DNA of 64,000 nt from Candidatus Eiseniibacteriota bacterium (GTDB taxonomy: Bacteria; Eisenbacteria; RBG-16-71-46; JABDJR01): assembly GCA_963762255.1 (NCBI GenBank), contig CAVXKA010000001.1, forward strand, positions 1,322,121 through 1,386,120, read 5' to 3'. Below, piece after piece: positions 1 through 64,000 of this stretch. The position numbers were made by a program, and so were the translations under genes. The notes beneath the pieces were generated by a model. It searched no databases. It was not told the DNA's origin and saw only the letters and a program-made list of their open reading frames with translations. How positions within the stretch are numbered: position 1 is the first letter of the stretch; each line of letters begins with the position of its first letter.

Positions 1-391
1 CAACACCAGCGGCACCGCGGTGTTCCACATCGCCGGCGGCGGCTGCGTGGTCGAGCCTGCGTACGCCGGCAACCTCTACATTTGCGAAATCAAGGCTGAC
101 GACGTCATCCTCGCGCAGCGGGAAGTGAACTCTCCCGATGTGGTGAACGGCGACGGAGATCTTCCCACCGACGGCACCCCGCCGCTCGGCCCGGTCTGCG
201 ACGGCGGTCTGATGTCGGTCAGCCTGGCTGACGCCGTGTTCCACGCGCCGTTCTTCAAGACCGGCGCCTATAGCAAGTGCTCCGACCTGACCGCCCCCTA
301 CGGCGGCACGATCGAGCTCGGGGACGCGACCGTCGGCACCGCGTACATCAAGGCTGGGACCAGCGCGAGCTGCTTCGCCGGCTGTCCGTGA
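1..391 (+). CDS. hypothetical Cys-rich protein, C-terminal fragment (5' end outside window)
   Basis: ORF is open from base 2 to TGA at 389-391 with coding-like composition. No family is recognisable from this fragment. Confidence 0.35.
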   Translation, partial: NTSGTAVFHIAGGGCVVEPAYAGNLYICEIKADDVILAQREVNSPDVVNGDGDLPTDGTPPLGPVCDGGLMSVSLADAVFHAPFFKTGAYSKCSDLTAPYGGTIELGDATVGTAYIKAGTSASCFAGCP

Positions 392-588
392 CGTTCTCCC
401 AGGATTCCCGGACAGATTACAAGTAGAGCACGGTCGTTCTCCGGCGCCCGAATGGGGTGCGTTGGCAGAGGCCGGTCCTTCACCGGGGGGAAGGAACGTC
501 GCGGAGGCCCGGGATCGGGTATCCTGGGGTCGCCCCCTGCCAACGGCGATCACCGTGGATCCCGGCACCGAGTTCACCTCTATCAAGG

Positions 589-2583
589 ATGCAGATGATG
601 ACTCGGAGTCTATTCGCCAGATGGCGACGACAACACCGCATGAGCATCCGCGTGGCACTTTGGGTCATCGGATCTGCGCTGCTCCTCGGAGGGCTACCAA
701 CTGCGGCGCGGGCCCAGGAGGATGCGTGGCCGGCGGTGAATCCTGCCGATCTCGCGCGCACCGAGGGCGAGATCGAGCCCGGTGCGCAGGCCGAGATCCT
801 CCAGAAGATGGTTCGGATCGACCACCGCACCAGTACGATCGCCATATGGTCGTACCGCTCGTTCTTCATCCGCGTCAAGGTCTACACCCGCGCGGGCGTC
901 GAGGCGTTTGAGTCGATCGAACTGCCGTTCAGCGACGACGTGAAAGTCGAGGCAGTGCAGGCGCGTGTCGTGCACCCCGATCTGACAGCGGTGGACGTCG
1001 CCGCGGACGCGATCTTCGACCGAGAGGTAGTGAGGAAGGGTAGCAGGACCGCGAGTCTCAAGGTCGTAGTGGTCCCGGCGCTTCAACCGGGCGACATCGT
1101 CGACTACCGTTGGCGGGAAATCGACTCGCTGCCGAACGGGGTCTTTGAAATTCTCCCCTTCTATGCCGGGCATCCCATCCGTGATCTCCGATACGAGGTG
1201 AAGGGGATGGCATTTCAGGGGGCGCCCCCCCTCTGGTGGGAGGCGGTGAACATGGAGTCTCCGCCGCGGGAGGTGATCACGGGGGGGGTGACCGTGTTTC
1301 GGGGCTCCCGCCTTGCCGCCGTCCTGGACGAGCCCCTCATGCCTCCGGCGACTTCCCTCGCTCCTTGGCTGTTTGTTTACTATGCAGATCAGCCGGGTCT
1401 GGGAATGGCGAAGCGGTGGGATGACCACGCCCGAGAGCTTTACGACAACTTCGACCGGAAGCTGAATGGCGAGCAATTGGAGGAGACGGCCCGCGAGGTA
1501 GCGGCGGGAGCCACCGATTCGCGGGAGGTTCTGGCCCGACTTCACGCATACTGCCGCCGGCGGATTCGGAATCTGGACGAGGAGTCGGGGAACTCGGACC
1601 CGCCCCTCGGCTGGAAGCTGCGAAAGCCGGCGGAGATCCTGAAAAGCGGCAAAGGGACGAGGCAGGAAATCCGGTTCGTGTTCGCGGAACTGGCCCGTTC
1701 ACTAGGCTTTGAGCCTCATCTGGCCGCGTTGTCGAGCCGGAAGCGGTACCTGCTGGGGCGGGATTTCGGTTGGCCCGGGCTCTTGGAGGGCTTCGCGGTG
1801 GCGGTGTCCCTCCCCGACGGGTGGGTGTTCACCGATCCGGGAAACCCGCTGTTGCCGCCCCTGACTCTCCCTTGGTGGAACGAAGGGGCCGCGGCTCTCG
1901 TGGCCGGATCCGAAGGGGGGAGATTCTTGGAGCCGTCTCAGCGGACGGCGGCCGAGAACCGCGGGGTGAGCCGGTTGGACGTGGAGCTCAAGCCGGACGG
2001 GAGCCTCGCCGGGGTGCTCGTGACGGAGCTTCACGGGCAGATGTCCTTGACCTGGATGCTCGACCATGGCCCCGACCGCGAGAGCGTCGAGAGTGCATTC
2101 GGCGCGCGGATCGAGAAGCTGTCTCCCGGCGTCGTAGTCCGGTCCCTGAGGTGTGAGCCATGGCCCACGGACACGCTCCGGGTTCGCGCGTCCCTGGAAT
2201 GGCCCGCCGGCGCCCGGACGGTTGGGAACACCGTTCTTCTCACGCCATTGCTCGTCAACCAGGATCGCGAAGAACTCTTCCCCGCGGCGGAGCGCAGGTA
2301 TCCGATCGTGTTTCCCTACGCCGTTGACTCGGTTGACAGCGTTTTCATTCGTCTGCCGGACGGGTACGCTCCGGTATCGCCGGATACGACAGAGGCGTTT
2401 GGCTTGGGCCCGGTGGGATCCTACTCGACGCGGATCGTCACGAACGAGGCCGGTTTGCTCGCGGTTCGGGAGTTCACCTTGCGGTCGACGCGATTCGAGA
2501 CTGCCGGGTATCCGGCACTTCGTGACTTCCTCGGGAGGATTCGTGACTTGGACGGCATGCAGGTCGTTCTCCGGCGTCCGTAG
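589..2583 (+). CDS. secreted DUF3857/transglutaminase-like family protein; the catalytic Cys position carries Thr, so predicted inactive paralog
   Basis: Signal-peptide-like N-terminus (MQMMTRSLFARWRRQHRMSIRVALWVIGSALLLGGLPTAARA); an alternative ATG lies at 640. The architecture parallels the downstream paralog, but the motif GKGTRQEIRFVFAELARSLG stands where the paralog has GDCKDKSNLMRALLSSLG. Confidence 0.55.
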   Translation: MQMMTRSLFARWRRQHRMSIRVALWVIGSALLLGGLPTAARAQEDAWPAVNPADLARTEGEIEPGAQAEILQKMVRIDHRTSTIAIWSYRSFFIRVKVYTRAGVEAFESIELPFSDDVKVEAVQARVVHPDLTAVDVAADAIFDREVVRKGSRTASLKVVVVPALQPGDIVDYRWREIDSLPNGVFEILPFYAGHPIRDLRYEVKGMAFQGAPPLWWEAVNMESPPREVITGGVTVFRGSRLAAVLDEPLMPPATSLAPWLFVYYADQPGLGMAKRWDDHARELYDNFDRKLNGEQLEETAREVAAGATDSREVLARLHAYCRRRIRNLDEESGNSDPPLGWKLRKPAEILKSGKGTRQEIRFVFAELARSLGFEPHLAALSSRKRYLLGRDFGWPGLLEGFAVAVSLPDGWVFTDPGNPLLPPLTLPWWNEGAAALVAGSEGGRFLEPSQRTAAENRGVSRLDVELKPDGSLAGVLVTELHGQMSLTWMLDHGPDRESVESAFGARIEKLSPGVVVRSLRCEPWPTDTLRVRASLEWPAGARTVGNTVLLTPLLVNQDREELFPAAERRYPIVFPYAVDSVDSVFIRLPDGYAPVSPDTTEAFGLGPVGSYSTRIVTNEAGLLAVREFTLRSTRFETAGYPALRDFLGRIRDLDGMQVVLRRP

Positions 2584-2587
2584 CGGG

Positions 2588-4485
2588 CTGGGGCCGGCCG
2601 TCGCTCTTCTACTCTTGCTTCCGAGTCCCTTGGCAGCGGCTCCCAGATGGGTGCGCGAGGCGATTTCCATGCCGAGCACCTCCCCCGACTCCGCTGCGGC
2701 GCGGGTCCGGTGGGACTCTCGCGAGCTGGAGTTCCGGGGTGGTGGGCTGTGGCGGGAGTGGCACCGTCGAGTGGTGGAGATCCGGGATCCGGAAACCGCT
2801 CCGGCCGCGGCCAGGGCGATTGTGTCCTACCGCACCGACTCGATGCATCTGCGCGAATTCCGCGCTTGGCTCGTCGGTCCGGACGGACGCGAGACACCGA
2901 TCGGGAACGACGAAGCTATTGAAGTCGCCATCCTGGACGAGACGATATTCAACGAGGGGCGGCGCCGTGTTCTGACGCCCACTGGCGCGGTCCAACCCGG
3001 CTCCTTCTTCGCGTGGGAATCCCGGGTGGAGGAGCGGACTCCGTTCCAGGAGTACGGCGTTGTGGTCAGCGCGGAGTATCCGGTCGAGGAGTGCACGGTC
3101 TCGCTCCGAACTCGAAGGGATGACGTAGTCAGGTACTGGACGCGGGGCGTTGCGCCGGATAGATCGAGCGACGGATCGGGAGAGCATCGGTGGAGCTATA
3201 GACGCTTGCGGGGCGATTCGACCGCGGGGAAGGACGCTGCCCCGGTTACCGAGTTGATGGTGAAAGTGGTGCCCCCCGAGACCGGCCCGGTCCCGGTGCT
3301 GAGTTCCTGGGTGGATGTGGCGCGGTGGCTTGCCGAGATCGCCGAGTCGTCCCCGGTGGATACTGCCGTGATCGCGGGAGCGGCCCGAGAAGCGGTGCGG
3401 GATGCCGTGTCTCTCGACGATTCGCTCCGAGCGCTGGCCGACCTGACGCAGTCCGTGCGCTACGTCTCGATTGCGATGGGAATAGGGAGTGGAGGAGGAT
3501 ACCGGCCCAGGCCAGCCGCGCGAGTGCTTACCACGCGTTACGGCGACTGCAAGGACAAGTCCAACCTCATGCGGGCGCTGCTCTCGAGCCTCGGGATCGA
3601 ATCGCACCTCATGGTACTGAACGCTGAAGCGTCGTGGCCGGTCCCCCTGGAGTGGCCGTCCCCTCTCCACTTCAATCACTGCATTCTCGCCATCTGCGCG
3701 AACGGATTCTCTTATTCCAACGCCGTCGCTACTCACCCCCGCCTGGGACGGTTGTTGCTGTTCGACCCCACCGACGAGTTTCTGGCCCTGGGGTACCTAC
3801 CGGCGGTCGATCAGGGAAGCTGGGGGCTTCTCGTGGGCCCGGACTCCGAGCCGCTCGTTTGGACACCGGTCATCTCCGCGGATGGTGTCCTCGTGGACCG
3901 GCTCGTCCGGATGAACGTGGGCGCCGAAGGAGCGATCCGCGGTCGCCTGATCGAGACCGTGACCGGTATCGTGGAAGCGCGGTACCGTGCGGCGAGCCGT
4001 TCGGACCCCGCAACGCTCAACCGGAACGTGGCGGAAGCTCTGGCGAAGGCGGAGCCGGTTTCCGTCGTCCTCGATGGACGGGGGGAACGCGAATCGAGGC
4101 CGATCTCGCCGCCAGCGGTGGGATCGAGCACCTGCCCGGAGGGCTGCTGCTCGTCACGCCGGCTCGGTTCTTCTCAACCCTCCCCGACCCCGCAGGGATG
4201 GACCAGCGGGCCGCGACCCAGGGAGGGGAGTGGAGGGAACGCCTGGTGCTTCGGTCGGGCCCGGGACTCGCCGTGGATGCAATCCCCGACCCGGTCACCA
4301 TGGAGGGTTCGACCGGGAAATTTGAGCAGATAGCTATTGCAGGAGGAGATTCCGTGGTCGTCGAGCGTATATTCCGCGTGGAAACGGTGGCCGGGCCGAA
4401 TCGCCCGGACCCGGAGGAATTGGTGCGGCTTGGTGAGGCGATCCATGAGGCCGCCCGAGCAGGCATTCTGCTTCGCAGGAACTGA
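2588..4485 (+). CDS. secreted DUF3857 + transglutaminase-like (Cys-protease fold) protein; frameshifted in a G6 run at 4080-4085; start uncertain
   Basis: Hydrophobic leader GLGPAVALLLLLPSPLAAA, then the transglutaminase-core motif YGDCKDKSNLMRALLSSLGIESHLMVLNA. The C-terminal 130 aa (GGTRIEADLAASGGIEHLPGGLLLVTPARFF...) are read in a different frame after the G-run. No ATG/GTG/TTG precedes the leader in this frame; CTG 2588 is the only candidate. ATG 2557 sits one base out of frame. Confidence 0.55.
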
Positions 4486-4558
4486 GTCGGCTCGCATTGG
4501 CACAGTGAACCTGTGCTGGAGTTGGCCCTTCTGGGTCCACCTCCCCAACGCCGCTCCA

Positions 4559-4650
4559 GCAAACTCTTTGCTATCAATAGGTTTAAGGCGCGCTTCCCCG
4601 GGGTGGAGTCCTGCGACTCTCACGGGTCACAAGTGTGCCTACTCGAAACA
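4559..4650 (+). repeat. copy A of a conserved ~90-nt intergenic element (core ATCAATAGGTTT...GGAGTCCTGCGACTC...CACGG)
   Basis: Copies at 4559, 6111 and 7111 align at roughly 80% nucleotide identity in the same orientation. Copy A lies in the convergent gap between 4485 and 4655. Confidence 0.7.
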
Positions 4651-4654
4651 CCCG

Positions 4655-5932
4655 TCATTCGCTTGCCGACCGCACCGAGGTGGCGCGTCCTACCGAGCCA
4701 TAGATGCACTTGTCTCCGGTCGCAGGATAGCCGAAGCGTATGTCAGGCCGGAAAGGCTCCGGGAAGCAGGGGTGACCTTCGATGCTCCAGCCGGAATAGA
4801 ACAGCACGAGTTCGCTGTCCTCCACGACGACGGTCGGTGCCATCATGCCCCACTTGTCAAAACTCGCCTCCGGACTCAGGAGGACATCCGGGCCCGACCA
4901 ATCGACGCCATTGGCCGACCAGAACAAGTTGATCTTCTCGTTCTGGTGGAATTCCCCGCCCTCCTTCTCCAGCGTGGTGGAGAAGACATGGTACGCGCCA
5001 TCGAAGTACTTGACTTCCGTGATGTTGGCATCGGGAAGGATGTAGCCGCCTGACTTCGCTACGACCTGGAGATCCGGGCGGAACACCGCCTTGGCCATTC
5101 CGACCGATTGAATCGACTGTCCGGGTGCATCCGCGCTCTGATCGGGAAGTGCGAAGGCGACGCCGACGTAGAACAACTCCAACAGTCCGTCTCTGATGAC
5201 CACGCTCGGTTCCTGCGTGTTGTTGTCGAAAGATGTCACAGTGAGGTTGTACGAGATCAAAGGCTCCGCCCGCCCCGTGAAGACAGCCCCGTCCGTCAGC
5301 AGCCGCTCACGGATCGACTTGCCCTTCAGGTCCAGCGTGGCGACACCAATCTGATACCGATGTGGAAGAGGCTGGCCCTGGTACTCGCCCCATGCTGAGT
5401 AGAAGAGATACAGCGTGTCGCCAAGGACCGCGACGTGTGCGGTCTCAACGTCTCCCCGATTCCATGGCTCAGAACCCCGCAGCAGTACAGGGCTGCCTCG
5501 GAACTCCCAGTTGTATCCGCCGTCGGACGAGAAGGCGTAGCCGATGCCGGCAGGCGCATCGATGATGTTGCAGGCGGCTAGATTCCCGGCGTCCCAGGAG
5601 TAGTAGTAATTCCCATTGGCCTTGCAGAAATACGTGGTGTAGAAGAGGTGGTAGCCTTCCGCGTCCTTCACCACGGCCGGGTCAGCGGGGAAGATGGGCC
5701 ACCCTGCCGTGCCTGAACTCACGACGGGCCGATCGGCGGGGTCCCTCCCGAATGTGAAATGCGGTCCCTGCGGATTCCCGTCCGGAGGTCCAATCTTCTT
5801 GTCCCGAGCGCATGCCGGTGCGCAGGGGACCAGGAGCACCAGAGCGACCAGGGCCAGGAGCCTCCGCACGATCACCGAGGGCTTCCTCGGGTGGCGGCAA
5901 GGCAGGGGGCGATCGACCTTCCGACCAGTCAT
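4655..5932 (-). CDS. secreted glycoside-hydrolase-like five-bladed beta-propeller protein (GH43/GH32-clan-like; family uncertain)
   Basis: 425-aa ORF with N-terminal signal peptide (MTGRKVDRPLPCRHPRKPSVIVRRLLALVALVLLVPCAPACA). Repeated aromatic/Asp-rich blade-like segments are typical of beta-propeller glycosidases. Start chosen at the internal Met preceding the hydrophobic segment. Confidence 0.45.
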   Translation of the reverse strand: MTGRKVDRPLPCRHPRKPSVIVRRLLALVALVLLVPCAPACARDKKIGPPDGNPQGPHFTFGRDPADRPVVSSGTAGWPIFPADPAVVKDAEGYHLFYTTYFCKANGNYYYSWDAGNLAACNIIDAPAGIGYAFSSDGGYNWEFRGSPVLLRGSEPWNRGDVETAHVAVLGDTLYLFYSAWGEYQGQPLPHRYQIGVATLDLKGKSIRERLLTDGAVFTGRAEPLISYNLTVTSFDNNTQEPSVVIRDGLLELFYVGVAFALPDQSADAPGQSIQSVGMAKAVFRPDLQVVAKSGGYILPDANITEVKYFDGAYHVFSTTLEKEGGEFHQNEKINLFWSANGVDWSGPDVLLSPEASFDKWGMMAPTVVVEDSELVLFYSGWSIEGHPCFPEPFRPDIRFGYPATGDKCIYGSVGRATSVRSASE

Positions 5933-6110
5933 TGTCCAGACCTCCGCGGTTTCGAGAGGTGCCACAAGCCGCCGAAGAGCTCAAGGTGTTCGCTCCGGGG
6001 CTCGTTGATTTGACCCCTTGGGAGGACTCCAGGTTGCGCGTCAGTCCATGGGTAGGTGGAGCTGATCCCAGACGCTCGGCTCGCCGGCCCAACCCTGAAC
6101 GATTGCCCCC

Positions 6111-6203
6111 GCTAACCTTTTGCCATCAATAGGTTTGAGGCGTGTTTCCCCGGCCTCGAGTCCTGCGCTTCCCACGGGTGACAATGGTGCCAACTCGAAA
6201 ACG
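6111..6203 (+). repeat. copy B of the conserved ~90-nt intergenic element
   Basis: Aligns with copies A and C. Lies in the divergent gap between the GH-like gene start (5932, minus strand) and the secreted-protein gene (6421, plus strand). Confidence 0.7.
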
Positions 6204-6420
6204 CGGCCTCTCCGCTTCGGATCTCTCAACTGTAGGACGAAGCCGCCAAGCGTGGCGCTGCATCATCGTTTGGGGAGGCAGTCCAGATTGGGTCTCATCG
6301 AGGGACCCAGCGGCGGCACTCTCCAACCACCCGGCGGCGACTTCAAAGCAATTGCAGATCGGGTGAATCGTCCACTAGCCTTGTGCCACCGCGTGCCGCC
6401 AACTACACAGGGAGGGGTGG

Positions 6421-7059
6421 GTGATGGAATCGCATGCATCCGTGGTTGTCTTCCTTCTGGTGGTCGTCCTCTGTATGGTCGGCATCTCGGGCGCATCGGC
6501 CGCCGTGTTCACGATCCCCCCGGTCGCCGACGCCACCATTCAGCAACATGCTGGAGTGGACACGCTCGTTCAGACCGACGATGTCTTTCTCCAGGCATTG
6601 GGAGTCGGGTCGTTCGACTGGCGAGCAGCCCTGGAGTTCCCGCTGGACGCGATCCCGACGGGTAGCACGATCACGTCGGCCGGGCTCAGGCTTCGCGTGG
6701 CGATGAGCATGGGGGACCCGGGAAACATCGCGAACTTTGAGCTGCACGGCTACCCGGGGGACGGCCTCATCACGGTGGGCGATGCCCAGAACGACACTCA
6801 CTTCCTGCACGCCTTCTCGGATACCATAGTCTCCTTCACGGATCGCACCATTGATGTGACCACATTCATCCAGGAGCGCATCACATCCGGAGGGTCCTAC
6901 GTCGGATTCCTGGTCAAGACGGTTCCCGGCAGCATGGGAGGGGACGGCTTCGCCAGCATGGAGCATGAGAACGCGGACTGGCGCCCATACCTTCAGGTGG
7001 TGACCACCGCCGTGGCGGTCGACAAGTCGACTTGGGGGCGGCTCAAGACGCTCTATTAG
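6421..7059 (+). CDS. hypothetical secreted protein
   Basis: Signal peptide MMESHASVVVFLLVVVLCMVGISGASAA. RBS AGGGAGGGG at 6409-6417. No recognisable catalytic motif. Flanked by element copies B and C. Confidence 0.6.
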   Translation: MMESHASVVVFLLVVVLCMVGISGASAAVFTIPPVADATIQQHAGVDTLVQTDDVFLQALGVGSFDWRAALEFPLDAIPTGSTITSAGLRLRVAMSMGDPGNIANFELHGYPGDGLITVGDAQNDTHFLHAFSDTIVSFTDRTIDVTTFIQERITSGGSYVGFLVKTVPGSMGGDGFASMEHENADWRPYLQVVTTAVAVDKSTWGRLKTLY

Positions 7060-7110
7060 CCGTTGAGCGGGGTCCCGGATTCCCACGGGGGCTGGCCCGG
7101 AGGTGGGTCC

Positions 7111-7197
7111 GCAAGCCTTCTGCTATCAATGATTTTGGGGCGCGTCCCAATGGGGTGGAGTCCTGCGACTCCCACGGTCAACCTTCGTGCCCCTTTC
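7111..7197 (+). repeat. copy C of the conserved ~90-nt intergenic element
   Basis: Aligns with copies A and B (GGGGTGGAGTCCTGCGACTCCCACGG identical to A apart from one base). Lies between the 7059 stop and the 7320 ABC ATPase start. Confidence 0.7.
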
Positions 7198-7319
7198 GGC
7201 GCTGGCCGCCCATCGCAACCTGATCTCGCGCTCTGCACTCCAAGACACTGGGGCCGCCGCAACCCTTCGGCCCTTCGTGGCGTAAGCTCCAGGGTCCCAC
7301 CACCTCAGGAGGAGGCCGC

Positions 7320-8252
7320 ATGCTGATCATCCGTGACCTCGTGAAGGTCTACCCCGGTCCCGTCGTCGCCCTTCAGGATGTGAACCTCGAGATCCCGCCG
7401 GGCATGTTCGGGCTGCTCGGACCGAACGGCGCCGGCAAGACCACGCTCATGCGCATCCTCGCCGGGCTCCTTGAGCCCACTTCCGGCGACGTGACCCTCG
7501 ACGGCGAGAACATCCTCACCAAGCCTGAACGACTGTGGGCGCGACTCGGCTACCTCCCGCAGGATTTCGGCTTCTACCCGCATCTCTCCGGCGAAGCCAT
7601 GCTGACCTACCTGCTCGATCTCAAGGGCGTAGAAGCGCCGGGTGGGACGAAGGCGCTCGCGAAGCGGCTCCTCGAGCGCGTGAACCTCGCCTTCGCGGCC
7701 AAGCGCAAGGTGAAGTCGTACTCGGGCGGCATGCGACAGCGGCTCGGCATCGCCCAGGCCATCGCCGGCGACCCGCGCCTCATCATCGTCGACGAGCCGA
7801 CCGCGGGCCTCGACCCCGAAGAGCGCCATCGCTTCTATCGGATCCTGGCCGAGCTGGCCGAGCATCGCACCGTGCTTCTCTCCACCCACATCGTCGAGGA
7901 CGTGGCCGTCCTCTGCCCCCGATTCGCGGTGATCCGACAGGGGCGCTTGATCGCGCGCACGTCGCCCACCGAGGCGCGGGCCGCTATCGATGGGAAGATC
8001 TTCGAGGGGCGCATAGATCCTTCCGACATGGATCGCGTGAGCCGCGAGCACACCGTGACCCAGGCGGTGCTGGTCGAGGGGAAGAACCGTGTGCGTATCC
8101 ACTCCGCGAGCGGCGCGGCGCCCGCCGGTTTCGAGCCGGTGACGGCCACGCTCGAGGACGCCTACCTCGTGCTCATGCGCACCGAGGCCGCCGAGCAGTC
8201 CCGCCTCGACGCGGCGGCCTCCCGCCCGGTGGGCGCCGGTATCGCGCGATGA
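7320..8252 (+). CDS. ABC transporter ATP-binding protein (ABC-2/NosF-like)
   Basis: Walker A GPNGAGKT, signature YSGGMRQRLGIA, Walker B LIIVDEPTAGLD. ATGA overlap with the downstream permease gene. Confidence 0.9.
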   Translation: MLIIRDLVKVYPGPVVALQDVNLEIPPGMFGLLGPNGAGKTTLMRILAGLLEPTSGDVTLDGENILTKPERLWARLGYLPQDFGFYPHLSGEAMLTYLLDLKGVEAPGGTKALAKRLLERVNLAFAAKRKVKSYSGGMRQRLGIAQAIAGDPRLIIVDEPTAGLDPEERHRFYRILAELAEHRTVLLSTHIVEDVAVLCPRFAVIRQGRLIARTSPTEARAAIDGKIFEGRIDPSDMDRVSREHTVTQAVLVEGKNRVRIHSASGAAPAGFEPVTATLEDAYLVLMRTEAAEQSRLDAAASRPVGAGIAR

Positions 8253-11200
8253 GCGCCGCTCCGGACGCGACCCTGAGCACCCTTCCGCCCCGCGCCAACG
8301 CCGGGTTCCGGCGCTTCCGTCTCGTCTTTCTCCAGGACTTCCGCCAATCCTGGCGCCGGCCGATGTTCTGGATTCTGATCGTGGTCCTCGCCCTGACCTC
8401 GTACGGTCTCTCGACCGGCCACATGCGGATCGCCTCCGGCGAATCGCAGGTGGGCGGCACCAAGGCATGGATCACCTCCCAGTTCGCGGTGACCCAGATG
8501 TTCGCCCTGGTGGTCTTCCTCTTCTACAGTTTCTTCGTCGCCATCGCGGCCGGGATGGCGGTGATTCAGGACGACGAGTTCAAAGTCGGGGAGATCCTGA
8601 ACGCCACGCCGCTGCGGCCCCGGGAGTATGTCTGGGGTCGGTTCCTCGGCATCTTCGCCGCATTCCTCGCCGTCCTCGGGCTGCACACGCTCTTCGCGAT
8701 CTTCTTCGGCCATGTCTTCCCGCACGCGGGTAAGGAGGAGATCTTCGGGCCGTTCGCGTTCGGGAACTACGCCATGCCCGCGCTCCTGATGGGTGTGCCC
8801 ACCATCGTGCTCATGGCCGGCACCGCGTTCGCGATGGGAACGTGGACCCGCAAGCCGATCCTTGTCTTCGTGTTTCCCGTGGCCATGCTGCTCGTGTGCG
8901 GTTTTTTCATCTGGAACTGGTCGCCGAGCTGGCTCGATCCCAAGTGGAACAAGCTCCTCATGCTCCTGGACCCGGCCGGGTTCCGGTGGCTGAACGAGAC
9001 CTGGCTCAAGGTGGACCGCGGCGTCGACTTCTATAACTCCGCGCGCGTTCCCCACGACGGCCTGTTCTGGCTGAACCGCGCGCTCGCGATGGGCATGGGC
9101 CTTCTCGCCGTCGTCTTCGCCGAGCGCCGGTTCGCGGCGTCCCTCCGAGGCGCCGACGCAGGCACGCGCGCGGCTCGCCGGGTCCGAGCCGCGCTCGCCG
9201 GCGCCGGCGAGCGCCAGGGCTCGGGTGACGCCGCGGCGGCGCTGGCGACCTACGCCGCCTCGGGGAGCGCCTCACTCGCCGAGCTCGAAATGCGAAGCGG
9301 TCGCCCGAGCTTCTTCGGCGGCACGATCGAGGTGCTGCGCGTCGAGCTGCGCGAGCTGCGGAGTTCCGCCGGGCTCTATCTCTTCGTGCCGATCATTCTC
9401 CTTCAGGTGATCGGGACCGCGGCCTTCGCGGTGGGCGCCTTCGACACGCCGCTGCTCAACACGGCCGGCGGCATCGCGACGGGGGCCATGAACACCCTCA
9501 CGCTTCTCGTCTGCCTGCTGCTTCTCTTCTACACCGTCGAGTCGCTGGAGCGTGAGAAGAACACGGGCTTCGGGGCGATGTTCTACACCACGCCCGTTCG
9601 GACCGCGTCGATTCTTCTCGGCAAGGCCCTGGCCAACAGCTTCGTGGGGATCGTGGTTCTCCTCGCTGCATTCCTCGGCTCGGCCATCGTCATCCTCTCC
9701 CAGGGGAAGATGCCGGTCGATCCGCTGCCCTTCATCCTGGTGTGGGGTCTCCTTCTGGTACCCACCTTCATCGCCTGGACCGGGTTCACCTCGGCGCTAT
9801 GGGCGCTGAGCGGGAACCGCTTCACGACCTATGGAATCGCGCTGGGCGCGCTCATGCTCACCGGCTATCTCCAGATGGCCGGGAAGATGTCGTGGGTGGG
9901 TAACTGGGATGTCTGGTCCGTGGTGAGATGGAGCGATCTCGGTGTGTTCGAGTTGGACCGCAAGGCGCTTCTCCTGAATCGCCTCATGGTGTTGGGGCTG
10001 GCCGCCTTCTTCATCACCCTCACCGCCCGGGTGTTTGCGCGGCGCAGCTTCGACGTGGTTCGCCTCATGGACCGTCTGCGCGTGGGCGCGCTCATGCGCG
10101 GCAGTCTGGCGCTCATCCCTTCGCTCGTGGTGGTGCTCGCCTGCGGCGCCTTCCTGAAAGTGGCGGTCGACCAGGGTTTCGAGGGAGAGTCGGCCAAGAA
10201 ACTGATGAAGGACTATTGGCGCAAGAACCTCACCACCTGGAAGGATGCGCCGCTGCCCTCCATCGCCGGCGCCGACGTGGATCTCACGCTGGAGCCTCGC
10301 GACCGCGCCTTTCGCACGAGCGGCTCCTACCTGCTCGTCAACCGTCTTGACCATTCCCTGCGGCAGATCCCTCTCACCATCGGGCTCGACTGGAAGGACC
10401 AGGAGTGGATGCTGAACGGGGAGGGGGTCAAGCCCGAGGATCGTTCTCACCTCCTCGTGTTCACACCGACGCGGCCGCTCGCCCCCGGCGACTCGCTGCG
10501 CATCGGGTTCAAGTTCCACGGCGTCTTCCCCAAGGGAACGACCAAGAACGGCGGAGGCATCGAGGAGTTCGTCCTCCCCTCCGGCGTCGTGCTCACCAGC
10601 TTTCGTCCCACGTTTGTGCCGCTGCTGGGATTCCAGGAGGGGATCGGGATCGACGAGAAGAACCAGTACGACGCGAAGGAGTACGCCGACGACTTCTATG
10701 TGGGAGTAACCAAGAGCGGTTTCGGCGTGGACCGGCCCTATCCGACGCGCATCCGCATCACCGGCCCCGCCGAGTACACGCTCAACTCCGTGGGAACTTG
10801 CGTCAGCGACAGCGTCGCCGACGGCCGGCGCACCGTGGTGTGGGAGAGCGACCAGCCGGTCGGTTTCTTCAACGTGGTGGCGGGCCGCTGGGAGACGTGG
10901 CGCGGCGACGGAACCGCGATTTTCTACAACCGCAAGCACAAGGTGAACGTGGAGGAGATGGGGGAGGCCCTCGACGCGTCGAGGAAGTACTACTCGGAGT
11001 GGTTCCTCCCCTTCCCGTGGCGCGAACTCAAGCTGAGCGAGTTCCCCGCCCTCGCCAACTACGCGCAGGGGTTCCCAACCAACATCACGTTCTCGGAGGG
11101 GATCGGTTTTCTCACCAAGAGCGAACCCAAGACCAACCTCGCGTTCATGGTGACCGCTCACGAGGCGGCCCATCAGTGGTGGGGGAACATTCTCTCTCCG

Positions 11201-11941
11201 GGAGAAGGCCCGGGCGGCAACATCCTCTCCGAGGGAATGGCCCACTTCTCGACCATGCTCCTCATCGGCCAAGTGAAAGGGGAATACCAGCGGCGCGAGT
11301 TCGCCAAGCGCATCGAGTCGCGCTATGGCGACAACCGGCAAGCCGACTCCGAGCGCCCCCTGGTCAAGACCGACGGCTCGCGCGCCGGAGACACCACGGT
11401 GATGTACGACAAGGGAGGGTGGACCTTCTGGATGCTGCTCAACCACATGGGACGCGATAACGCGCTCGCCGGGTGTAAGGAGTTCATCGAGACCTACCGC
11501 GACAACCCCGACCATCCCGTGCTGCAGGATTTCGTCGCGGTCCTGCGCCCGCACGCGCCCGACTCGACCGCCTACGACGCCTTCGTGCAGCAATGGTTCT
11601 TCGACAAGGTGGTGCCGGAGTACCGCGTGAAGGACGCGAAGCGGACGGCGCTGACCGACGGTGCCACCGACAGCACAGGCACCTGGGAGGTTACCGCGAC
11701 TGTCGAGAACAAGGGGACGGGCCGGATGCCGGTCGTGGTGGCGGCGACGGTGGGCGACGCGTACGACAAGGAAGGCAAGCCGAAGGACGGCTATCGCGCG
11801 GAGCGGCAGACGATCGTGCTGGGAGCGGGAGAGAGCGCGGAGCTCAAGTTCCAGTGCGGGTTCAAGCCGGAGCGCGTGGTCGTGGATCCCGACGTGCTCG
11901 TGCTGCAGCTCGAGCGCGAGCGGGCGACGGCGGGGCTCTAA
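8249..11941 (+). CDS. ABC-2 family permease fused to an M1-family (aminopeptidase N-like) zinc metallopeptidase domain
   Basis: N-terminal roughly 600 aa carry multiple hydrophobic TM segments typical of ABC-2 permeases. The C-terminal half carries HEAAHQWWGN (HEXXH) followed by ...SEGMAHF (downstream Glu ligand), the M1 gluzincin signature. Start ATG 8249 overlaps the ATPase stop. The longer 7535 ORF is a spurious N-terminal extension. Confidence 0.8.
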   Translation: MSAAPDATLSTLPPRANAGFRRFRLVFLQDFRQSWRRPMFWILIVVLALTSYGLSTGHMRIASGESQVGGTKAWITSQFAVTQMFALVVFLFYSFFVAIAAGMAVIQDDEFKVGEILNATPLRPREYVWGRFLGIFAAFLAVLGLHTLFAIFFGHVFPHAGKEEIFGPFAFGNYAMPALLMGVPTIVLMAGTAFAMGTWTRKPILVFVFPVAMLLVCGFFIWNWSPSWLDPKWNKLLMLLDPAGFRWLNETWLKVDRGVDFYNSARVPHDGLFWLNRALAMGMGLLAVVFAERRFAASLRGADAGTRAARRVRAALAGAGERQGSGDAAAALATYAASGSASLAELEMRSGRPSFFGGTIEVLRVELRELRSSAGLYLFVPIILLQVIGTAAFAVGAFDTPLLNTAGGIATGAMNTLTLLVCLLLLFYTVESLEREKNTGFGAMFYTTPVRTASILLGKALANSFVGIVVLLAAFLGSAIVILSQGKMPVDPLPFILVWGLLLVPTFIAWTGFTSALWALSGNRFTTYGIALGALMLTGYLQMAGKMSWVGNWDVWSVVRWSDLGVFELDRKALLLNRLMVLGLAAFFITLTARVFARRSFDVVRLMDRLRVGALMRGSLALIPSLVVVLACGAFLKVAVDQGFEGESAKKLMKDYWRKNLTTWKDAPLPSIAGADVDLTLEPRDRAFRTSGSYLLVNRLDHSLRQIPLTIGLDWKDQEWMLNGEGVKPEDRSHLLVFTPTRPLAPGDSLRIGFKFHGVFPKGTTKNGGGIEEFVLPSGVVLTSFRPTFVPLLGFQEGIGIDEKNQYDAKEYADDFYVGVTKSGFGVDRPYPTRIRITGPAEYTLNSVGTCVSDSVADGRRTVVWESDQPVGFFNVVAGRWETWRGDGTAIFYNRKHKVNVEEMGEALDASRKYYSEWFLPFPWRELKLSEFPALANYAQGFPTNITFSEGIGFLTKSEPKTNLAFMVTAHEAAHQWWGNILSPGEGPGGNILSEGMAHFSTMLLIGQVKGEYQRREFAKRIESRYGDNRQADSERPLVKTDGSRAGDTTVMYDKGGWTFWMLLNHMGRDNALAGCKEFIETYRDNPDHPVLQDFVAVLRPHAPDSTAYDAFVQQWFFDKVVPEYRVKDAKRTALTDGATDSTGTWEVTATVENKGTGRMPVVVAATVGDAYDKEGKPKDGYRAERQTIVLGAGESAELKFQCGFKPERVVVDPDVLVLQLERERATAGL

Positions 11942-11981
11942 CCCCCCCCGCAATTCCTTAGATCATGAAGACTTACGGTTC

Positions 11982-12016
11982 TTGCATTTCGACGCTCATT
12001 GCGTCACTATTGACGA
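11982..12016 (+). promoter_or_regulatory. AT-rich putative sigma70 promoter (TTGCAT-N17-CACTAT) overlapping inverted repeat CGTCAcTATTGACG; likely autoregulatory operator of the TA module
   Basis: Local GC drop. Palindrome at 12003-12016 and a second TGCGTCA half-site directly upstream of the HTH-NTase start codon. Confidence 0.4.
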
Positions 12017-12019
12017 GTT

Positions 12020-12649
12020 ATGCGTCAAACAAGAAGCCGTCTTCTCGCGCCCATGCAGGAGAGAATCCTGGCCCTGATGCTTCTCCGACCGGAGCGCCAG
12101 TGGTATCGGAGTGAGCTGGCGCGGGTGCTCGGTGTTCCAACGTCAAGTCTCCAGCGCCCGCTCGGGTCCCTCTGCGAATCACAGGTGCTTACCGCCCGCA
12201 GGGACGGAAACCGCCTCTACTATCAAGCCAACGCGCGGAGCCCTCTCTTTCCGGAGCTTCGAGGGCTGCTGGTCAAGACGTCCGGTCTCGTCGGAGTCCT
12301 GAGGGACGAGCTCGAACCCCTCGCGCCAAAGGTCACGGTAGCCCTAGTCTATGGTTCGATCGCTTCTGGGGAAGAGACCTCCGACAGCGACGTGGACCTT
12401 CTTGTCGTGGGGGCCGTCGGTCTCAGGGATCTCGCGGCGCCGCTTCGCGGTGCCGCCGTGCGTTTGGGACGCGAGGTGAATCCCATCGTCTATTCGGAGG
12501 CTGAGTTCGCAGCAAAGTCCAGAGCCGGAAACGACTTCTTAGTGGCTGTCTTGGATAAGCCCAGGCTCTTTGTCGTGGGGACAGAGGATGACGTTCGCAG
12601 AGCTTCTCAAGCAAAGGCGCGTGGCCCTGGAGCCGGTCGGGCCGGATGA
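12020..12649 (+). CDS. wHTH + minimal nucleotidyltransferase (MNT/AbiEii-like) protein, antitoxin-type partner of the HEPN protein
   Basis: N-terminal winged-helix-like segment (ILALMLLRPERQWYRSELARVLGVPTSSLQRPL) and NTase motif VYGSIASGEETSDSDVDLLVV (GS...DxD). Alternative start ATG 12053. Overlaps the downstream HEPN gene. Confidence 0.7.
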   Translation: MRQTRSRLLAPMQERILALMLLRPERQWYRSELARVLGVPTSSLQRPLGSLCESQVLTARRDGNRLYYQANARSPLFPELRGLLVKTSGLVGVLRDELEPLAPKVTVALVYGSIASGEETSDSDVDLLVVGAVGLRDLAAPLRGAAVRLGREVNPIVYSEAEFAAKSRAGNDFLVAVLDKPRLFVVGTEDDVRRASQAKARGPGAGRAG

Positions 12650-13031
12650 AATAGTCCTGCTTCGGGCGCTCGCCAATCGCTACATTGCTGATGCCGCGAT
12701 CGAGGAGATGTCCCCCGAAGGTCGCTTCCAGCAGGCCTATGGGGCTGCGCGGACCCTCGCCACCATGGTCGTTCGAGCTTCCGGATACCGGGTCAAGCAG
12801 CCCGGAGCCCACTTCAGTACCTTCTTGGCCTTGGAAGCCGCTGATCCAGGGATCTTCCTCGACTACGCCACGTACTTCGACACATGCCGTGCTCTGCGGA
12901 ATGAACTTACCTACGAAGGCCCGGCGGGGATCTCCGAAACAGAGCTGGAGGAGGTCCTAAGAGTCGTCCCCGAATTCAGGCAGGCGATCGAGGCGTGGAT
13001 TGCCCTGAATCATCCCGAGTTCGCACCATAG
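12588..13031 (+). CDS. HEPN-domain protein (toxin-type partner of MNT)
   Basis: About 147 aa, alpha-helical, with the R-x4-6-H-like region ...TCRALRNELTYEG. Sits immediately downstream of and overlapping the NTase gene. An alternative TTG start lies at 12570. Confidence 0.6.
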   Translation: MTFAELLKQRRVALEPVGPDEIVLLRALANRYIADAAIEEMSPEGRFQQAYGAARTLATMVVRASGYRVKQPGAHFSTFLALEAADPGIFLDYATYFDTCRALRNELTYEGPAGISETELEEVLRVVPEFRQAIEAWIALNHPEFAP

Positions 13032-13097
13032 GCCCGGTGGTCCCCCGGGAGCCCCGCTGGTAGACTGTGCCCGCGCCTCCGGCAGAGGGAAGAACCC

Positions 13098-14996
<1,899 letters not shown>

Positions 14997-15032
14997 GGCG
15001 GCACCAGCCTTAGAAAAAATTCTCTGAAATAA

Positions 15033-15062
15033 CTTGATCCCGCCCTGCGCGGCGGGGTAGAT
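15033..15062 (+). promoter_or_regulatory. putative sigma70 promoter TTGATC-N18-TAGATT in an AT-rich patch upstream of the large protease gene
   Basis: A conspicuous low-GC island (ttagaaaaaattctctgaaataacttgat) in an otherwise ~70% GC sequence, about 90 nt upstream of ATG 15154 (RBS AAGGAGG). Confidence 0.3.
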
Positions 15063-15153
15063 TTCCCTCCGTTCGCCCTGAACATTATCCGTTCTACCCG
15101 CATCAGGGGCGCGCGTCCCGGCCCCGCATTATCCCACTCAAGGAGGCCCCCTC

Positions 15154-18100
15154 ATGTCTCGACGTATTCTGCCCATCCCACTGCTGATCCGCGTGGTCGG
15201 CTTGGCTCTGGCCCTCGCGGTGTCTCCCGCGATCGCGCTCGGCGAAGTCCCCCAGCCGAGTTCGATCTGTCCGTCGAGCATCTCGGTCCCGATCTCACTG
15301 GAACTTGCGGCACCCGAGGCGTCGATCGCACCCGGCGCGGCGGTCACCCTCACCGGGACCTTGCTCCCCGGTACGGAGCTGGCATCCGCCGAGCTCGCGA
15401 TCTCGTCCGAGGGATCCGTCGAGCTGCTGGGGCCGACCGTTCTCACCTCGGGTCCTTTGGCGAACGGCCAGGCTTGGGTCTTCGAGATCCCCGTCCGCTA
15501 CACCGCAAGCGGTCGCTCCGCGGTATTCGTTCGCGCGCTGGCCGATGACGGCACCGGCGGGGATCGGTTCGAGAAGAACGAAGGGATCTACACGATCTTC
15601 CACAACAACCGGCCGGTCGTCGCGATGGGCGACTACTTGCGCGCCGAACAGCGGGCGATCGAGCAGGATCTCAACTCGGGAGCGCTCACCGAGACGGAAG
15701 CTCGCGCCCAGATGCGGGAGAAATCCAGACCGGAACGCTTGCTGAACTTCAAGCTTCCTCCGATGCAGGGCGCCCCGCCTCCTCCCCCCAGCGGCACGCA
15801 GGTCATCGCACCGGCAGCCCTGGATGGAGGTGAGATCGCTCTCCAGGCGAGCCCCGCGTCGCCGACAGGCAATATCACGGTGCAAGGCACGGTGACCTGG
15901 CTCGACGAGAACGGGAACCCTCACCCGGCGTTCGGAGTGACGGTTCAGGTGCGGGACGATGAACTCATCGGCTCGGAACTGGTGGCCGCCATGGCAACCG
16001 GCACCGACGGCGCGTACCACTTCGTCGTCGACAACGATGACGGCATCGGCGCGGGCAACCGGGACATCTTCGTTCGGTTCATCTCCGCGAACGCGGCGGT
16101 CTCCATCGAGACCGAGGGCATCCTGCACGCCGCCTACGAGGCCGACACCGGCATCTACGACGAGACGCCGGACGGCACCCTCATCACCGAGAACTTCACC
16201 GCCGCCAACACCGGCACCGGCCCCTCCCTGGGACTCCTGACCGGCGCCACCTACGTCGCCTCCTACACGGCGCACCTCAATAGCGACAGCGTTCCTGGGC
16301 GGCATCCGGTTCGAGTGGCCCGGCGACACCGGCTCCGCGAACTACAACGGAAGCCGCATCAACCTGCGCCCCGGCGATCGCTGGGACTGGGACGTGATGT
16401 TCCACGAGTACGGACACTACGTTCAGGACAGCTTCAACTTCGAGAACGGCGTCGGCGGGCCCCACAACATCGGGGATTGCATCGCCGACGTGCACAACAG
16501 CAAGAGCGAAGGCGTGCGGATGTCGTGGAGCGAGGGTTGGCCGACCTACTTCGGCACCGTCGCTCAGGACTACTTCAACCTCTCCTCGCTCAACGTCCCG
16601 CGCGTAGGCGACGTGAACTACGGGGACACCGGCGAGAGCAACTTCAGCTACAGCCTCGATGCCCAGGACAACAACGGACGGGGCGAGGACAACGAGCTCA
16701 CCGTCCAGCGCATCCTGTGGGACTACTACGACACGAACTCGGACGGTCGCGACAACGTGACCACCTCCGAGACCACCCTGTTCAACATCCTGCGGGGCAC
16801 GAACACCGAGACCCTCTCCGGAGGGATCGGGCTGATCCGCGCCACGCTGTCCAGCCAGCAGGACCTGGCCTACGGCGCGATCACCACCGATCACCTGGTG
16901 GGGCCCTCGTTGAACTCGCCCGCGGCAGGGGCGATCGTCTCGCCCGCGAGCGCCAACTTCTCGTGGGATGCGCTCGTCGGATGTCCGCTCCTCCTACAGC
17001 GGGGACTCGTTCGATCTCGTGTTCTATAACGCGAGCACGTTCGCGAAGATCCTGACGATCGGGGGCCTCGCCACGACGTCGCGGTCCTTGACGCTGCCCG
17101 AGTTACAGACGCTGGTGGCGTCGAGTCATCAAGTGCTGTGGGCGGTGGAGGGAAGGAACTCTTCCGGTCCGGCCACCGGTCCGTACCTGGGGGAGAGTTT
17201 TGCGATCACGGTGAACCAGCCGCCGGTGGCGGACGCGGGTCCGGACCAGACGGTGGAGTGCACGTCGCACACGACGACGTCGGCGGTGCTGAACGGGACG
17301 GGGTCGAGCGATCCGGACGGGGACGTGTTGACGTACCACTGGACGGGTCCGGTCGGGGTGACGTTCGACAACGCGAACGCGGCGATCACGACGGGGCACT
17401 TTCCGGAGGGTGCGACGGTGGTGACGCTGACGGTCTCCGACGGGATCGAGAGCGACCAGGATCAGATGACGGTGACGGTGGTGGACACGACGCCGCCGGT
17501 GATCGTCTGCCCGGCGGACATCACGGTGGAGTGCACGTCGCACGACGGGACGCCGAAGGGGGACGCGCAGCTGGTGCCGTTCTTCAGCGGGGTGTCTGCG
17601 ACGGATGTGTGCGACAGCGCGCCGGATCTGACGAACGACGCACCGGACTACTTCGCGCTGGGAGCGACGGTGGTGACGTTCACGGCGACGGACGCGGACG
17701 GGAACTCGGCATCGTGTCAGGCGACGGTGACGGTGGAGGACACGACGCCGCCCGTGATCACGGTGGAGCTGAACCGGGACGTGCTGTGGCCGCCGAACCA
17801 CAAGATGTCGGACATCCTGGCGACGGTCGTAGTCACGGACATTTGCGATCCGAGCCCGACGTACGTGCTGACCTCGATCACGAGCGACGAGCCGGACAAC
17901 GGGTTGGGGGACGGAGACACGGACGGGGACATCGTGGCCGACCTGGGGACGCCGGACCAGGTGTTCCAGTTGCGGTCGGAGCGGATGGGTGGTGGGGATG
18001 GTCGCAAGTACACGATCCTCTACACCGCGAGCGACGGATCGGGGAACACGGCGCCGGACACGGCGTGCGTGCGGGTGCCGCACGACAGGTCGGGGATGGC

Positions 18101-18806
18101 GTTGTGCTCGGTAGGGTTCTCGTCGAACGGAGCGAGCCTGGATCCGCAGGCCCCCGGGTTCCGGTTGGTGGTGGTGTCGACGGGAGAGATGGACGCGTGG
18201 CGCCTGGATCCGAAGCGGGTCTACGTGGGCAACCAGGCAGGGGTGATCTTGCCGATCGAGTGGCGGTTGGTGGACGTGGACAAGGATCGGAACCTGGACC
18301 TGGAGGTGATCTACGACGCGCTGAAGGCACGGGAGATGCGGTCGCAGGCGACCAAGAAGAACCCGTTGGGACTGCACTATCAGGGCGCGGACGGGGTCGA
18401 CTATCTGGTGGGTGACATCTTCGGGCTGGGGACGCCGATCGCGCTGGTCGAGGATCCGGCGGAGCGCGATGGCGCCGAGCTGGCGGACATCGTCGCGGCG
18501 GACGATCCGATGGATCAACAGCCGGGTGTATCGGTGAGCACCTCCGAGGTGAAGCCTGGGCTGCAGGCGGGACCGCAGGGATCGACGCTGACGCTGGCGG
18601 AAGGGGGTTCGGTCATCGTGGAGATCTTCAACGTGACCGGACGTCGGGTGAAGACGCTGGTGAACGCGAATCTGGCCCGGGGCCCGCACACGCTGCGCTG
18701 GGACGGGCGTGACGACAGCGGCCGGCGGATGCCGGAAGGGATCTACTTCTACCGCGTCCAGGCCCCCGGTCTGCAGACTGTGAAGAAGGTCCTGTTGGTT
18801 CGATAG
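15154..18806 (+). pseudogene. large secreted zinc metalloprotease (HEXXH) with PKD and tandem HYR-like domains and a Por/T9SS-type C-terminal sorting domain; two uncompensated +1 frame disruptions (~16275 and ~16990)
   Basis: Signal peptide MSRRILPIPLLIRVVGLALALAVSPAIALG. HEYGHY zinc motif at ~16400. PKD-like segment (SSDPDGDVLTYHWTGP). Repeated TTPPVIxCPADITVECTSHDG HYR-like units. C-terminus ...GIYFYRVQAPGLQTVKKVLLVR matches the Por_Secre_tail pattern. The reading frame runs 1 to 2 to 3. Confidence 0.6.
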
Positions 18807-18819
18807 GCATGCAAACGCG

Positions 18820-18851
18820 GAGCGGGGGCGCCGGTAATGGCGCCCCCGCTC
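18820..18851. terminator. GC-rich perfect hairpin (13-bp stem GAGCGGGGGCGCC / GGCGCCCCCGCTC), likely a bidirectional terminator between convergent genes
   Basis: Inverted repeat seen directly in the sequence. No U-tract. Confidence 0.5.
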
Positions 18852-18858
18852 GTGCGTG

Positions 18859-19584
18859 TCAGTCCGTGGAATCCGCCCGCGCGATGACGTACGAGAGATG
18901 GATCAATCCCGCGTCCGCGCAGGCGTTCGTGTACTCCACATCCTGCGCGGTGAGGCACACGACACGATAATCCGCCAGGATCGCCTCCTCACCGTGGAGG
19001 AGCGACACCGAGGCCTCGGCGTGTGTCACCCGCAACCGCATGTTCTTGATGAAGGTGAAGCACTCGCCGGTGGAGCGGCTCACGCAGTCTGTGGGTTCGA
19101 GCGCCAGGCTGAACCCGGGGATGCCGGTGGTGAGCGCCAGCTCGCCGGGGCCGCGATCGCTCGCCGCGGCGAAGAGGACGCCCTTATCGTCCTCGATGAG
19201 GATGCCGCTGGCTTCGGGAGACCCACCTACATGGTCGAGCACCACGCGGTACGAGCGGCCGGGAGTCACCGGAAGCGCCACGACCCGGTCGGGATGTTCC
19301 CGGATTCCGTAGCGCAACGTGTCGAGGCCGCTGGTGCCCGCGTCGCGGATCACCAGCTCCTGAAGCCCGTTCTCGTCGACCGGCGAGAGTGAGACGACCG
19401 GCCCCTCGACATCGAGGTGCGTGGAAGGCGAGAGGGCGAGGGTGTACGCGGTGATCGCGCCGACCGGTTCCGCGGTGCAAGCTGAGTCGGCGTCTCCGCA
19501 GGTGGGGGCGCCGACGACGAGGAAGAGGGCTGCGGCGCCAAAGGCCGCCCCCGGCGAACGGGAAAGAAAACGAAACATGATCAA
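18859..19584 (-). CDS. hypothetical secreted protein
   Basis: Signal peptide MIMFRFLSRSPGAAFGAAALFLVVGAPTC. Strong RBS GGGAGG upstream of the ATG. Confidence 0.55.
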   Translation of the reverse strand: MIMFRFLSRSPGAAFGAAALFLVVGAPTCGDADSACTAEPVGAITAYTLALSPSTHLDVEGPVVSLSPVDENGLQELVIRDAGTSGLDTLRYGIREHPDRVVALPVTPGRSYRVVLDHVGGSPEASGILIEDDKGVLFAAASDRGPGELALTTGIPGFSLALEPTDCVSRSTGECFTFIKNMRLRVTHAEASVSLLHGEEAILADYRVVCLTAQDVEYTNACADAGLIHLSYVIARADSTD

Positions 19585-19693
19585 TCCTCCCGGGACGGGG
19601 CATTGAAGCTATCCTGCTCGCGGCCTGTCATAATCCTAGCATTCCAGGCTCTCACTTCCCGCATGCCCTCACCGACTTCGTGGAGGACGGCTC

Positions 19694-20456
19694 GTGATCC
19701 GAGTCATCGAAAGCGATAAGAACCCGCTCTTCAAGAGCTTGAAGCGCATCCTCGCGCCGCGCGGCATTCACAAGGAAGGAGAGGCGATCGTCGCCGGGCG
19801 GAAGCTCGTCGAGGAAACGCTGCGGGAGCTTCCCGGGCAGATCGCGGCGTGGATGACCGCGGGGGATGCAGACCCCGCCCCCCGAGGGCTCGCCGCACGG
19901 GATGGACTGGTATCAGCTCGCGCCGGCGCTCTTCCGCGAGGTCGATGTGTTCGGTACGCGCGCGCCGCTTCTCCTGGTGAACGTGCCGCCGCTCCCGATC
20001 TGGGATCCCTCGGAGGGCCTCCCCGAGGGGACTTCGTTGCTCGTTCCCTTCCAGGATCCCGAGAACGTGGGGGCGACGATTCGCTCGGCGGTGGCGTTCG
20101 GCGTCGATCAGGTCATCCTGCTCGAGGAGAGCGCGCACCCGTTCCATCCCAAGACGCTCCGCGCGTCCGGAGGTACGGTGCTGCGGGCGAAGCTCTTCGA
20201 GGGGCCGTCGATCAAGAAGTTGCAGGCCGCGCTCGACATCTTCCCGCTCTCGACGGAGGGGCGGAACATCTCGACGTTCACGTTTCCGGAGCGGTTCGCA
20301 CTCTTGCCCGGCCTCGAAGGGGAGGGCTTGCCGGAGGCCTGGCGATCGCGCGCACTGGCGATCCCGATTCGCCCGGAAGTGGAATCGCTCAACGCCGCGG
20401 CCGCGGTCGCAGTGGCGCTCTATGCTTGGTCGGTGTCGAAGGCCCGCCGCGGCTGA
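19694..20456 (+). CDS. SpoU/TrmH-family RNA 2'-O-methyltransferase; frameshift in a C-run at ~19875-19880
   Basis: GTG start with RBS GGAGG. C-terminal SPOUT motifs (FQDPENVGATIRSAVAFG, LPGLEGEGL, ESLNAAAAVAVALYA). The N-terminal roughly 60 aa are in a different frame. Confidence 0.7.
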
Positions 20457-20471
20457 CGCGCCAACGAACCT

Positions 20472-22561
20472 CTACCGGGCCGCCCCCGCCTCCAGCTCGT
20501 CGGCCAGTCCCTTCATGTCGTACACCTTGCGCAGGGCTTCGATGATCCCGGCGGAGTGGACCGCCACGCAGCGGGCCTGGGCGTCATCGTAGGCGTAGTC
20601 CCATCGGAAGGCCTCGATGTTGCCGTCGAAGACTACCCCGACACATTCGCCGTCACGGTTGACCACAGGGCTGCCGGAGTTGCCGCCGATGATGTCGTCG
20701 GTCGTGACGAAGTTGATCGGGGTGGAGAGATCGAGATCGTCGCGATGCGTGATCCAGCTTGGCGGCAGGTCGAAGGGGTCGCGGCCGTCGAAGCTCGCCG
20801 ACCGGCCGTAGAGGCTGTATAGCGTCGTCTTCCACGGCACCAGGGTCGTGCCCGATTCGTATCCCGCTACCTTCCCGTAACTCAACCGCAAGGTGCCGGT
20901 GGCGTCGGGGTAGAGCGAGTCGCCTACCATGTGGAACAGGACGTGCGCGATCCGTCTCCCCTCGGTGGACTCCACGCTCTCGACACGGTCCTCGGTCCAC
21001 GTGCGCAGCTCGCGGTACGGGGCGTCGAGCTTCCGCGCCCACTGAATGAGGGGATCCTCAGATGCCTCCACCGCGGCGCGGCCGCCTTCGATGAGGCTCT
21101 TGCGCACCGCCACGTCTGCGAGACGCGTGCCGGTGATCAGATCATGCGCGGCCGCCGCCGCCGTCTTTCCGCTCAGCGCCGCATTCACGAACGTATCGTC
21201 GGGGCCTAGCGCGTCGAGCATACCCTGCAGCGTCACGCCGAGGATGTACTCCTCCATGTCGGAGAAGACCGGCGCCCGCGAGAAGAGACGAAAGCGCTGG
21301 GAGGCGAGCTTGGGCTCGCGGAACTCGGACAGCCGCTCGCCGTCCGGCTTCTCCACTTCCGCGGTGTAGCGCACGATCGTGTTGGCGATGTCCACGAGGC
21401 GGCTCACCCGGCTCAGGTCGCGGTACTGCGATTCGCGGTTGCGCAGGGCCATCGCACTCCGTGCCCCAGCGATACGGTCCCAGGCGCCGCCGGCCTCTGC
21501 ATTCCATTCCCGGTCGGCGGCCACGCGCGCACGCACCTCGTTCTCTCTCGCCCGCTTCGCCTCCATGAGCTTGGGGTCGGCGAGCACGTCGCGGAATCCG
21601 AAGAGACGCTTCTGACTGTTTTCCAGACCCTTGATGCGGTCCGCCGCCCGCCGCTCCTCTTCCGGTCCCCGCGCCGCGTAGTCGTAGTAGGCCTTGAGAC
21701 GCAGCGTCTGGCGCTCGATGCGGATCGGGATGTCTTGATCGCGGTCGTACTCGATCTGGGCCACGGTCTTGAGACGCGCGGTGGAGCCGGGATGACCGGC
21801 GACGAAGACGGGCTCGCCTTCGTGCGGACCGGTGCGGCTCCAGGGAAGGTAGTCGGTGGAGTGTAGCGGTCCGCCGTTCTCGTACACGCGGAAGAACGCA
21901 GATGTCGAGGTCGTGGCGTGGATACGTGAAGTTGTCGAGATCCCCACCGTAGGCGGCGATGCGCGACTCGGGGGCCATCACCAGTCGCACGTCGGTGTAG
22001 GTCTTGTACCGGTACACCCAGTACTGGCCTCCTCGGTAGAGTTCGACCACCTCCGACTTGAGCCCGGTCGCGCGGGTGGACTCCTCCTCGATCTGCGCGA
22101 TCGCTGCGCGCCGCTGCGCGCTCTGGATCTCGTTGGCGGCGCGCACGTCAACCGCGGCGACCACGCGAGCAGTCACGTCCTCCGTCGAAATGAGAACGCG
22201 CAGCTCCTGATCGGGGCAGGGGACCTCCTCCGCCCGGGTGCGGGCGTAAGAAACCGTCGCGCACGTAGTTGTTCTCGGGCGTCGAGAGCTTCTGGAGTTG
22301 ATCGAAGGCGACGTGGTGGTTGGTGAAGACGAGCCCGTCGGGGGAGACGAACGAGCCGGAGGCCCCGCCGAAGCGCACCGCGGAATGCTGCAGATGGCGG
22401 ATCCATTTCGCTGAGGGCGTGAACTGGTAGCGCTCCTCAAGCTGACGAAGCGGGAGCCGATCGAAGGTCCACATGCCCTCATCGGCGAACGCAGGCGCTA
22501 CGCCGAGTAGGACGAGCCAACCGAACACCGACGCCCCGATCCAACCCCGGCCACCCTGCAT
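20472..22561 (-). pseudogene. S46-family dipeptidyl-peptidase (DPP7/DPP11-like), disrupted by at least two frameshifts (~21890, ~22230)
   Basis: Signal peptide plus DEGMWTFDRLP N-terminal hallmark. Catalytic His region GGASGSFVSPDGLVFTNHHVA. Catalytic Ser region IIGGNSGSPVVN. The protein is spread over three frames. Confidence 0.75.
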
Positions 22562-22588
22562 CGAACTCCCCCTCCCCGGCCGACGCGC

Positions 22589-23821
22589 TCACCGTCTCCG
22601 TTGCTTCTTGATCACCATCTGCACGCGCTTGTTGCGCCCGCCGAACTCGGGGCCCTCCACGACGTCCTTCTTCTCCTCCGGCGGGCGGAAGAGCGAAAGG
22701 ATGGGCGGAGCCCCGTCCCAGGCCACGCGCGGCAGCCGTCTCCCCACCGTGCCCTCGATGCGCTCCAGCTCCATCATGTCCGAGGGTGAGACGAAGGTGA
22801 TCGCGTCGCCCGTAGCGTGGGCGCGGGCGGTGCGGCCGATGCGATGGATGTAATCGTCGGCGCTCGGCGGAATGTCGAAGTTGATGATGTGGGTCACGCC
22901 CTCGATGTCGAGCCCGCGCGCGGCGATGTCGGTGGCGACCAGAATCTTCGCTTCGCCGCTGCGAAACGCACTCAGCGCTTCTTCGCGCTCGCGCTGCGAA
23001 CGGTTGCCGTGGATGGCGGCGACGCTGAATCCTTCCTTGCGAAGCGCCTTGGAGAGGCGCTCGGTGCGCTCGCGCGTGCGGAAGAAGATCAATGCGGACG
23101 GGATTGCCAACTCCTTCAGCACGCGGAACAGGAGCGAGATCTTGTCCTCGGGCTTCACCGGGTAGAGGAGTTGGCGGACGGTCTCCACCGGCTTCGAGAT
23201 GAAGCCGACCGTCACGCGCTCGGGCTCGTGCATCATCGTGCCGGCGAGGTAGGCGATTTCGTCGGGGAAGGTGGCCGAGAACATCAAGGTTTGCCGCTCG
23301 CGGCGCAGGTGGCGGACGATGCGCTTGATGTCGGGGAGGAAGCCCATGTCGAGCATGCGATCCGCCTCGTCCATCACGAGGATGGCCAGGTCGTCGAACT
23401 TCACGTTCGTGCGGGCCATCTGGTCGAGAAGCCGGCCGGGAGTGGCCACGACGACGTGGCGCCCTTCCTTGAGCTCGACCCGCTGCTTGTCGATGCTCAC
23501 CCCGCCGTACACGGGGACCGATTTGATCCCGAGAGGCTTCCCGAACTCCTCGACCACCTCGTGGACCTGCACGGCGAGCTCCCGTGTGGGCACGAGCACC
23601 AGCATCTGGTTCTTACGAACCCGCCCTGCGGCGAGGCGCGTGATGCTGGGGAGCACGTAGGCCAGGGTCTTGCCGGTGCCGGTCTGGGCGAGACCGATGA
23701 GATCCCGTCCTTCCAGCGCGATGGGGATCGCGCGTTCCTGGATGGGGGTCGGCTCCGAGATGTTGCGTTTCGCGAGGACCTGGAGGCAGCGGGGGTCCAG
23801 CCCATATGTTTCGAATGTCAT
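22589..23821 (-). CDS. DEAD-box ATP-dependent RNA helicase (RhlE-like)
   Basis: Q-motif, AQTGTGKT, DEAD, SAT and HRIGRTAR motifs. Basic C-terminal tail. Confidence 0.9.
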   Translation of the reverse strand: MTFETYGLDPRCLQVLAKRNISEPTPIQERAIPIALEGRDLIGLAQTGTGKTLAYVLPSITRLAAGRVRKNQMLVLVPTRELAVQVHEVVEEFGKPLGIKSVPVYGGVSIDKQRVELKEGRHVVVATPGRLLDQMARTNVKFDDLAILVMDEADRMLDMGFLPDIKRIVRHLRRERQTLMFSATFPDEIAYLAGTMMHEPERVTVGFISKPVETVRQLLYPVKPEDKISLLFRVLKELAIPSALIFFRTRERTERLSKALRKEGFSVAAIHGNRSQREREEALSAFRSGEAKILVATDIAARGLDIEGVTHIINFDIPPSADDYIHRIGRTARAHATGDAITFVSPSDMMELERIEGTVGRRLPRVAWDGAPPILSLFRPPEEKKDVVEGPEFGGRNKRVQMVIKKQRRR

Positions 23822-23946
23822 AGAACCCGGCAGTTTACGCGCTTCGCGAGCCGGACACAATGCGCCTCCTTACCGCGCTTCCCGGGGTTCGGTATGCGCC
23901 GCGGCGGCGCTTCCCTTGCGACCCCGCGCCCGCCATAATCCCGCCC

Positions 23947-24870
23947 ATGGCCGCCGAATCCAAGACCGCCATCATCGCCGCCATTCTCGGCAATCTCGCC
24001 ATCGCGATCACGAAGTTCGTGGCCGCGGCGGTCAGCGGAAGCTCGGCCATGCTTTCCGAGGGAATCCACTCGCTCGTGGACACGGGCAACGGGGCGCTCC
24101 TGCTCCTCGGACTGCGCATGGCCCGACGTGCGCCCGACCGACTGCACCCGTTCGGCTACGGCAAGGAGCTCTACTTCTGGAGCTTCATCGTGGCCATCAT
24201 GGTCTTCGCGCTGGGCGGCGGCATGTCCATCTACGAGGGGATCAAGCACCTCGCGCACCCCAAGGAACTCACGAACCCCACGATCAACTACATCGTGCTC
24301 GGCGCGGCCATCGTCTTCGAGGGGATCTCGTGGAGCATCGCCTACCGCGTGTTCCTCCGCGAGAAGGGGACGAAGCGGACCTGGTCGGTGGTGCACGATA
24401 CCAAGGACCCCACGACAGTCGTCGTGCTCTTCGAGGACACGGCGGCGTTGCTCGGTCTCGCGGTGGCGTTCCTCGGCGTGTTCTTCGGCCACATGCTGCA
24501 CAACCCGTACCTGGACCCGGCGGCGTCGGTGGTGATCGGACTCATCCTGGCCGGCGTCGCGCTGCTGCTTGCGATCGAGAGCAAGGGGTTGCTCGTGGGC
24601 GAGAGCGCGGACCCGGATGTCCAGCGCAGCATCCAGGAGATCGCTCAGCGCCACCCGGCGGTGGAGTTGGCGCGCGAGCCGATGACCTTGCACATGGGAC
24701 CCGACGACATTCTCCTCAACCTGAGCGTGCGTTTCCGGCGCGAGCTGGATGCCGAGGGCGTGGAGCGGGCGATCGACGAGATCGAGGCGGCGGTGCGGGC
24801 GAAGCATCCGGGCATCCATCGCATCTTCATCGAGGCGAACGCGGTGGCGGGAAGGCGGGAGTCGCCGTAG
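23947..24870 (+). CDS. cation diffusion facilitator family transporter (CzcD/FieF-like)
   Basis: Six TM segments and HSLVDTGN-type TM2 motif. Cytoplasmic C-terminal domain. Confidence 0.85.
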   Translation: MAAESKTAIIAAILGNLAIAITKFVAAAVSGSSAMLSEGIHSLVDTGNGALLLLGLRMARRAPDRLHPFGYGKELYFWSFIVAIMVFALGGGMSIYEGIKHLAHPKELTNPTINYIVLGAAIVFEGISWSIAYRVFLREKGTKRTWSVVHDTKDPTTVVVLFEDTAALLGLAVAFLGVFFGHMLHNPYLDPAASVVIGLILAGVALLLAIESKGLLVGESADPDVQRSIQEIAQRHPAVELAREPMTLHMGPDDILLNLSVRFRRELDAEGVERAIDEIEAAVRAKHPGIHRIFIEANAVAGRRESP

Positions 24871-25009
24871 CCCCGGACGGAATGAAGGGCCTTGGATTGC
24901 CCCCACGTTCCGGGGTAGACTTTTCGCAGGGACATTCAGCACGTCCCTCTGTTGCCAAGCCATTGTGACCCCTTAGCGGCAATTACCCGTACCCGAGCCG
25001 GATGAAACC

Positions 25010-25285
25010 ATGGCAATCACGGTCCACGTCCCGGGAGCGTTGCGTTCCTACTGCGGAGGAGTCTCGCGCATCACGCTGTCTGCTCCCACCGTCCGCGCCG
25101 CCCTGGAGCAGATCGAGACGAGTCATCCCTCGCTCCACCGCAACATCTGCGATGAGACGGGCGCGGTGCGCCGACATATCAACCTGTTCGTGAACACCAC
25201 CCACATCCGCGACCTCGCGGGGCTCGACACCGTCCTCTCCCCGGGGGACGAGGTCCTCGTCGTGCCCGCGGTCTCAGGAGGTTGA
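25010..25285 (+). CDS. MoaD/ThiS-family ubiquitin-like sulfur-carrier protein (C-terminal Gly-Gly)
   Basis: 91 aa with beta-grasp-like composition, ending ...VVPAVSGG* directly at the stop. Confidence 0.7.
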   Translation: MAITVHVPGALRSYCGGVSRITLSAPTVRAALEQIETSHPSLHRNICDETGAVRRHINLFVNTTHIRDLAGLDTVLSPGDEVLVVPAVSGG

Positions 25286-25287
25286 GC

Positions 25288-26400
25288 ATGGCCGATCGAG
25301 TGATCCTCTCCATTGGAACCAAGAAGGGGCTTTTCATCGCGGAGGGGGCCAAGCCCCGTCGCAAGTTCACCCTCCGAGGGCCGTTCGGCGCCGGTGTTCC
25401 CGTGTACTCGACCTTGATCGACGCCCGCAGCAAGCCGAAGATCTACTCCTCGAGCTGCAACCCGTTCTTCGGGATGAAGGTCCTGCGCTCGACCGATCTC
25501 GGCAAGACCTTCAAAGAGACGAAGTCGGCCCCCGCCTTCTCCAAGGACGACGGTCGCGCCCTCGCCAACATCTGGGCGCTGGAACCGGGACCGGAAAAGC
25601 AGGAGGTGTGGGCGGGGGTCGAGCCCGCTTCGCTCTTCCGGAGCGGCGACGGGGGCGACACGTGGGAGATGGTCGACGGCATCAGCAATCACGCGCACGC
25701 CCGGAAGTGGCAGCCGGGGGCCGGCGGGCTCTGCCTGCACACGATCCTGCGCGACGGGGACCGTGTGCACCTCGGGATCTCGACGGGCGGCCACTACCTG
25801 AGCGAGGACCGCGGGGAGACATTCGAGGCGTCCAACCGGGGAGTGGGGGCGGGCTTCTCCCCCGATCCGTATCCCGAGTTCGGCCAGTGCGTGCACAAGA
25901 TCGCGGGGCACAAGGACGCCCCCGGCCGGTTCTACATGCAGAACCACGGCGGCTGGGCGGAGTGGGACGGGCCGGGCGGCCGCCGGCCCGACATCGGCGT
26001 GCTGCGCAGCGACGATCACGGGAAGTCGTGGCGCTCCATCGCCAAGGGGCTACCCTCCGATTTCGGCTTTCCCATCGTGGTCCACCCGCACGACCCGGAT
26101 ACCCTCTACGTGGTTCCGCTCGAGCCGATGACCCGTACCTGTCCCGGAGCCAGCCCTGCGGTCTGGCGAAGCGAGAACGGCGGAGATTCCTGGCGCAAGC
26201 TGGCGAAGGGGCTGCCGAAGAAGGAGAGCTTCTTCACCGTCCTGCGCGACGGGATGGACGTGGACGAGCTGCCGACGCCCGCGCTCTACGTAGGTACCAC
26301 AACCGGGCAGCTCTGGATGGGGCGGGACGGCGGCGAGGAGTGGGCCTGTCTCTTCGACTCCCTTCCGCCGATCAACTGTGTCAAGGTGGCGGTGGTGTAG
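25288..26400 (+). CDS. BNR/Asp-box repeat beta-propeller protein (sialidase/Ycf48-like fold)
   Basis: Five S-x-D-x-G-x-T-W/F Asp-boxes (STDLGKTF, SGDGGDTW, SEDRGETF, SDDHGKSW, SENGGDSW). RBS CAGGAGG. Abuts the MoaD-like stop. Confidence 0.75.
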   Translation: MADRVILSIGTKKGLFIAEGAKPRRKFTLRGPFGAGVPVYSTLIDARSKPKIYSSSCNPFFGMKVLRSTDLGKTFKETKSAPAFSKDDGRALANIWALEPGPEKQEVWAGVEPASLFRSGDGGDTWEMVDGISNHAHARKWQPGAGGLCLHTILRDGDRVHLGISTGGHYLSEDRGETFEASNRGVGAGFSPDPYPEFGQCVHKIAGHKDAPGRFYMQNHGGWAEWDGPGGRRPDIGVLRSDDHGKSWRSIAKGLPSDFGFPIVVHPHDPDTLYVVPLEPMTRTCPGASPAVWRSENGGDSWRKLAKGLPKKESFFTVLRDGMDVDELPTPALYVGTTTGQLWMGRDGGEEWACLFDSLPPINCVKVAVV

Positions 26401-26492
26401 CCGGGGGGGACGTGATCGTGGTGCCTCCCGCTCAGACGGAGAAGGTCGTGCGGGACGCCGCCGAGGCCGCTCGGAAAGTTGCCGCGTAGGGA

Positions 26493-28172
<1,680 letters not shown>

Positions 28173-28230
28173 CGATTGCCTCACAATGTGAAAGAGAGCG
28201 GAGAATAATAGCGAAGAAGCGCCCGAAACG

Positions 28231-29229
28231 CTAATCGATCCAGGGCGAGGTGGGCGGCGTGAAGAGGAAGCCGAGCGCGACTCCGGCGCCGACGCCGGCC
28301 AGCTCGTAGGCCCACGCGCGGCCTCGGCGGGCGTCCGCCGTCGGCGGACCCGCGTGCAGGAGCGTCACCGCGAGCCCCGCGCCGGCCCCGATCGCGGCGC
28401 CGGCGGCTACGTCGGTGGGGAAGTGGGCTTGCGCGTCGACACGCAAGAGCGAAGTCACGGTGGCCAAACCCCCGGCGAGCGCTCCGTTGAGGAAGTGAAC
28501 GCGGGGAGGAAGATCCGGCCGGCGCGCGGCAAGGACACCCACCGCGGTCATGGACGACGCCCATGCGATCGCCGTGTGGCCGGAAGGAAACGATGCGAAC
28601 GCGTCTCCGGCGGCGGTGTCATAGAAAGAGTCATGCGGCAGGTCGCCCCGCGCAGCGTAGGTGAAGGGCCTTGGCCGCGACGTCAGATCCTTGAGAACCA
28701 GCGTGATCCCCGTGGCAACGAGTACGGCCTCGGCCTGAGCGCGCAGGGTGATCTCTTCGGCAAGCACGAGACGATCGGGGCCGCGCGTTGATGCCGTCAT
28801 CGCGGCGGGGTAGAGCACCGCGCCGGCCCGGAAGAGACCGCTAACGGTGTCCGCACCGCGAGAGGGCCGGCCGAGGGCGCGCCGGTCGAGTCCCCAGTGG
28901 ATATCCCGGCGCGACAGTCCTTCGTCCGGCACTGCCCGCATGTCGGGAGAGAGAAGGAGTCCGGCGACGGTGAGCGCTCCGCCCGCCCCGGTCACGACCG
29001 CGTCGCGGGCGGAGAGCCGTAGCCGTGAGTCCCGGGCCGGCGTCGCGGGTGCGTTGGCCGGCAGCAAGTCCTCGACGGGGGCGGGCGCAGGATCCTCGGC
29101 GGCCTGGACCCGGTCCGAGCATGTCCCAAGGATGAGAGCGACGGCCAGCGTGTATCTGAGAGCGATGCGTTGTCGGCACCCCGTGGGGCGTTGTCGGAAA
29201 GGCCTCAAGGCTTGCCTCCTGGAAGTCAA
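28231..29229 (-). CDS. PAP2-superfamily phosphatase (membrane/secreted)
   Basis: [15 protein letters not shown] and [11 protein letters not shown] motifs (KxxxxxxRP / PSGH / SRxxxxxHxxxD). Confidence 0.8.
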
Positions 29230-29332
29230 CCGAGAGGCCTATGATATCCGACGACGAGACGACCCGCGCCCGGACATTCCGATCCGGGCCCCGGCGCAGT
29301 CGATTGAATGTCCACGAAGGAGGACTTGAATC

Positions 29333-30064
29333 ATGTTCCGCCGACTGATTCTCTTGAGTGCGTTCAGCGTCCTGGCCGCGGTTCTGCTCACGTGTCCGCG
29401 TACATTTGCTCAGTCCCCAAAGGAGATCGAGAGCGAGCAGGAGTTCAAGCCCGAGCTGCAGCAGTTCCCCGATGACCCCGGCGCCGGATTCGTGGTGGTG
29501 GATGAGGGCCTGTGGCAGGCGCTCTCCGAGCAGCCACAACAGGAGTTCGAGGGAGCAATCCAGTCGTTGGCCAAGGGCGACACCAAGGGAGCGGCCAACA
29601 ACATCCGCAAGGCGGCGGCGTTCACACGGCTTGCCGGAGGACATAGCCTTCCCGCCACGCAACGGCTCCTCTATGACCAGCTCAAGGATCTCATGAACCT
29701 CGCTGGCGCCGTGCAGTCCGGCACGGCGACGACCCGCGACCAGCTTGCCCCGACGTTCGCCCGCACCTTGGAGGCTCTGGCCGAACATCACGCGGCGCGC
29801 GCGGAAAAGTTCTGGGCGTCGGGCAAGGGCCAGCCGACGGGGAAGAACCTGGCCGCTGCTGTTCAAGACTTTCGCTGGGCACAGGCATGGGGTAGCGTAC
29901 CCTCCACCGCCAGCCGTGACGCCTTGTTGAGCGATGCGGAGACGGTCGGCTTTCAGCTCGACCAGAAGAAGAGCCTCGAAGGGCCTGACGTCACATCCAA
30001 GATCGTCCACCTCGTCACCGAGCTTGAAATGTACCGCGCGGAGCTGAGCCCTCCCGCCAAGTAG
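29333..30064 (+). CDS. hypothetical secreted protein
   Basis: Signal peptide MFRRLILLSAFSVLAAVLLTCPRTFA. RBS GAAGGAGG. Confidence 0.55.
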   Translation: MFRRLILLSAFSVLAAVLLTCPRTFAQSPKEIESEQEFKPELQQFPDDPGAGFVVVDEGLWQALSEQPQQEFEGAIQSLAKGDTKGAANNIRKAAAFTRLAGGHSLPATQRLLYDQLKDLMNLAGAVQSGTATTRDQLAPTFARTLEALAEHHAARAEKFWASGKGQPTGKNLAAAVQDFRWAQAWGSVPSTASRDALLSDAETVGFQLDQKKSLEGPDVTSKIVHLVTELEMYRAELSPPAK

Positions 30065-30091
30065 AATTGCCCGCGAAGGGAGGAATTCGAA

Positions 30092-31465
<1,374 letters not shown>

Positions 31466-31505
31466 GCCCTCCTGAAGAATCCCCTTGCCTCCGCGCAACA
31501 TCAAA

Positions 31506-31515
31506 ATGATATCAT
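31506..31515. promoter_or_regulatory. perfect 10-bp palindrome ATGATATCAT in the AT-rich region upstream of the SPFH gene (putative operator/promoter)
   Basis: Seen directly; embedded in caacatcaaaATGATATCATtcgtatatcag. Confidence 0.25.
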
Positions 31516-31570
31516 TCGTATATCAGCGGCAATGGCGGGGGAAGGTCCTCGCCCTCACAGGAGGAAGTCG

Positions 31571-32431
31571 ATGATTCAGGAACGCGAAGGCAACCAGATC
31601 CCAGGCTACGGTCCGCTCTTCCTGGGGCTCGCGGTCATGGCGGGCTCCATCTTCATGTTCATCCAGGCGGTGGACGCGGGGCTCTTCCCGATCCTCGGAG
31701 CGATTCTCGTGTTCGTGATCGCGTTCATTTTTCTGACCGGGCTCTTCGTGGTGAACCCCAACGAAGCGAAGGTGCTTCAGATCTTCGGCGACTATGCCGG
31801 CACCGCGAACAAGGCCGGGTTGCGATGGGCGAACCCGTTCTATACGAAGCGCAAGGTCTCGGTGCGCGTCCGCAACTTCGAGACCGGCAAGCTCAAGGTG
31901 AACGACAACGCCGCCAACCCGATCGAGATCGGTTGCGTGGTGGTGTGGCGGGTGATGGACACCGCCGAGGCGCTCTTCAACGTGAACGACTTCGAGGATT
32001 TCGTGCACGTGCAGAGCGAGGCCGCGCTGCGCAACCTCGCTACCGGATATCCCTACGTGTCCCATGAGGGCGAGATGTCGCTCTCGGGGAACACCGCCGA
32101 GGTCTCGGTGCGGCTGCGCGAAGAGATCCACGAGCGGCTGGCCAAGGCCGGGGTGGAGGTGCTCGAGGCGCGCATCAGCCACCTGGCCTATGCGCAGGAG
32201 ATCGCCGCGGCCATGCTGCAGCGGCAGCAGGCGGCGGCGGTGGTGGCGGCACGGCAGAAGATCGTCGAGGGCGCGGTGGGTATGGTGGAGACCGCGCTGG
32301 AGATGCTCTCGCAGAAGAACGTGATCCATCTCGACGAGGAGCGCAAGGCGGTCATGGTCTCGAACCTGTTGGTCGTGCTCTGCAGCGACCGTCACACGCA
32401 ACCCGTGGTGAACACGGGGAGCTTGTACTAG
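31571..32431 (+). CDS. SPFH/band-7 (stomatin/HflK-like) domain membrane protein
   Basis: N-terminal TM segments then an SPFH core. RBS AGGAGG. Confidence 0.75.
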
Positions 32432-32440
32432 AAGGCGATC

Positions 32441-32665
32441 GTGTCCGAGCGCAAGAACTTCCCGCTCCGCATCGATCCCGAGCTCTACGCGGCGCTACGC
32501 CGCTGGGCCGATGACGAGCTGCGAAGCGTCAACGCGCAGATCGAGTTCCTTCTTACCCGCTCGCTGCGGGAAGCGGGGCGAGCGCCTCGCACGCACGATT
32601 CCCGCAGCGCACCGGGGAAGGAGCCGGAGACGCCCGGTCGGGGCGGCCCGTCCGTGGCGGGCTAG
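32441..32665 (+). CDS. Arc/MetJ-type ribbon-helix-helix DNA-binding protein
   Basis: [32 protein letters not shown] is a typical RHH beta-strand plus helices. GTG start. Confidence 0.5.
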
Positions 32666-32754
32666 AACGACCTGGTGACGATGGGGAGCGCAGCCTCGCC
32701 CCGCTTGCCGACAATGCTCTATCATCGTGCCTCATCCCGCGAAAGGGGCATGGC

Positions 32755-34998
32755 ATGAGCACGGTGAGCACCCAGACCTCCGCAGCACCCATCCTGCAAC
32801 GGCTTCCGGGGGACGCGGTCCGCCGGATCATGTGGCGGTACACCGACCGGCCGGACCTGGAGCAGTTGGTGCGCTCGGCGCGCGAGGTGGCTCGCGGCCC
32901 GGTGGCACGGCTCGTCGCCGAGGGCGGCCGGCACTCGAACGCATGGGACGAGAAGAAGGCCGCGCTCCTCACAGCGTTCGACGCAGCTGGGATCACGTCG
33001 ATCTCCATCGATCCCCCGAACGGAGGACGCTTCGACGGCCTCAGGAATCTTGCGCTGGGGCTGGCCGCGTTCGAGCTGGCGTGGGTGGACGGCGGCGCCG
33101 CCACCACGTGTCTGGCCGGGCATCTCGCGCTGGCGCCGCTTCAGGAGAAAGGAACGCCCGAGCAGGTCGCGACCACCATGGCCCGGTGCGCGCCGCCGCT
33201 GCCGGGTGAGAAGCGCGTTCCCTGGCGCGGTGCGTTCTGCCTCACCGAGCCGCTCCCGTACGTCGGCGTCGACACCGGCATCCTCTCTGGCAAGGTGAAG
33301 GTGGCGCGTTGGGAAAAGGGCGAGGAGCCGGTGCTGCACGTGGAGAAACGCGGCCGCTTCATCACCAACATGGATTTTGCCAACTTCGTCGTGGCGGCGG
33401 TGGAATCCGCGGACCCGCGGCTCTCCGGAAGCTGCATGGTGCTGCTGGAGGAAGGTGATCCCGGTGTCTTCGATCGCGGCGCGCCCACCCGCAAGCTCGT
33501 GCACCAACTCTCCTCCAACCGCGATCCGGTGTTCAGCCTGGACGTGCCGGCGAGCCGCATCGTGGGAGGATACGCGATCGAGAGCGGCACGATCGTTCCG
33601 CGCTACAACCACCGCGAGGTCATCGAGTCCGTGTTCCGGCGGACGCGGGTCACGGTCGGGCTCTTGACCGCGTCGAAGCTCCTCTCCTCCGTCGAGCCGT
33701 TGATCCGCTACCAGCGCGAGCGCTTCCGCGGCGGAGAGCGCGGCGCGCCGGGTTCGCCGAGGCAGGATCTGGGCTTGCAGACCAAGGAAGACGTGCTGCA
33801 CCGGCTCGTCGACGTGTGGGCGACGGGTGAGGCGAGCGCCTCGGTGGGCTTTGCCGCGGCGCGCTTCTTCGATGGATTCGACGACATGGAGCAGCGCCGC
33901 GAGGAGATCTTTGCCGAGGCCGGACTGAAGCCCGACCGCGCGCGCCCGCGCGATCTTGCTCCCCATCGCAAGCTCGCCGTGGAGTACGTGCGGCAGGCGG
34001 GACGCGGGCAGCGCGAGCGCAACCAGGCCCGATTCGACGAGCTGGATCGCAATCGACTCGTGCGTTTTCTGGTAGAGGACGCGCTCGCCGAGGTGATCTG
34101 CCCGGCGGTGAAGCTCTGGAACACCGGGCAGGGGACGAACATGATGCGCGAGGCGGTGGGCCTCATCGGCGGCTACGGCATCACCGAGGATTGCCCCGGG
34201 TTTCTCGGCCAGAAGTGGATGGACGCGCAGTTCGAGGCGACCTACGAGGGGCCCGAAGCGGTGCAGCGGCGGTTGCTCGCCGCGGCCATGACCAACCCCG
34301 TTTTCCTCGCGATACTGGACAACTGGATCGACGAGATGCGCTCTATTGGTGCGCGCCGTCCCGGCACCGGCGCCTGCACGCTGGCCACGGCCATGGAACT
34401 CTGGCGCTGGTCGTTGCGCTATCTGCTGCGCGCGCGCGATGCCGAGGGGAAGCCCCTCTATCGCGGGGAACGTCAAGGCGTCACCTTTCCCATGGCCGAC
34501 GCGCTGGCGTGGCTCCTCGCTTCGCGGTCGCAGATCCTCGATCTGCTCGAGTTGGAAGAGAAGGGCGCGGACGACGCGGAGCTGGCCGGTGAGTACGCCG
34601 GTCTCGTCGCGTTCACCACCGATCTCTGTCACGTGCAAGCGGCGCGGGCGGCGGGGGAGACTTCGCGGCTCTGCACCGAACTCGTGTTCGGATACAACCG
34701 GCATCCAGCCTGGGATTGCGAAGGAGCTGGATGCTACCGCGCGGAGGAAGTGGAGGCGCTCGAAGGGGTCATGCCCGGGTTCGCGGCGTACGCACCGGAG
34801 ATGGCCGACGTCATCGCCGTCGACGGATCGCATGCGATGAAGGCCGGGCCGTGCGTGAAGTTCCGCGGTATGGAGGCGTTCACGCGATTGCGCGGGAAAC
34901 TCGATGGGTGCCTCACCGGCGCGCGGCTGGCCAAGGACCGCGCGGCGCACGCGCTGACCGAGGTCGCGATTCCGGAAGCGTTGGACTACCCGGCCTGA
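32755..34998 (+). CDS. large acyl-CoA dehydrogenase family protein
   Basis: 747 aa with ACAD middle/C-terminal domain-like segments. The long antisense ORF 32722-35133 is a shadow. Confidence 0.6.
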
Positions 34999-35126
34999 GC
35001 CGCGGGCGGCTGGCGGCTCCATCGCGCCGGAGCGCGCCTTCGGCCCCGGACGGGTCCCGGCCGTACCTGCTAAAGTACTCGGCCGCGGGAAAGCGCCTCC
35101 CGCGCATTGGAAAGGAGACCACGCGC

Positions 35127-36194
35127 ATGGCATTGAATATCGAGAAGCTCCTCGGTGCGGAGGCGAAACCCCTCCTGACCCACAAGTGCAAGACGATTCC
35201 CAAGGAGTCGCTGCACCTTCCCGGTCCCGACTTCGTCGACCGGGTGTTCGCTCTCTCCGACCGGCCGACGCCGGTCTTGAAGAGCCTGCAGACTCTCTAC
35301 GATCACGGCCGTCTGGGCGGCACCGGCTATCTCTCGATCCTGCCCGTCGACCAGGGCATCGAGCACTCCGCCGGCGCCTCGTTCGCGCCCAACCCGATCT
35401 ACTTCGATCCCGAGAACATCGTGAAGCTAGCGCTCGAGGGCGGGGCGAACGCGGTGGCCTCGACGTTGGGTGTGCTCGGCTCGGTGGCGCGCAAGTACGC
35501 GCACCGGATCCCCTTCATCCTCAAGATCAACCACAACGAGTTCCTCTCCTATCCCAACACGTATGACCAGTCGCTCTTCGCCAGCGTCGAGCAGGCGTTC
35601 GACATGGGCGCGGTGGCGGTGGGAGCGACCGTATACTTCGGATCGGAGGAGTCGCGCCGGCAGATCCTTGAGATCAGCGAGACGTTCGAGCGCGCCCACG
35701 AGCTGGGCATGGCCACCATCCTCTGGTGCTACCTGCGCAACAACGCGTTCAAGACCAAGGAGAAGGACTACCACGTCTCCGCGGATCTCACCGGCCAGGC
35801 CAATCACCTCGGTGTGACCATCCAGGCCGACATCATCAAGCAGAAGCTCCCCGAGAACAACGGCGGGTACAAGGTGCTCAACACCAAAGAGAACCCGTAC
35901 GGCAAGACCGACAAGCGGATCTACGAGACGCTCACCTCCGACCACCCCATCGATCTCACCCGCTACCAGGTGGCCAACTGCTATATGGGGCGCGCGGGGC
36001 TGATCAACTCCGGCGGCGCCTCCGGAGCGAACGACCTCGCCGACGCGGTCAAGACCGCGATCATCAACAAACGCGCAGGCGGCATGGGACTCATCTCAGG
36101 CCGCAAGGCGTTCCAGAAGCCGATGAAGGACGGAGTCGCGCTCCTGAACGCGATCCAGGATGTCTACTTGTCGAAGACGGTGACTGTGGCGTAG
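35127..36194 (+). CDS. fbaB: class I fructose-bisphosphate aldolase (DhnA/FbaB archaeal-type)
   Basis: DhnA-family motifs ([21 protein letters not shown], catalytic Lys region). RBS AAGGAGA. Confidence 0.85.
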
Positions 36195-36200
36195 AGCCGT

Positions 36201-36800
36201 TCAGCTCGCGGCCGGCCGCCCGATGGGAAGCACCGGGTGGCCGAGCTGCTCCTCCAGCACCTCGGCCATGGCCAGATAGATGGCGCTGGCTCCGCATGCG
36301 ATGCCCTCCCACCCCGCGATCCTGCCGATCGTCACCGAACCGCTGAAGTCACGCGCAGCGAGCAGGAAGAAGAGCACGGTGAGCGAGAGGAACACGAACT
36401 GGAGGGCGCGATTGGCGCGCAGCGTGCCGAAGAACATGAACAGGGTGAACACGCCCCATAGCGCGAGATACCAGCCCATGTACGCTTCGGGGGTCTTGTC
36501 CATCCAGGTCGTCCTCGGGCCGACGACGAGCACCACGAAGCTGAGCCAGAAAAACCCATACGACGTGAACGCGGTCAGCCCGAACGTATTGCCCTTCTTG
36601 AACTCGAGGATCCCCGCGATCACCTGAGCGATGCCTCCGTAGCAGAGGCCCATGGCCAGGACCATGGCGCTCAACGGAAAGAAACCGGCGTTGTGAATGT
36701 TGAGGAGCACGGTGGTCATGCCGAAGCCCATCAACCCGAGCGGCGCGGGATTGGCGGTCTTCTCCAAGGGGACACCTTCTTTCTGGATGCGGGCGCGCAC
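36201..36800 (-). CDS. satP: GPR1/FUN34/YaaH-family acetate/succinate transporter
   Basis: NPAPLGLMGFGMTT signature. Six TM segments. Confidence 0.85.
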   Translation of the reverse strand: MRARIQKEGVPLEKTANPAPLGLMGFGMTTVLLNIHNAGFFPLSAMVLAMGLCYGGIAQVIAGILEFKKGNTFGLTAFTSYGFFWLSFVVLVVGPRTTWMDKTPEAYMGWYLALWGVFTLFMFFGTLRANRALQFVFLSLTVLFFLLAARDFSGSVTIGRIAGWEGIACGASAIYLAMAEVLEEQLGHPVLPIGRPAAS

Positions 36801-36861
36801 GCCCGCGGCCGTTTGCGGCGCTGGCCGGCGGTACCCCGCCGGCCCCTCGCCGCCGGAATCG

Positions 36862-37977
36862 CTACATCAAGTTCTCCGGGTTGAGCCCGTGCAGTTCCTT
36901 CGGGACGAACAACCCGTCCTTGCGGACGAGCTTCCCGTCGAAGTGGATCTCGCCCCCGCCCCACTCCGGGGTCTGGATGCAGACAATGTCCCAGTGGAGC
37001 GCCGAGTGGTTCCCGTTGGGCGCGGCGTCGTAGGAGTTTCCCGGCGTGAGATGGAAGCTACCGCGGATCTTCTCGTCGAAGAGGGTGTCGAGCATGGGCT
37101 TGGTCACATGCGGGTTCACCCCGAGAGCGAACTCCCCGAAGTAGCGGGCGCCCTCGTCGATGTCGAGTATCTCGTTCATCTTCTTTGCGTCGCCCTCGCA
37201 GGTGGCGTTGACGATCTTGCCGCTCTTGATCTCGAAGCGGAGGTTCTTGAACAGCGCCCCTTCCTCCAGGGTGCTCGTGTTGTACTGGATGACGCCGTTC
37301 ATGGAGTCCCTGACGGGAGCTGTGTAGATCTCTCCGTCCGGGATGTTGATGTGGCCGTCGCACTTGACGGTGGGGATCCCCTTGATCGAGAAGCGGAGGT
37401 CGGTGCCCGGCCCCTTGATGTGCACCTGGTCCGTCTTCTCCATGAGATCGAAGAGGGGATCCATGGCCTTGCTCATCTTGGCGTAGTCGAGCGTGCAGAC
37501 GCGATAGTAGAACTCGGCGAAGTCCTCGGTGGAGCGCTGGGCGAGCTGGGCCATGGCCGGGTTCGGATAGCGCATCACGCACCACCGCTTCTTGAGCCGG
37601 ACCCCGAGGTGCACGTCCTTCCAGTAGCTGTTGTTGAACCCCTTCATGCGCTCGGCGTCCACGTCGGCGAGGTCGAAGGGGTTGGTGGGGCCGCGGAGCC
37701 CGATGTACGCGTCCACCGCCTCCATGATCGGTTTGTGGAACTGCCCCCAGGCGGCGAACTGCTCGGGAGAGGCGTTCTTGATGAAGTTGCGGCTCACCGA
37801 TTCGTCATTGTAGTACCAGAAGGGCACGCCGCCGCGCAGGGTGGCGATTCGGATCAACTCGCCCCCGAGCTCGAGGGCCTCGATGCCTTTGATCTCGATG
37901 TAGATCTTCTCGCCCGGTTTGAGCTGAATGCTGTAGTCGATGAGCTGCTCGGCTAGCTTGGTGTTTCGGGGATCCAT
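36862..37977 (-). CDS. M29-family aminopeptidase (AmpS/PepS-like)
   Basis: Collinear similarity to thermophilic aminopeptidase T/S family. 371 aa. Confidence 0.8.
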   Translation of the reverse strand: MDPRNTKLAEQLIDYSIQLKPGEKIYIEIKGIEALELGGELIRIATLRGGVPFWYYNDESVSRNFIKNASPEQFAAWGQFHKPIMEAVDAYIGLRGPTNPFDLADVDAERMKGFNNSYWKDVHLGVRLKKRWCVMRYPNPAMAQLAQRSTEDFAEFYYRVCTLDYAKMSKAMDPLFDLMEKTDQVHIKGPGTDLRFSIKGIPTVKCDGHINIPDGEIYTAPVRDSMNGVIQYNTSTLEEGALFKNLRFEIKSGKIVNATCEGDAKKMNEILDIDEGARYFGEFALGVNPHVTKPMLDTLFDEKIRGSFHLTPGNSYDAAPNGNHSALHWDIVCIQTPEWGGGEIHFDGKLVRKDGLFVPKELHGLNPENLM

Positions 37978-38002
37978 GGGGTTTCCACTCCTCGGGTTGG
38001 GG

Positions 38003-38764
38003 TCAATGAGTCGGCCCGTGCGGATGCGGATGCTGGAGGATGTGCGGTTTCTCCAGACCGTGCGCGAGCATGAACGCTTCGTCGGAAAGCAACTCCACCG
38101 TCGGCCCGTCGGCGATGACCCGGCCCGCGTCGAGGACGATCGTGCGCGGACAGAGTTCGACCACCAGTTCGAGGTCGTGGGTGGCGATGATCTTGGTGGC
38201 CGGAATGGCGCGCAGGAGCGTTTTCAGCTCCCGCTTGGTGCGGGGATCGAGATCGCTGGTCGGCTCGTCCAGCGCCAGAACGAGCGGGCGGCAGGCGAGG
38301 ATGCCGGCCAGGCATACCCGCTGCTTCTCGCCGCCGCTCAGGTGATGGGGTGCGCGGTCCTCGAACCCCGTCAGCCCCACCTGCGCCAGCGCTTCCGTCA
38401 CCAGCGCGCGCACCTCGCCGTCATTCGAGCCGAACTGCTGCGGGCCGAAGGCGACGTCTTCGTAGACGGTCGGGCAAAAGAGCTGATCGTCGGGATCCTG
38501 GAACAGAAGTCCCACCCGGCGTCGGACGATATCCACCGTCGACGCAGTCACAGGGTCGCCGTGGATGAAGACGGCCGCCGGGCCCGCGAACTTCTCAGGG
38601 AGGATGCCGTTGAGGTGAAGGAGCACGGTCGATTTCCCGGCGCCGTTGGGACCGATCAGCCCCACACACTCGCCCTCGGCCACTCCGAAACTCACGTCCC
38701 GCAAAGCGTCCTTGCCGTCCGGGTATCGGAAACTCAGAGCGCGCAGCTCGACGGCGAGGCTCAT
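38003..38764 (-). CDS. cbiO: ECF-type cobalt/nickel transporter ATPase
   Basis: Walker A GPNGAGKST, signature LSGGEKQRV, Walker B LALDEPTSDLD. Confidence 0.85.
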   Translation of the reverse strand: MSLAVELRALSFRYPDGKDALRDVSFGVAEGECVGLIGPNGAGKSTVLLHLNGILPEKFAGPAAVFIHGDPVTASTVDIVRRRVGLLFQDPDDQLFCPTVYEDVAFGPQQFGSNDGEVRALVTEALAQVGLTGFEDRAPHHLSGGEKQRVCLAGILACRPLVLALDEPTSDLDPRTKRELKTLLRAIPATKIIATHDLELVVELCPRTIVLDAGRVIADGPTVELLSDEAFMLAHGLEKPHILQHPHPHGPTH

Positions 38765-39372
38765 TGCCACCCTCGAGCGCGCATCGCCGCGTAGACCCTC
38801 TCGCCGCGCACCGACGAGCGCACGAAGAGTTGAGCGGTCACCGATGCCAAAGACTGCCACGCCTGCCGGCGAGAGCGAGCGAAGGTGCGGCTCGCCCGCG
38901 CTCGCTTCAATCGCCCCGCCTCGTCCACCAGCACGAACAGGTAGCGAACCATGAGCGCGATCACCGTGACGAGGAGCGAGGGTACGCGCATCCTCCGCAT
39001 GAAGCGGAGAAGATCCGAGACCGGCGTCACCGCGGCGAGGAGGACCATGGCGAAGAGGCAGATGGTGCTCTTGGCCAGGACGCCGAGGAAGATCACGACA
39101 CCGTGCGGCTGGAAGAGGCTCAGGAGCGCCACTCCCAGCACGAACGGCTCCAGGAGCAGGACGCGGCGGGCGAGGAAGGCGGCGGGGACGCGACTCAACG
39201 CGGCCGCGGCGAGGAGCAGCACCGCGGTCACGCCCAGCGGCCACACGCGGCCGAATGGAGTCAGCACCACCGCAAGGATCGCCGCCACCGCACCGGCAAG
39301 CTTGATCCCGGTGCGAAGCCGATGCACAGGGCTCGAGAGCCGGGCGGTGTGTTCGAAGAGGACAGAGCGCAT
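38761..39372 (-). CDS. cbiQ: ECF transporter transmembrane (T) component
   Basis: Hydrophobic five-TM protein overlapping cbiO by 4 nt. Conserved R-rich C-terminal loop. Confidence 0.75.
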   Translation of the reverse strand: MRSVLFEHTARLSSPVHRLRTGIKLAGAVAAILAVVLTPFGRVWPLGVTAVLLLAAAALSRVPAAFLARRVLLLEPFVLGVALLSLFQPHGVVIFLGVLAKSTICLFAMVLLAAVTPVSDLLRFMRRMRVPSLLVTVIALMVRYLFVLVDEAGRLKRARASRTFARSRRQAWQSLASVTAQLFVRSSVRGERVYAAMRARGWQ

Positions 39373-39382
39373 GATCGGTCTC

Positions 39383-40342
39383 TCAGCTCTTGGGCAGCGA
39401 CGCCCGCGATCGCGCCGTTCCCGGGACGAGGATTCGAGCGAGAGCGAACGCGAGTCCGAAGGCGATCACCGTTCCGATGGCCCCCGCGAGCGCGGTCGCC
39501 ATCGCGGCAGATTCGATACCGCCCAGCCGATAGTCGGCCCAAGGAGAGAGCGCCGGCGACACACTCGCCGCACGGTGCTCGAATCCGAGCTTGCCTGCGA
39601 CCCGCTCCAGTCCGTCGGGCCACGCCGAGGCGAAGGGAGCCACGAAGAGCGCGAGGCCGACCGCGAGCAGGGACCCATATGCGATCGCATCGCGATAGCC
39701 AGGGCGGGCAGTCGCGGAATCGTCCAGCAGCTCCGGCCGAGTGCGGCCGACCGCGGCGATGACGAGGGTGGTGATGAGCCCCTCGCCAAGCCCGATCAGC
39801 ATGTGCACGTTGGCCATGGCGGGGAAGGCGGCCGACCAGGCGACGGTGCCGGACCACGCGAGTTCGCCCGCACAGAGCACGGCAGCGAGTACGGTCGAGC
39901 ACCAGGCGGCGAAGAACACGGCGAGGAAGCGGCCGCGCTCGCCTCGGAGCGTCCCGCGCACGGTGCGATAGACCGCGTAGCCGAAGAGCGGCGCCGCAAC
40001 CGCCATGTTGAGGATGTTCGCACCCAACGCGAGCAGGCCGCCGTCGGCGAAGAGGAGGCACTGCACGATGAGCACCGCGGTCATGACGACGACGGCGGCG
40101 CTGGGGCCGAGGAGCACCGCCACCAGCACGCCGCCCATCAGGTGGCCCGACGTTCCTCCGGCTACGGGAAAGTTCAGCATTTGCGCCGCGAACACGAAGG
40201 CGGCGGTGAGGCCCATCAGGGGAACGCGTCGCGGCGGCACTGTGCGACGGGCCTGGCGGAGGGCGTAACCCACCCCCGCCACCGAAAGCCCGGCGGCGGT
40301 GGCCGCCGTTCGAGCGTCCAGAAAGCCGTCCGGAATGTGCAT
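39383..40342 (-). CDS. cbiM: ECF cobalt/nickel substrate-specific component CbiM with a C-terminal CbiN-like extension
   Basis: N-terminus MHIPDGFLD is the CbiM/NikM hallmark. 319 aa suggests an M-N fusion. Confidence 0.8.
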   Translation of the reverse strand: MHIPDGFLDARTAATAAGLSVAGVGYALRQARRTVPPRRVPLMGLTAAFVFAAQMLNFPVAGGTSGHLMGGVLVAVLLGPSAAVVVMTAVLIVQCLLFADGGLLALGANILNMAVAAPLFGYAVYRTVRGTLRGERGRFLAVFFAAWCSTVLAAVLCAGELAWSGTVAWSAAFPAMANVHMLIGLGEGLITTLVIAAVGRTRPELLDDSATARPGYRDAIAYGSLLAVGLALFVAPFASAWPDGLERVAGKLGFEHRAASVSPALSPWADYRLGGIESAAMATALAGAIGTVIAFGLAFALARILVPGTARSRASLPKS

Positions 40343-40374
40343 CGTTCGCCCCCCGTCCCCTCGCAGTCACGCCC

Positions 40375-40458
40375 CGCAGCGCACCCGCAGCGCACCCGCA
40401 GCCCCCCGCGGCGCCCCGCGAGCCCGAGGAGAATACACCACGGGATGGGCAATTGCCC
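40375..40458. promoter_or_regulatory. divergent promoter/operator region: tandem direct repeats (CGCAGCGCACC x2-3) and the perfect palindrome GGGCAATTGCCC (40447-40458) between cbiM and the peroxidase gene
   Basis: Seen directly. No B12-box or other riboswitch consensus recognisable. Confidence 0.35.
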
Positions 40459-40522
40459 CGCCATCGAGTACCGTATCCGTACCCCCATGCCGAGCGGTTC
40501 TTCCGGAACCAGGAGGCATACG

Positions 40523-41568
40523 TGAGACTGAGTGTAGTGATTGCCCTCGCGGGGGTCGTGTTGGCCGCCCTCGTCGGCCTGTCACCCGCCTGGGCACAAG
40601 GACGGATGTTCGAAAACGGGCTCATGCCGGCTGTGCCGGTACCGCCCGACAACCCGCAAACCGACGCCAAGGTCAGGCTCGGCGCGCAGCTCTATTTCGA
40701 TACGCGGCTCTCGGCGGACAACACGATCAGTTGTGCGACGTGCCACGATCCTCGCACCGGATGGGCCAACCCGCACGCGACCGATACAGGGATCCGCGGG
40801 CAAGTGGGTGGCCGCAATTCGGGAACGGTGATCAACGCCGGTCACATGCGGTTCCAGTTCTGGGACGGCCGCGAGCCTTCGCTCGAAGGGCAGGCGGTAG
40901 GCCCCATCCACAACCCGATCGAGATGGGCGAGACCCACGAGAACGTGGTGCGCAAGCTCAACGAGATGCCGGGCTACCGCGAGCAGTTCCAGACGGTGTT
41001 CGGCCGTGACGCCGACATCGACGGCATCGCCAAGGCCATCGCCGCGTTCGAGCGCACCATCGTCTCCGGGCCGTCGCCGTACGACCTCTACGTGATGGGC
41101 GACAAGACCGCGATGAGCAAGGCCGCGGTGCGCGGTCTGCACCTCTTCAACGGCAAGGGCCACTGCACGCCGTGCCACAGCGGCCCGATGTTCTCCGACC
41201 AGTCCTTCCACAACCTGGGTGTGGGCATGGACGCGGAGAAGCCCGATCTGGGTCGTTTCGACAAGACCAAGGACCCGGCCGACTCCGGCCGGTTCAAGAC
41301 GCCGACGCTGCGCAACATCGCGCAGACTCCGCCCTACCTGCACGACGGCTCGGCCAAGACGCTCATGGACGTGATCGACGTCTACAACATGGGCGGCACG
41401 CCCAACGCGTACCTCGATCCGCTGGTGCTCCCGCTGAACCTCACGGCGCGCGAGAAGGCCGACCTGGTGGCGTTCATGGAGGCGCTGACCGGTCCCGTGC
41501 CCGAGGTGAAGATACCGACCTTCCCCGAAGGCCAGCCCAACGCCGATCCGAAGGGAGGCCTGCGATGA
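40523..41568 (+). CDS. ccp: di-haem cytochrome c peroxidase (CCP/MauG family)
   Basis: Signal peptide. Two CxxCH motifs (CATCH, CTPCH). Conserved FERT..., PTLRN, PYLHDG motifs. GTG start with RBS GGAGG. Confidence 0.9.
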
Positions 41569-42836
41569 AGACCCGCGGCATCTTGATCTGCTCGTTCCTG
41601 GCCGTGGTCGCGGCGACCTTGTGGGCGCAGTCGGCGCTCGCGGTGCCGGTGTTCGCGCGCAAGTACGGGTTCAACTGCACGATGTGCCACTCGAACGTGC
41701 CGCGCCTGAACGATTTCGGTCAGCGCTATCGCATGAACGGGTACCGCCTGCCGGGGCTCGTGAACGAAGAGAAGACGGTGCTGGAGACACCGGCGCCGGT
41801 GGCGTTCCGCACCAACGCCGGGTACTCGATGGAGCACCTGGGCTCCGTGGCGGAGTACTACTACGGAACCGAAACCGAACACGGCTTCATCAAGGCCGGC
41901 AACGAGAGTGACTTTCGCCTGAACGGGCTGGACATCCTCTCCGCCGGGCTTCTGGGACCGCGCATCGGCTACTCTCATGGTCTACGTGCCGCCGATCTCG
42001 GCCGCGCGCGGGCTGGCCGAGCAGGAGGGTACGCTGGAGATGGCGAGCCTCGTGCTGAGCGACCTGGCCGGAAGCTGGCTCAATGCGCGGGTGGGTCGCT
42101 TCGAGCCCGCCTACGTGCCGTTCAGCGTGAAACGCCAGCTCAGCGTGGCGCCGTACGAGGTCTACGATCTCGCGTTCCCCGGCGGACCGGCGCTCTCCGA
42201 GGTGCAGTCCGGCATCGAGTTGAGCGGGTATGGCCCGCAACGCTTCCAGTACGCGGCGGGGTGGGTCGACGGCTCCGCCACCAACGCGCCCGACGATACG
42301 CCCGCCGACTTCTACGGTCGGGCCGCCTACGTGATCAATCCCGGCGAGGGGCAGACGGTGGGGCAGCGGTTGGGGGTGATCGGGTACCTGGGGAGTGCGC
42401 GACCGATGAGCGGAACCGACACGCGAGAAGTTCTCCCGGTCTCGGCGTGGACGCCAGCCTCAACGTCGCGATGGCCAACCTGGCGCTGCAGTATCTGTGG
42501 GCGGCAGACGACAAGATGCTTTGGGGCGCCGACGAGAACGTCGATTACTCGGGCGGATTCGCCGAGCTGAGCGTGCTACCCATGGTCAATCTGGTGGGGT
42601 TCGCGCGGCTGGACTTGATCAACCAGTGCGAGGACTACGGGTTCGACGTGAACCGCTACACGGTGGGTGGTCGCTACTACCTGGAGGACAATGTCGCCGT
42701 TCACGCCGAGTACTCGTACCGGATGGTAAAGGATGCCGTTGTGAGCCCTGTCGGAACTTCCGTCGTCGAGATCCGGGGGGACGCCATCAGTTCGTCGCTT
42801 CACCGCGCGACTGGATTTCGTGTTCTAGGGAAATGA
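41565..42836 (+). pseudogene. Cyc2-like fused monohaem cytochrome-porin (outer-membrane), two frame disruptions (~41975, ~42430)
   Basis: ATGA overlap with ccp. Signal peptide MKTRGILICSFLAVVAATLWAQSALA. A single CTMCH haem motif within about 12 residues of the mature N-terminus. The remaining roughly 400 aa are rich in amphipathic beta-strands with aromatic girdles and end ...HRATGFRVLGK. The segment 41977-42430 is read in another frame. Confidence 0.5.
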
Positions 42837-42878
42837 GGCCGGGGGGCGGCGCAAGCCGTCCCCCCGGATTGAAACCCG

Positions 42879-45856
42879 ATGATCGGCCGCACGATCTCCC
42901 ATTACCGCATTCTGGAGAAGCTGGGCGAAGGGGGGATGGGCGTTGTCTATCGGGCCGAGGATACGACTCTCAAGCGCGCGGTCGCGCTCAAGTTCATCTC
43001 GACTCGGGCCCTGGTGGATGAGACCGCCCGGGCCCGCTTTGTTCACGAGGCCCAGGCCGCCGCCGCTCTGGATCATCCCAACATCGGCACGATCCACGAG
43101 ATCGGGGAAGCGGACGGGCAGCTCTTCATCGTGATGGCTCTCGTCGAGGGACAGAGCCTCGGCGAGCGGATCGCGGAAGGTCCACTGCCGCTGGCGACGG
43201 CGCTCGACATCGCCCTCCAGGTGGCCGAAGGCCTCGAAGCCGCCCACGCCCGCGGCATCGTCCATCGGGACATCAAACCCGCCAACATCCTGCTGACGTC
43301 ACGCGGACAGGCGAAGATCATGGACTTCGGCCTCGCCGCGTCCCCGGAGCTGACGCAGCTCACGCAACCGGGGACGACGTTGGGCACGGTCGCCTACATG
43401 TCGCCGGAGCAGGCGCGCGGGCAATCGGCGGATGGCCGCAGTGACCTCTGGGCGCTCGGGGTCGTGCTGCACGAGATGCTCACCGGCGGGCGGCCCTTCC
43501 GAGGCGACGGCGAGCAGGCCGTGCTGCGCGCGGTGCTCAACGACCCGCCGCCTCCGGTGACCGGCTTGCGCGCGGGGATCCCGATCGAGATCGACCGTAT
43601 CCTGGAGAAGGCGCTGGCCAAGGACCCTCGCGAGCGCTACCAGCACGCGGACGAGCTCCTGGCCGACCTGCGCCGCGTGAAGCGGCAGATCGAGAGCGGG
43701 GTGGCGGCGACGGTGCCGCTCGGCGCCACCGGAGCGCAACGCGGACGGCGGTGGCCGAGGATCGCGCTTCCCATGGCGGTGGTGATCGTGGCGGCGGCGC
43801 TTTTCGCGACGCGCCCGCTCTTCTGCGACCGGGAGGCGCTGGCGAGCCCGGTGCCGATCGCGGTGATCGGCTTCGTGAACCAGACCGGCGACAGCACCTA
43901 CGACTACCTGCAGGCGGCGATCCCCAACCTGCTCATCACGAGCCTCGAGCGATCGCGGTTCCTGCGCGTGGCGACCTGGGAACGCATGCAGGATCTGTTG
44001 CGCCAGTCGGGGCGGCCGGCGATAGAAGTGATCGACAAGGATACCGGCTTCGAGCTCTGCCGCATGGACGGCATTCAGACCGTGGTGCTGGGCACCATCA
44101 CCCGGGCCGGCGACACCTTCGCCACCGACGTCAAGGTGCTCGACGTGGGCACCAAGGAGCTCCTCGCCGGGGCGAGCGCACGCGGCAAGGGGGTCGAGAG
44201 CATCCTCGAGTCGCAGATCGACCGCTTGAGCCGCGACATCTGCAACGCGGCCGGGATTGAGCGAACGTCGGGCGGCCCCCACCGAGGCCCCGGTGGCGGG
44301 CGTGACCACCGCCTCGATGGGCGCCTACGACCTCTTCCTGCGCGGCAAGGAGGCCTACTGGAAGACGTACCACGCTGAGGCCCGCGAGGTCCTCCGGCAG
44401 TCCGTTCAACAGGATTCCACCTTCGCGGTGGCGTGGCTCTACCTCGGCCGAGTGTACGCCGCCCTGCAGCGCGAGCGCGAGCGTGACGACGCCTACCGCA
44501 CCGCCATGCGTCTGGTCTCCCGGGCCGCGGAGAAGGACCGCCTCTACATCGAGGCCGCCTACGCGGCCACGGTGGAGAAGGACACCGCCAAGCAGGTAGC
44601 GCATCCTTCGCGAGCTGGTTCGTCGATACCCCGGGGAAAAGGAGGCGCACCAGGCGCTGGGCCTCTGCTTCAGAGGCCAGGGGCTGTACCGGGAGGAAAT
44701 CCCCCAGTACGAGGCCGCCCTGGCGTTGGACCCGCAGTTCGCCGCGGTGCTCAACACCATGGCCTACGCCCACGCGCGGCTGGGGGAGATGGAGCAGGCG
44801 GAGGCGTACCTGAACCGGTACGCGGCGGCCGCGCCCGGGGATGCCAACCCCTTCGATTCCATGGGTGAGCTCTGCTTCGACATGGGAGATCTGGATCGCT
44901 CGCGCGCGAACTTCGAGCGCGCGTTGGCGGTGCGTCCCGATTTCAATTCGCACGTCAAGCTCGCCTATCTCGCGGCGCTGCGACGAGGACTACGATGGGG
45001 CGGCCGTAAGTCCTGTCCCGGCGGCTTGCGCTGTCGGGGGATCCTCGCGACATGGTGAACACCCGGTGGTGGCAGGCGTTCTACATGTTCTGGCAGGGCC
45101 GGCGTCGGGAGAGCCTCGACGCCTACGACGAATTGGTCCGGCAGTCCGAGGCGTCGGGGATGCCCTGGATCGCGACCTCCGCAGGGTGGGGGGCCGGGAT
45201 CGTCGAGATCGCGCGCGGGGACATCGCCGACGCTCGCGTGCGTTGCGCCGATCTGGACGCCTACAGCCGGACGGTGGCCGCCGATCGGCAACCCGGTGTC
45301 CGGATCCGGGTGGAGTACTTCCGCCTTCTCGTCGAGCTCCGCGCCGGGGACCTGGATTCCGCCCGCGTTGCGCTCGCGCGCGCGGAGCAGTTCTACGCCG
45401 CGTGTTCTTCCCGGCGACCACGAGACGGCCGTCGCGTTCCTGGACGCGATGCGAGGCGAGTTGCTGCTGGCGGAAGGCAAGCTTGCGGACGCCACGTCGG
45501 TGTTCGTTCGCTGCAATGAACCCGAGTTCCTCATGACCGACCTGATGCGAGGGGCCCTGTTCAACGTGTCGTACCCCGTCGATGGGCTTGCTCGCACCTA
45601 CCTGGCGCAGGGGAAGCGGGACGCCGCCATCGCGGAATACGAACGGCTGGTCTCGCCCGATCCCAACCAGCGCGCTCGTCTGTTGATCCGTCCGCTGGAC
45701 CGCTATCGCCTCGGGGTGCTCTACCAGGAAGCGGGAGAGAACAAGAAAGCGGTCGAGCAATTCGACCGCTTCCTCGCGATCTGGAAGGACGCCGATCCCG
45801 ATATCCCGGAATTAGCCGACGCCAGGGCCCGGCGCGCCGCGCCGGCGGGCAGGTGA
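42879..45856 (+). pseudogene. Ser/Thr protein kinase with a TM segment and C-terminal TPR-repeat region; at least four frame disruptions (~44275, ~44590, ~45020, ~45410)
   Basis: Hanks kinase motifs (GEGGMGVVY, VALK, HRDIKPANILL, DFG, SPE). TM helix IALPMAVVIVAAALFA. TPR-like helical repeats continue through 44257-45856 in alternating frames. Confidence 0.7.
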
Positions 45857-46027
45857 TCGAAGCCGCTTTCTTACAGGCTGTCCCCCACGTCGTTTCGAGG
45901 AAGTAACCATGCGGTGATCGCGGTGTCGCCGGAGGTGAACCAGACATCCATCGGAGGGGTGGTCTGGAAGGCGACCTGGGGGCTGGCGGAGAGCGATCTC
46001 CTCGCAGCATTCCCTCACCGTCGATCC

Positions 46028-46381
46028 CTACCGTGCGTGACGTGGCGCACTGTGGTGGCCGACCCAGAATCCGGTCAGGAAGATCGCGGTCTGGACGAAG
46101 ACGGCGGCGGCGGCGGGAATCGGGGAGCGCCACCAGGGTCTGACCCGCGACGGGCGGCGATTCCCGGCCTGCGTCTCCAGGAGCTGCATCAGCACCCGCG
46201 CCGGCGGGTCGGGGAGCGCGGATTCGCGGAAGCGCGCGATCGCCCCCTCCATCGCGCGAATCGTCTCGCCGCACGCCGGGCACGCCGCGGCGTGAGACTC
46301 CACTTCTGTACGACCCGCGGGATCGAGTTCGTCCAGCACGTAGGCGATCAGGACGTCTTCGACAACATGATGTTCGCTCAT
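46028..46381 (-). CDS. zinc-binding anti-sigma factor (HxxxCxxC ZAS-like) with a C-terminal TM segment
   Basis: ESHAAACPACGE motif. Overlaps the upstream ECF sigma gene by 4 nt. RBS GGAG. Confidence 0.65.
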   Translation of the reverse strand: MSEHHVVEDVLIAYVLDELDPAGRTEVESHAAACPACGETIRAMEGAIARFRESALPDPPARVLMQLLETQAGNRRPSRVRPWWRSPIPAAAAVFVQTAIFLTGFWVGHHSAPRHAR

Positions 46382-46966
46382 GGCTGTTTCTCCTTGCTCG
46401 GACAAACTCGTAGCGGGGTGAAGCCGCTCTCACCCACGATCCGCTGGACACGCTTCATGGCATGGTGGACACGAGAGCGTAGAGTCCCTTCGGGCTCTCC
46501 GCAGATGGCCGACATCTCGCGATAGGAACGATCTTCGTGAATCCTGAGAAAAAACGCCTGCGCATAGGCCGGCGGCAGGTCCGATAGCGCCGACTCCACG
46601 ACCTCGAGGAGATCCTTGTGATCTACGGCATGTCTCGGGCTCTTCCGCCGGCCGCCGCGTGGCATCCAGCACGGCCGACGACAGTTCGTCATGCCGCCGC
46701 TGCGCGCGCCGACGGTCATATGCGATTCGGGTGGCGACGGTGAAGAGCCACGAGCGGAATCGCCCGCGTCCGGTGTACTGGCCACGTCCCTGCAAGATCC
46801 GCAGGTAGGTCTCGTGCAGGACGTCCTCCGCCTCCGCGCGCTCCCGGAGCATCCGCTCGAGATACGAGAGGAGGGCCGGAGCGTGACGGCGATACAGTTC
46901 GGCCAGCGCTCGGGGATCGCCCCCGCGGCTGCGTATCACCAGGAGATCGTCGTCCGTCTCGTCCAC
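46378..46966 (-). CDS. ECF (sigma-70 family) RNA polymerase sigma factor; one frame disruption (~46650)
   Basis: Region 2 ([16 protein letters not shown]...[12 protein letters not shown]) and region 4 ([44 protein letters not shown]) lie in two different frames. Confidence 0.65.
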
Positions 46967-46984
46967 GCTGATCGTTTGCGGCCG

Positions 46985-48291
46985 CTACTGCCAGCGATCC
47001 GCATCCTTGGATTCGGGGTCCAGTTCCTTCCAATACTTGGCCACTGCCTTCACCTTCTCGGTCTGGCCGTGGAAGTTGAGAATGTGGATGGCCGTACCGA
47101 GAGCGTAGCGCACTCCCGCCATGTCTCCCTGTTTCGCGAGCGGTCCCGCAGCCGATTGCAGCACCGCGGGGTAGTTCCTCATGAGCATGCCCACCGCGGA
47201 GGTCGGCCCCCAGGGGACGCCGAGATCGGTCGCGCTGTCGAGGCGAAAGTCGTCCCGGAAGAGTCGGATCGTCTTGGCGGCGTCGATGGCGTGGGAATCC
47301 GCATCGTCCTGCGCGCCCGCGTCCTTCCCGCCCGACTTCACCCGCCAGAGGAGGCCCTCGATCTCGAGACCGCCCTCGCAGCACTTCAGATAGTTCTCGG
47401 ACACGGTGATCGCCAGGTACACCGGCCCCTTCCAGGTTCCGGCACGCACCCTGTCGACCAGATCCTGAAGGAGAACCTGCGAAAATCCTGCGGTCCTTGC
47501 CGAGCTTCCCGCCCGCCCACTGGGTGCTCCGCTCGCGCACGGCCGTCTCGCTGAAGGGCGGCGAACCGAAGGCCGCTCCCTTCCACACGTTCACCGCGTA
47601 CTCCTCGACGTTCAGAAGCGACAGGTTCACGACGAGGACGTCGGTGCGCACCCCGCGAACGGCCTGGAGCGCAAGCAGGGGATAGGTGTCGTTGTCGCCG
47701 TTGGTGAGAAGAATGGCGTTCGGCTCGGCGCTCATGAGGAGGTTGTACCCGAAATCCAGTACGGGCGCCGAGAGGCCTCCCTTATCGAGGAGCGCCTCGC
47801 AGGTGTTCGCGAACCTCGTCCCGCTTGCCATCGATCATGGCGAAGGAGCAGAGGATGAAGTGGGGCTCCGGCCAGTTTGGCGCCAACTCCACGGCGCGCT
47901 GACCGAACCGGCGTCCCTCGTCGCGCGCCTGCGTGAAGGCGTGCTTCCAACCCGCCATCGCCTCCAGCGCCTCGGGGCAGTCGGGGTTCACTTCGATCGC
48001 TTTGCCGATCAGCGCTTCGCGCTCCTCCTGCGTTCCGGCGCCCGCGTAGCGCATGGCCCGGTACTGCTCGACATATCCCACCGCCTCCTGCGGGTGGTCC
48101 TTGACGTAGGCTCGCCACTGTTCGACGAGCGCCTCGTAGGATTCCTTGGGGAGAATCGTCTCGCGCAGGGAACGGACCTCGGGGGGCATGCCCGGCCGGA
48201 TCGAAGGGGCGCCGGCGAATGCGGTGCCCGCGAGGGACAGAACGGCCAGGGACGCGATGGCGCTGCGGAAGGACGCCGGTTTCGATTTCAT
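46985..48291 (-). pseudogene. hypothetical secreted protein, roughly 435 aa, disrupted by about three frameshifts
   Basis: Signal peptide MKSKPASFRSAIASLAVLSLAGTAFA. The protein continues through three ORF fragments (47782-48291, 46716-47831, 46985-47449). Confidence 0.4.
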
Positions 48292-48312
48292 GTCTGGCTC
48301 CGGGTTGAAGGG

Positions 48313-49939
48313 TCAAGATCGGGGGCTCCCGTAGAACGCGGGAGCCCCCTGATTCGTTGAGCCGGACTGGAAGACCCTTGCACGCCCGGAGACCGGGGCC
48401 GCTAGGGAAGCGGCTGCATCGTCATCGGATCGCGCAGAGGGATCCTCTTCGGCTCGCCGCCCGCGAGCTGCGTGCAGGGTCACGTCGTGCTTGCCGTCGG
48501 GCTGCACCATCTCGGCGGCGCTCCCCACCATGAGGAACGTCATCTTCTCAGGATCCAGCAGCCGGCGCGCCACCCGCTGCACGTCCTCCACGGTGACCGC
48601 GCTCAGCCGGCTCGTGTACTCGGCGAAGTAGTTGGGATCCTTCCGGTAGCGCCCCGTCAACTCCTCCGCCGCCAGCGCGCCGGAGATCGCCGCCGCATTC
48701 GGGAATCGGGCGGGGAAGCCCTCGATGAACGAGTTCTTGGCCGTGGCGAGATCTTCGTCGGAGATCGACTCGTCGCGGATGCGGTTGATCTCCTCGAGCG
48801 CGATCTGGGTCGCGTAGGCGGTCGAACGGGCCTTGGTCTGGAAGACCAGCCGCCACGGGTCCGGGATAGTAGAACCCGCCCTCGAGGCGCGAGTTGACCG
48901 AGTAGGCCAGCCCTTCGTCGGAGCGGATGCGATTGACCAGACGCGAGGTGAAGCCGCCGCCGCCGAGGACGTAGTTCATGACCATGGCCGCGGGAAAGTC
49001 GGGATCGTAGCGATCGACGGCGACGAGCCCGATGGAGACTCGCGTCTGGTTCACGTCCTTGTCGGCGATGAACCAGCCCGCCTTCGAGGGCTCGGCGGGC
49101 GCTGCCGGAGCTCCGGGGTTCTCGCCGGGCGTGGGCCAGCCGGCGAAGGCCTTCTCGAGCTTCTTCACCATGGCCTTCTTGTCGAAGTCGCCGGACACCG
49201 ACAACACGAAGTTCTTCGGTCCCATAGTGCGCCGTTGGAAAGAGACCATGTCCTCGCGCGTGATGGAGTTCATGGAGGCCTCGGTCGGATACCGGTTCGA
49301 CCAGTGATCCTCACCGCGCATGAGGTAGCCCCACTCGTAGCTCTCGATGCCGGCGCTCTCGTCGTTGCGCCGCTTCATGTCCTGGAGTTCCTGCTCCCGG
49401 CGCAGATCGAGCCGGTCCGCCTGGAACGCGCACCCCTTGAGGCAATCGGTCAGGAGCCCGAGCCCCTCGTCGATGTCCTTGGCCAGAAGGTTCAGCGTGA
49501 CATAGGACTCGGTGCCGGAGACCGGCACTCCGCCCATCCCGAACATGCCGCGGCCGCTCCCCATGCCGGATTGGAGCTGGGCGCCGAGAAACGACAGCCG
49601 CTCTTCGAGCTGCTCCGCGGTCATGAGCTGAGTGCCGCTGCGGGTGAGCAGGTGACAGGGTCGTGCTCGCCAGCCCCTCTTTGCCCGCGGGATCGAGATC
49701 GGGGCCGACGCGCATGATCACGCTGACCGTGACCAGCGGCAGCGTGCGGTCCGGAACGAGATAGGCCGGAATGCCGTTTCCGAGCGTCGACTCGGTACTG
49801 AGCCGCGTCGGGTGGGGTGAACTGCAGCGGCGGAAACTGGATCTTCTCCGGACGGTCGGGGATATCGGAGGCCGCCGCCGGACGCGCGGTCGCCATCAAC
49901 AGCGAGCAGCACGGCTCGCCAGGAGATGGATGCGGTTCA
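48313..49939 (-). pseudogene. M16-family (pitrilysin/PqqL-like) peptidase, non-catalytic-type subunit; at least four frame disruptions
   Basis: Start ATG with RBS GGAGG (MNRIHLLAS...). Collinear M16 middle and C-terminal domains are spread over several frames. The native C-terminus may lie at ~48403. Confidence 0.55.
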
Positions 49940-49956
49940 TCGTCGTTCCTCCGCTC

Positions 49957-51760
49957 ACTTGCTGCTCTGCAGCTGGGTGATGCGCGCCTGGGCCTTCGCG
50001 CGGATGTAGTCGAGAGCGGGCTTCATTTCCGGAGGCATCTGCCCCCCCATCTGCTCGATCCGCTCGAGGATCTTCTGCACCTGGGCCGGATCGGTGGCTC
50101 GCGTCAATGCGGCTCACCGTCGCCTTGACCATCTGCTTGGCGTCGGCGGGAAGCGCGGCCAGCGCCGGGTCCTCGGGTTCGGTCCCTCCCTTGCGCGTCC
50201 ACACCGCCACCGCGCGATTCTCCTTGCGGAAGTAGGTCTGAGCCACGCGCTGCACGTCGGCCGCGGTCACCGTCTGCACCGCCGCGTCGATGCGGTCGGC
50301 GTCCTTCCAGGAGCCCGTGCCCTCCGCCACCGCGTACCGGAAGAGAAGCTGCATGTTGGAGCTGATCTCGCGATAGCTCGAGGCGAGGTAGCGGTTCTTC
50401 ACCTTCTGCAGCTCGTCGGCGGTCACCGGCTCCTTCTGGAGCTTCTCGATCTCGGCGTGGATCGCCGTCTCCACCTCTTCCGGGGTGTGGCCTTCCTTGC
50501 ACTCGGCCGTCGATCTCGAACATGCCCCTCGTACTTGCGCGGGATCGTTGCGAGGCGCGGGCCTCGGTGGCGATTCCCCGATCCAGGACCAGGCTCTTCT
50601 GCAGCCGGCCTGTGGGCCCGTTCAGGAGACCCTCGAGGACGTTCAGCGCCGGCACGTCCCGATGCACGTACGCAGCCGCGTGCCAGCGCACCCACACCGC
50701 CGGGTTGGTCTCGGCCTCCGCGTAGAAACGCTTCTCGGCGGTGGCGGGGATCTCGGAGGTGATCATCTCCGGCGCCGGCTTCGGCCCGCGCGGGATCGCG
50801 CCGAGGTACTTCTCGGCCATGGCCAACGTCTGCTTCGGGTCGAAGTCGCCGACCAGGATCGCGGTCAGGTTCTGCGGCGCGTAGTAGAGCGAGTAGTACT
50901 CGTCGGCCTGCGCCTTGGTGATGTTGGCGATGTCGCTCGGCCAGCCGATCACCGGCCACAGATAGGGGCTCGAGTCCCAGAACATGGCGTCGAAGGAGAC
51001 CTCGAACGGTCCGGTCGGCGTGGACTCCACCGAGCGGCGCCGCTCCTCGTAGACCACGTCGCGCTCGGAGTAGAACTCGCGGAAGACGCGGTTCTGCAGC
51101 CGGTCGGATTCCATCCAGAACCAGAGCTCGAGCTTGTTGGCGGGCACGGTCTCGAAGTAGACCGTCATGTCCTCGCTGGTGAAGGCGTTGATGAAGGTGG
51201 CGCCGTTCTGCTGGAGGATGAGATCGAACTCGTTCTTGACCATGTTGGCGCGCTGGGCGGTCACCAGGGAATCGAACTGCGCCTCCAGCTGGAGGTAGCG
51301 CGGCGTCTTCGCCTCCGGCCGGGTCATGTCCTCGATGTCTCCCCGGCGCTGCGCCGCGCGCATCGCGCTCAGCTCGGCGCGCATCTCGTCCCGGATCGCG
51401 CTCCTGCTCCTCGATGAGCTGCACGTCCTTGGCGTAGTCGCGGGTGCCGATCACGTGGGTTCCCTTGAACATCATGTGCTCGAAGAGGTGCGAGATCCCG
51501 GTGATCCCGGGGCGCTCGTTGACGGAGCCGACGTGGGCCACCCAGGCGCCGCAGACCGTCGGGCTCAGGTGCTGGGGGATGAGCACGAGTTTCATCCCGT
51601 TGGAGAGGACGTACTCTTCGATGGGCAGGCTGGGGCCCGCGGGGGCGGCCGTGCCCCCGCCTTTGGGGGCGGCGACCGCCGCCACGGAGAAGATGACGGT
51701 GAGCAGCACGGCGATGCCGGCAACCGAGACGAGGGAACGCACTGGGGAGGATCGACTCAT
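49957..51760 (-). pseudogene. M16-family zinc peptidase (HxxEH insulinase-type), three frame disruptions (~51390, ~50500, ~50110)
   Basis: Signal peptide MSRSSPVRSLVSVAGIAVLLTVIFSVAAVAA. Inverted zinc motif HLFEHMMFKGT. The C-terminal domain continues in other frames down to the stop at ~49957. Confidence 0.65.
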
Positions 51761-51854
51761 GGCGGGTCTCCTGAAGTTCGGGCAGGTGACGGGCGGCCTG
51801 GAGCGCGATGTCGCAACTTACGGTAAGGAAGGAACCACGTCGCGAGAGCGGGAG

Positions 51855-53715
51855 TCAAGAGCCTCGGAGTCGGTCCACGCCCGCGGTGGGAAAGCTCAAC
51901 TCGGTCTGCGGGATCCGTCCGGACTCACGGTTAGGAGCGATCGTCTCGGAAAGCAGCCCGAGCACCTCGGCGCGCTTCACCGATCCCACCAGGCGCTTCT
52001 CGTGCAGGCTGCTCACAACGGGGATGTTCCGCTGTTCGCTGGCCACCACCGCAGGCAGGGCCTCGATGAGCGTTTGATCCGGCGTGACACAGGGGGGCGA
52101 GGTCCGCATGAGGTCGTGGGCGATGACGGCCATCTCCTGATGTCCCCTCAAGTACTCCTTCATGTCCTGCAGCGCCACCACGCCGACCAGCCGATGCTCG
52201 TCGTCGACGACCGGCAGATAGTTGTTGGCGCTGGCGAGGAACCGGTGAGCGATCTCGGTTAGCGGCGTCCTCTCCGAGAGAGGGGCGATCGGCGACCGCA
52301 TCAGCTCACCTATGGTCTGCGCCGTGACGTCCTCGGGTCCCGCCGTATCCCGCTCGAAGGTCAGACCCCTGATACCGCAGGGGTTCGGTGTAGACGGACG
52401 CCGCGTGCAGCCGTCGGGAGAGGAGGACGGAGACCGCACACCCGAGCATGAGCGGCGGCATCAGCGAGTAATTGAGAGAGATCTCGAAGATCATGATCAT
52501 CGCCAGCAGCGGGGAGTGGGTGGTGGCGGCGAGCATGCTTCCCATACCGACCAGGGCGAAGGCCGCCGAGGGGACTCCCGTCGCCTGTCCCAACCGGTGC
52601 ACGGTCAGCGCGAACGCGGTGCCCAACCCTGCCCCAAGAAAGAGGGTCGGAGTGAACACGCCGCCTACCGTTCCGGCTCCGACCGCGATCGATGTGGCCA
52701 ACAGTTTGGCGGCGATCAAGCCGGTGACGAGCAGCAAGGGAATCTGATCGGGGGCGAATTGCTCCCGCAGGAGCCGGTTGGTGATGACGTATCCGTTGCC
52801 CCAAACGCCGGGATACTCGATGGCGATGACCCCGACCACCAACCCCGCGATCATGAGACGAACGTAGATGGGGGCCGGCAGGCGCCGGAAACTCTCCTCG
52901 CTCCACCGCAGGAGCTTCAGGAAGAACGCGCCGAACCACCCGGCCAGGAGTCCAAGCAGGATGAACCACGGCAATTGCTCCAGCCGCGTGATGTCGAAAT
53001 CCGGTACCACGTACCACGGCGCGATGCCGAAGAAGCTGCGGGAGACGACCGAGGACATCACCGACGCGAAGACCAGGGGAGCGAAGGAGGGCATGGAGAA
53101 ATTGCCGAGCACGATGGTCGCCGCGAAAACCGCCCCCGAAATCGGGGCGTTGTAGGCCGCGGCGATTCCCGCCGCCGCTCCGCAGCCGACCAGCAATCGG
53201 AGCCGGTAGGGCTGGTAGCCGAGAACCTGCCCACCCTTGGAGGCGAGCGTGGCCGAGAGCTGCACGATGCCGCCTTCCCGACCGATGGACGCGCCGCTGC
53301 CGATGCTGACCAGCGAAGAGAGCGTCTTGACGAGCCCGCTTCGGAAGGGGAGCCGCCCGTCGCCCGCCACGACGACTTCGAGCAGGTTCGTCGACCCCTG
53401 AGGTCCCACCAGTCGCAATCCCCAATGCAGCACGAGGCCGGCGACCAAGCCGCCGACCGTCGGTATGAGGACCCGAAGCCAGGGGCTCAGGAACTCCGCG
53501 ACTTCCACCGGATCGCCCCTGTAGTGGAGAAAGAGCGTCTTCGTGGATTCCATGGCATGGTAGTACGCGAGGTTCGCGAGGCCGCCGATGACCCCGACCA
53601 CGCCGGCCAGCACCAGGTGGAACGCTTCCTCGGTCGGCTGGAACTTCCCGCGAAGGCGCATCGCGGGACGCCAGTGCCGTCGGAGAACCGACAGCGGCTT
53701 GGTGAAGCCCTTCAT
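51855..53715 (-). CDS. ClC-family chloride channel/H+-Cl- antiporter with a C-terminal CBS-domain pair; one frame disruption (~52350)
   Basis: GSGASIGREGG selectivity-filter motif and GVFTP. The CBS pair is encoded by fragment 51855-52439. ATGA overlap with the upstream GH92 stop. Confidence 0.75.
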
Positions 53716-56692
53716 TTCGGCTCGACCTCGAGTAGGAACTCGTCGGCGAAGATGAAGGAGAGATTGCCCGTTCCCTTGTGCCAGGGCGGACACATGCCAG
53801 GCGCTGTCGCGCGGATCCTCACGTAGCGGGCGGGACGCGCCTCCACGGAGACGCCGAATTCCTTGAGCACGACGCCCTCGGTGCGCTCATCGACATCGTT
53901 GACCGCGCTCCCGGCGGGCTCCCACACCGCGCCGTCCATCGACACCTCGAACGATACGGAGACGCGGCATGAAGATCCAGGAGTTCTGATCCTGCAGGAA
54001 GCTCACCGCGAGCCGATGGATGTCCAGCGTCTCGCCGAGATCGATGACGGCTTCCATGTCGGCTCCGTAGAAGCCGAGCCACCCGCCGAGGCGCCAATCC
54101 TCGCCGCCGCGGATGCCGTCGATGAGTGCGTCGGGGCCGTTGGCGGTGTACTGGTGGTGCGTGGGGGAGAGGCTCAGCACGCGCCAGCGGCCGGGAATGC
54201 GATGGAAGGTCGCTTCCTGGGCGGGAGCGGGATTTTCGCGGCCGGTATCGCTCTGGAAACGAATCGTCGTCGTGGCGGTCAGCTCGATCGGCTTCTTGTA
54301 GACGGGCGACGCGTGCGTCGGCTCCGAGCCGTCGAGCGTGTAGCGGATCACGGCATCCGCCGCCGGCGAGGCAAGCGCGACGCGCGTGCTCTCGCGGAAC
54401 GGCGTCTCGCCTGTTGCCACGTAGGGGACGGGCGGCGGATTGGGCCCCGGCATGGAAGAAACCGGGGTCTTCCCCGGTCCGGCTCCCCACGCGGGATTCG
54501 GCGTCGCGCCCATCTCGAACACGAGGCGTCCGCCTCGGAGAATCTCGTCGTGGGTGAGCCATGCGCGCTCGAACGGCTCGCCGTCCAGGGTCGCAGACTG
54601 AATGTATGGGCGCTCCGGCCCCGCTCCGCGCGCTTCGATCGTGAATGTGCCGCCGCTCGGCAGTCGAACGGCGGCCCCGGGGAAGAGCGGCGTGCCGATC
54701 GCATACTCCGACCGCCCAGGACAAACGCTGTAGAAACCCAGAGCGCTCAGCACGTACCACGCGCTCATCTGCCCGCAGTCCTCGTTACCGATCAGGCCGT
54801 CGGGACGCGCGGCGTACATCGTATCCATGATCTGACGGACGCGCTGCTGCGTCTTCCAGGGTTGGCCGGCGTAGGCGTAGAGGTATGCCATGTGATGGCT
54901 GGGCTCGTTGCCGTGGGCGTACTGGCCGATGAGACCTGTGATGTCGGATTGCTCGCGGCCGGTAGTCTGCGGCGAGGCGGTGAAGAGCGAGTCGAGCTTG
55001 GTCGCGTAAGCCGCCGGTCCGCCCAGTCGCCTCCATCTCCCCCGAGATGTCGTGCGGCACGAAGAACGTGTACTGCCAGCTATTGGCCTCGGTGAAGTTG
55101 AAGTCGACCTCGGTGGGGCGGAACGGCGCGAGCCACGCCGCGTTGCGCTTCGGTCGCATGAAGCCGGTGGCGGGGTCGAGCAGGTTCCGCCAGCTCGTAG
55201 CTCGCCGGTCGTATTCCGCGCGTTGGGCTTCATGGCCCAACGCCTCGGCCATTCGCGCGATGCACCAATCGTCGTACGCGTACTCCAGCGTCTTGGAAAC
55301 GCTCTCGCTTTCCTTGTCCCCCGGGATGTAGCCGTACGCGCGGTAGGCGGCGAGTCCCCGCCCGGGATGCTCCGCGCTCGCGCGCATGGCCGCGAAGGCC
55401 GCCTCGACGTCGAACCCGCGAATTCCCTTGGCGTACGCATCCGCGATCACCGATACCGCGTGGTAGCCGATCATGCAGTCGGTCTCGTTCGCGGCCAGCT
55501 CCCAGACGGGCAGGAGTCCCCCCTCGCGGTGCTGCGCGAGAAACGTCTCGATGAAGTCCGTCGTACGCCCCGGCTCCAGGATCGTGTAGAGGGGATGTGC
55601 GGCGCGAAACGTGTCCCACAGAGAGAAGACCGTGTACTGAGTCCGACCCGGCGCCGTGTGGACCGCGTCGTCCCGCCCTCGATAGCGGCCGTCCACGTCG
55701 CTCCATGTGTTGGGCTGGAGGAGCGTGTGGTAGAGCGCGGTATAGAAGACCGTTTCCTGCTCCGACGTGCCGCCTCGGACCGTGACGCGGCCGAGCGCTT
55801 CGTCCCATGCGCTCCGGGCAGCCTGGTGCACGCCCTCGAATCCCCATCCGGGGATCTCGGCGTCCAGGTTGCGGCGGGCGCCTTCGATGTCGACGGCGCT
55901 GATCCCCACCTTCACCAGCACCGCCTCGCCGCGCTTGGCTGTGAACCGCAGCGCGGCCTTCACGTTCGTACCCTCTGCGAAGGTGAGGCCCTCGCGAGGC
56001 TGGTCGTCCACGGCGATCAAGGCGTCCACCGGTCGCGAGAACCGCGCCACGAAGTAGACCCTCTGGTTCTGCGCCCAGGCGCGCGAGCGGCGGAAGCCCT
56101 CGATCTCCTGCGGCCCCACGACGCGCAGGCTCGACGTGATCACCTCGTCGCGATGGCTCAGGTCCAGGAGAATATGCGCGGGGCCGCTCCGCTCGAAGGT
56201 GTAGCGATGCATGCCCGCGCGCAAAGTGGCCGTGAGTTCGGCGGTCACCCCGTAATCGTCGAGGCGGACCGCGTAGTAGCCCGCCGAGGCGCGCTCGGTG
56301 TCCTTGCGAAACCGAGATCCATAACCGTGCGCGCTGTCCTCGGGCGCGTAGCCCGAGACCCAACGAATCTTCCCGGTGGCGGGCAGGAACAGGATGTCGC
56401 CGTAGTCGCTCACCCCGGTACCGCTCAAATGGGTGTGGGAGAACCCGAACACGCGGCGATCGCTGTCGTGGTAGCCGGAGCATCCGTCCCAACCGGTGAG
56501 TCGGGTATCGGGGGAGAGCTGCACCATGCCGAACGGGAGCGTGGGTCCGGGAAACGTGTGCCCGTGGCCGCCGGTGCCGATCCTGGGGTCGACGCTGTCG
56601 ACGGGGTCACCCGCCGCCGTGGCCGACGGTGCGGCCAGGACGGCGAAGGCAGCCAAGATCGAGAGCGCGAGCCGACGGTTCAAGGTGGGCAT
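53712..56692 (-). pseudogene. GH92-family alpha-mannosidase with a C-terminal F5/8 type C (discoidin) domain; two frame disruptions (~55420, ~53950)
   Basis: Signal peptide. GH92 N-terminal hallmark DPRIGTGGHGHTFPGPTLPFGMVQLSPDT. Collinear GH92 core over fragments 54785-56692 and 53887-55440. The discoidin-like tail is fragment 53712-53945. Confidence 0.75.
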
Positions 56693-56801
56693 CTCCGCGT
56701 TTGAGCCATTCCCGACCGTGCCAATCTATCGCGCCAGTTGACGCTCCGCCACCCCCCGCGTAGGCTCGCCCGCCAAGTCGATTCGTCACCGGAGGTGCAC
56801 C

Positions 56802-57851
56802 ATGAGCCGACCCGTCACGGCCCTTCTTCTCGTTCTTCTCGTCCTCGGCGCGGGATGCGCACCCAAGTCCGACAAGGTCGACAAGCAGATCGTCATCGGC
56901 TTGTCGCTGGATACGCTGCGCGAAGAGCGCTGGCAGCGGGATCGCGACGAGTTCGTGCGGCGCGCCGAGGAACTGGGCGCCAAGGTTCTGGTCCAGGCCG
57001 CCAACAACAACGACGCCCTCCAGAACTCCCAGGCGGAGAACCTGCTCACCCAGGGCGTGGACGTGCTGGTCGTGGCGCCGCACAACAGCGAGACCAGCGC
57101 GACCATCGTCGCGGCCGCTCACAAGGCGGGCGTTCCGGTCATCGCGTACGATCGGCTTATCCGCAACAGCGACGTCGACCTCTACATTTCCTTCGACAAC
57201 TTCAAGGTCGGTCAACTTCAGGCCGGTTACGCAGTGGAGCGGAAGCCAGCCGGCAACTACGTGCTCATCGCCGGAGCGCCCACCGACAACAACGCGCACA
57301 TGTATCGTGACGGCCAGTTGAGTGTGCTCCAGCCCTACGTCGACCGAGGCGAGATCACGATCGTCGTGGATCAATGGGCCAATGACTGGCTCGCCTCCGA
57401 GGCGCTCAAGATCATGGAGAACGCGCTCACCCGCAACAACAACAAGGTGGACGCGGTGGTCGTCTCCAACGATGCGCTGGCCGGCGGCGCGCTGCAGGCG
57501 CTGGGCGAGCAGAAGCTGGCTGGCTCGGTGGTGGTGACGGGCCAGGACGCCGAGCTCTCGGCGTGCCAGCGCATTGTCGGCGGCATCCAGAGCATGACGG
57601 TATACAAGCCGATCAAGCGGCTGGCCGCGCGGGGCGCCGAGGTCGCGATCCTCCTTGCCAAGAAGCAACCGGTGCCGGACGCCACCGGCGCGCTCGACAA
57701 CGGGTTCAAGCAGGTGCCGAGTCTGCTCATCGAGCCGATCGCGGTCGACAGGGACAACATGGCGACGACGGTGATCGCGGACGGCTTCCACAGGGTGAAG
57801 GACGTCTACAAGGACGTGCCGAAGGATCAATGGCCCCCCGTGCCGGAGTGA
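56802..57851 (+). CDS. xylF: D-xylose ABC transporter substrate-binding lipoprotein
   Basis: Near-collinear match to E. coli XylF along its length ([52 protein letters not shown]). Lipoprotein signal LGAGCAP. Confidence 0.9.
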
Positions 57852-59420
57852 TGCGTTCTGCCGGCGCTGGTGCCGCGGTGCCGCCGGCGACCGCGCCCAG
57901 GCTGGAATTGCGCGCCATCACCAAGGACTTCCCCGGCGTGCGCGCGCTGGACGGCGTCTCCTTCGACCTGCGCGCCGGCGAGATCCACGCGCTGTGCGGC
58001 GAGAACGGCGCCGGGAAGAGCACGCTCATCAAGATTCTCTCCGGCGTGCATCCCGCCGGCACCTATGGCGGGGAGATCCGTCTGGATGGTCGGCCCGTGC
58101 AAGTTCACCGGCGTGCGCGCCGCCGAGGCCGCGGGGATCGCTCTCATCGCGCAGGAGCTGGCGCTCGTGCCGGATCTCTCGGCGGCGGAGAACCTGGTGT
58201 TGGGGCGCGAACCGAGTCGTTTCGGCTGGATCGATCGGAGCACGGTGCGCGAGACCGCGCGGCGCGCCCTGGAGCGGGTCGGACTCGATATCGACGCGAG
58301 CCGCCCCGTGCATGAACTCGGCATCGGGCGGCAGCAATTGGTCGAGATCGCGCGGGCACTCGAGAAGAACGCCTCGATCCTCATCCTCGACGAGCCGACC
58401 GCCGCGCTGACCTCGGGGGATGTTGCCCGGCTGCGCGCTCTCTTGCTCGATCTGCGCGATCGCGGTGTGTCGGCCATCTATATCAGCCACCGGCTTGATG
58501 AAGTCTTCGGTCTGGCCGATCGCATCACCGTGCTTCGCGATGGGCGCACCGTGCAATCGGGACGAGTGGACGAGCTGACCCGCGAACAGATCATCTCCTG
58601 GATGGTGGGCCGCGAGGTGCGCGATTTCTATCCACGGCCGCCGCATCGACCGGGCGCGCGGCTGCTCAAGGTCGAGGGGTGGACCGTGGACGATCCACTC
58701 AACCCCGGGCGCACCGCGCTGGACGGCGTCGACCTCGAAGTCCGCGCCGGTGAAATCGTCGGTGTGGCCGGGCTCATGGGCGCGGGGCGCACGGCGTTGT
58801 TGTCGTCGCTGTTCGGCGCGGCGCGTAGCGAGGTCCGTGGGCGCTTGACCGTGGGAGATGCGGCATCGCCGCGCGGTCCTTTCACGTCGCCCGCCGAGGC
58901 CATCGCCGCCGGGCTCGCGCTCGTGAGCGAGGATCGCAAACGCTACGGCCTCGTGCCCACCGGCTCCGTTCTGGACAACATGACGCTGGCCACGCTGCGG
59001 CGCTTCGCTTCCGCCGGTTGGCTCAACCGCAGCGCGACGGAGACGGCGGTGCGCGAGCAGATCGCCGCCCTGCGGCTCAAGACTGCGGGCCTCGACGTGC
59101 CCGTCACCCAGCTCTCCGGGGGCAACCAGCAGAAGGTGATCCTCGGCAGGTGGCTCCTCGCGCGACCGCGCCTTCTTCTGCTGGATGAGCCGACACGAGG
59201 CATCGACGTCGGCGCGCGCGCCGAGATCTACGAGCTGATCCGCGTGCTGGTGGAGCAGGGAATGGGAGTGCTTCTCGCATCGTCGGATCTCCCCGAGGTG
59301 CTCGGACTCTGCCATCGCGTGATCGTGTTGCGCCAGGGACACCGCACCGCGGCGTGGCCCTGCGACGAGGCGACGCCGGAGCGCGTGATGGCCGCGGCCG
59401 CGTTGGGGGGTGGAACATGA
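57851..59420 (+). CDS. xylG: xylose/sugar ABC transporter ATP-binding protein (two NBDs); one frame disruption (~58100)
   Basis: Two Walker A / signature / Walker B sets. The start overlaps the xylF stop (TGATG). The N-terminal roughly 80 aa are in another frame. Confidence 0.8.
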
Positions 59421-60553
59421 GCGCGGCGCGCACGCAGGGTGAGCGCGGCGTGAGCGGACCCCGCCCCGCGCTTGCGGCACGCTTGAACTGGCGCGCGCTG
59501 ACCATGGTGGGCGCGCTTGCCCTCATCTGGATCGTGTTCGGCCTCCTCACCGACGGCACCTTCTTCCTGCCGCGCAATCTCTCGCTCCTGGCGCGACAGA
59601 TGTCGGTGACCGCGATCCTCGCCGTCGGGATGGTGCTGGTGATCGTCGCCGGTCAGATCGATCTCTCGGTCGGCGCGATGTCGGGTCTGCTCGGCGGACT
59701 TTCCACGTTGGCGCTGATGAAGCTGGGCTGGCCGCTGCCGGCCGCGGTGGCGCTGGCGCTCGCGGCGGGGGCGGCGTTCGGCGCTGTGCAGGGAGGCCTC
59801 GTCGCGCGGTTCCGCATACCTCCCTTCATCGTGACGCTGGGCGGCATGCTCATCTTTCAAGGGGCGCTCCTGGGCGTGACCGGAGGAGTGTCCACCGCGC
59901 CCAGCCGCGGCTACCTGCGCATCGCGCAGACGTATTTGCCCGCGTGGCTCGGGTGGACGGCCGCGCTGGTGGTGGCGGCGCTCTTGCTCGTTCACGCCGC
60001 GCGCTCGGCGGGGCTCACCCGCGTGCGCGACATCGTGCTGGCGGCGGTTGCGCTGGTCGCCGCCGCGGTGATGAACGCCTATGAGGGCATTCCGTTTCCG
60101 GTATTGCTCGTGCTCGTGATCGCGCTGCTCTTGGCCTTGGTCGCCGGGCGCACGCCGTTCGGAAGACACCTGTATGCGATCGGCGGGAACCGAGACGCGG
60201 CGTTCTACGCGGGCATCCCGATCGGGCGGCGCATCGTCGGCGTGTTCAGCCTGATGGGACTTCTGTGCGGCATGGCCGGCGTCGTGCTCACCGCGCGCGT
60301 CGGCGCCGCCACGGTGGACGCCGGGCGCATGATGGAGCTGGACGCGATCGCCGCGGCGGTCATCGGCGGCACCTCGCTCATGGGCGGCCAGGGGACGGTG
60401 TGGGGTGCCTTGCTCGGCGCGCTGGTCATGGCGTCGCTCGACAACGGCATGAGCCTCCTCAACACCGAGTCGTTCTGGCAGCCGATCCTCAAGGGGACGA
60501 TCCTCATCGCCGCGGTGGCGATGGACATGGCGGGGCGGCGCAGGGAGCGGTAG
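59417..60553 (+). CDS. xylH: xylose/sugar ABC transporter permease
   Basis: Ten hydrophobic segments typical of the AraH/XylH family. ATGA overlap with xylG. Confidence 0.8.
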   Translation: MSAARTQGERGVSGPRPALAARLNWRALTMVGALALIWIVFGLLTDGTFFLPRNLSLLARQMSVTAILAVGMVLVIVAGQIDLSVGAMSGLLGGLSTLALMKLGWPLPAAVALALAAGAAFGAVQGGLVARFRIPPFIVTLGGMLIFQGALLGVTGGVSTAPSRGYLRIAQTYLPAWLGWTAALVVAALLLVHAARSAGLTRVRDIVLAAVALVAAAVMNAYEGIPFPVLLVLVIALLLALVAGRTPFGRHLYAIGGNRDAAFYAGIPIGRRIVGVFSLMGLLCGMAGVVLTARVGAATVDAGRMMELDAIAAAVIGGTSLMGGQGTVWGALLGALVMASLDNGMSLLNTESFWQPILKGTILIAAVAMDMAGRRRER

Positions 60554-60621
60554 GCCGCTTCGGCGCGTTGGTCGCGGTCCCGTCCGGCGCCGCTATTCAC
60601 AAGTCGAGCTGGCACCCCGGT

Positions 60622-61944
60622 TCAGAAGAGCGCGTTCTCCAGGTCGTAGTTCAGGCCGAGGTTCAACTGCCAGTTCCAGTACTCGTCGTGCCTACGATCC
60701 CCGGTCCCAGTACGCTGCCATTGGACCCTGACGGTGGGCGAGAGGCTCACGCGATCCTCGATGTAGAACCGGTACGTGGATTGAAGGCCGAGCAACCGCT
60801 CGCGCGAGATGAAGTCGCTCTCGGGGACCTCGGAGTACCTGAAGGAGCCGGTGAGGAAGGTTGTCCAGATCGCGCGATCGGCCACGACCCAAAGGTGCTG
60901 GGTGGAGAGACTTCCGAGTCCCAGCTCGTGCTTGCCCTGCGCGGGGTTCGAATAATCCCACCACGAGTACGAGCCGCTGAACGCGAGCGCGAGCTGGCGG
61001 TCGAGGCTCAGGTTGTGGATCCATCGGGCATCGATCGCCGGACCCAGGTTCGTGCTCCATTCGCGCTCGTTGCCGCCGGTCGAGCTGCGGCTGGCGCGGG
61101 CGCTCAACTCCACGCGCGCCCCCTCCTCACGCGACCCTAGGTTTTCCTGGAGCACATCGCGCAGGTAGAGGACCTCGTAGGGAGAGAGCGGTTCGCCCCG
61201 GCCCAGGAGCGGCTCCAGCACGTCCCGCCAGAGCTGCCGGTCGGGCCGGTCGAAGACCCGCTGGTAGCCCCCAATGCGGGCGAAGACACCGGCGAGGCGA
61301 AGGACATCCTCGCGGGAAAGCGGCTCCCGTCCCAGCGCCCGCAAGCGCTCGCTCAGGCGCTGTGCCTGAAGGAGCGGGGTCACGTCGCGGACTCTTCCAT
61401 ACCCGGCGCCCATACCGACCGAGGTCGAGAGACTGCGCTGCAGGTACACGCTCCCGCCACTACCCTGGTGGGAGCGGTCCTCCTGGTAGCGGCCCCTGAT
61501 GTCCGCGCTTCCCAGCAGGTAGGTGTCACCTCGGGCGTAGTCACGGATCGAGCCGGACAGGTCGAGTTCTTCCGTGAAGGTGGACTGATAACCCCGGCCG
61601 GCTGTCGTGCCCACCCGCTGCCAGGACCAATCCCCCTCCTCGCCCGCCGAAACCGACCAGTTCCTTGGTTCGCTCTCGCGGTGCCACGTCACGTAGAGCC
61701 CCTGCTGGGCATTCGCGACGGTCCGGCTGTTGTCGGAGTAGCTCATGGACCCGTACCGGTTCGAACCCAGCCCCCCCGATCCGAGCCCGAGCGTGACAGT
61801 CCGGTATCCCCAGTCCGGGAGGCGGTAGTCGAGGAGCGTCGATACGTCCTCGGGATTGGTGAAGCCCACCGAGGTCTGGGCGGCGGCCGGATCGGCGACA
61901 ACGCAGAGGGCGAGAACGGCCAAGATGAGCAAGCTGGGTTTCAT
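60622..61944 (-). CDS. outer-membrane beta-barrel protein (unknown family)
   Basis: Signal peptide [22 protein letters not shown]. Alternating amphipathic beta-strands. C-terminal ...LNYDLENALF (terminal Phe). Confidence 0.55.
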   Translation of the reverse strand: MKPSLLILAVLALCVVADPAAAQTSVGFTNPEDVSTLLDYRLPDWGYRTVTLGLGSGGLGSNRYGSMSYSDNSRTVANAQQGLYVTWHRESEPRNWSVSAGEEGDWSWQRVGTTAGRGYQSTFTEELDLSGSIRDYARGDTYLLGSADIRGRYQEDRSHQGSGGSVYLQRSLSTSVGMGAGYGRVRDVTPLLQAQRLSERLRALGREPLSREDVLRLAGVFARIGGYQRVFDRPDRQLWRDVLEPLLGRGEPLSPYEVLYLRDVLQENLGSREEGARVELSARASRSSTGGNEREWSTNLGPAIDARWIHNLSLDRQLALAFSGSYSWWDYSNPAQGKHELGLGSLSTQHLWVVADRAIWTTFLTGSFRYSEVPESDFISRERLLGLQSTYRFYIEDRVSLSPTVRVQWQRTGTGDRRHDEYWNWQLNLGLNYDLENALF

Positions 61945-62160
61945 GCGGCGCTCCAGGTTCGAGAACGTTGGCAAGCCCGGTCTACGCACGAGGGTGGGCG
62001 CAAGATACGCGCCCCGCACCGGCAAGGCAACCCGCTGCCTGCCGGCGTTGCCCCGACACGCCATCGCGGTTAGAGTTGCGTGCTCGGTGATGACCGGTCG
62101 AGCCCACCGGCGCGGCAAGAGCGCCCTCGGGGCGGCCCACAGTGAAGCAAGGGAGTCAGG

Positions 62161-63564
62161 ATGCAGCGGGACAGGATCAAGACGTTGTTGGCGCAGGGCG
62201 CGGCCGGACAGGCGGTGACCGTGTGCGGATGGGTCCGCACGAAACGCGAGTCGAAGGAGATCGCCTTCCTCGCCGTCAACGACGGAACCACGCAGGAGCA
62301 CCTGCAGCTTGTGATCCCGTCCGGTTCACCGGCGTCGGCGCTCCTGTCACGCGTGGGCACGGGCGCGGCGCTCCTCGCCCGCGGAACCCTGCGCGAGTCG
62401 CCCGCCGCGGGTCAAAAGTGGGAAGTGGCGGTCTCCGATTTGGAGATCTTCGGCGAGGCCGATCCCCAGACCTACCCGCTGCAGAAGAAGGGGCACACGC
62501 TCGAGTTCTTGCGCGAGATCGGGCACCTGCGGCCGCGCACGAACACGCTGGGTGCGGTGTTCCGCGTGCGCAACGCATTGGCCTTCGCCGTCCACGAGTT
62601 CTTTCAGAGCCGCGGCTTCGTGTGGGCCCACACGCCGCTCATCACCACCAGCGACAGCGAAGGGGCGGGGCAGCTCTTCAACGTCACCACGTTGGATCTG
62701 AACGCGGTGCCTCGCGGCGAAGACGGCGCCATCGACTTCGATCAGGACTTCTTCGGGCGTCGCGCGTACCTCACCGTGAGCGGCCAGCTCGAGGCCGAGT
62801 TCATGGCGATGGCGCTCGGCGACGTCTACACCTTCGGCCCCACCTTCCGCGCCGAGAACTCCAACACCGCACGCCACCTCTCCGAGTTCTGGATGATCGA
62901 GCCGGAGATGGCGTTCGCCGATCTCGGCGACGACATGACGCTGGCCGAGGACTTCATCCGTCACCTCTGCCGCACGGTGGTGGAGCGCTGCCCGGACGAG
63001 CTGGCGTTCTTCGCGAAGCAATACAAGGAAACGGCGATGCCGATCGACGAGATCGCGCGCCTCGCCGATACGAAGTTCGCGCGATGCACCTACACGGAGG
63101 CCGTCGCGGAACTCGAGAACGCGATGAAGGGCGGCCGCAAGTTCGAGTTCCCGGTCGGATGGGGGAAGGACTTGCAGAGCGAACACGAGCGGTTCCTCAC
63201 CGACCAGGTCTTCAAGGGGCCGGTCATCGTCACCGACTACCCGGAAGCGATCAAGGCCTTCTACATGCGCATGAACGACGACGGGAAGACGGTGGCGGCG
63301 ATGGACGTGCTCGTGCCGCGCATCGGCGAGATCATCGGCGGGAGCCAGCGCGAGGAGCGGCTCGACCGGCTCGAAGCGCGCATGCGCACGATGAACATCC
63401 CCACGGACGGGATGCAGTGGTATCTCGACCTGCGCCGCTACGGCTCGGCGCCGCACTGCGGGTTCGGACTCGGCTTCGAGCGGGCGGTCCAGTACCTCAC
63501 CGGCATGCAGAACATCCGCGACGTGATTCCCTGTCCCCGCGCGCCGCGCGAAGCGGGGTTCTAG
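62161..63564 (+). CDS. asnS: asparagine--tRNA ligase
   Basis: Class IIb aaRS motifs ([20 protein letters not shown]). N-terminal OB fold. 467 aa. Confidence 0.93.
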
Positions 63565-63668
63565 GACTTTTCCAAGCTGTTTTCGGCCCCCCCCGCCGTA
63601 TTCTAATTGCGGACTAATCTTGTCGGGTATATGCTGCTCGTCCGTAGTCTTCCCTCCCGGAGGTCCGA

Positions 63669-64000
63669 TTGATCGGCAAGAACGTCTCTCATTATCGCGT
63701 CGTGGACAGGCTTGGCAGCGGGGGGATGGGGGTCGTCTACCGAGCGGAGGATACGGTCCTGGACCGCTCGGTCGCCCTCAAGTTCCTCCCCCAGGAGGCC
63801 ACCCGGGACAAGCCCTCTCTGGATCGGTTCCTCCGCGAAGCCCGCTCGGCTGCGGCACTCAACCATCCGCACATCTGCACCATTCATGAGATCGGGGAGC
63901 ACGAGGGAGAGCCTTTCATCGTGATGGAGTTGATGGAGGGGCAGACGCTGGCGCAGCGCATCGAGGGCAAGCCGCTCAAGATCGATCTCATCTTGGACCT
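63669..64000 (+). CDS. Ser/Thr protein kinase, N-terminal fragment (continues beyond window), paralog of the 42879 kinase
   Basis: TTG start. [40 protein letters not shown] is near-identical in pattern to [40 protein letters not shown] at 42879. Confidence 0.7.

Follow-up and report, generated by a model that had tools for sequence, protein, structure and literature searches.

Clusters of integron attC sites without an integrase are known as CALINs. Among intergenic repeats, the BIME-1 (RIP) elements of Escherichia coli have an IHF site with REP palindromes on either side, and Correia elements carry terminal inverted repeats and TA duplications; both families are present as tens to hundreds of dispersed copies. 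Replacement-type flexible genomic islets, to our knowledge, normally retain no stacked copies of the upstream module of their anchor. The locus described here was examined against these systems. In a 64-kb window, by which we mean the whole stretch of DNA that was analyzed, three copies (A, B, and C) of an intergenic element delimit two genes for secreted proteins directly upstream of a conserved operon encoding an ABC-2 ATPase and an ABC-2 permease/peptidase M1 fusion.

Repeat copies and gene neighborhood

The three copies lie on the same strand (Table 1), and the direct repeats reported in the first-pass annotation were recovered at the claimed sites by alignment, by sub-motif counts, and by a covariance model. 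Both conserved sub-motifs occur exactly three times each in the window, against 0.03 and 0.18 occurrences expected from shuffles, and the covariance model scored the copies at ~114, 102, and 100 bits, with the next-best window match at 11 bits; run with filters off, the model found no fourth copy in the 64 kb. The reported identity of roughly 80% holds for A and B (80%) but not for the pairs with C (64 to 68%). Copies A and C are 64% identical without gaps and share 60/88 core positions, and B and C share 59/88. The starts are 1,552 nt (A to B) and 1,000 nt (B to C) apart; the latter value, correctly given before as exactly 1,000 bp, is treated here as a coincidence, the A-B spacing giving no counterpart.

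Protein-domain annotation of the window ORFs agreed with the proposed gene neighborhood. Copy A, upstream of which stand two DUF3857/transglutaminase-like ORFs, is located between the stop codon of the second of these (4485) and that of the minus-strand GH-like gene (4655). Copy B occupies the divergent gap between the GH-like gene (start, ~5875) and the 212-aa secreted-protein gene (start, 6421), and copy C is found 46 nt past the stop codon of the latter gene and ~115 to 120 nt ahead of the ATG of the ABC ATPase. There is no plus-strand gene downstream of copy A for it to face, and in divergent gaps the orientation of a copy toward a gene is uninformative.

Table 1. Features of the repeat-bearing region, in window coordinates
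Feature	Position	Strand	Remarks
Variable islet	392..7108		two DUF3857/TGase-like ORFs, A, GH-like gene, B, 212-aa gene
Copy A	4553..4652	+	repeat alignment; covariance model, 113.8 bits
Copy A box	4568-4584	+	TTGCTATCAATAGGTTT
Copy A hairpin	4605-4620	+	GGAGTC-CTGC-GACTCT
Copy A tail	4635-4647	+	GTGCCTACTCGAA
GH32/GH43-like beta-propeller lipoprotein gene	4655..5875	-	between A and B; likely start, GTG 5875
Copy B	6105..6204	+	repeat alignment; covariance model, 101.6 bits
Copy B box	6120-6136	+	intact
Copy B tail	6187-6199	+	GTGCCAACTCGAA
Copy B 3' flank	6200..6250	+	ACTCGAAAACGCGGCCTCTCCGCTTCGG...GGACGAAGCC; second small hairpin possible
212-aa secreted-protein gene	6421..7059	+	between B and C; signal peptide, weak CBM96-like match
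Copy C	7105..7203	+	repeat alignment; covariance model, 99.9 bits
Copy C perfect hairpin	7157-7172	+	GGAGTC-CTGC-GACTCC, enclosed by GGGGCGCG/CGTGCCCC
ABC operon promoter-like and 5' UTR block	7255..7319	+	GCAACC-N16-CGTAAG, then GGAGGAGG ahead of ATG
ABC-2 ATPase gene	7320-8252	+	conserved
ABC-2 permease/peptidase M1 fusion gene	~8249-11941	+	same operon as ABC-2 ATPase (7320..11941)

The genes that the copies delimit belong to a variable islet. Its flanks are shared with the related metagenome lineage L085, namely the end of a 243-aa gene (window positions 1 to 392) and the 5' edge of copy C (7109), and at the islet position L085 carries 2.1 kb of unrelated small ORFs. The DNA upstream of the ABC operon was different in every lineage examined.

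Anatomy, structure, and coding potential of the element

Read on the plus strand, the element starts with a short GCAAAC-like motif, followed by an AT-rich near-palindromic box (TTGCTATCAAT-N3-TTT) and, 3' of the box, by a GC-rich three-tier imperfect hairpin in which GGCGYG/YGTGCC surrounds GGAGTC-CTGC-GACTCC. It ends in a tail (ACUCGAAA in A and B; CCCCUUUCGG in C) that, in the A/B type, begins a second small hairpin. As claimed before, the GGAGTC-CTGC-GACTCY hairpin is found in A and C and is weakened in B, the central hairpin of which is degenerate. The box is the best-kept part among the paralogs (24-28/32) and persists in the diverged copies of lineage L094. Its ATCAA-N4-TT matches the IHF consensus (WATCAANNNNTTR) at 12/13 positions in three of the four full copies (A, C, and L085), and T stands in place of the final R of the motif in every copy.

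Conservation peaks at the central hairpin GGAGTCCTGCGACTC; in consensus folding, internal segments pair with one another, and the 5' third is outside the main helix. In the consensus structure 90.5% of cells pair, and the changes in P1 and P2 among A, C, L085, and L004 are solely G-C/G-U or compensatory, with several stem G-U pairs possible on the plus strand alone. Covariation amounts to two pairs in five sequences, and folding energies were not significantly better than those of shuffled sequence (z, -0.15 to -1.75). An intrinsic-terminator scan found no U-tract terminator after the hairpins at any copy, and a promoter scan detected no sigma-70-type promoter in or near the elements. Sigma-54 and sigma-70 promoters, FNR boxes, and Fur boxes were considered by eye and by scan, and none fits. 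The elements match no Rfam family: cmscan gave no gathering-threshold match in the window and, up to an E value of 10, only chance-level matches, none of them on the elements.

The antisense reading frame noted in the first-pass annotation is indeed open in all three copies but bears no sign of coding. Similarity stops at the element edges, which led us to reject a coding reading; two sense frames are also open, and stop codons immediately precede copy A. When 1.84 billion proteins were searched with a profile of the antisense translation, a weak test, the only match was a repetitive, unrelated surface protein.

Orthologous copies in related lineages

Copy C has orthologs in L085 (9787-9885) and, as a partial copy at the contig start, in L004 (1-52). 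A full copy precedes the ABC ATG by 115 nt in L085, L086, L087, and L092, and in L094 a diverged, B-like copy takes the ABC-upstream position. Comparison of the window with L085 in 20-nt bins gave identities of 0.80 to 0.95 for the element, 0.52 to 0.70 for the next spacer, and 0.95 to 1.0 for the promoter/5' UTR block, against 87% identity of the ABC operon as a whole. Because the element is more identical than the adjoining spacer, it is under constraint, and copy C beside the ABC operon is kept by selection in the relatives. Between copy C and the promoter-like block is a poorly conserved spacer of ~60 nt; the block itself is kept in all orthologs, including those that are element free. The same operon is found without the element in L006, L001, and L005, so the element would be dispensable for basal expression. 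That the element is a real, conserved, strand-specific, noncoding unit at the edge of variable gene content, with synteny breaking at the 5' edge of copy C, and that it is not a simple UTR, are two earlier claims that these comparisons bear out.

Copy B and 50 to 75 nt of its 3' flank are homologous to the sequence directly before the ABC promoter in L094, so that B looks like another lineage's version of that sequence. The second copy in L094 is inverted and lies 113 nt from a divergent gene for a 627-aa protein, mirroring the 110 to 116 nt to the ABC gene. In both L094 copies the central hairpin is absent and the middle is fully diverged, with the ends (box and tail) and the length kept; since the hairpin is lost in these copies and in B, it cannot be essential in every copy. 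An apparent 12-nt direct repeat in L094 was rejected as a target-site duplication, being the second strand of the hairpin of the inverted copy. In L085 a truncated copy is followed 62 nt on by the full one, and a 14-nt direct repeat bounds them. What L006 and L085 have in common is the 3' tail and a 36-nt remnant only, and a degenerate full copy in L006 was dismissed, local alignment of the element body being no better than with shuffles. No mosaic structure suggestive of recombination tracts was visible in the ABC operon at 300-nt resolution. Several contigs end in or beside the element, that of L004 beginning inside it and that of L092 beginning 5 nt ahead of it.

No further copies were found in the rest of L085, L087, and L094 (~40 kb outside the locus), and "locus-specific" therefore refers to ~100 kb of this clade, comprising the 64-kb window and ~40 kb of relatives. 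A composite pattern of box and hairpin had no matches in collections of genome, metagenome, and viral contigs; the metagenome collection evidently does not include the JGI samples that carry the element, so its negative result says little on close relatives. The 3' core pattern matched 33 and 36 loci in contig collections, but these matches were limited to the 20-nt pattern and are thus attributable to chance. Such chance matches aside, neither the 3' core nor the composite pattern was found in 185,579 species-representative genomes. Plasmid sequences gave no BLAST match, and a literature search for intergenic repeats in Thermoanaerobaculia returned no match.

A putative regulatory module upstream of the ABC operon

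We tentatively favor, short of calling it probable, the explanation that the element is a lineage-restricted, constrained, noncoding regulatory module native to the region upstream of the ABC operon and that A and B are extra copies that followed insertions. It is built on what was observed directly, i.e., the repeats, their orthologous conservation, their restriction to one locus, the heterogeneous breakpoints described below, and the lack of attC and MITE hallmarks, from which we infer a regulatory role, transcription, and a mechanism of stacking. The native place of the element would be the control region ahead of the ABC-2 ATPase/permease-M1 peptidase operon, where it may act locally as a regulatory unit. 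The box is a putative binding site for a regulatory or architectural protein, and the hairpins may be read in the plus-strand transcript, because it is on this strand alone that the stem G-U pairs exist. Copies A and B would represent additional or older versions of the ABC-upstream module, rather than att sites, left behind when genes for accessory secreted proteins were acquired by the hypervariable islet ahead of the operon. For these insertions, by illegitimate or homology-anchored recombination, the conserved operon likely served as the anchor. Each insertion would set a new gene-plus-module unit between the resident module and the operon, and the outcome would be same-orientation copies that "delimit" genes without a dedicated recombinase.

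If this explanation holds, the element is a previously undescribed conserved noncoding motif in an uncultured, almost unstudied class and a candidate regulatory module, at the RNA or DNA level, linked to an unusual fusion of ABC exporter and M1 peptidase and to the adjoining secreted-protein genes. Repeated insertion beside a conserved operon could then stack the upstream module of that operon and mimic cassette boundaries without cassette machinery, which is a caution for scans for integron-like arrays.

Small RNAs or a mobile repeat as possible alternatives

It is unlikely, though worth weighing, that A, B, and C are a small family of trans-acting small RNA (sRNA) genes independent of the adjoining ABC operon, each transcribed on its own, the box serving as its promoter or 5' end and the hairpins forming its body and terminator. 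The structure would be compatible with such a family. The retention of box, tail, and length around the fully diverged middle of the L094 copies would suit such genes, as would the nonconserved spacer that parts the element from the ABC promoter and the strand-specific G-U pairs. By inspection, the GCAAAC motif and a T-rich hexamer 16 to 17 nt on loosely resemble the GCAACC-N16-CGTAAG of that promoter, but the CGT of the -10 element is missing from the resemblance. Neither hairpin is followed by a U-tract terminator, the structure is not significantly stable and has no Rfam match, and the main hairpin is lost in B, all of which argue against sRNA genes.

We likewise consider it improbable that the element is a nonautonomous mobile or recombinogenic repeat of the REP/BIME, Correia, or MITE kind, with many copies genome-wide and a local cluster of three here. 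Its size (~100 nt), imperfect palindrome, AT-rich box, and solely intergenic location are those of such repeats; it is confined to a narrow clade on the species-representative scan, has both orientations in L094, and is the point in or beside which several metagenome contigs (L004 and L092) end. Against mobility, however, A, B, and C are not flanked by target-site duplications; the longest repeats between upstream DNA and element tail are 6 to 7 nt, a length equaled in 204 to 278 of 300 shuffles. Nor do the ends form inverted repeats: the 5' end (GCAAAC...) is not complementary to the 3' end (...ACTCGAAA or ...CCCCTTT). All copies seen, in four lineages, are at one locus, with none in the remaining 61 kb of the window or in the ~40 kb of relatives, and the orthologous copy shows the conservation of coding DNA at 13% divergence of the operon. 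No transposase or RAYT-like (IS200/IS605-like) gene was seen in the window, nor a RAYT-like gene in the 10-kb flanks of related loci, and the weak test of a profile search for ORFs through the element found nothing real. Within the ~100 kb covered, the suggestion of a REP- or MITE-like repeat in the first-pass annotation lacks support.

Breakpoints and the cassette question

Synteny between the window and L085 breaks at the 5' edge of the element (7109), whereas between the window and L094 it breaks at ~6250 and ~7250, outside the elements. L085 and L006 diverge at the 14-nt direct repeat in the 3' end of the element, and the copy A junction is placed directly after the tail by the conservation of the GH C terminus to ~7 codons from its stop. 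Breakpoints at four differing positions in or near the element argue against a single crossover site.

It is very doubtful that the copies are att-like sites of an undescribed integron-like array, with the recombinase encoded elsewhere and the GH-like and 212-aa genes as cassettes. The same-orientation repeats are 1.0 to 1.6 kb apart with one accessory gene per interval, the array stands at a hypervariable spot of which the element is the right edge, the truncated and full copies of L085 are bounded by a 14-nt direct repeat and L006 resembles an excised form, and the stem/internal loop/stem hairpin is loosely like a folded attC. Yet no RYYYAAC/GTTRRRY pair is present on either strand: a regular-expression scan of 4400-7400 found a lone R'' and a lone R' on each strand, separated by ~1 kb and in no case paired, and copy C contains no GTT at all. 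Conservation is at the center of the hairpin and not at its ends. The main ORFs of the window contain no recombinase or transposase domain, and no tyrosine or serine recombinase was found in the 64 kb or, on precomputed Pfam lists, in the 10 kb upstream in L085 and L094. Both of the window/L094 breakpoints lie beyond the elements, and in L094 copy B has retained its own tail and flank, which is not the outcome of excision within the element. Homologs of both "cassette" genes are found in other lineages without a flanking element. No tRNA gene and no dif-like GC-skew switch at 4.5 to 7.2 kb was detected, cumulative skew rising throughout the window. The cassette boundaries or recombination sites proposed earlier accordingly found no support.

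Least likely of all is that Thermoanaerobaculia have an undescribed gene-capture system, distant from its integrase, for which the element is the recombination site and in which segments insert beside the 3' tail and each brings or regenerates a copy; if true, accessory genes for secreted proteins would form a locus-specific array before a conserved exporter operon, with the truncated L085 copy and its 14-nt repeat and the "empty" L006 form as insertion and excision footprints, and a cassette reading would be much more important, yet it is disfavored by the breakpoint evidence.

Comparison with known systems

For dif sites and Xer-dependent integrative elements (IMEX), no terminus-like GC-skew switch was seen in the window, and for a tRNA/tmRNA-targeted island, ARAGORN found no tRNA or tmRNA gene in the window as a source of the repeat. 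Integron attC arrays and CALINs are alike in that same-orientation repeats (attC, ~60 to 140 nt) fold as imperfect hairpins and separate single ~1-kb accessory genes, which often encode secreted proteins or proteins of unknown function, at a single chromosomal locus, with array content varying between strains. In contrast to these arrays, the element has no R''/R' core sites and no integrase was found, it is conserved centrally rather than terminally and its ends do not pair together, the rearrangement breakpoints are not at one position, and in the relatives a lone orthologous copy is retained ahead of a housekeeping-type operon.

BIME-1/RIP and the Correia elements of Neisseria are likewise intergenic units of ~100 nt in which an AT-rich, IHF-like box is joined to GC-rich palindromes. 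Unlike them, every known copy of the present element is at one locus, without target-site duplications or terminal inverted repeats. Upstream regulatory regions, 5' leader RNAs, and clusters of sRNA paralogs share with it a sharply bounded, conserved stem-loop block directly before a conserved operon, purifying selection relative to the adjoining spacer, and local paralogs. The element differs from these in matching no described RNA family and in having no assignable promoter or terminator, and in that the operon has its own promoter-like block 3' of the element and exists element free in relatives.

Replacement-type flexible genomic islets and homology-facilitated illegitimate recombination, an established concept, resemble the locus in that relatives have differing gene sets between the same conserved flanks, with junctions at variable positions beside a conserved anchor. 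Compared with flexible islets, the unusual feature here, we infer, is the stacking of the anchor's upstream module.

Conservation of the element upstream of the ABC operon

The upstream region of an operon encoding an ABC-2 ATPase and a permease with a fused peptidase M1 domain contains a real, conserved, lineage-specific noncoding element of about 100 nt, a candidate regulatory motif, which is present in the window as copies A, B, and C. Copy C, beside the operon, was compared with its counterpart in L085, a related-lineage contig in which the whole operon is 87% identical. Homology starts precisely at the 5' edge of the element (7109 in the window, 9791 in L085), and identities in 20-nt bins are 0.85, 0.80, 0.95, and 0.90 across the element versus 0.65, 0.70, 0.52, and 0.70 across the spacer and 0.95 to 1.0 in the promoter-like/5' untranslated block. 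Because of these bin identities, the copy beside the operon appears to be under selection, or at any rate much better preserved than adjoining noncoding DNA. The promoter-like block GCAACC-N16-CGTAAG, which we take to resemble ECF-sigma-type promoters (AAC/CGT), occurs once in the window and is conserved in all ABC ATPase orthologs, with or without the element. Block and ensuing GGAGGAGG ribosome-binding site are conserved in all six lineages compared.

Copies of the element and their gene setting

The first-pass annotation had described three direct copies with about 80% identity. The copies themselves were recovered as one family by a repeat search of the window, through the cores TGCYATCAATRRKTTT and GAGTCCTGCGMYTYYCACGG, each occurring exactly three times (0.03 and 0.18 expected), and with a covariance model built from A, B, and C, which, applied unfiltered to the entire window, scored them at 100 to 114 bits and gave no match above 11 bits elsewhere; nhmmer was concordant. 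The identity figure holds for A and B only: ungapped identity to A is 80% for B and 64% for C, and core identities are 70/88 (A/B), 60/88 (A/C), and 59/88 (B/C). Element starts are 1,552 nt (A-B) and, as noted earlier, 1,000 nt (B-C) apart. The antisense frame described through the copies is indeed open but was rejected as a gene: similarity ends at the element edges, stops lie just upstream in A, and further frames are likewise open.

Coordinates of features in the window and in related-lineage contigs
Feature	Position	Strand	Remark
End of 243-aa gene	1-392		aligns with L085 7302-7693
Second DUF3857/transglutaminase-like gene	2153-4485		ORFs 2153-4333 and 3634-4485
Copy A	4553-4648	+	
GH32/43-like beta-propeller lipoprotein	4655-5875	-	
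Copy B	6105-6200	+	
212-aa signal-peptide protein	6421-7059		
Copy C	7105-7200	+	
Promoter-like block and ribosome-binding site	7255-7319		
ABC-2 ATPase	7320-8252		
Variable segment	11944-13035		1.1 kb
Nucleotidyltransferase-domain ORF	12020-12649		NTP_transf_2/Polbeta
119-nt direct repeat	42880-42998, 63670-63788		74% identical
Ser/Thr protein kinase gene	42879-44378		
ORF cut by window end	63669-64000		
Full element copy	L085:9787-9885		115 nt before ATG; 87.9 bits
Small tandem ORFs	L001:1175-1895		53, 52, 57 aa
Five same-strand ORFs	L077:3488-6627		201, 180, 128, 123, 208 aa
Permease/M1 peptidase	L094:10930-14626		two ORFs called
Alpha-amylase-family gene	L094:15285-16653		two ORFs called

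ABC ATPase homologs place the window in the Acidobacteriota, near Thermoanaerobaculia. Around the copies lie two DUF3857/transglutaminase-like ORFs and the lipoprotein and 212-aa genes; the other main ORFs are of an ordinary chromosomal kind. The main ORFs yielded no domain of an integrase, transposase, or resolvase, the window no tRNA or tmRNA gene, and the element no terminus-like GC-skew switch, cumulative GC skew climbing across the whole window. The second transglutaminase-like gene is seemingly split into overlapping frames, the first with an off-frame-looking tail (Arg/Pro/Gly-rich) and the second with a plausible C terminus, which may reflect a frameshift or assembly error. The 119-nt repeat sits at the 5' ends of the kinase gene and the ORF cut by the window end, which are probably paralogous kinases.

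Structure

RNAalifold proposed a main hairpin of three tiers preceded by a small 5' hairpin, with 90.5% of cells pairing across five distinct sequences. In the covariation check suggested earlier, double changes occurred at only two pairs (observed values reached by 9 to 11 of 500 shuffles). Single-sequence folding gave no significant gain over shuffles (z, -0.15 to -1.75). Outside B, all variation in stems P1 and P2 is G-C/G-U or compensatory, and G-U pairs are present on the plus strand only, which hints at a plus-strand transcript. Copies A and C have the previously noted GGAGTC-CTGC-GACTCY hairpin intact, and in B it is weakened; this central hairpin is lost in B and in the copies of L094, another related contig, while the AT-rich box and the 3' tail are kept. 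The tail itself folds into a further hairpin, whose pairing is perfect in L094's inverted copy. The reading as a locally acting module has a close rival, a family of trans-acting sRNAs; a search of Rfam, also suggested earlier, matched the element to no family.

Distribution in relatives

Pattern scans of species-representative genomes, IMG/VR, and the JGI metagenome collection without later-positive samples, the last being weak for close relatives, gave chance matches only. Contig L004 (Logan assembly; operon 84% identical) begins inside the element, with 43/45 bases identical to C, and L085, L086, L087, and L092 (JGI; operon 87% identical) have one full copy. In L094 (ENA; 86% operon identity), the same place holds a diverged copy, with B's 3' part and 50 to 75 nt of B's downstream flank in common; a second, inverted copy faces a divergent 627-aa gene at a distance of 113 nt. 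Within the 688 kb scanned, GT[AG]CCNACTCGAA, the tail motif, was found at four places only: in A, in B, and in both copies of L094. Relatives carrying the operon and no element, a kind proposed for comparison, were found: L006, with ~1 kb of ABC ATPase gene and upstream sequence at 90% identity; L001, with 83% identity over the operon's first 1.7 kb; and L005, where operon identity is 71%. A dispersed mobile repeat is another possible reading; no repeats resembling target site duplications were found around A, B, or C.

In other lineages, the genes for homologs of the 212-aa protein (at 60% identity) and of the GH-like one (at 75%) have no element beside them, contrary to its proposed role as boundary of both genes. 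In L077, the 212-aa homolog is the last of five small ORFs downstream of a tricorn-like protease gene, with no repeat element between them.

Several independent metagenome contigs end in or beside the ABC upstream region (L088 to L091 begin 43 nt ahead of the ABC ATG, L092 5 nt before the element, and L004 inside it), which would fit strain-level heterogeneity or repeats that interrupt assembly here. The L094 permease/M1 peptidase and alpha-amylase-family genes, each called as two overlapping or adjacent ORFs but single in the window and L085, suggest that this contig contains frameshifts or assembly errors.

A hypervariable islet

The locus upstream of the ABC operon is a hypervariable islet. 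Between the end of the 243-aa gene and the element lie 6.7 kb in the window (transglutaminase pair, A, GH-like gene, B, and 212-aa gene) and 2.1 kb of unrelated small ORFs in L085; L094, L006, L001, and L005 each have different genes again. Window and L085 diverge at the element's 5' edge, window and L094 at ~6250 and ~7250, both outside elements, and L085 and L006 within the 3' end of the element, at the 14-nt direct repeat GTTCGTGCCCCTCA (0/300 shuffles), with a 36-nt truncated element copy upstream. The junction of copy A falls directly after the tail, since the GH C terminus is native to ~7 codons before its stop.

The 1.1-kb segment, which carries the nucleotidyltransferase-domain ORF and separates the ABC permease from the alpha-amylase-family (CBM48) gene, is absent from L004 and replaced in L085 and L087 by an unrelated 283-aa minus-strand gene, thus marking a second variable spot directly downstream of the operon. 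The small L001 ORFs, a few kb upstream of the operon, may be RiPP precursors, because two of the three weakly match a lanthipeptide-leader domain.

Proposed origin and possible function of the copies

In the simplest account covering all observations, the element would be a functional noncoding module that belongs natively upstream of the ABC/M1-peptidase operon. Copies A and B would then be other versions of this module, stranded when the islet gained accessory genes by illegitimate or homology-anchored recombination beside the conserved operon. This would explain why the copies share one orientation, keep to one locus, and diverge by 20 to 35% (as allelic versions would, not fresh duplicates), as well as the flank homology of B and L094, the lack of a gene downstream of copy A, and the absence of any recombinase. 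As to function, we prefer a protein-binding AT-rich box, with what we take to be an IHF-like core (ATCAA-N4-TT; 12/13 positions of the consensus), and transcribed hairpins acting locally.

That the copies are cassette recombination sites, one of the possibilities first raised, is disfavored by the missing attC features, the breakpoints scattered relative to the element, and the L094 arrangement. The element is notable as a candidate regulatory motif; the three-copy array gives no grounds for proposing a new cassette system, and the locus would be a case of stacked upstream modules imitating cassette boundaries.

What the first reader, a model, noticed from the sequence alone, without database searches (positions are those of the whole stretch)
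41565..51760. Frameshift hotspot: at least 17 frame disruptions across nine consecutive genes, against none in the preceding 19 kb
The window contains about 30 frame disruptions. The region 41.5-51.8 kb holds at least 17: Cyc2-like x2, kinase-TPR x4, ECF sigma x1, secreted hypothetical about x3, M16-B at least x4, M16-A x3. Meanwhile 22.6-41.5 kb, containing 17 genes, has none, and 8.2-15.1 kb has none. The other disruptions are at 4080, ~16275, ~16990, ~19880, ~21890, ~22230, ~52350, ~53950, ~55420 and ~58100. Only two sit in homopolymers (G6 at 4080, C-run at 19880), so simple homopolymer error does not explain them. The hotspot is either a locally degraded, pseudogenising accessory block or a low-coverage or collapsed-variant stretch of the assembly. 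This matters for every gene model in it.
Basis: seen in the sequence. Interest (0 to 1): 0.55.

Follow-up and report, generated by a model that had tools for sequence, protein, structure and literature searches.

The report
Assembly-error frameshift cluster, not pseudogenes
Seven neighbouring genes look shattered by 25 frameshifts, but almost all are stray single extra bases absent from intact copies in related short-read assemblies, so the cluster is most likely a long-read assembly artefact rather than gene decay.

Summary
Between 41,973 and 51,397 there are 25 frame-breaking indels, not 17. They hit seven consecutive genes: Cyc2-like 4, kinase-TPR 5, anti-sigma 2, ECF sigma 1, TMEM260_2-like 2, M16-B 6, M16-A 5. 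None fall in the preceding 19.7 kb (binomial P about 6e-14).

The cluster does not look biological:
- Twenty-four of the 25 are insertions (22 of +1, 2 of +2), none sits in a homopolymer, and no sequence motif is shared.
- Deleting them restores seven full-length ORFs with no in-frame stop, 84-95% amino-acid identity to intact orthologues, and dN/dS of 0.09-0.22, the same as unbroken neighbours.
- Three contigs that appear to be short-read assemblies carry the genes intact.
- A related 343-kb contig has 21 private +1 insertions of its own in the orthologous block, at different positions.
- In both long contigs, over half of the testable insertions sit at a site where relatives differ, and the extra base plus its neighbour spell both alleles (8/12 and 9/16 against about 9-10% expected, P about 1e-6).

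This points to a consensus built from mixed strain reads. The gene models should be repaired, not annotated as pseudogenes.

The parts
41973..51397 (.). Hotspot proper: 25 frame-breaking indels in 9,425 bp (2.65 per kb, against 0.18 per kb in the rest of the window). 22 are +1 insertions, 2 are +2 insertions and 1 is a -1 deletion.
   Evidence: DNA alignments to L083 and L081; statistics; no homopolymer or 4-mer motif at the sites.
41565..42828 (+). Cyc2-like protein: an N-terminal CxxCH haem motif (CTMCH) followed by a putative outer-membrane barrel. It is 419 aa once repaired. +1 insertions at 41973, 42416, 42440, 42797.
   Evidence: tblastn with the intact 419-aa L083 orthologue gives frames 3>1>3>1. 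Alignment gives 4 insertions, 95% aa identity, dN/dS 0.087 and 0 stops. No Pfam family matched.
42879..45856 (+). Ser/Thr protein kinase with a C-terminal TPR region, 990 aa once repaired. +1 insertions at 44256, 44599, 44983, 45007, 45397.
   Evidence: Pkinase domain plus TPR hits spread over three frames. Collinear hits to the intact 990-aa L083 orthologue at 86-94% identity. dN/dS 0.19 and 0 stops. The repaired ORF is 990 aa.
45871..46381 (-). Anti-sigma factor (zf-HC2), 169 aa once repaired. A -1 deletion at 46043 and a +2 insertion at about 46006.
   Evidence: tblastn frames -1>-3>-2 against the L083 169-aa orthologue; alignments; zf-HC2 hit on the repaired protein.
46378..46975 (-). ECF sigma factor (Sigma70_r2 plus r4_2), 199 aa once repaired. 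+1 insertion at 46634.
   Evidence: tblastn frames -1>-2. The alignment shows window 'AG' where relatives have A or G. Pfam r2 and r4_2 hit the repaired protein.
46988..48291 (-).
   Evidence: The stitched protein finds intact 434-aa homologues at 84-85% identity. tblastn frames -2>-3>-1. dN/dS 0.22 and 0 stops.
48402..49940 (-). M16-B peptidase subunit (Peptidase_M16_C), 510 aa once repaired. +1 insertions at 48475, 48866, 49654, 49788, 49902, 49915.
   Evidence: tblastn gives five frame segments against the L081 510-aa orthologue. Alignments. Peptidase_M16_C matches positions 1-180 of 181 on the repaired protein.
49955..51760 (-). M16-A peptidase subunit (HLFEH zinc motif, Peptidase_M16 plus M16_C), 599-600 aa once repaired. 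Insertions at 50101, 50509, 50524, 50545 (+2), 51397.
   Evidence: tblastn frames -1>-2>-3>-1 against the L081 600-aa orthologue. Alignments. Pfam domains on the repaired protein.
51918..56683 (-). Lower-density tail of the same error process: a CLC channel/CBS protein (+1 at 52374) and a GH92 glycosidase (+1 at 53963 and 55027).
   Evidence: tblastn frame jumps. The insertions are private to the window in three-way alignments. Repaired ORFs are about 603 and about 990 aa.
22250..41972 (.). Control stretch with no frame disruption. It includes CCP_MauG (40606-41565), CbiM, CbiQ, the ABC ATPase and M29 peptidase.
   Evidence: No coding indels against L083 (36.9-41.97 kb) or against L082 and L083 (32.0-40.5 kb). 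For 22.6-32 kb the evidence is ORF and coding-frame continuity only.

Best explanation
The hotspot is a consensus-sequence artefact of a noisy long-read metagenome assembly. It is not gene decay. The window comes from a 1.72-Mb metagenomic contig.

In the stretch 41.97-51.4 kb, the reads used for consensus and polishing most likely came from two or more co-occurring strain variants that were collapsed onto one path. At some sites where the variants differ by a SNP, the consensus kept both alleles one after the other. That adds one base and breaks the reading frame.

The seven genes (Cyc2-like, kinase-TPR, anti-sigma, ECF sigma, TMEM260_2-like, M16-B, M16-A) are intact and under purifying selection in the organism.

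Shown: the indels exist; almost all are non-homopolymer insertions; they are absent from intact orthologues; removing them restores complete, conserved ORFs; and they are enriched for the both-alleles-in-tandem pattern.

Inferred: the cause is strain mixing at the consensus step, for example because a likelihood model penalises a deletion in every read less than a mismatch in half of them. Also inferred: the block is locally heterogeneous because it lies between two gene-content junctions that vary among lineages.
For: 1. Indel spectrum. 24 of 25 hotspot lesions are insertions (22 of +1, 2 of +2). The inserted bases have near-random composition, none sits in a homopolymer, and no 4-mer motif survives multiple testing. 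The 8 disruptions checked outside the hotspot all fit +1 insertions: five by DNA alignment (52374, 53963, 55027, 16289, 16988) and three by frame order only (~21895, ~22249, ~58100).

2. Intact orthologues. Contigs L081 and L083 (JGI) and L086 (Logan) carry all the genes uninterrupted. In a 4-way alignment, private 1-bp insertions number 12 in the window, 16 in L082, 0 in L081 and 0 in L086.

3. No decay. After removing the insertions all seven ORFs reach orthologue length (419, 990, 169, 199, 434, 510, 600 aa) with 0 in-frame stops and 84-95% aa identity. Their dN/dS is 0.09-0.22, against 0.06-0.25 for unbroken neighbours. Pfam domains are complete and private substitutions are not elevated.

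4. Independent replicate. L082 is a 343-kb contig of a sister lineage (about 90% nt identity). It has 21 private +1 insertions in the orthologous M16-A to anti-sigma block. None shares a position with the window's insertions, and it has few elsewhere.

5. Mechanistic signature. 7 of 12 window insertions sit at a site where L081 and L082 differ, and the inserted base plus its neighbour equal the two alleles. The null is 6%, both analytically and by a simulate-insert-realign control (P 1.7e-6). With L086 added the counts are 8/12 for the window (P 1.3e-6) and 9/16 for L082 (P 6e-6). Two further examples are at 46634 and 44599.

6. Source. A 100%-identical ORF fragment of the window lies on a 1,723,983-bp NCBI/ENA contig. 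L082's record name (contig_66191) follows the contig_N style seen in the MFD Nanopore MAG records, which were assembled with Flye and polished with Medaka (PMC12313526).

7. Precedent. Frameshifts from long-read consensus indels and from collapsed alleles are documented (PMC9262707, PMC8445201).
Against: - No reads are available, so coverage and allele frequencies at the sites were not seen.
- Only about half of the testable insertions show the both-allele pattern. It appears in 1 of 4 testable kinase sites and 0 of 3 sites in the GH92/CLC tail, so a second error source (low depth) probably contributes.
- The classical Nanopore error, homopolymer deletion, is not what is seen. The platform and polisher of the source assembly are unknown.
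- The 'alleles' come from other lineages at 85-90% identity, not from the sample itself.
- It is unexplained why two separate assemblies have their hotspots in the same orthologous block.
Confidence: 0.85

Rival explanations
1. Plain low-depth long-read error. The block is simply covered by too few reads, for example because it is an accessory segment present in a subpopulation, and the consensus keeps random read insertions. Strain mixing plays no role.
For: The insertion positions show no motif and the inserted bases are near-random. About half of the testable insertions show no both-allele pattern. Sparse +1 insertions also occur elsewhere on the contig. The kinase-Cyc2-CCP segment is absent from L082, so part of the block is accessory.
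Against: Random insertions should show the both-allele pattern in 6-10% of cases, not the 56-67% seen in two independent contigs. CCP_MauG lies in the same accessory segment and has no indel. The almost complete absence of deletions is odd for a low-depth consensus.
Confidence: 0.1
2. Genuine pseudogenisation. The accessory block has lost function in this organism and is accumulating real frameshift mutations.
For: All seven consecutive genes are hit, several of them many times. The block borders gene-content variation among relatives: EAL/HDOD is present only in L081, and kinase-Cyc2-CCP is absent in L082. A sister contig is also broken in the same block.
Against: - The repaired coding sequence has 0 in-frame stops, against 25 indels.
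- dN/dS is 0.09-0.22, equal to intact neighbours, with no excess of private substitutions.
- There is a 24:1 insertion bias in non-repetitive contexts. Spontaneous bacterial indels are, from general knowledge, deletion-biased and repeat-associated.
- No lesion is shared with the sister lineage.
- Tandem both-allele insertions have no mutational explanation.
- The same +1 lesions hit other genes elsewhere on the contig, including an S46 peptidase, an ABC ATPase and GH92.
Confidence: 0.03
3. Recoding. The breaks are decoded in vivo by programmed ribosomal frameshifting, transcriptional slippage or RNA editing.
For: None beyond the fact that the coding signal stays strong in every fragment.
Against: Orthologues in L081, L083 and L086 are uninterrupted at every one of the sites. 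L082's breaks are at different positions, so no site is conserved. The contexts show no slippery heptamer or homopolymer. Up to 6 shifts per gene would be unprecedented.
Confidence: 0.01

Closest known systems
Frameshift-causing indel errors in long-read (Nanopore or PacBio CLR) consensus assemblies, as measured by IDEEL-type truncated-protein tests (PMC9262707; proovframe preprint 10.1101/2021.08.23.457338)
   Same: Single-base indels in an otherwise accurate consensus split genes into fragments. Intact full-length orthologues exist. Reference-guided removal restores the ORFs.
   Different: The classical signature is length error, mostly deletions, in homopolymers. Here 24 of 25 are insertions outside homopolymers, and they are strongly clustered rather than spread along the contig.
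Apparent frameshifts from collapsed haplotypes in mosaic consensus assemblies (T. brucei Lister 427, PMC8445201)
   Same: Two alleles collapsed into one consensus create artefactual broken ORFs that disappear when haplotypes are separated.
   Different: That case is a diploid eukaryote with read-level proof. Here the 'haplotypes' would be co-occurring bacterial strains in a metagenome, and the collapse is inferred from the both-alleles-in-tandem pattern without reads.
Bacterial pseudogene clusters in degrading genomes or islands (for example host-restricted pathogens; general knowledge)
   Same: Runs of adjacent genes that each carry frame disruptions.
   Different: Real pseudogene blocks also show nonsense mutations, deletions, IS insertions, raised dN/dS and lesions shared by descent. 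None of these is seen here.

Membership tests
Long-read consensus / collapsed-strain assembly artefact | Lesions are absent from independent high-accuracy assemblies of close relatives, which carry intact ORFs | tested here: met
   L081, L083-L085 (JGI) and L086 (Logan) have all the genes intact. They show 0 private 1-bp insertions, against 12 in the window and 16 in L082, in the 4-way alignment. Caveat: the relatives are 82-91% identical in DNA, so they are not the same population.
Long-read consensus / collapsed-strain assembly artefact | Removing the indels restores full-length, conserved, selectively constrained ORFs | tested here: met
   Seven ORFs of orthologue length, 0 stops, 84-95% aa identity, dN/dS 0.09-0.22 as in the flanks, and complete Pfam domains.
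Long-read consensus / collapsed-strain assembly artefact | Errors coincide with sites that are polymorphic among the reads (mixed alleles) | tested here: inconclusive
   Tested by proxy only. The inserted base plus its neighbour equal the two alleles seen in relatives at 8/12 window sites and 9/16 L082 sites, against a 9-10% null. Within-sample polymorphism itself could not be observed.
Long-read consensus / collapsed-strain assembly artefact | Raw reads do not support the inserted base; depth or SNP density is anomalous across the block | not testable with these tools
   No reads or depth information are available for the 1.72-Mb source contig.
Classical Nanopore homopolymer error | Indels lie in homopolymer runs and are mostly deletions | tested here: not met
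   No hotspot indel sits in a homopolymer of 4 or more bases, and 24 of 25 are insertions. Only the two unverified sites outside the hotspot, 4080 (G6) and 19880 (C6), fit this class.
Genuine pseudogene block | Mixed lesion spectrum (nonsense, deletions, IS elements) and relaxed selection (raised dN/dS, excess private substitutions) | tested here: not met
   0 in-frame stops, 1 deletion against 24 insertions, dN/dS equal to intact neighbours, and 241 private substitutions in the window against 230 in L082.
Genuine pseudogene block | Some lesions shared by descent with the closest relatives | tested here: not met
   None of the window's insertions in the block shared with L082 (46.2-51.7 kb) coincides with any of L082's 21.
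Programmed frameshift / recoding site | The frameshift position is conserved in orthologues and has a slippery motif | tested here: not met
   Orthologues are uninterrupted at all the sites, and the contexts show no heptameric slippery sequence or homopolymer.

The most novel reading that the evidence does not exclude
The insertions are real mutations. A locus-restricted, insertion-biased mutational process would be acting independently in two sister lineages on the same M16 peptidase / ECF sigma / kinase block, so recently that substitutions and stop codons have not yet accumulated.

A milder version has higher probability (about 0.3) but lower interest. In that version the artefacts are technical, but they mark a genuine island of strain-level diversity or recombination that is conserved in position across related populations.
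Probability: 0.03. Interest if true: 0.7.

Novelty: not a real feature. Interest (0 to 1): 0.12.

Why it matters
The impact is practical rather than biological. Every gene call between 41.9 and 51.4 kb is wrong as it stands, along with several others on this contig. An automatic annotator would report fragments or pseudogenes for a haem-porin, a kinase, a sigma/anti-sigma pair and an M16 protease pair that are almost certainly functional. That would distort metabolic and pseudogene-content inferences for this uncultured lineage.

The both-alleles-in-tandem pattern, seen in two independent long contigs, is a simple reference-based way to recognise strain-collapsed consensus errors without reads. 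The shared position of the hotspot hints that this block is unusually diverse within populations.

Tried and rejected
- Looked up the window's own proteins by exact sequence. Nothing was on record, so the source accession and sample could not be obtained. Only the length of the contig carrying an identical fragment (1.72 Mb) was found.
- Scanned genome contigs with the kinase fragment. The 80 loci served only as a crude blastx database.
- Searched for a sequence motif, such as a methylation site like GATC, near the insertions. The best 4-mer had P 0.004 among 136 tested, which is not significant.
- Tested whether the window is a mosaic of L081-like and L082-like tracts or has excess divergence in the hotspot. 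It behaves as an independent third lineage with no excess of private substitutions.
- Asked whether the both-allele excess comes from gap placement by the aligner. A control that inserted random bases and realigned gave 6%, matching the analytic null.
- Pfam on raw fragments of Cyc2-like and of 15154-17026 gave nothing. Homologue searches were needed instead.
- The metagenome-contig scan was not used. The 5.8-billion-protein search had already shown no relative closer than 84-90% for the genes tested.
- The disruptions at 4080 and 19880 were not verified against a reference.
Full report

Yes. The window has 66% GC, so long spurious ORFs are common and ORF lists alone are unreliable. I trained a codon-usage model on long ORFs and ran it as a Viterbi path. 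It shows repeated same-strand frame switches between 41.5 and 51.8 kb, and long single-frame segments in 22.6-41.5 kb. Three-frame translations show recognisable proteins continuing from one frame into another. Pfam finds one kinase domain and TPR repeats spread over three frames.

**2. References**

The genome-contig scan with the kinase fragment found nothing closer than 50% identity. I then stitched together the 'secreted hypothetical' and searched it against 5.8 billion proteins. It found intact 434-aa homologues at 84-85% identity (PF28495, TMEM260_2-like), plus a 283-aa fragment at 87% on a 343-kb contig.

The encoding contigs gave orthologous loci:
- L081 (JGI 3300037424): GH92, CLC, EAL/HDOD, M16-A 600 aa, M16-B 510 aa, TMEM260_2 434 aa, ECF sigma 199 aa.
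- L083-L085 (JGI): TMEM260_2, sigma, anti-sigma 169 aa, kinase-TPR 990 aa, Cyc2-like 419 aa, CCP_MauG 320 aa, CbiM and onward.
- L082 (ENA ERZ25039527 contig_66191, 342,770 bp): the M16 genes, TMEM260_2 and sigma are fragmented, and kinase-Cyc2-CCP is absent.
- L086 (Logan assembly of SRR16297629): M16-B, TMEM260_2, sigma and anti-sigma intact.

DNA identity to the window is 83-90%. I take the JGI and Logan contigs to be short-read assemblies from their sources. The assembly method was not checked.

**3. Exact lesions**

tblastn with the intact orthologues gives collinear hits that change frame inside every gene of the block. Pairwise and multiple DNA alignments place 25 frame-breaking indels between 41,973 and 51,397:

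| Gene | Indels | Positions |
|---|---|---|
| Cyc2-like | 4 | 41973, 42416, 42440, 42797 |
| kinase-TPR | 5 | 44256, 44599, 44983, 45007, 45397 |
| anti-sigma | 2 | 46006 (+2), 46043 (-1) |
| ECF sigma | 1 | 46634 |
| TMEM260_2-like | 2 | 47486, 47796 |
| M16-B | 6 | 48475, 48866, 49654, 49788, 49902, 49915 |
| M16-A | 5 | 50101, 50509, 50524, 50545 (+2), 51397 |

The block holds seven genes rather than nine, and the anti-sigma gene is also broken.

Three more +1 insertions lie at 52374 (CLC) and at 53963 and 55027 (GH92). There are none in 32.0-41.97 kb.

Elsewhere in the window:
- The gene at 15154-18803 is a single 1,216-aa HYR/PKD/FlgD_ig protein. Intact homologues are 1,211-1,219 aa. It carries +1 insertions at 16289 and 16988 relative to L087.
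- An S46 peptidase (20493-22561) is split at about 21895 and 22249, with frames that fit +1 insertions.
- An ABC_tran domain is split near 58100, again with frames that fit +1.

Statistically, 25 of about 35 disruptions fall in 14.7% of the window (P 6e-14). No uniform permutation out of 20,000 reached this. A 19.7-kb stretch with no disruption has P 2.5e-6.

**4. What kind of lesions?**

Twenty-four of 25 are insertions: 22 single bases and 2 dinucleotides. The inserted bases are close to random in composition. None lies in a homopolymer, and no 4-mer is significantly enriched near them. Six neighbouring pairs are 40 bp or less apart, against 2.4 expected (P 0.04), and these pairs do not compensate each other's frame shift.

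From general knowledge, spontaneous bacterial indels are deletion-biased and concentrated in repeats, and classical Nanopore consensus errors are homopolymer deletions (PMC9262707). This spectrum fits neither.

**5. Are the genes decaying?**

No. Deleting the inserted bases and restoring the one missing base gives ORFs of 419, 990, 169, 199, 434, 510 and 599-600 aa. These are the lengths of the intact orthologues. Pfam domains are complete: Peptidase_M16_C matches positions 1-180 of 181 in both M16 proteins, and Sigma70 r2 plus r4_2 and zf-HC2 are also found.

The repaired genes have no in-frame stop, 84-95% amino-acid identity, and dN/dS of 0.09-0.22. Uninterrupted neighbours (CCP, CbiM, CbiQ, ABC) give 0.06-0.25. 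Private substitutions in the window (241) match those in its sister L082 (230), and divergence is not raised in the hotspot. Twenty-five real frameshifts with no nonsense mutation and no relaxation of constraint is not credible.

**6. An independent replicate**

L082 is a sister lineage at about 90% identity. It carries 21 private +1 insertions in the orthologous M16-A to anti-sigma block (5.5 kb). None is at a position shared with the window. It has none in GH92/CLC and five in the 9 kb on the other side.

In a four-way alignment over 4.6 kb, private 1-bp insertions number 12 in the window, 16 in L082, 0 in L081 and 0 in L086. The lesion type therefore goes with the two long contigs and not with the lineage.

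An ORF fragment 100% identical to the window lies on a 1,723,983-bp contig held by NCBI/ENA. L082's 'contig_N' record name matches the style of the MFD Nanopore MAG records in the genome collection. Those MAGs were assembled with Flye and polished with Medaka (PMC12313526). That link to a pipeline is an inference, not a demonstration.

**7. Mechanism**

Looking at the alignments, many insertions sit exactly where L081 and L082 differ, and the window carries both alleles in tandem. Examples: the window has CG where the relatives have C or G, and AG where they have A or G.

- Formally, 7 of 12 window insertions meet the strict criterion.
- The analytic null is 5.9%.
- With L086 added, the counts are 8/12 for the window (P 1.3e-6) and 9/16 for L082 (P 6e-6).
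- Further examples occur at 46634 and 44599.

No mutational process produces this pattern. It is what a consensus does when reads carry two alleles and the model prefers 'both bases, with one deleted in every read' over 'one base, mismatched in half the reads'. That last step is my inference.

About half of the insertions lack the pattern, so low depth may contribute as well.

The block is bounded by gene-content differences among lineages. EAL/HDOD lies between CLC and M16-A only in L081, and kinase-Cyc2-CCP is absent in L082. A shared segment between variable junctions is a plausible place for an assembler to collapse strains. Why both contigs have their hotspot in the same block remains unexplained without reads.

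**8. Comparison with what is known**

The phenomenon belongs to the well-known class of long-read consensus frameshift errors (PMC9262707) and collapsed-allele artefacts (PMC8445201). It differs from the textbook form in being insertion-only, outside homopolymers and strongly clustered. It fails every test for a pseudogene block and for programmed recoding (see the membership table).

**9. Verdict**

It is not a biological feature, and interest is low (0.12). The practical consequences are that the gene models in 41.9-51.4 kb, and about ten further sites in the window (eight checked here), need frameshift repair, and that pseudogene counts from this MAG would be inflated.

Confidence that the cluster is technical is about 0.95. 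Confidence in the specific strain-collapse mechanism is about 0.7.

Noticed in passing
L082:6173-11652 (ENA ERZ25039527 contig_66191): This related 343-kb public contig has 21 private +1 insertions in the orthologous M16-A to anti-sigma block. Its deposited gene calls there are fragments (366, 372, 35, 59, 283 and 94 aa). It has a few more insertions in the CbiQ/ABC and acyl-CoA dehydrogenase genes.
   Followed up: yes
window 40606-45856, compared with L082:11750-12087: The CCP_MauG, Cyc2-like and kinase-TPR segment is present in the window and in L083, and at least the kinase is present in L086. It is absent from L082, where the anti-sigma gene abuts CbiM. An EAL/HDOD gene lies between CLC and M16-A only in L081. 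The hotspot block is therefore flanked by gene-content variation among lineages.
   Followed up: partly
window 40606-42828: A di-haem cytochrome c peroxidase (CCP_MauG) sits directly upstream of a 419-aa protein with one CxxCH motif and a C-terminal ...RLDFVF ending that looks like an outer-membrane barrel. Together they are a candidate Cyc2-type iron-oxidation or extracellular electron-transfer pair in this uncultured lineage. No Pfam family matched the 419-aa protein.
   Followed up: no
window 40380-40457: A GC-rich intergenic repeat (units such as CGCACCCGCAG) upstream of CbiM is 24-42 bp longer in the window than in L083 and L082. It looks like a variable-length short tandem repeat.
   Followed up: no
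window 15154-18803: One 1,216-aa secreted protein with a HEYGH zinc-protease-like motif, PKD and HYR domains and a FlgD_ig/CHU_C-type C-terminal domain. It is split into three frames by +1 insertions at 16289 and 16988. Intact homologues are 1,211-1,219 aa.
   Followed up: yes
window 20493-22561: An S46 (DPP7/11-like) peptidase is split into three frames at about 21895 and 22249. Its largest fragment is identical to a 471-aa protein recorded on a 1,723,983-bp NCBI/ENA contig, presumably the window's source.
   Followed up: partly
window 4080 and 19880: These are the only two disruptions in homopolymers (G6 and C6). They may be classical homopolymer-length errors, a different error class from the hotspot insertions. 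They were not checked against a reference.
   Followed up: no
window 15264, compared with L087:~433: There is a 1-bp difference near the 5' end of the 1,216-aa gene. Here the window's frame agrees with full-length homologues, and the JGI contig's gene call is N-terminally shortened (1,146 aa). This indel may lie in L087 rather than in the window.
   Followed up: no
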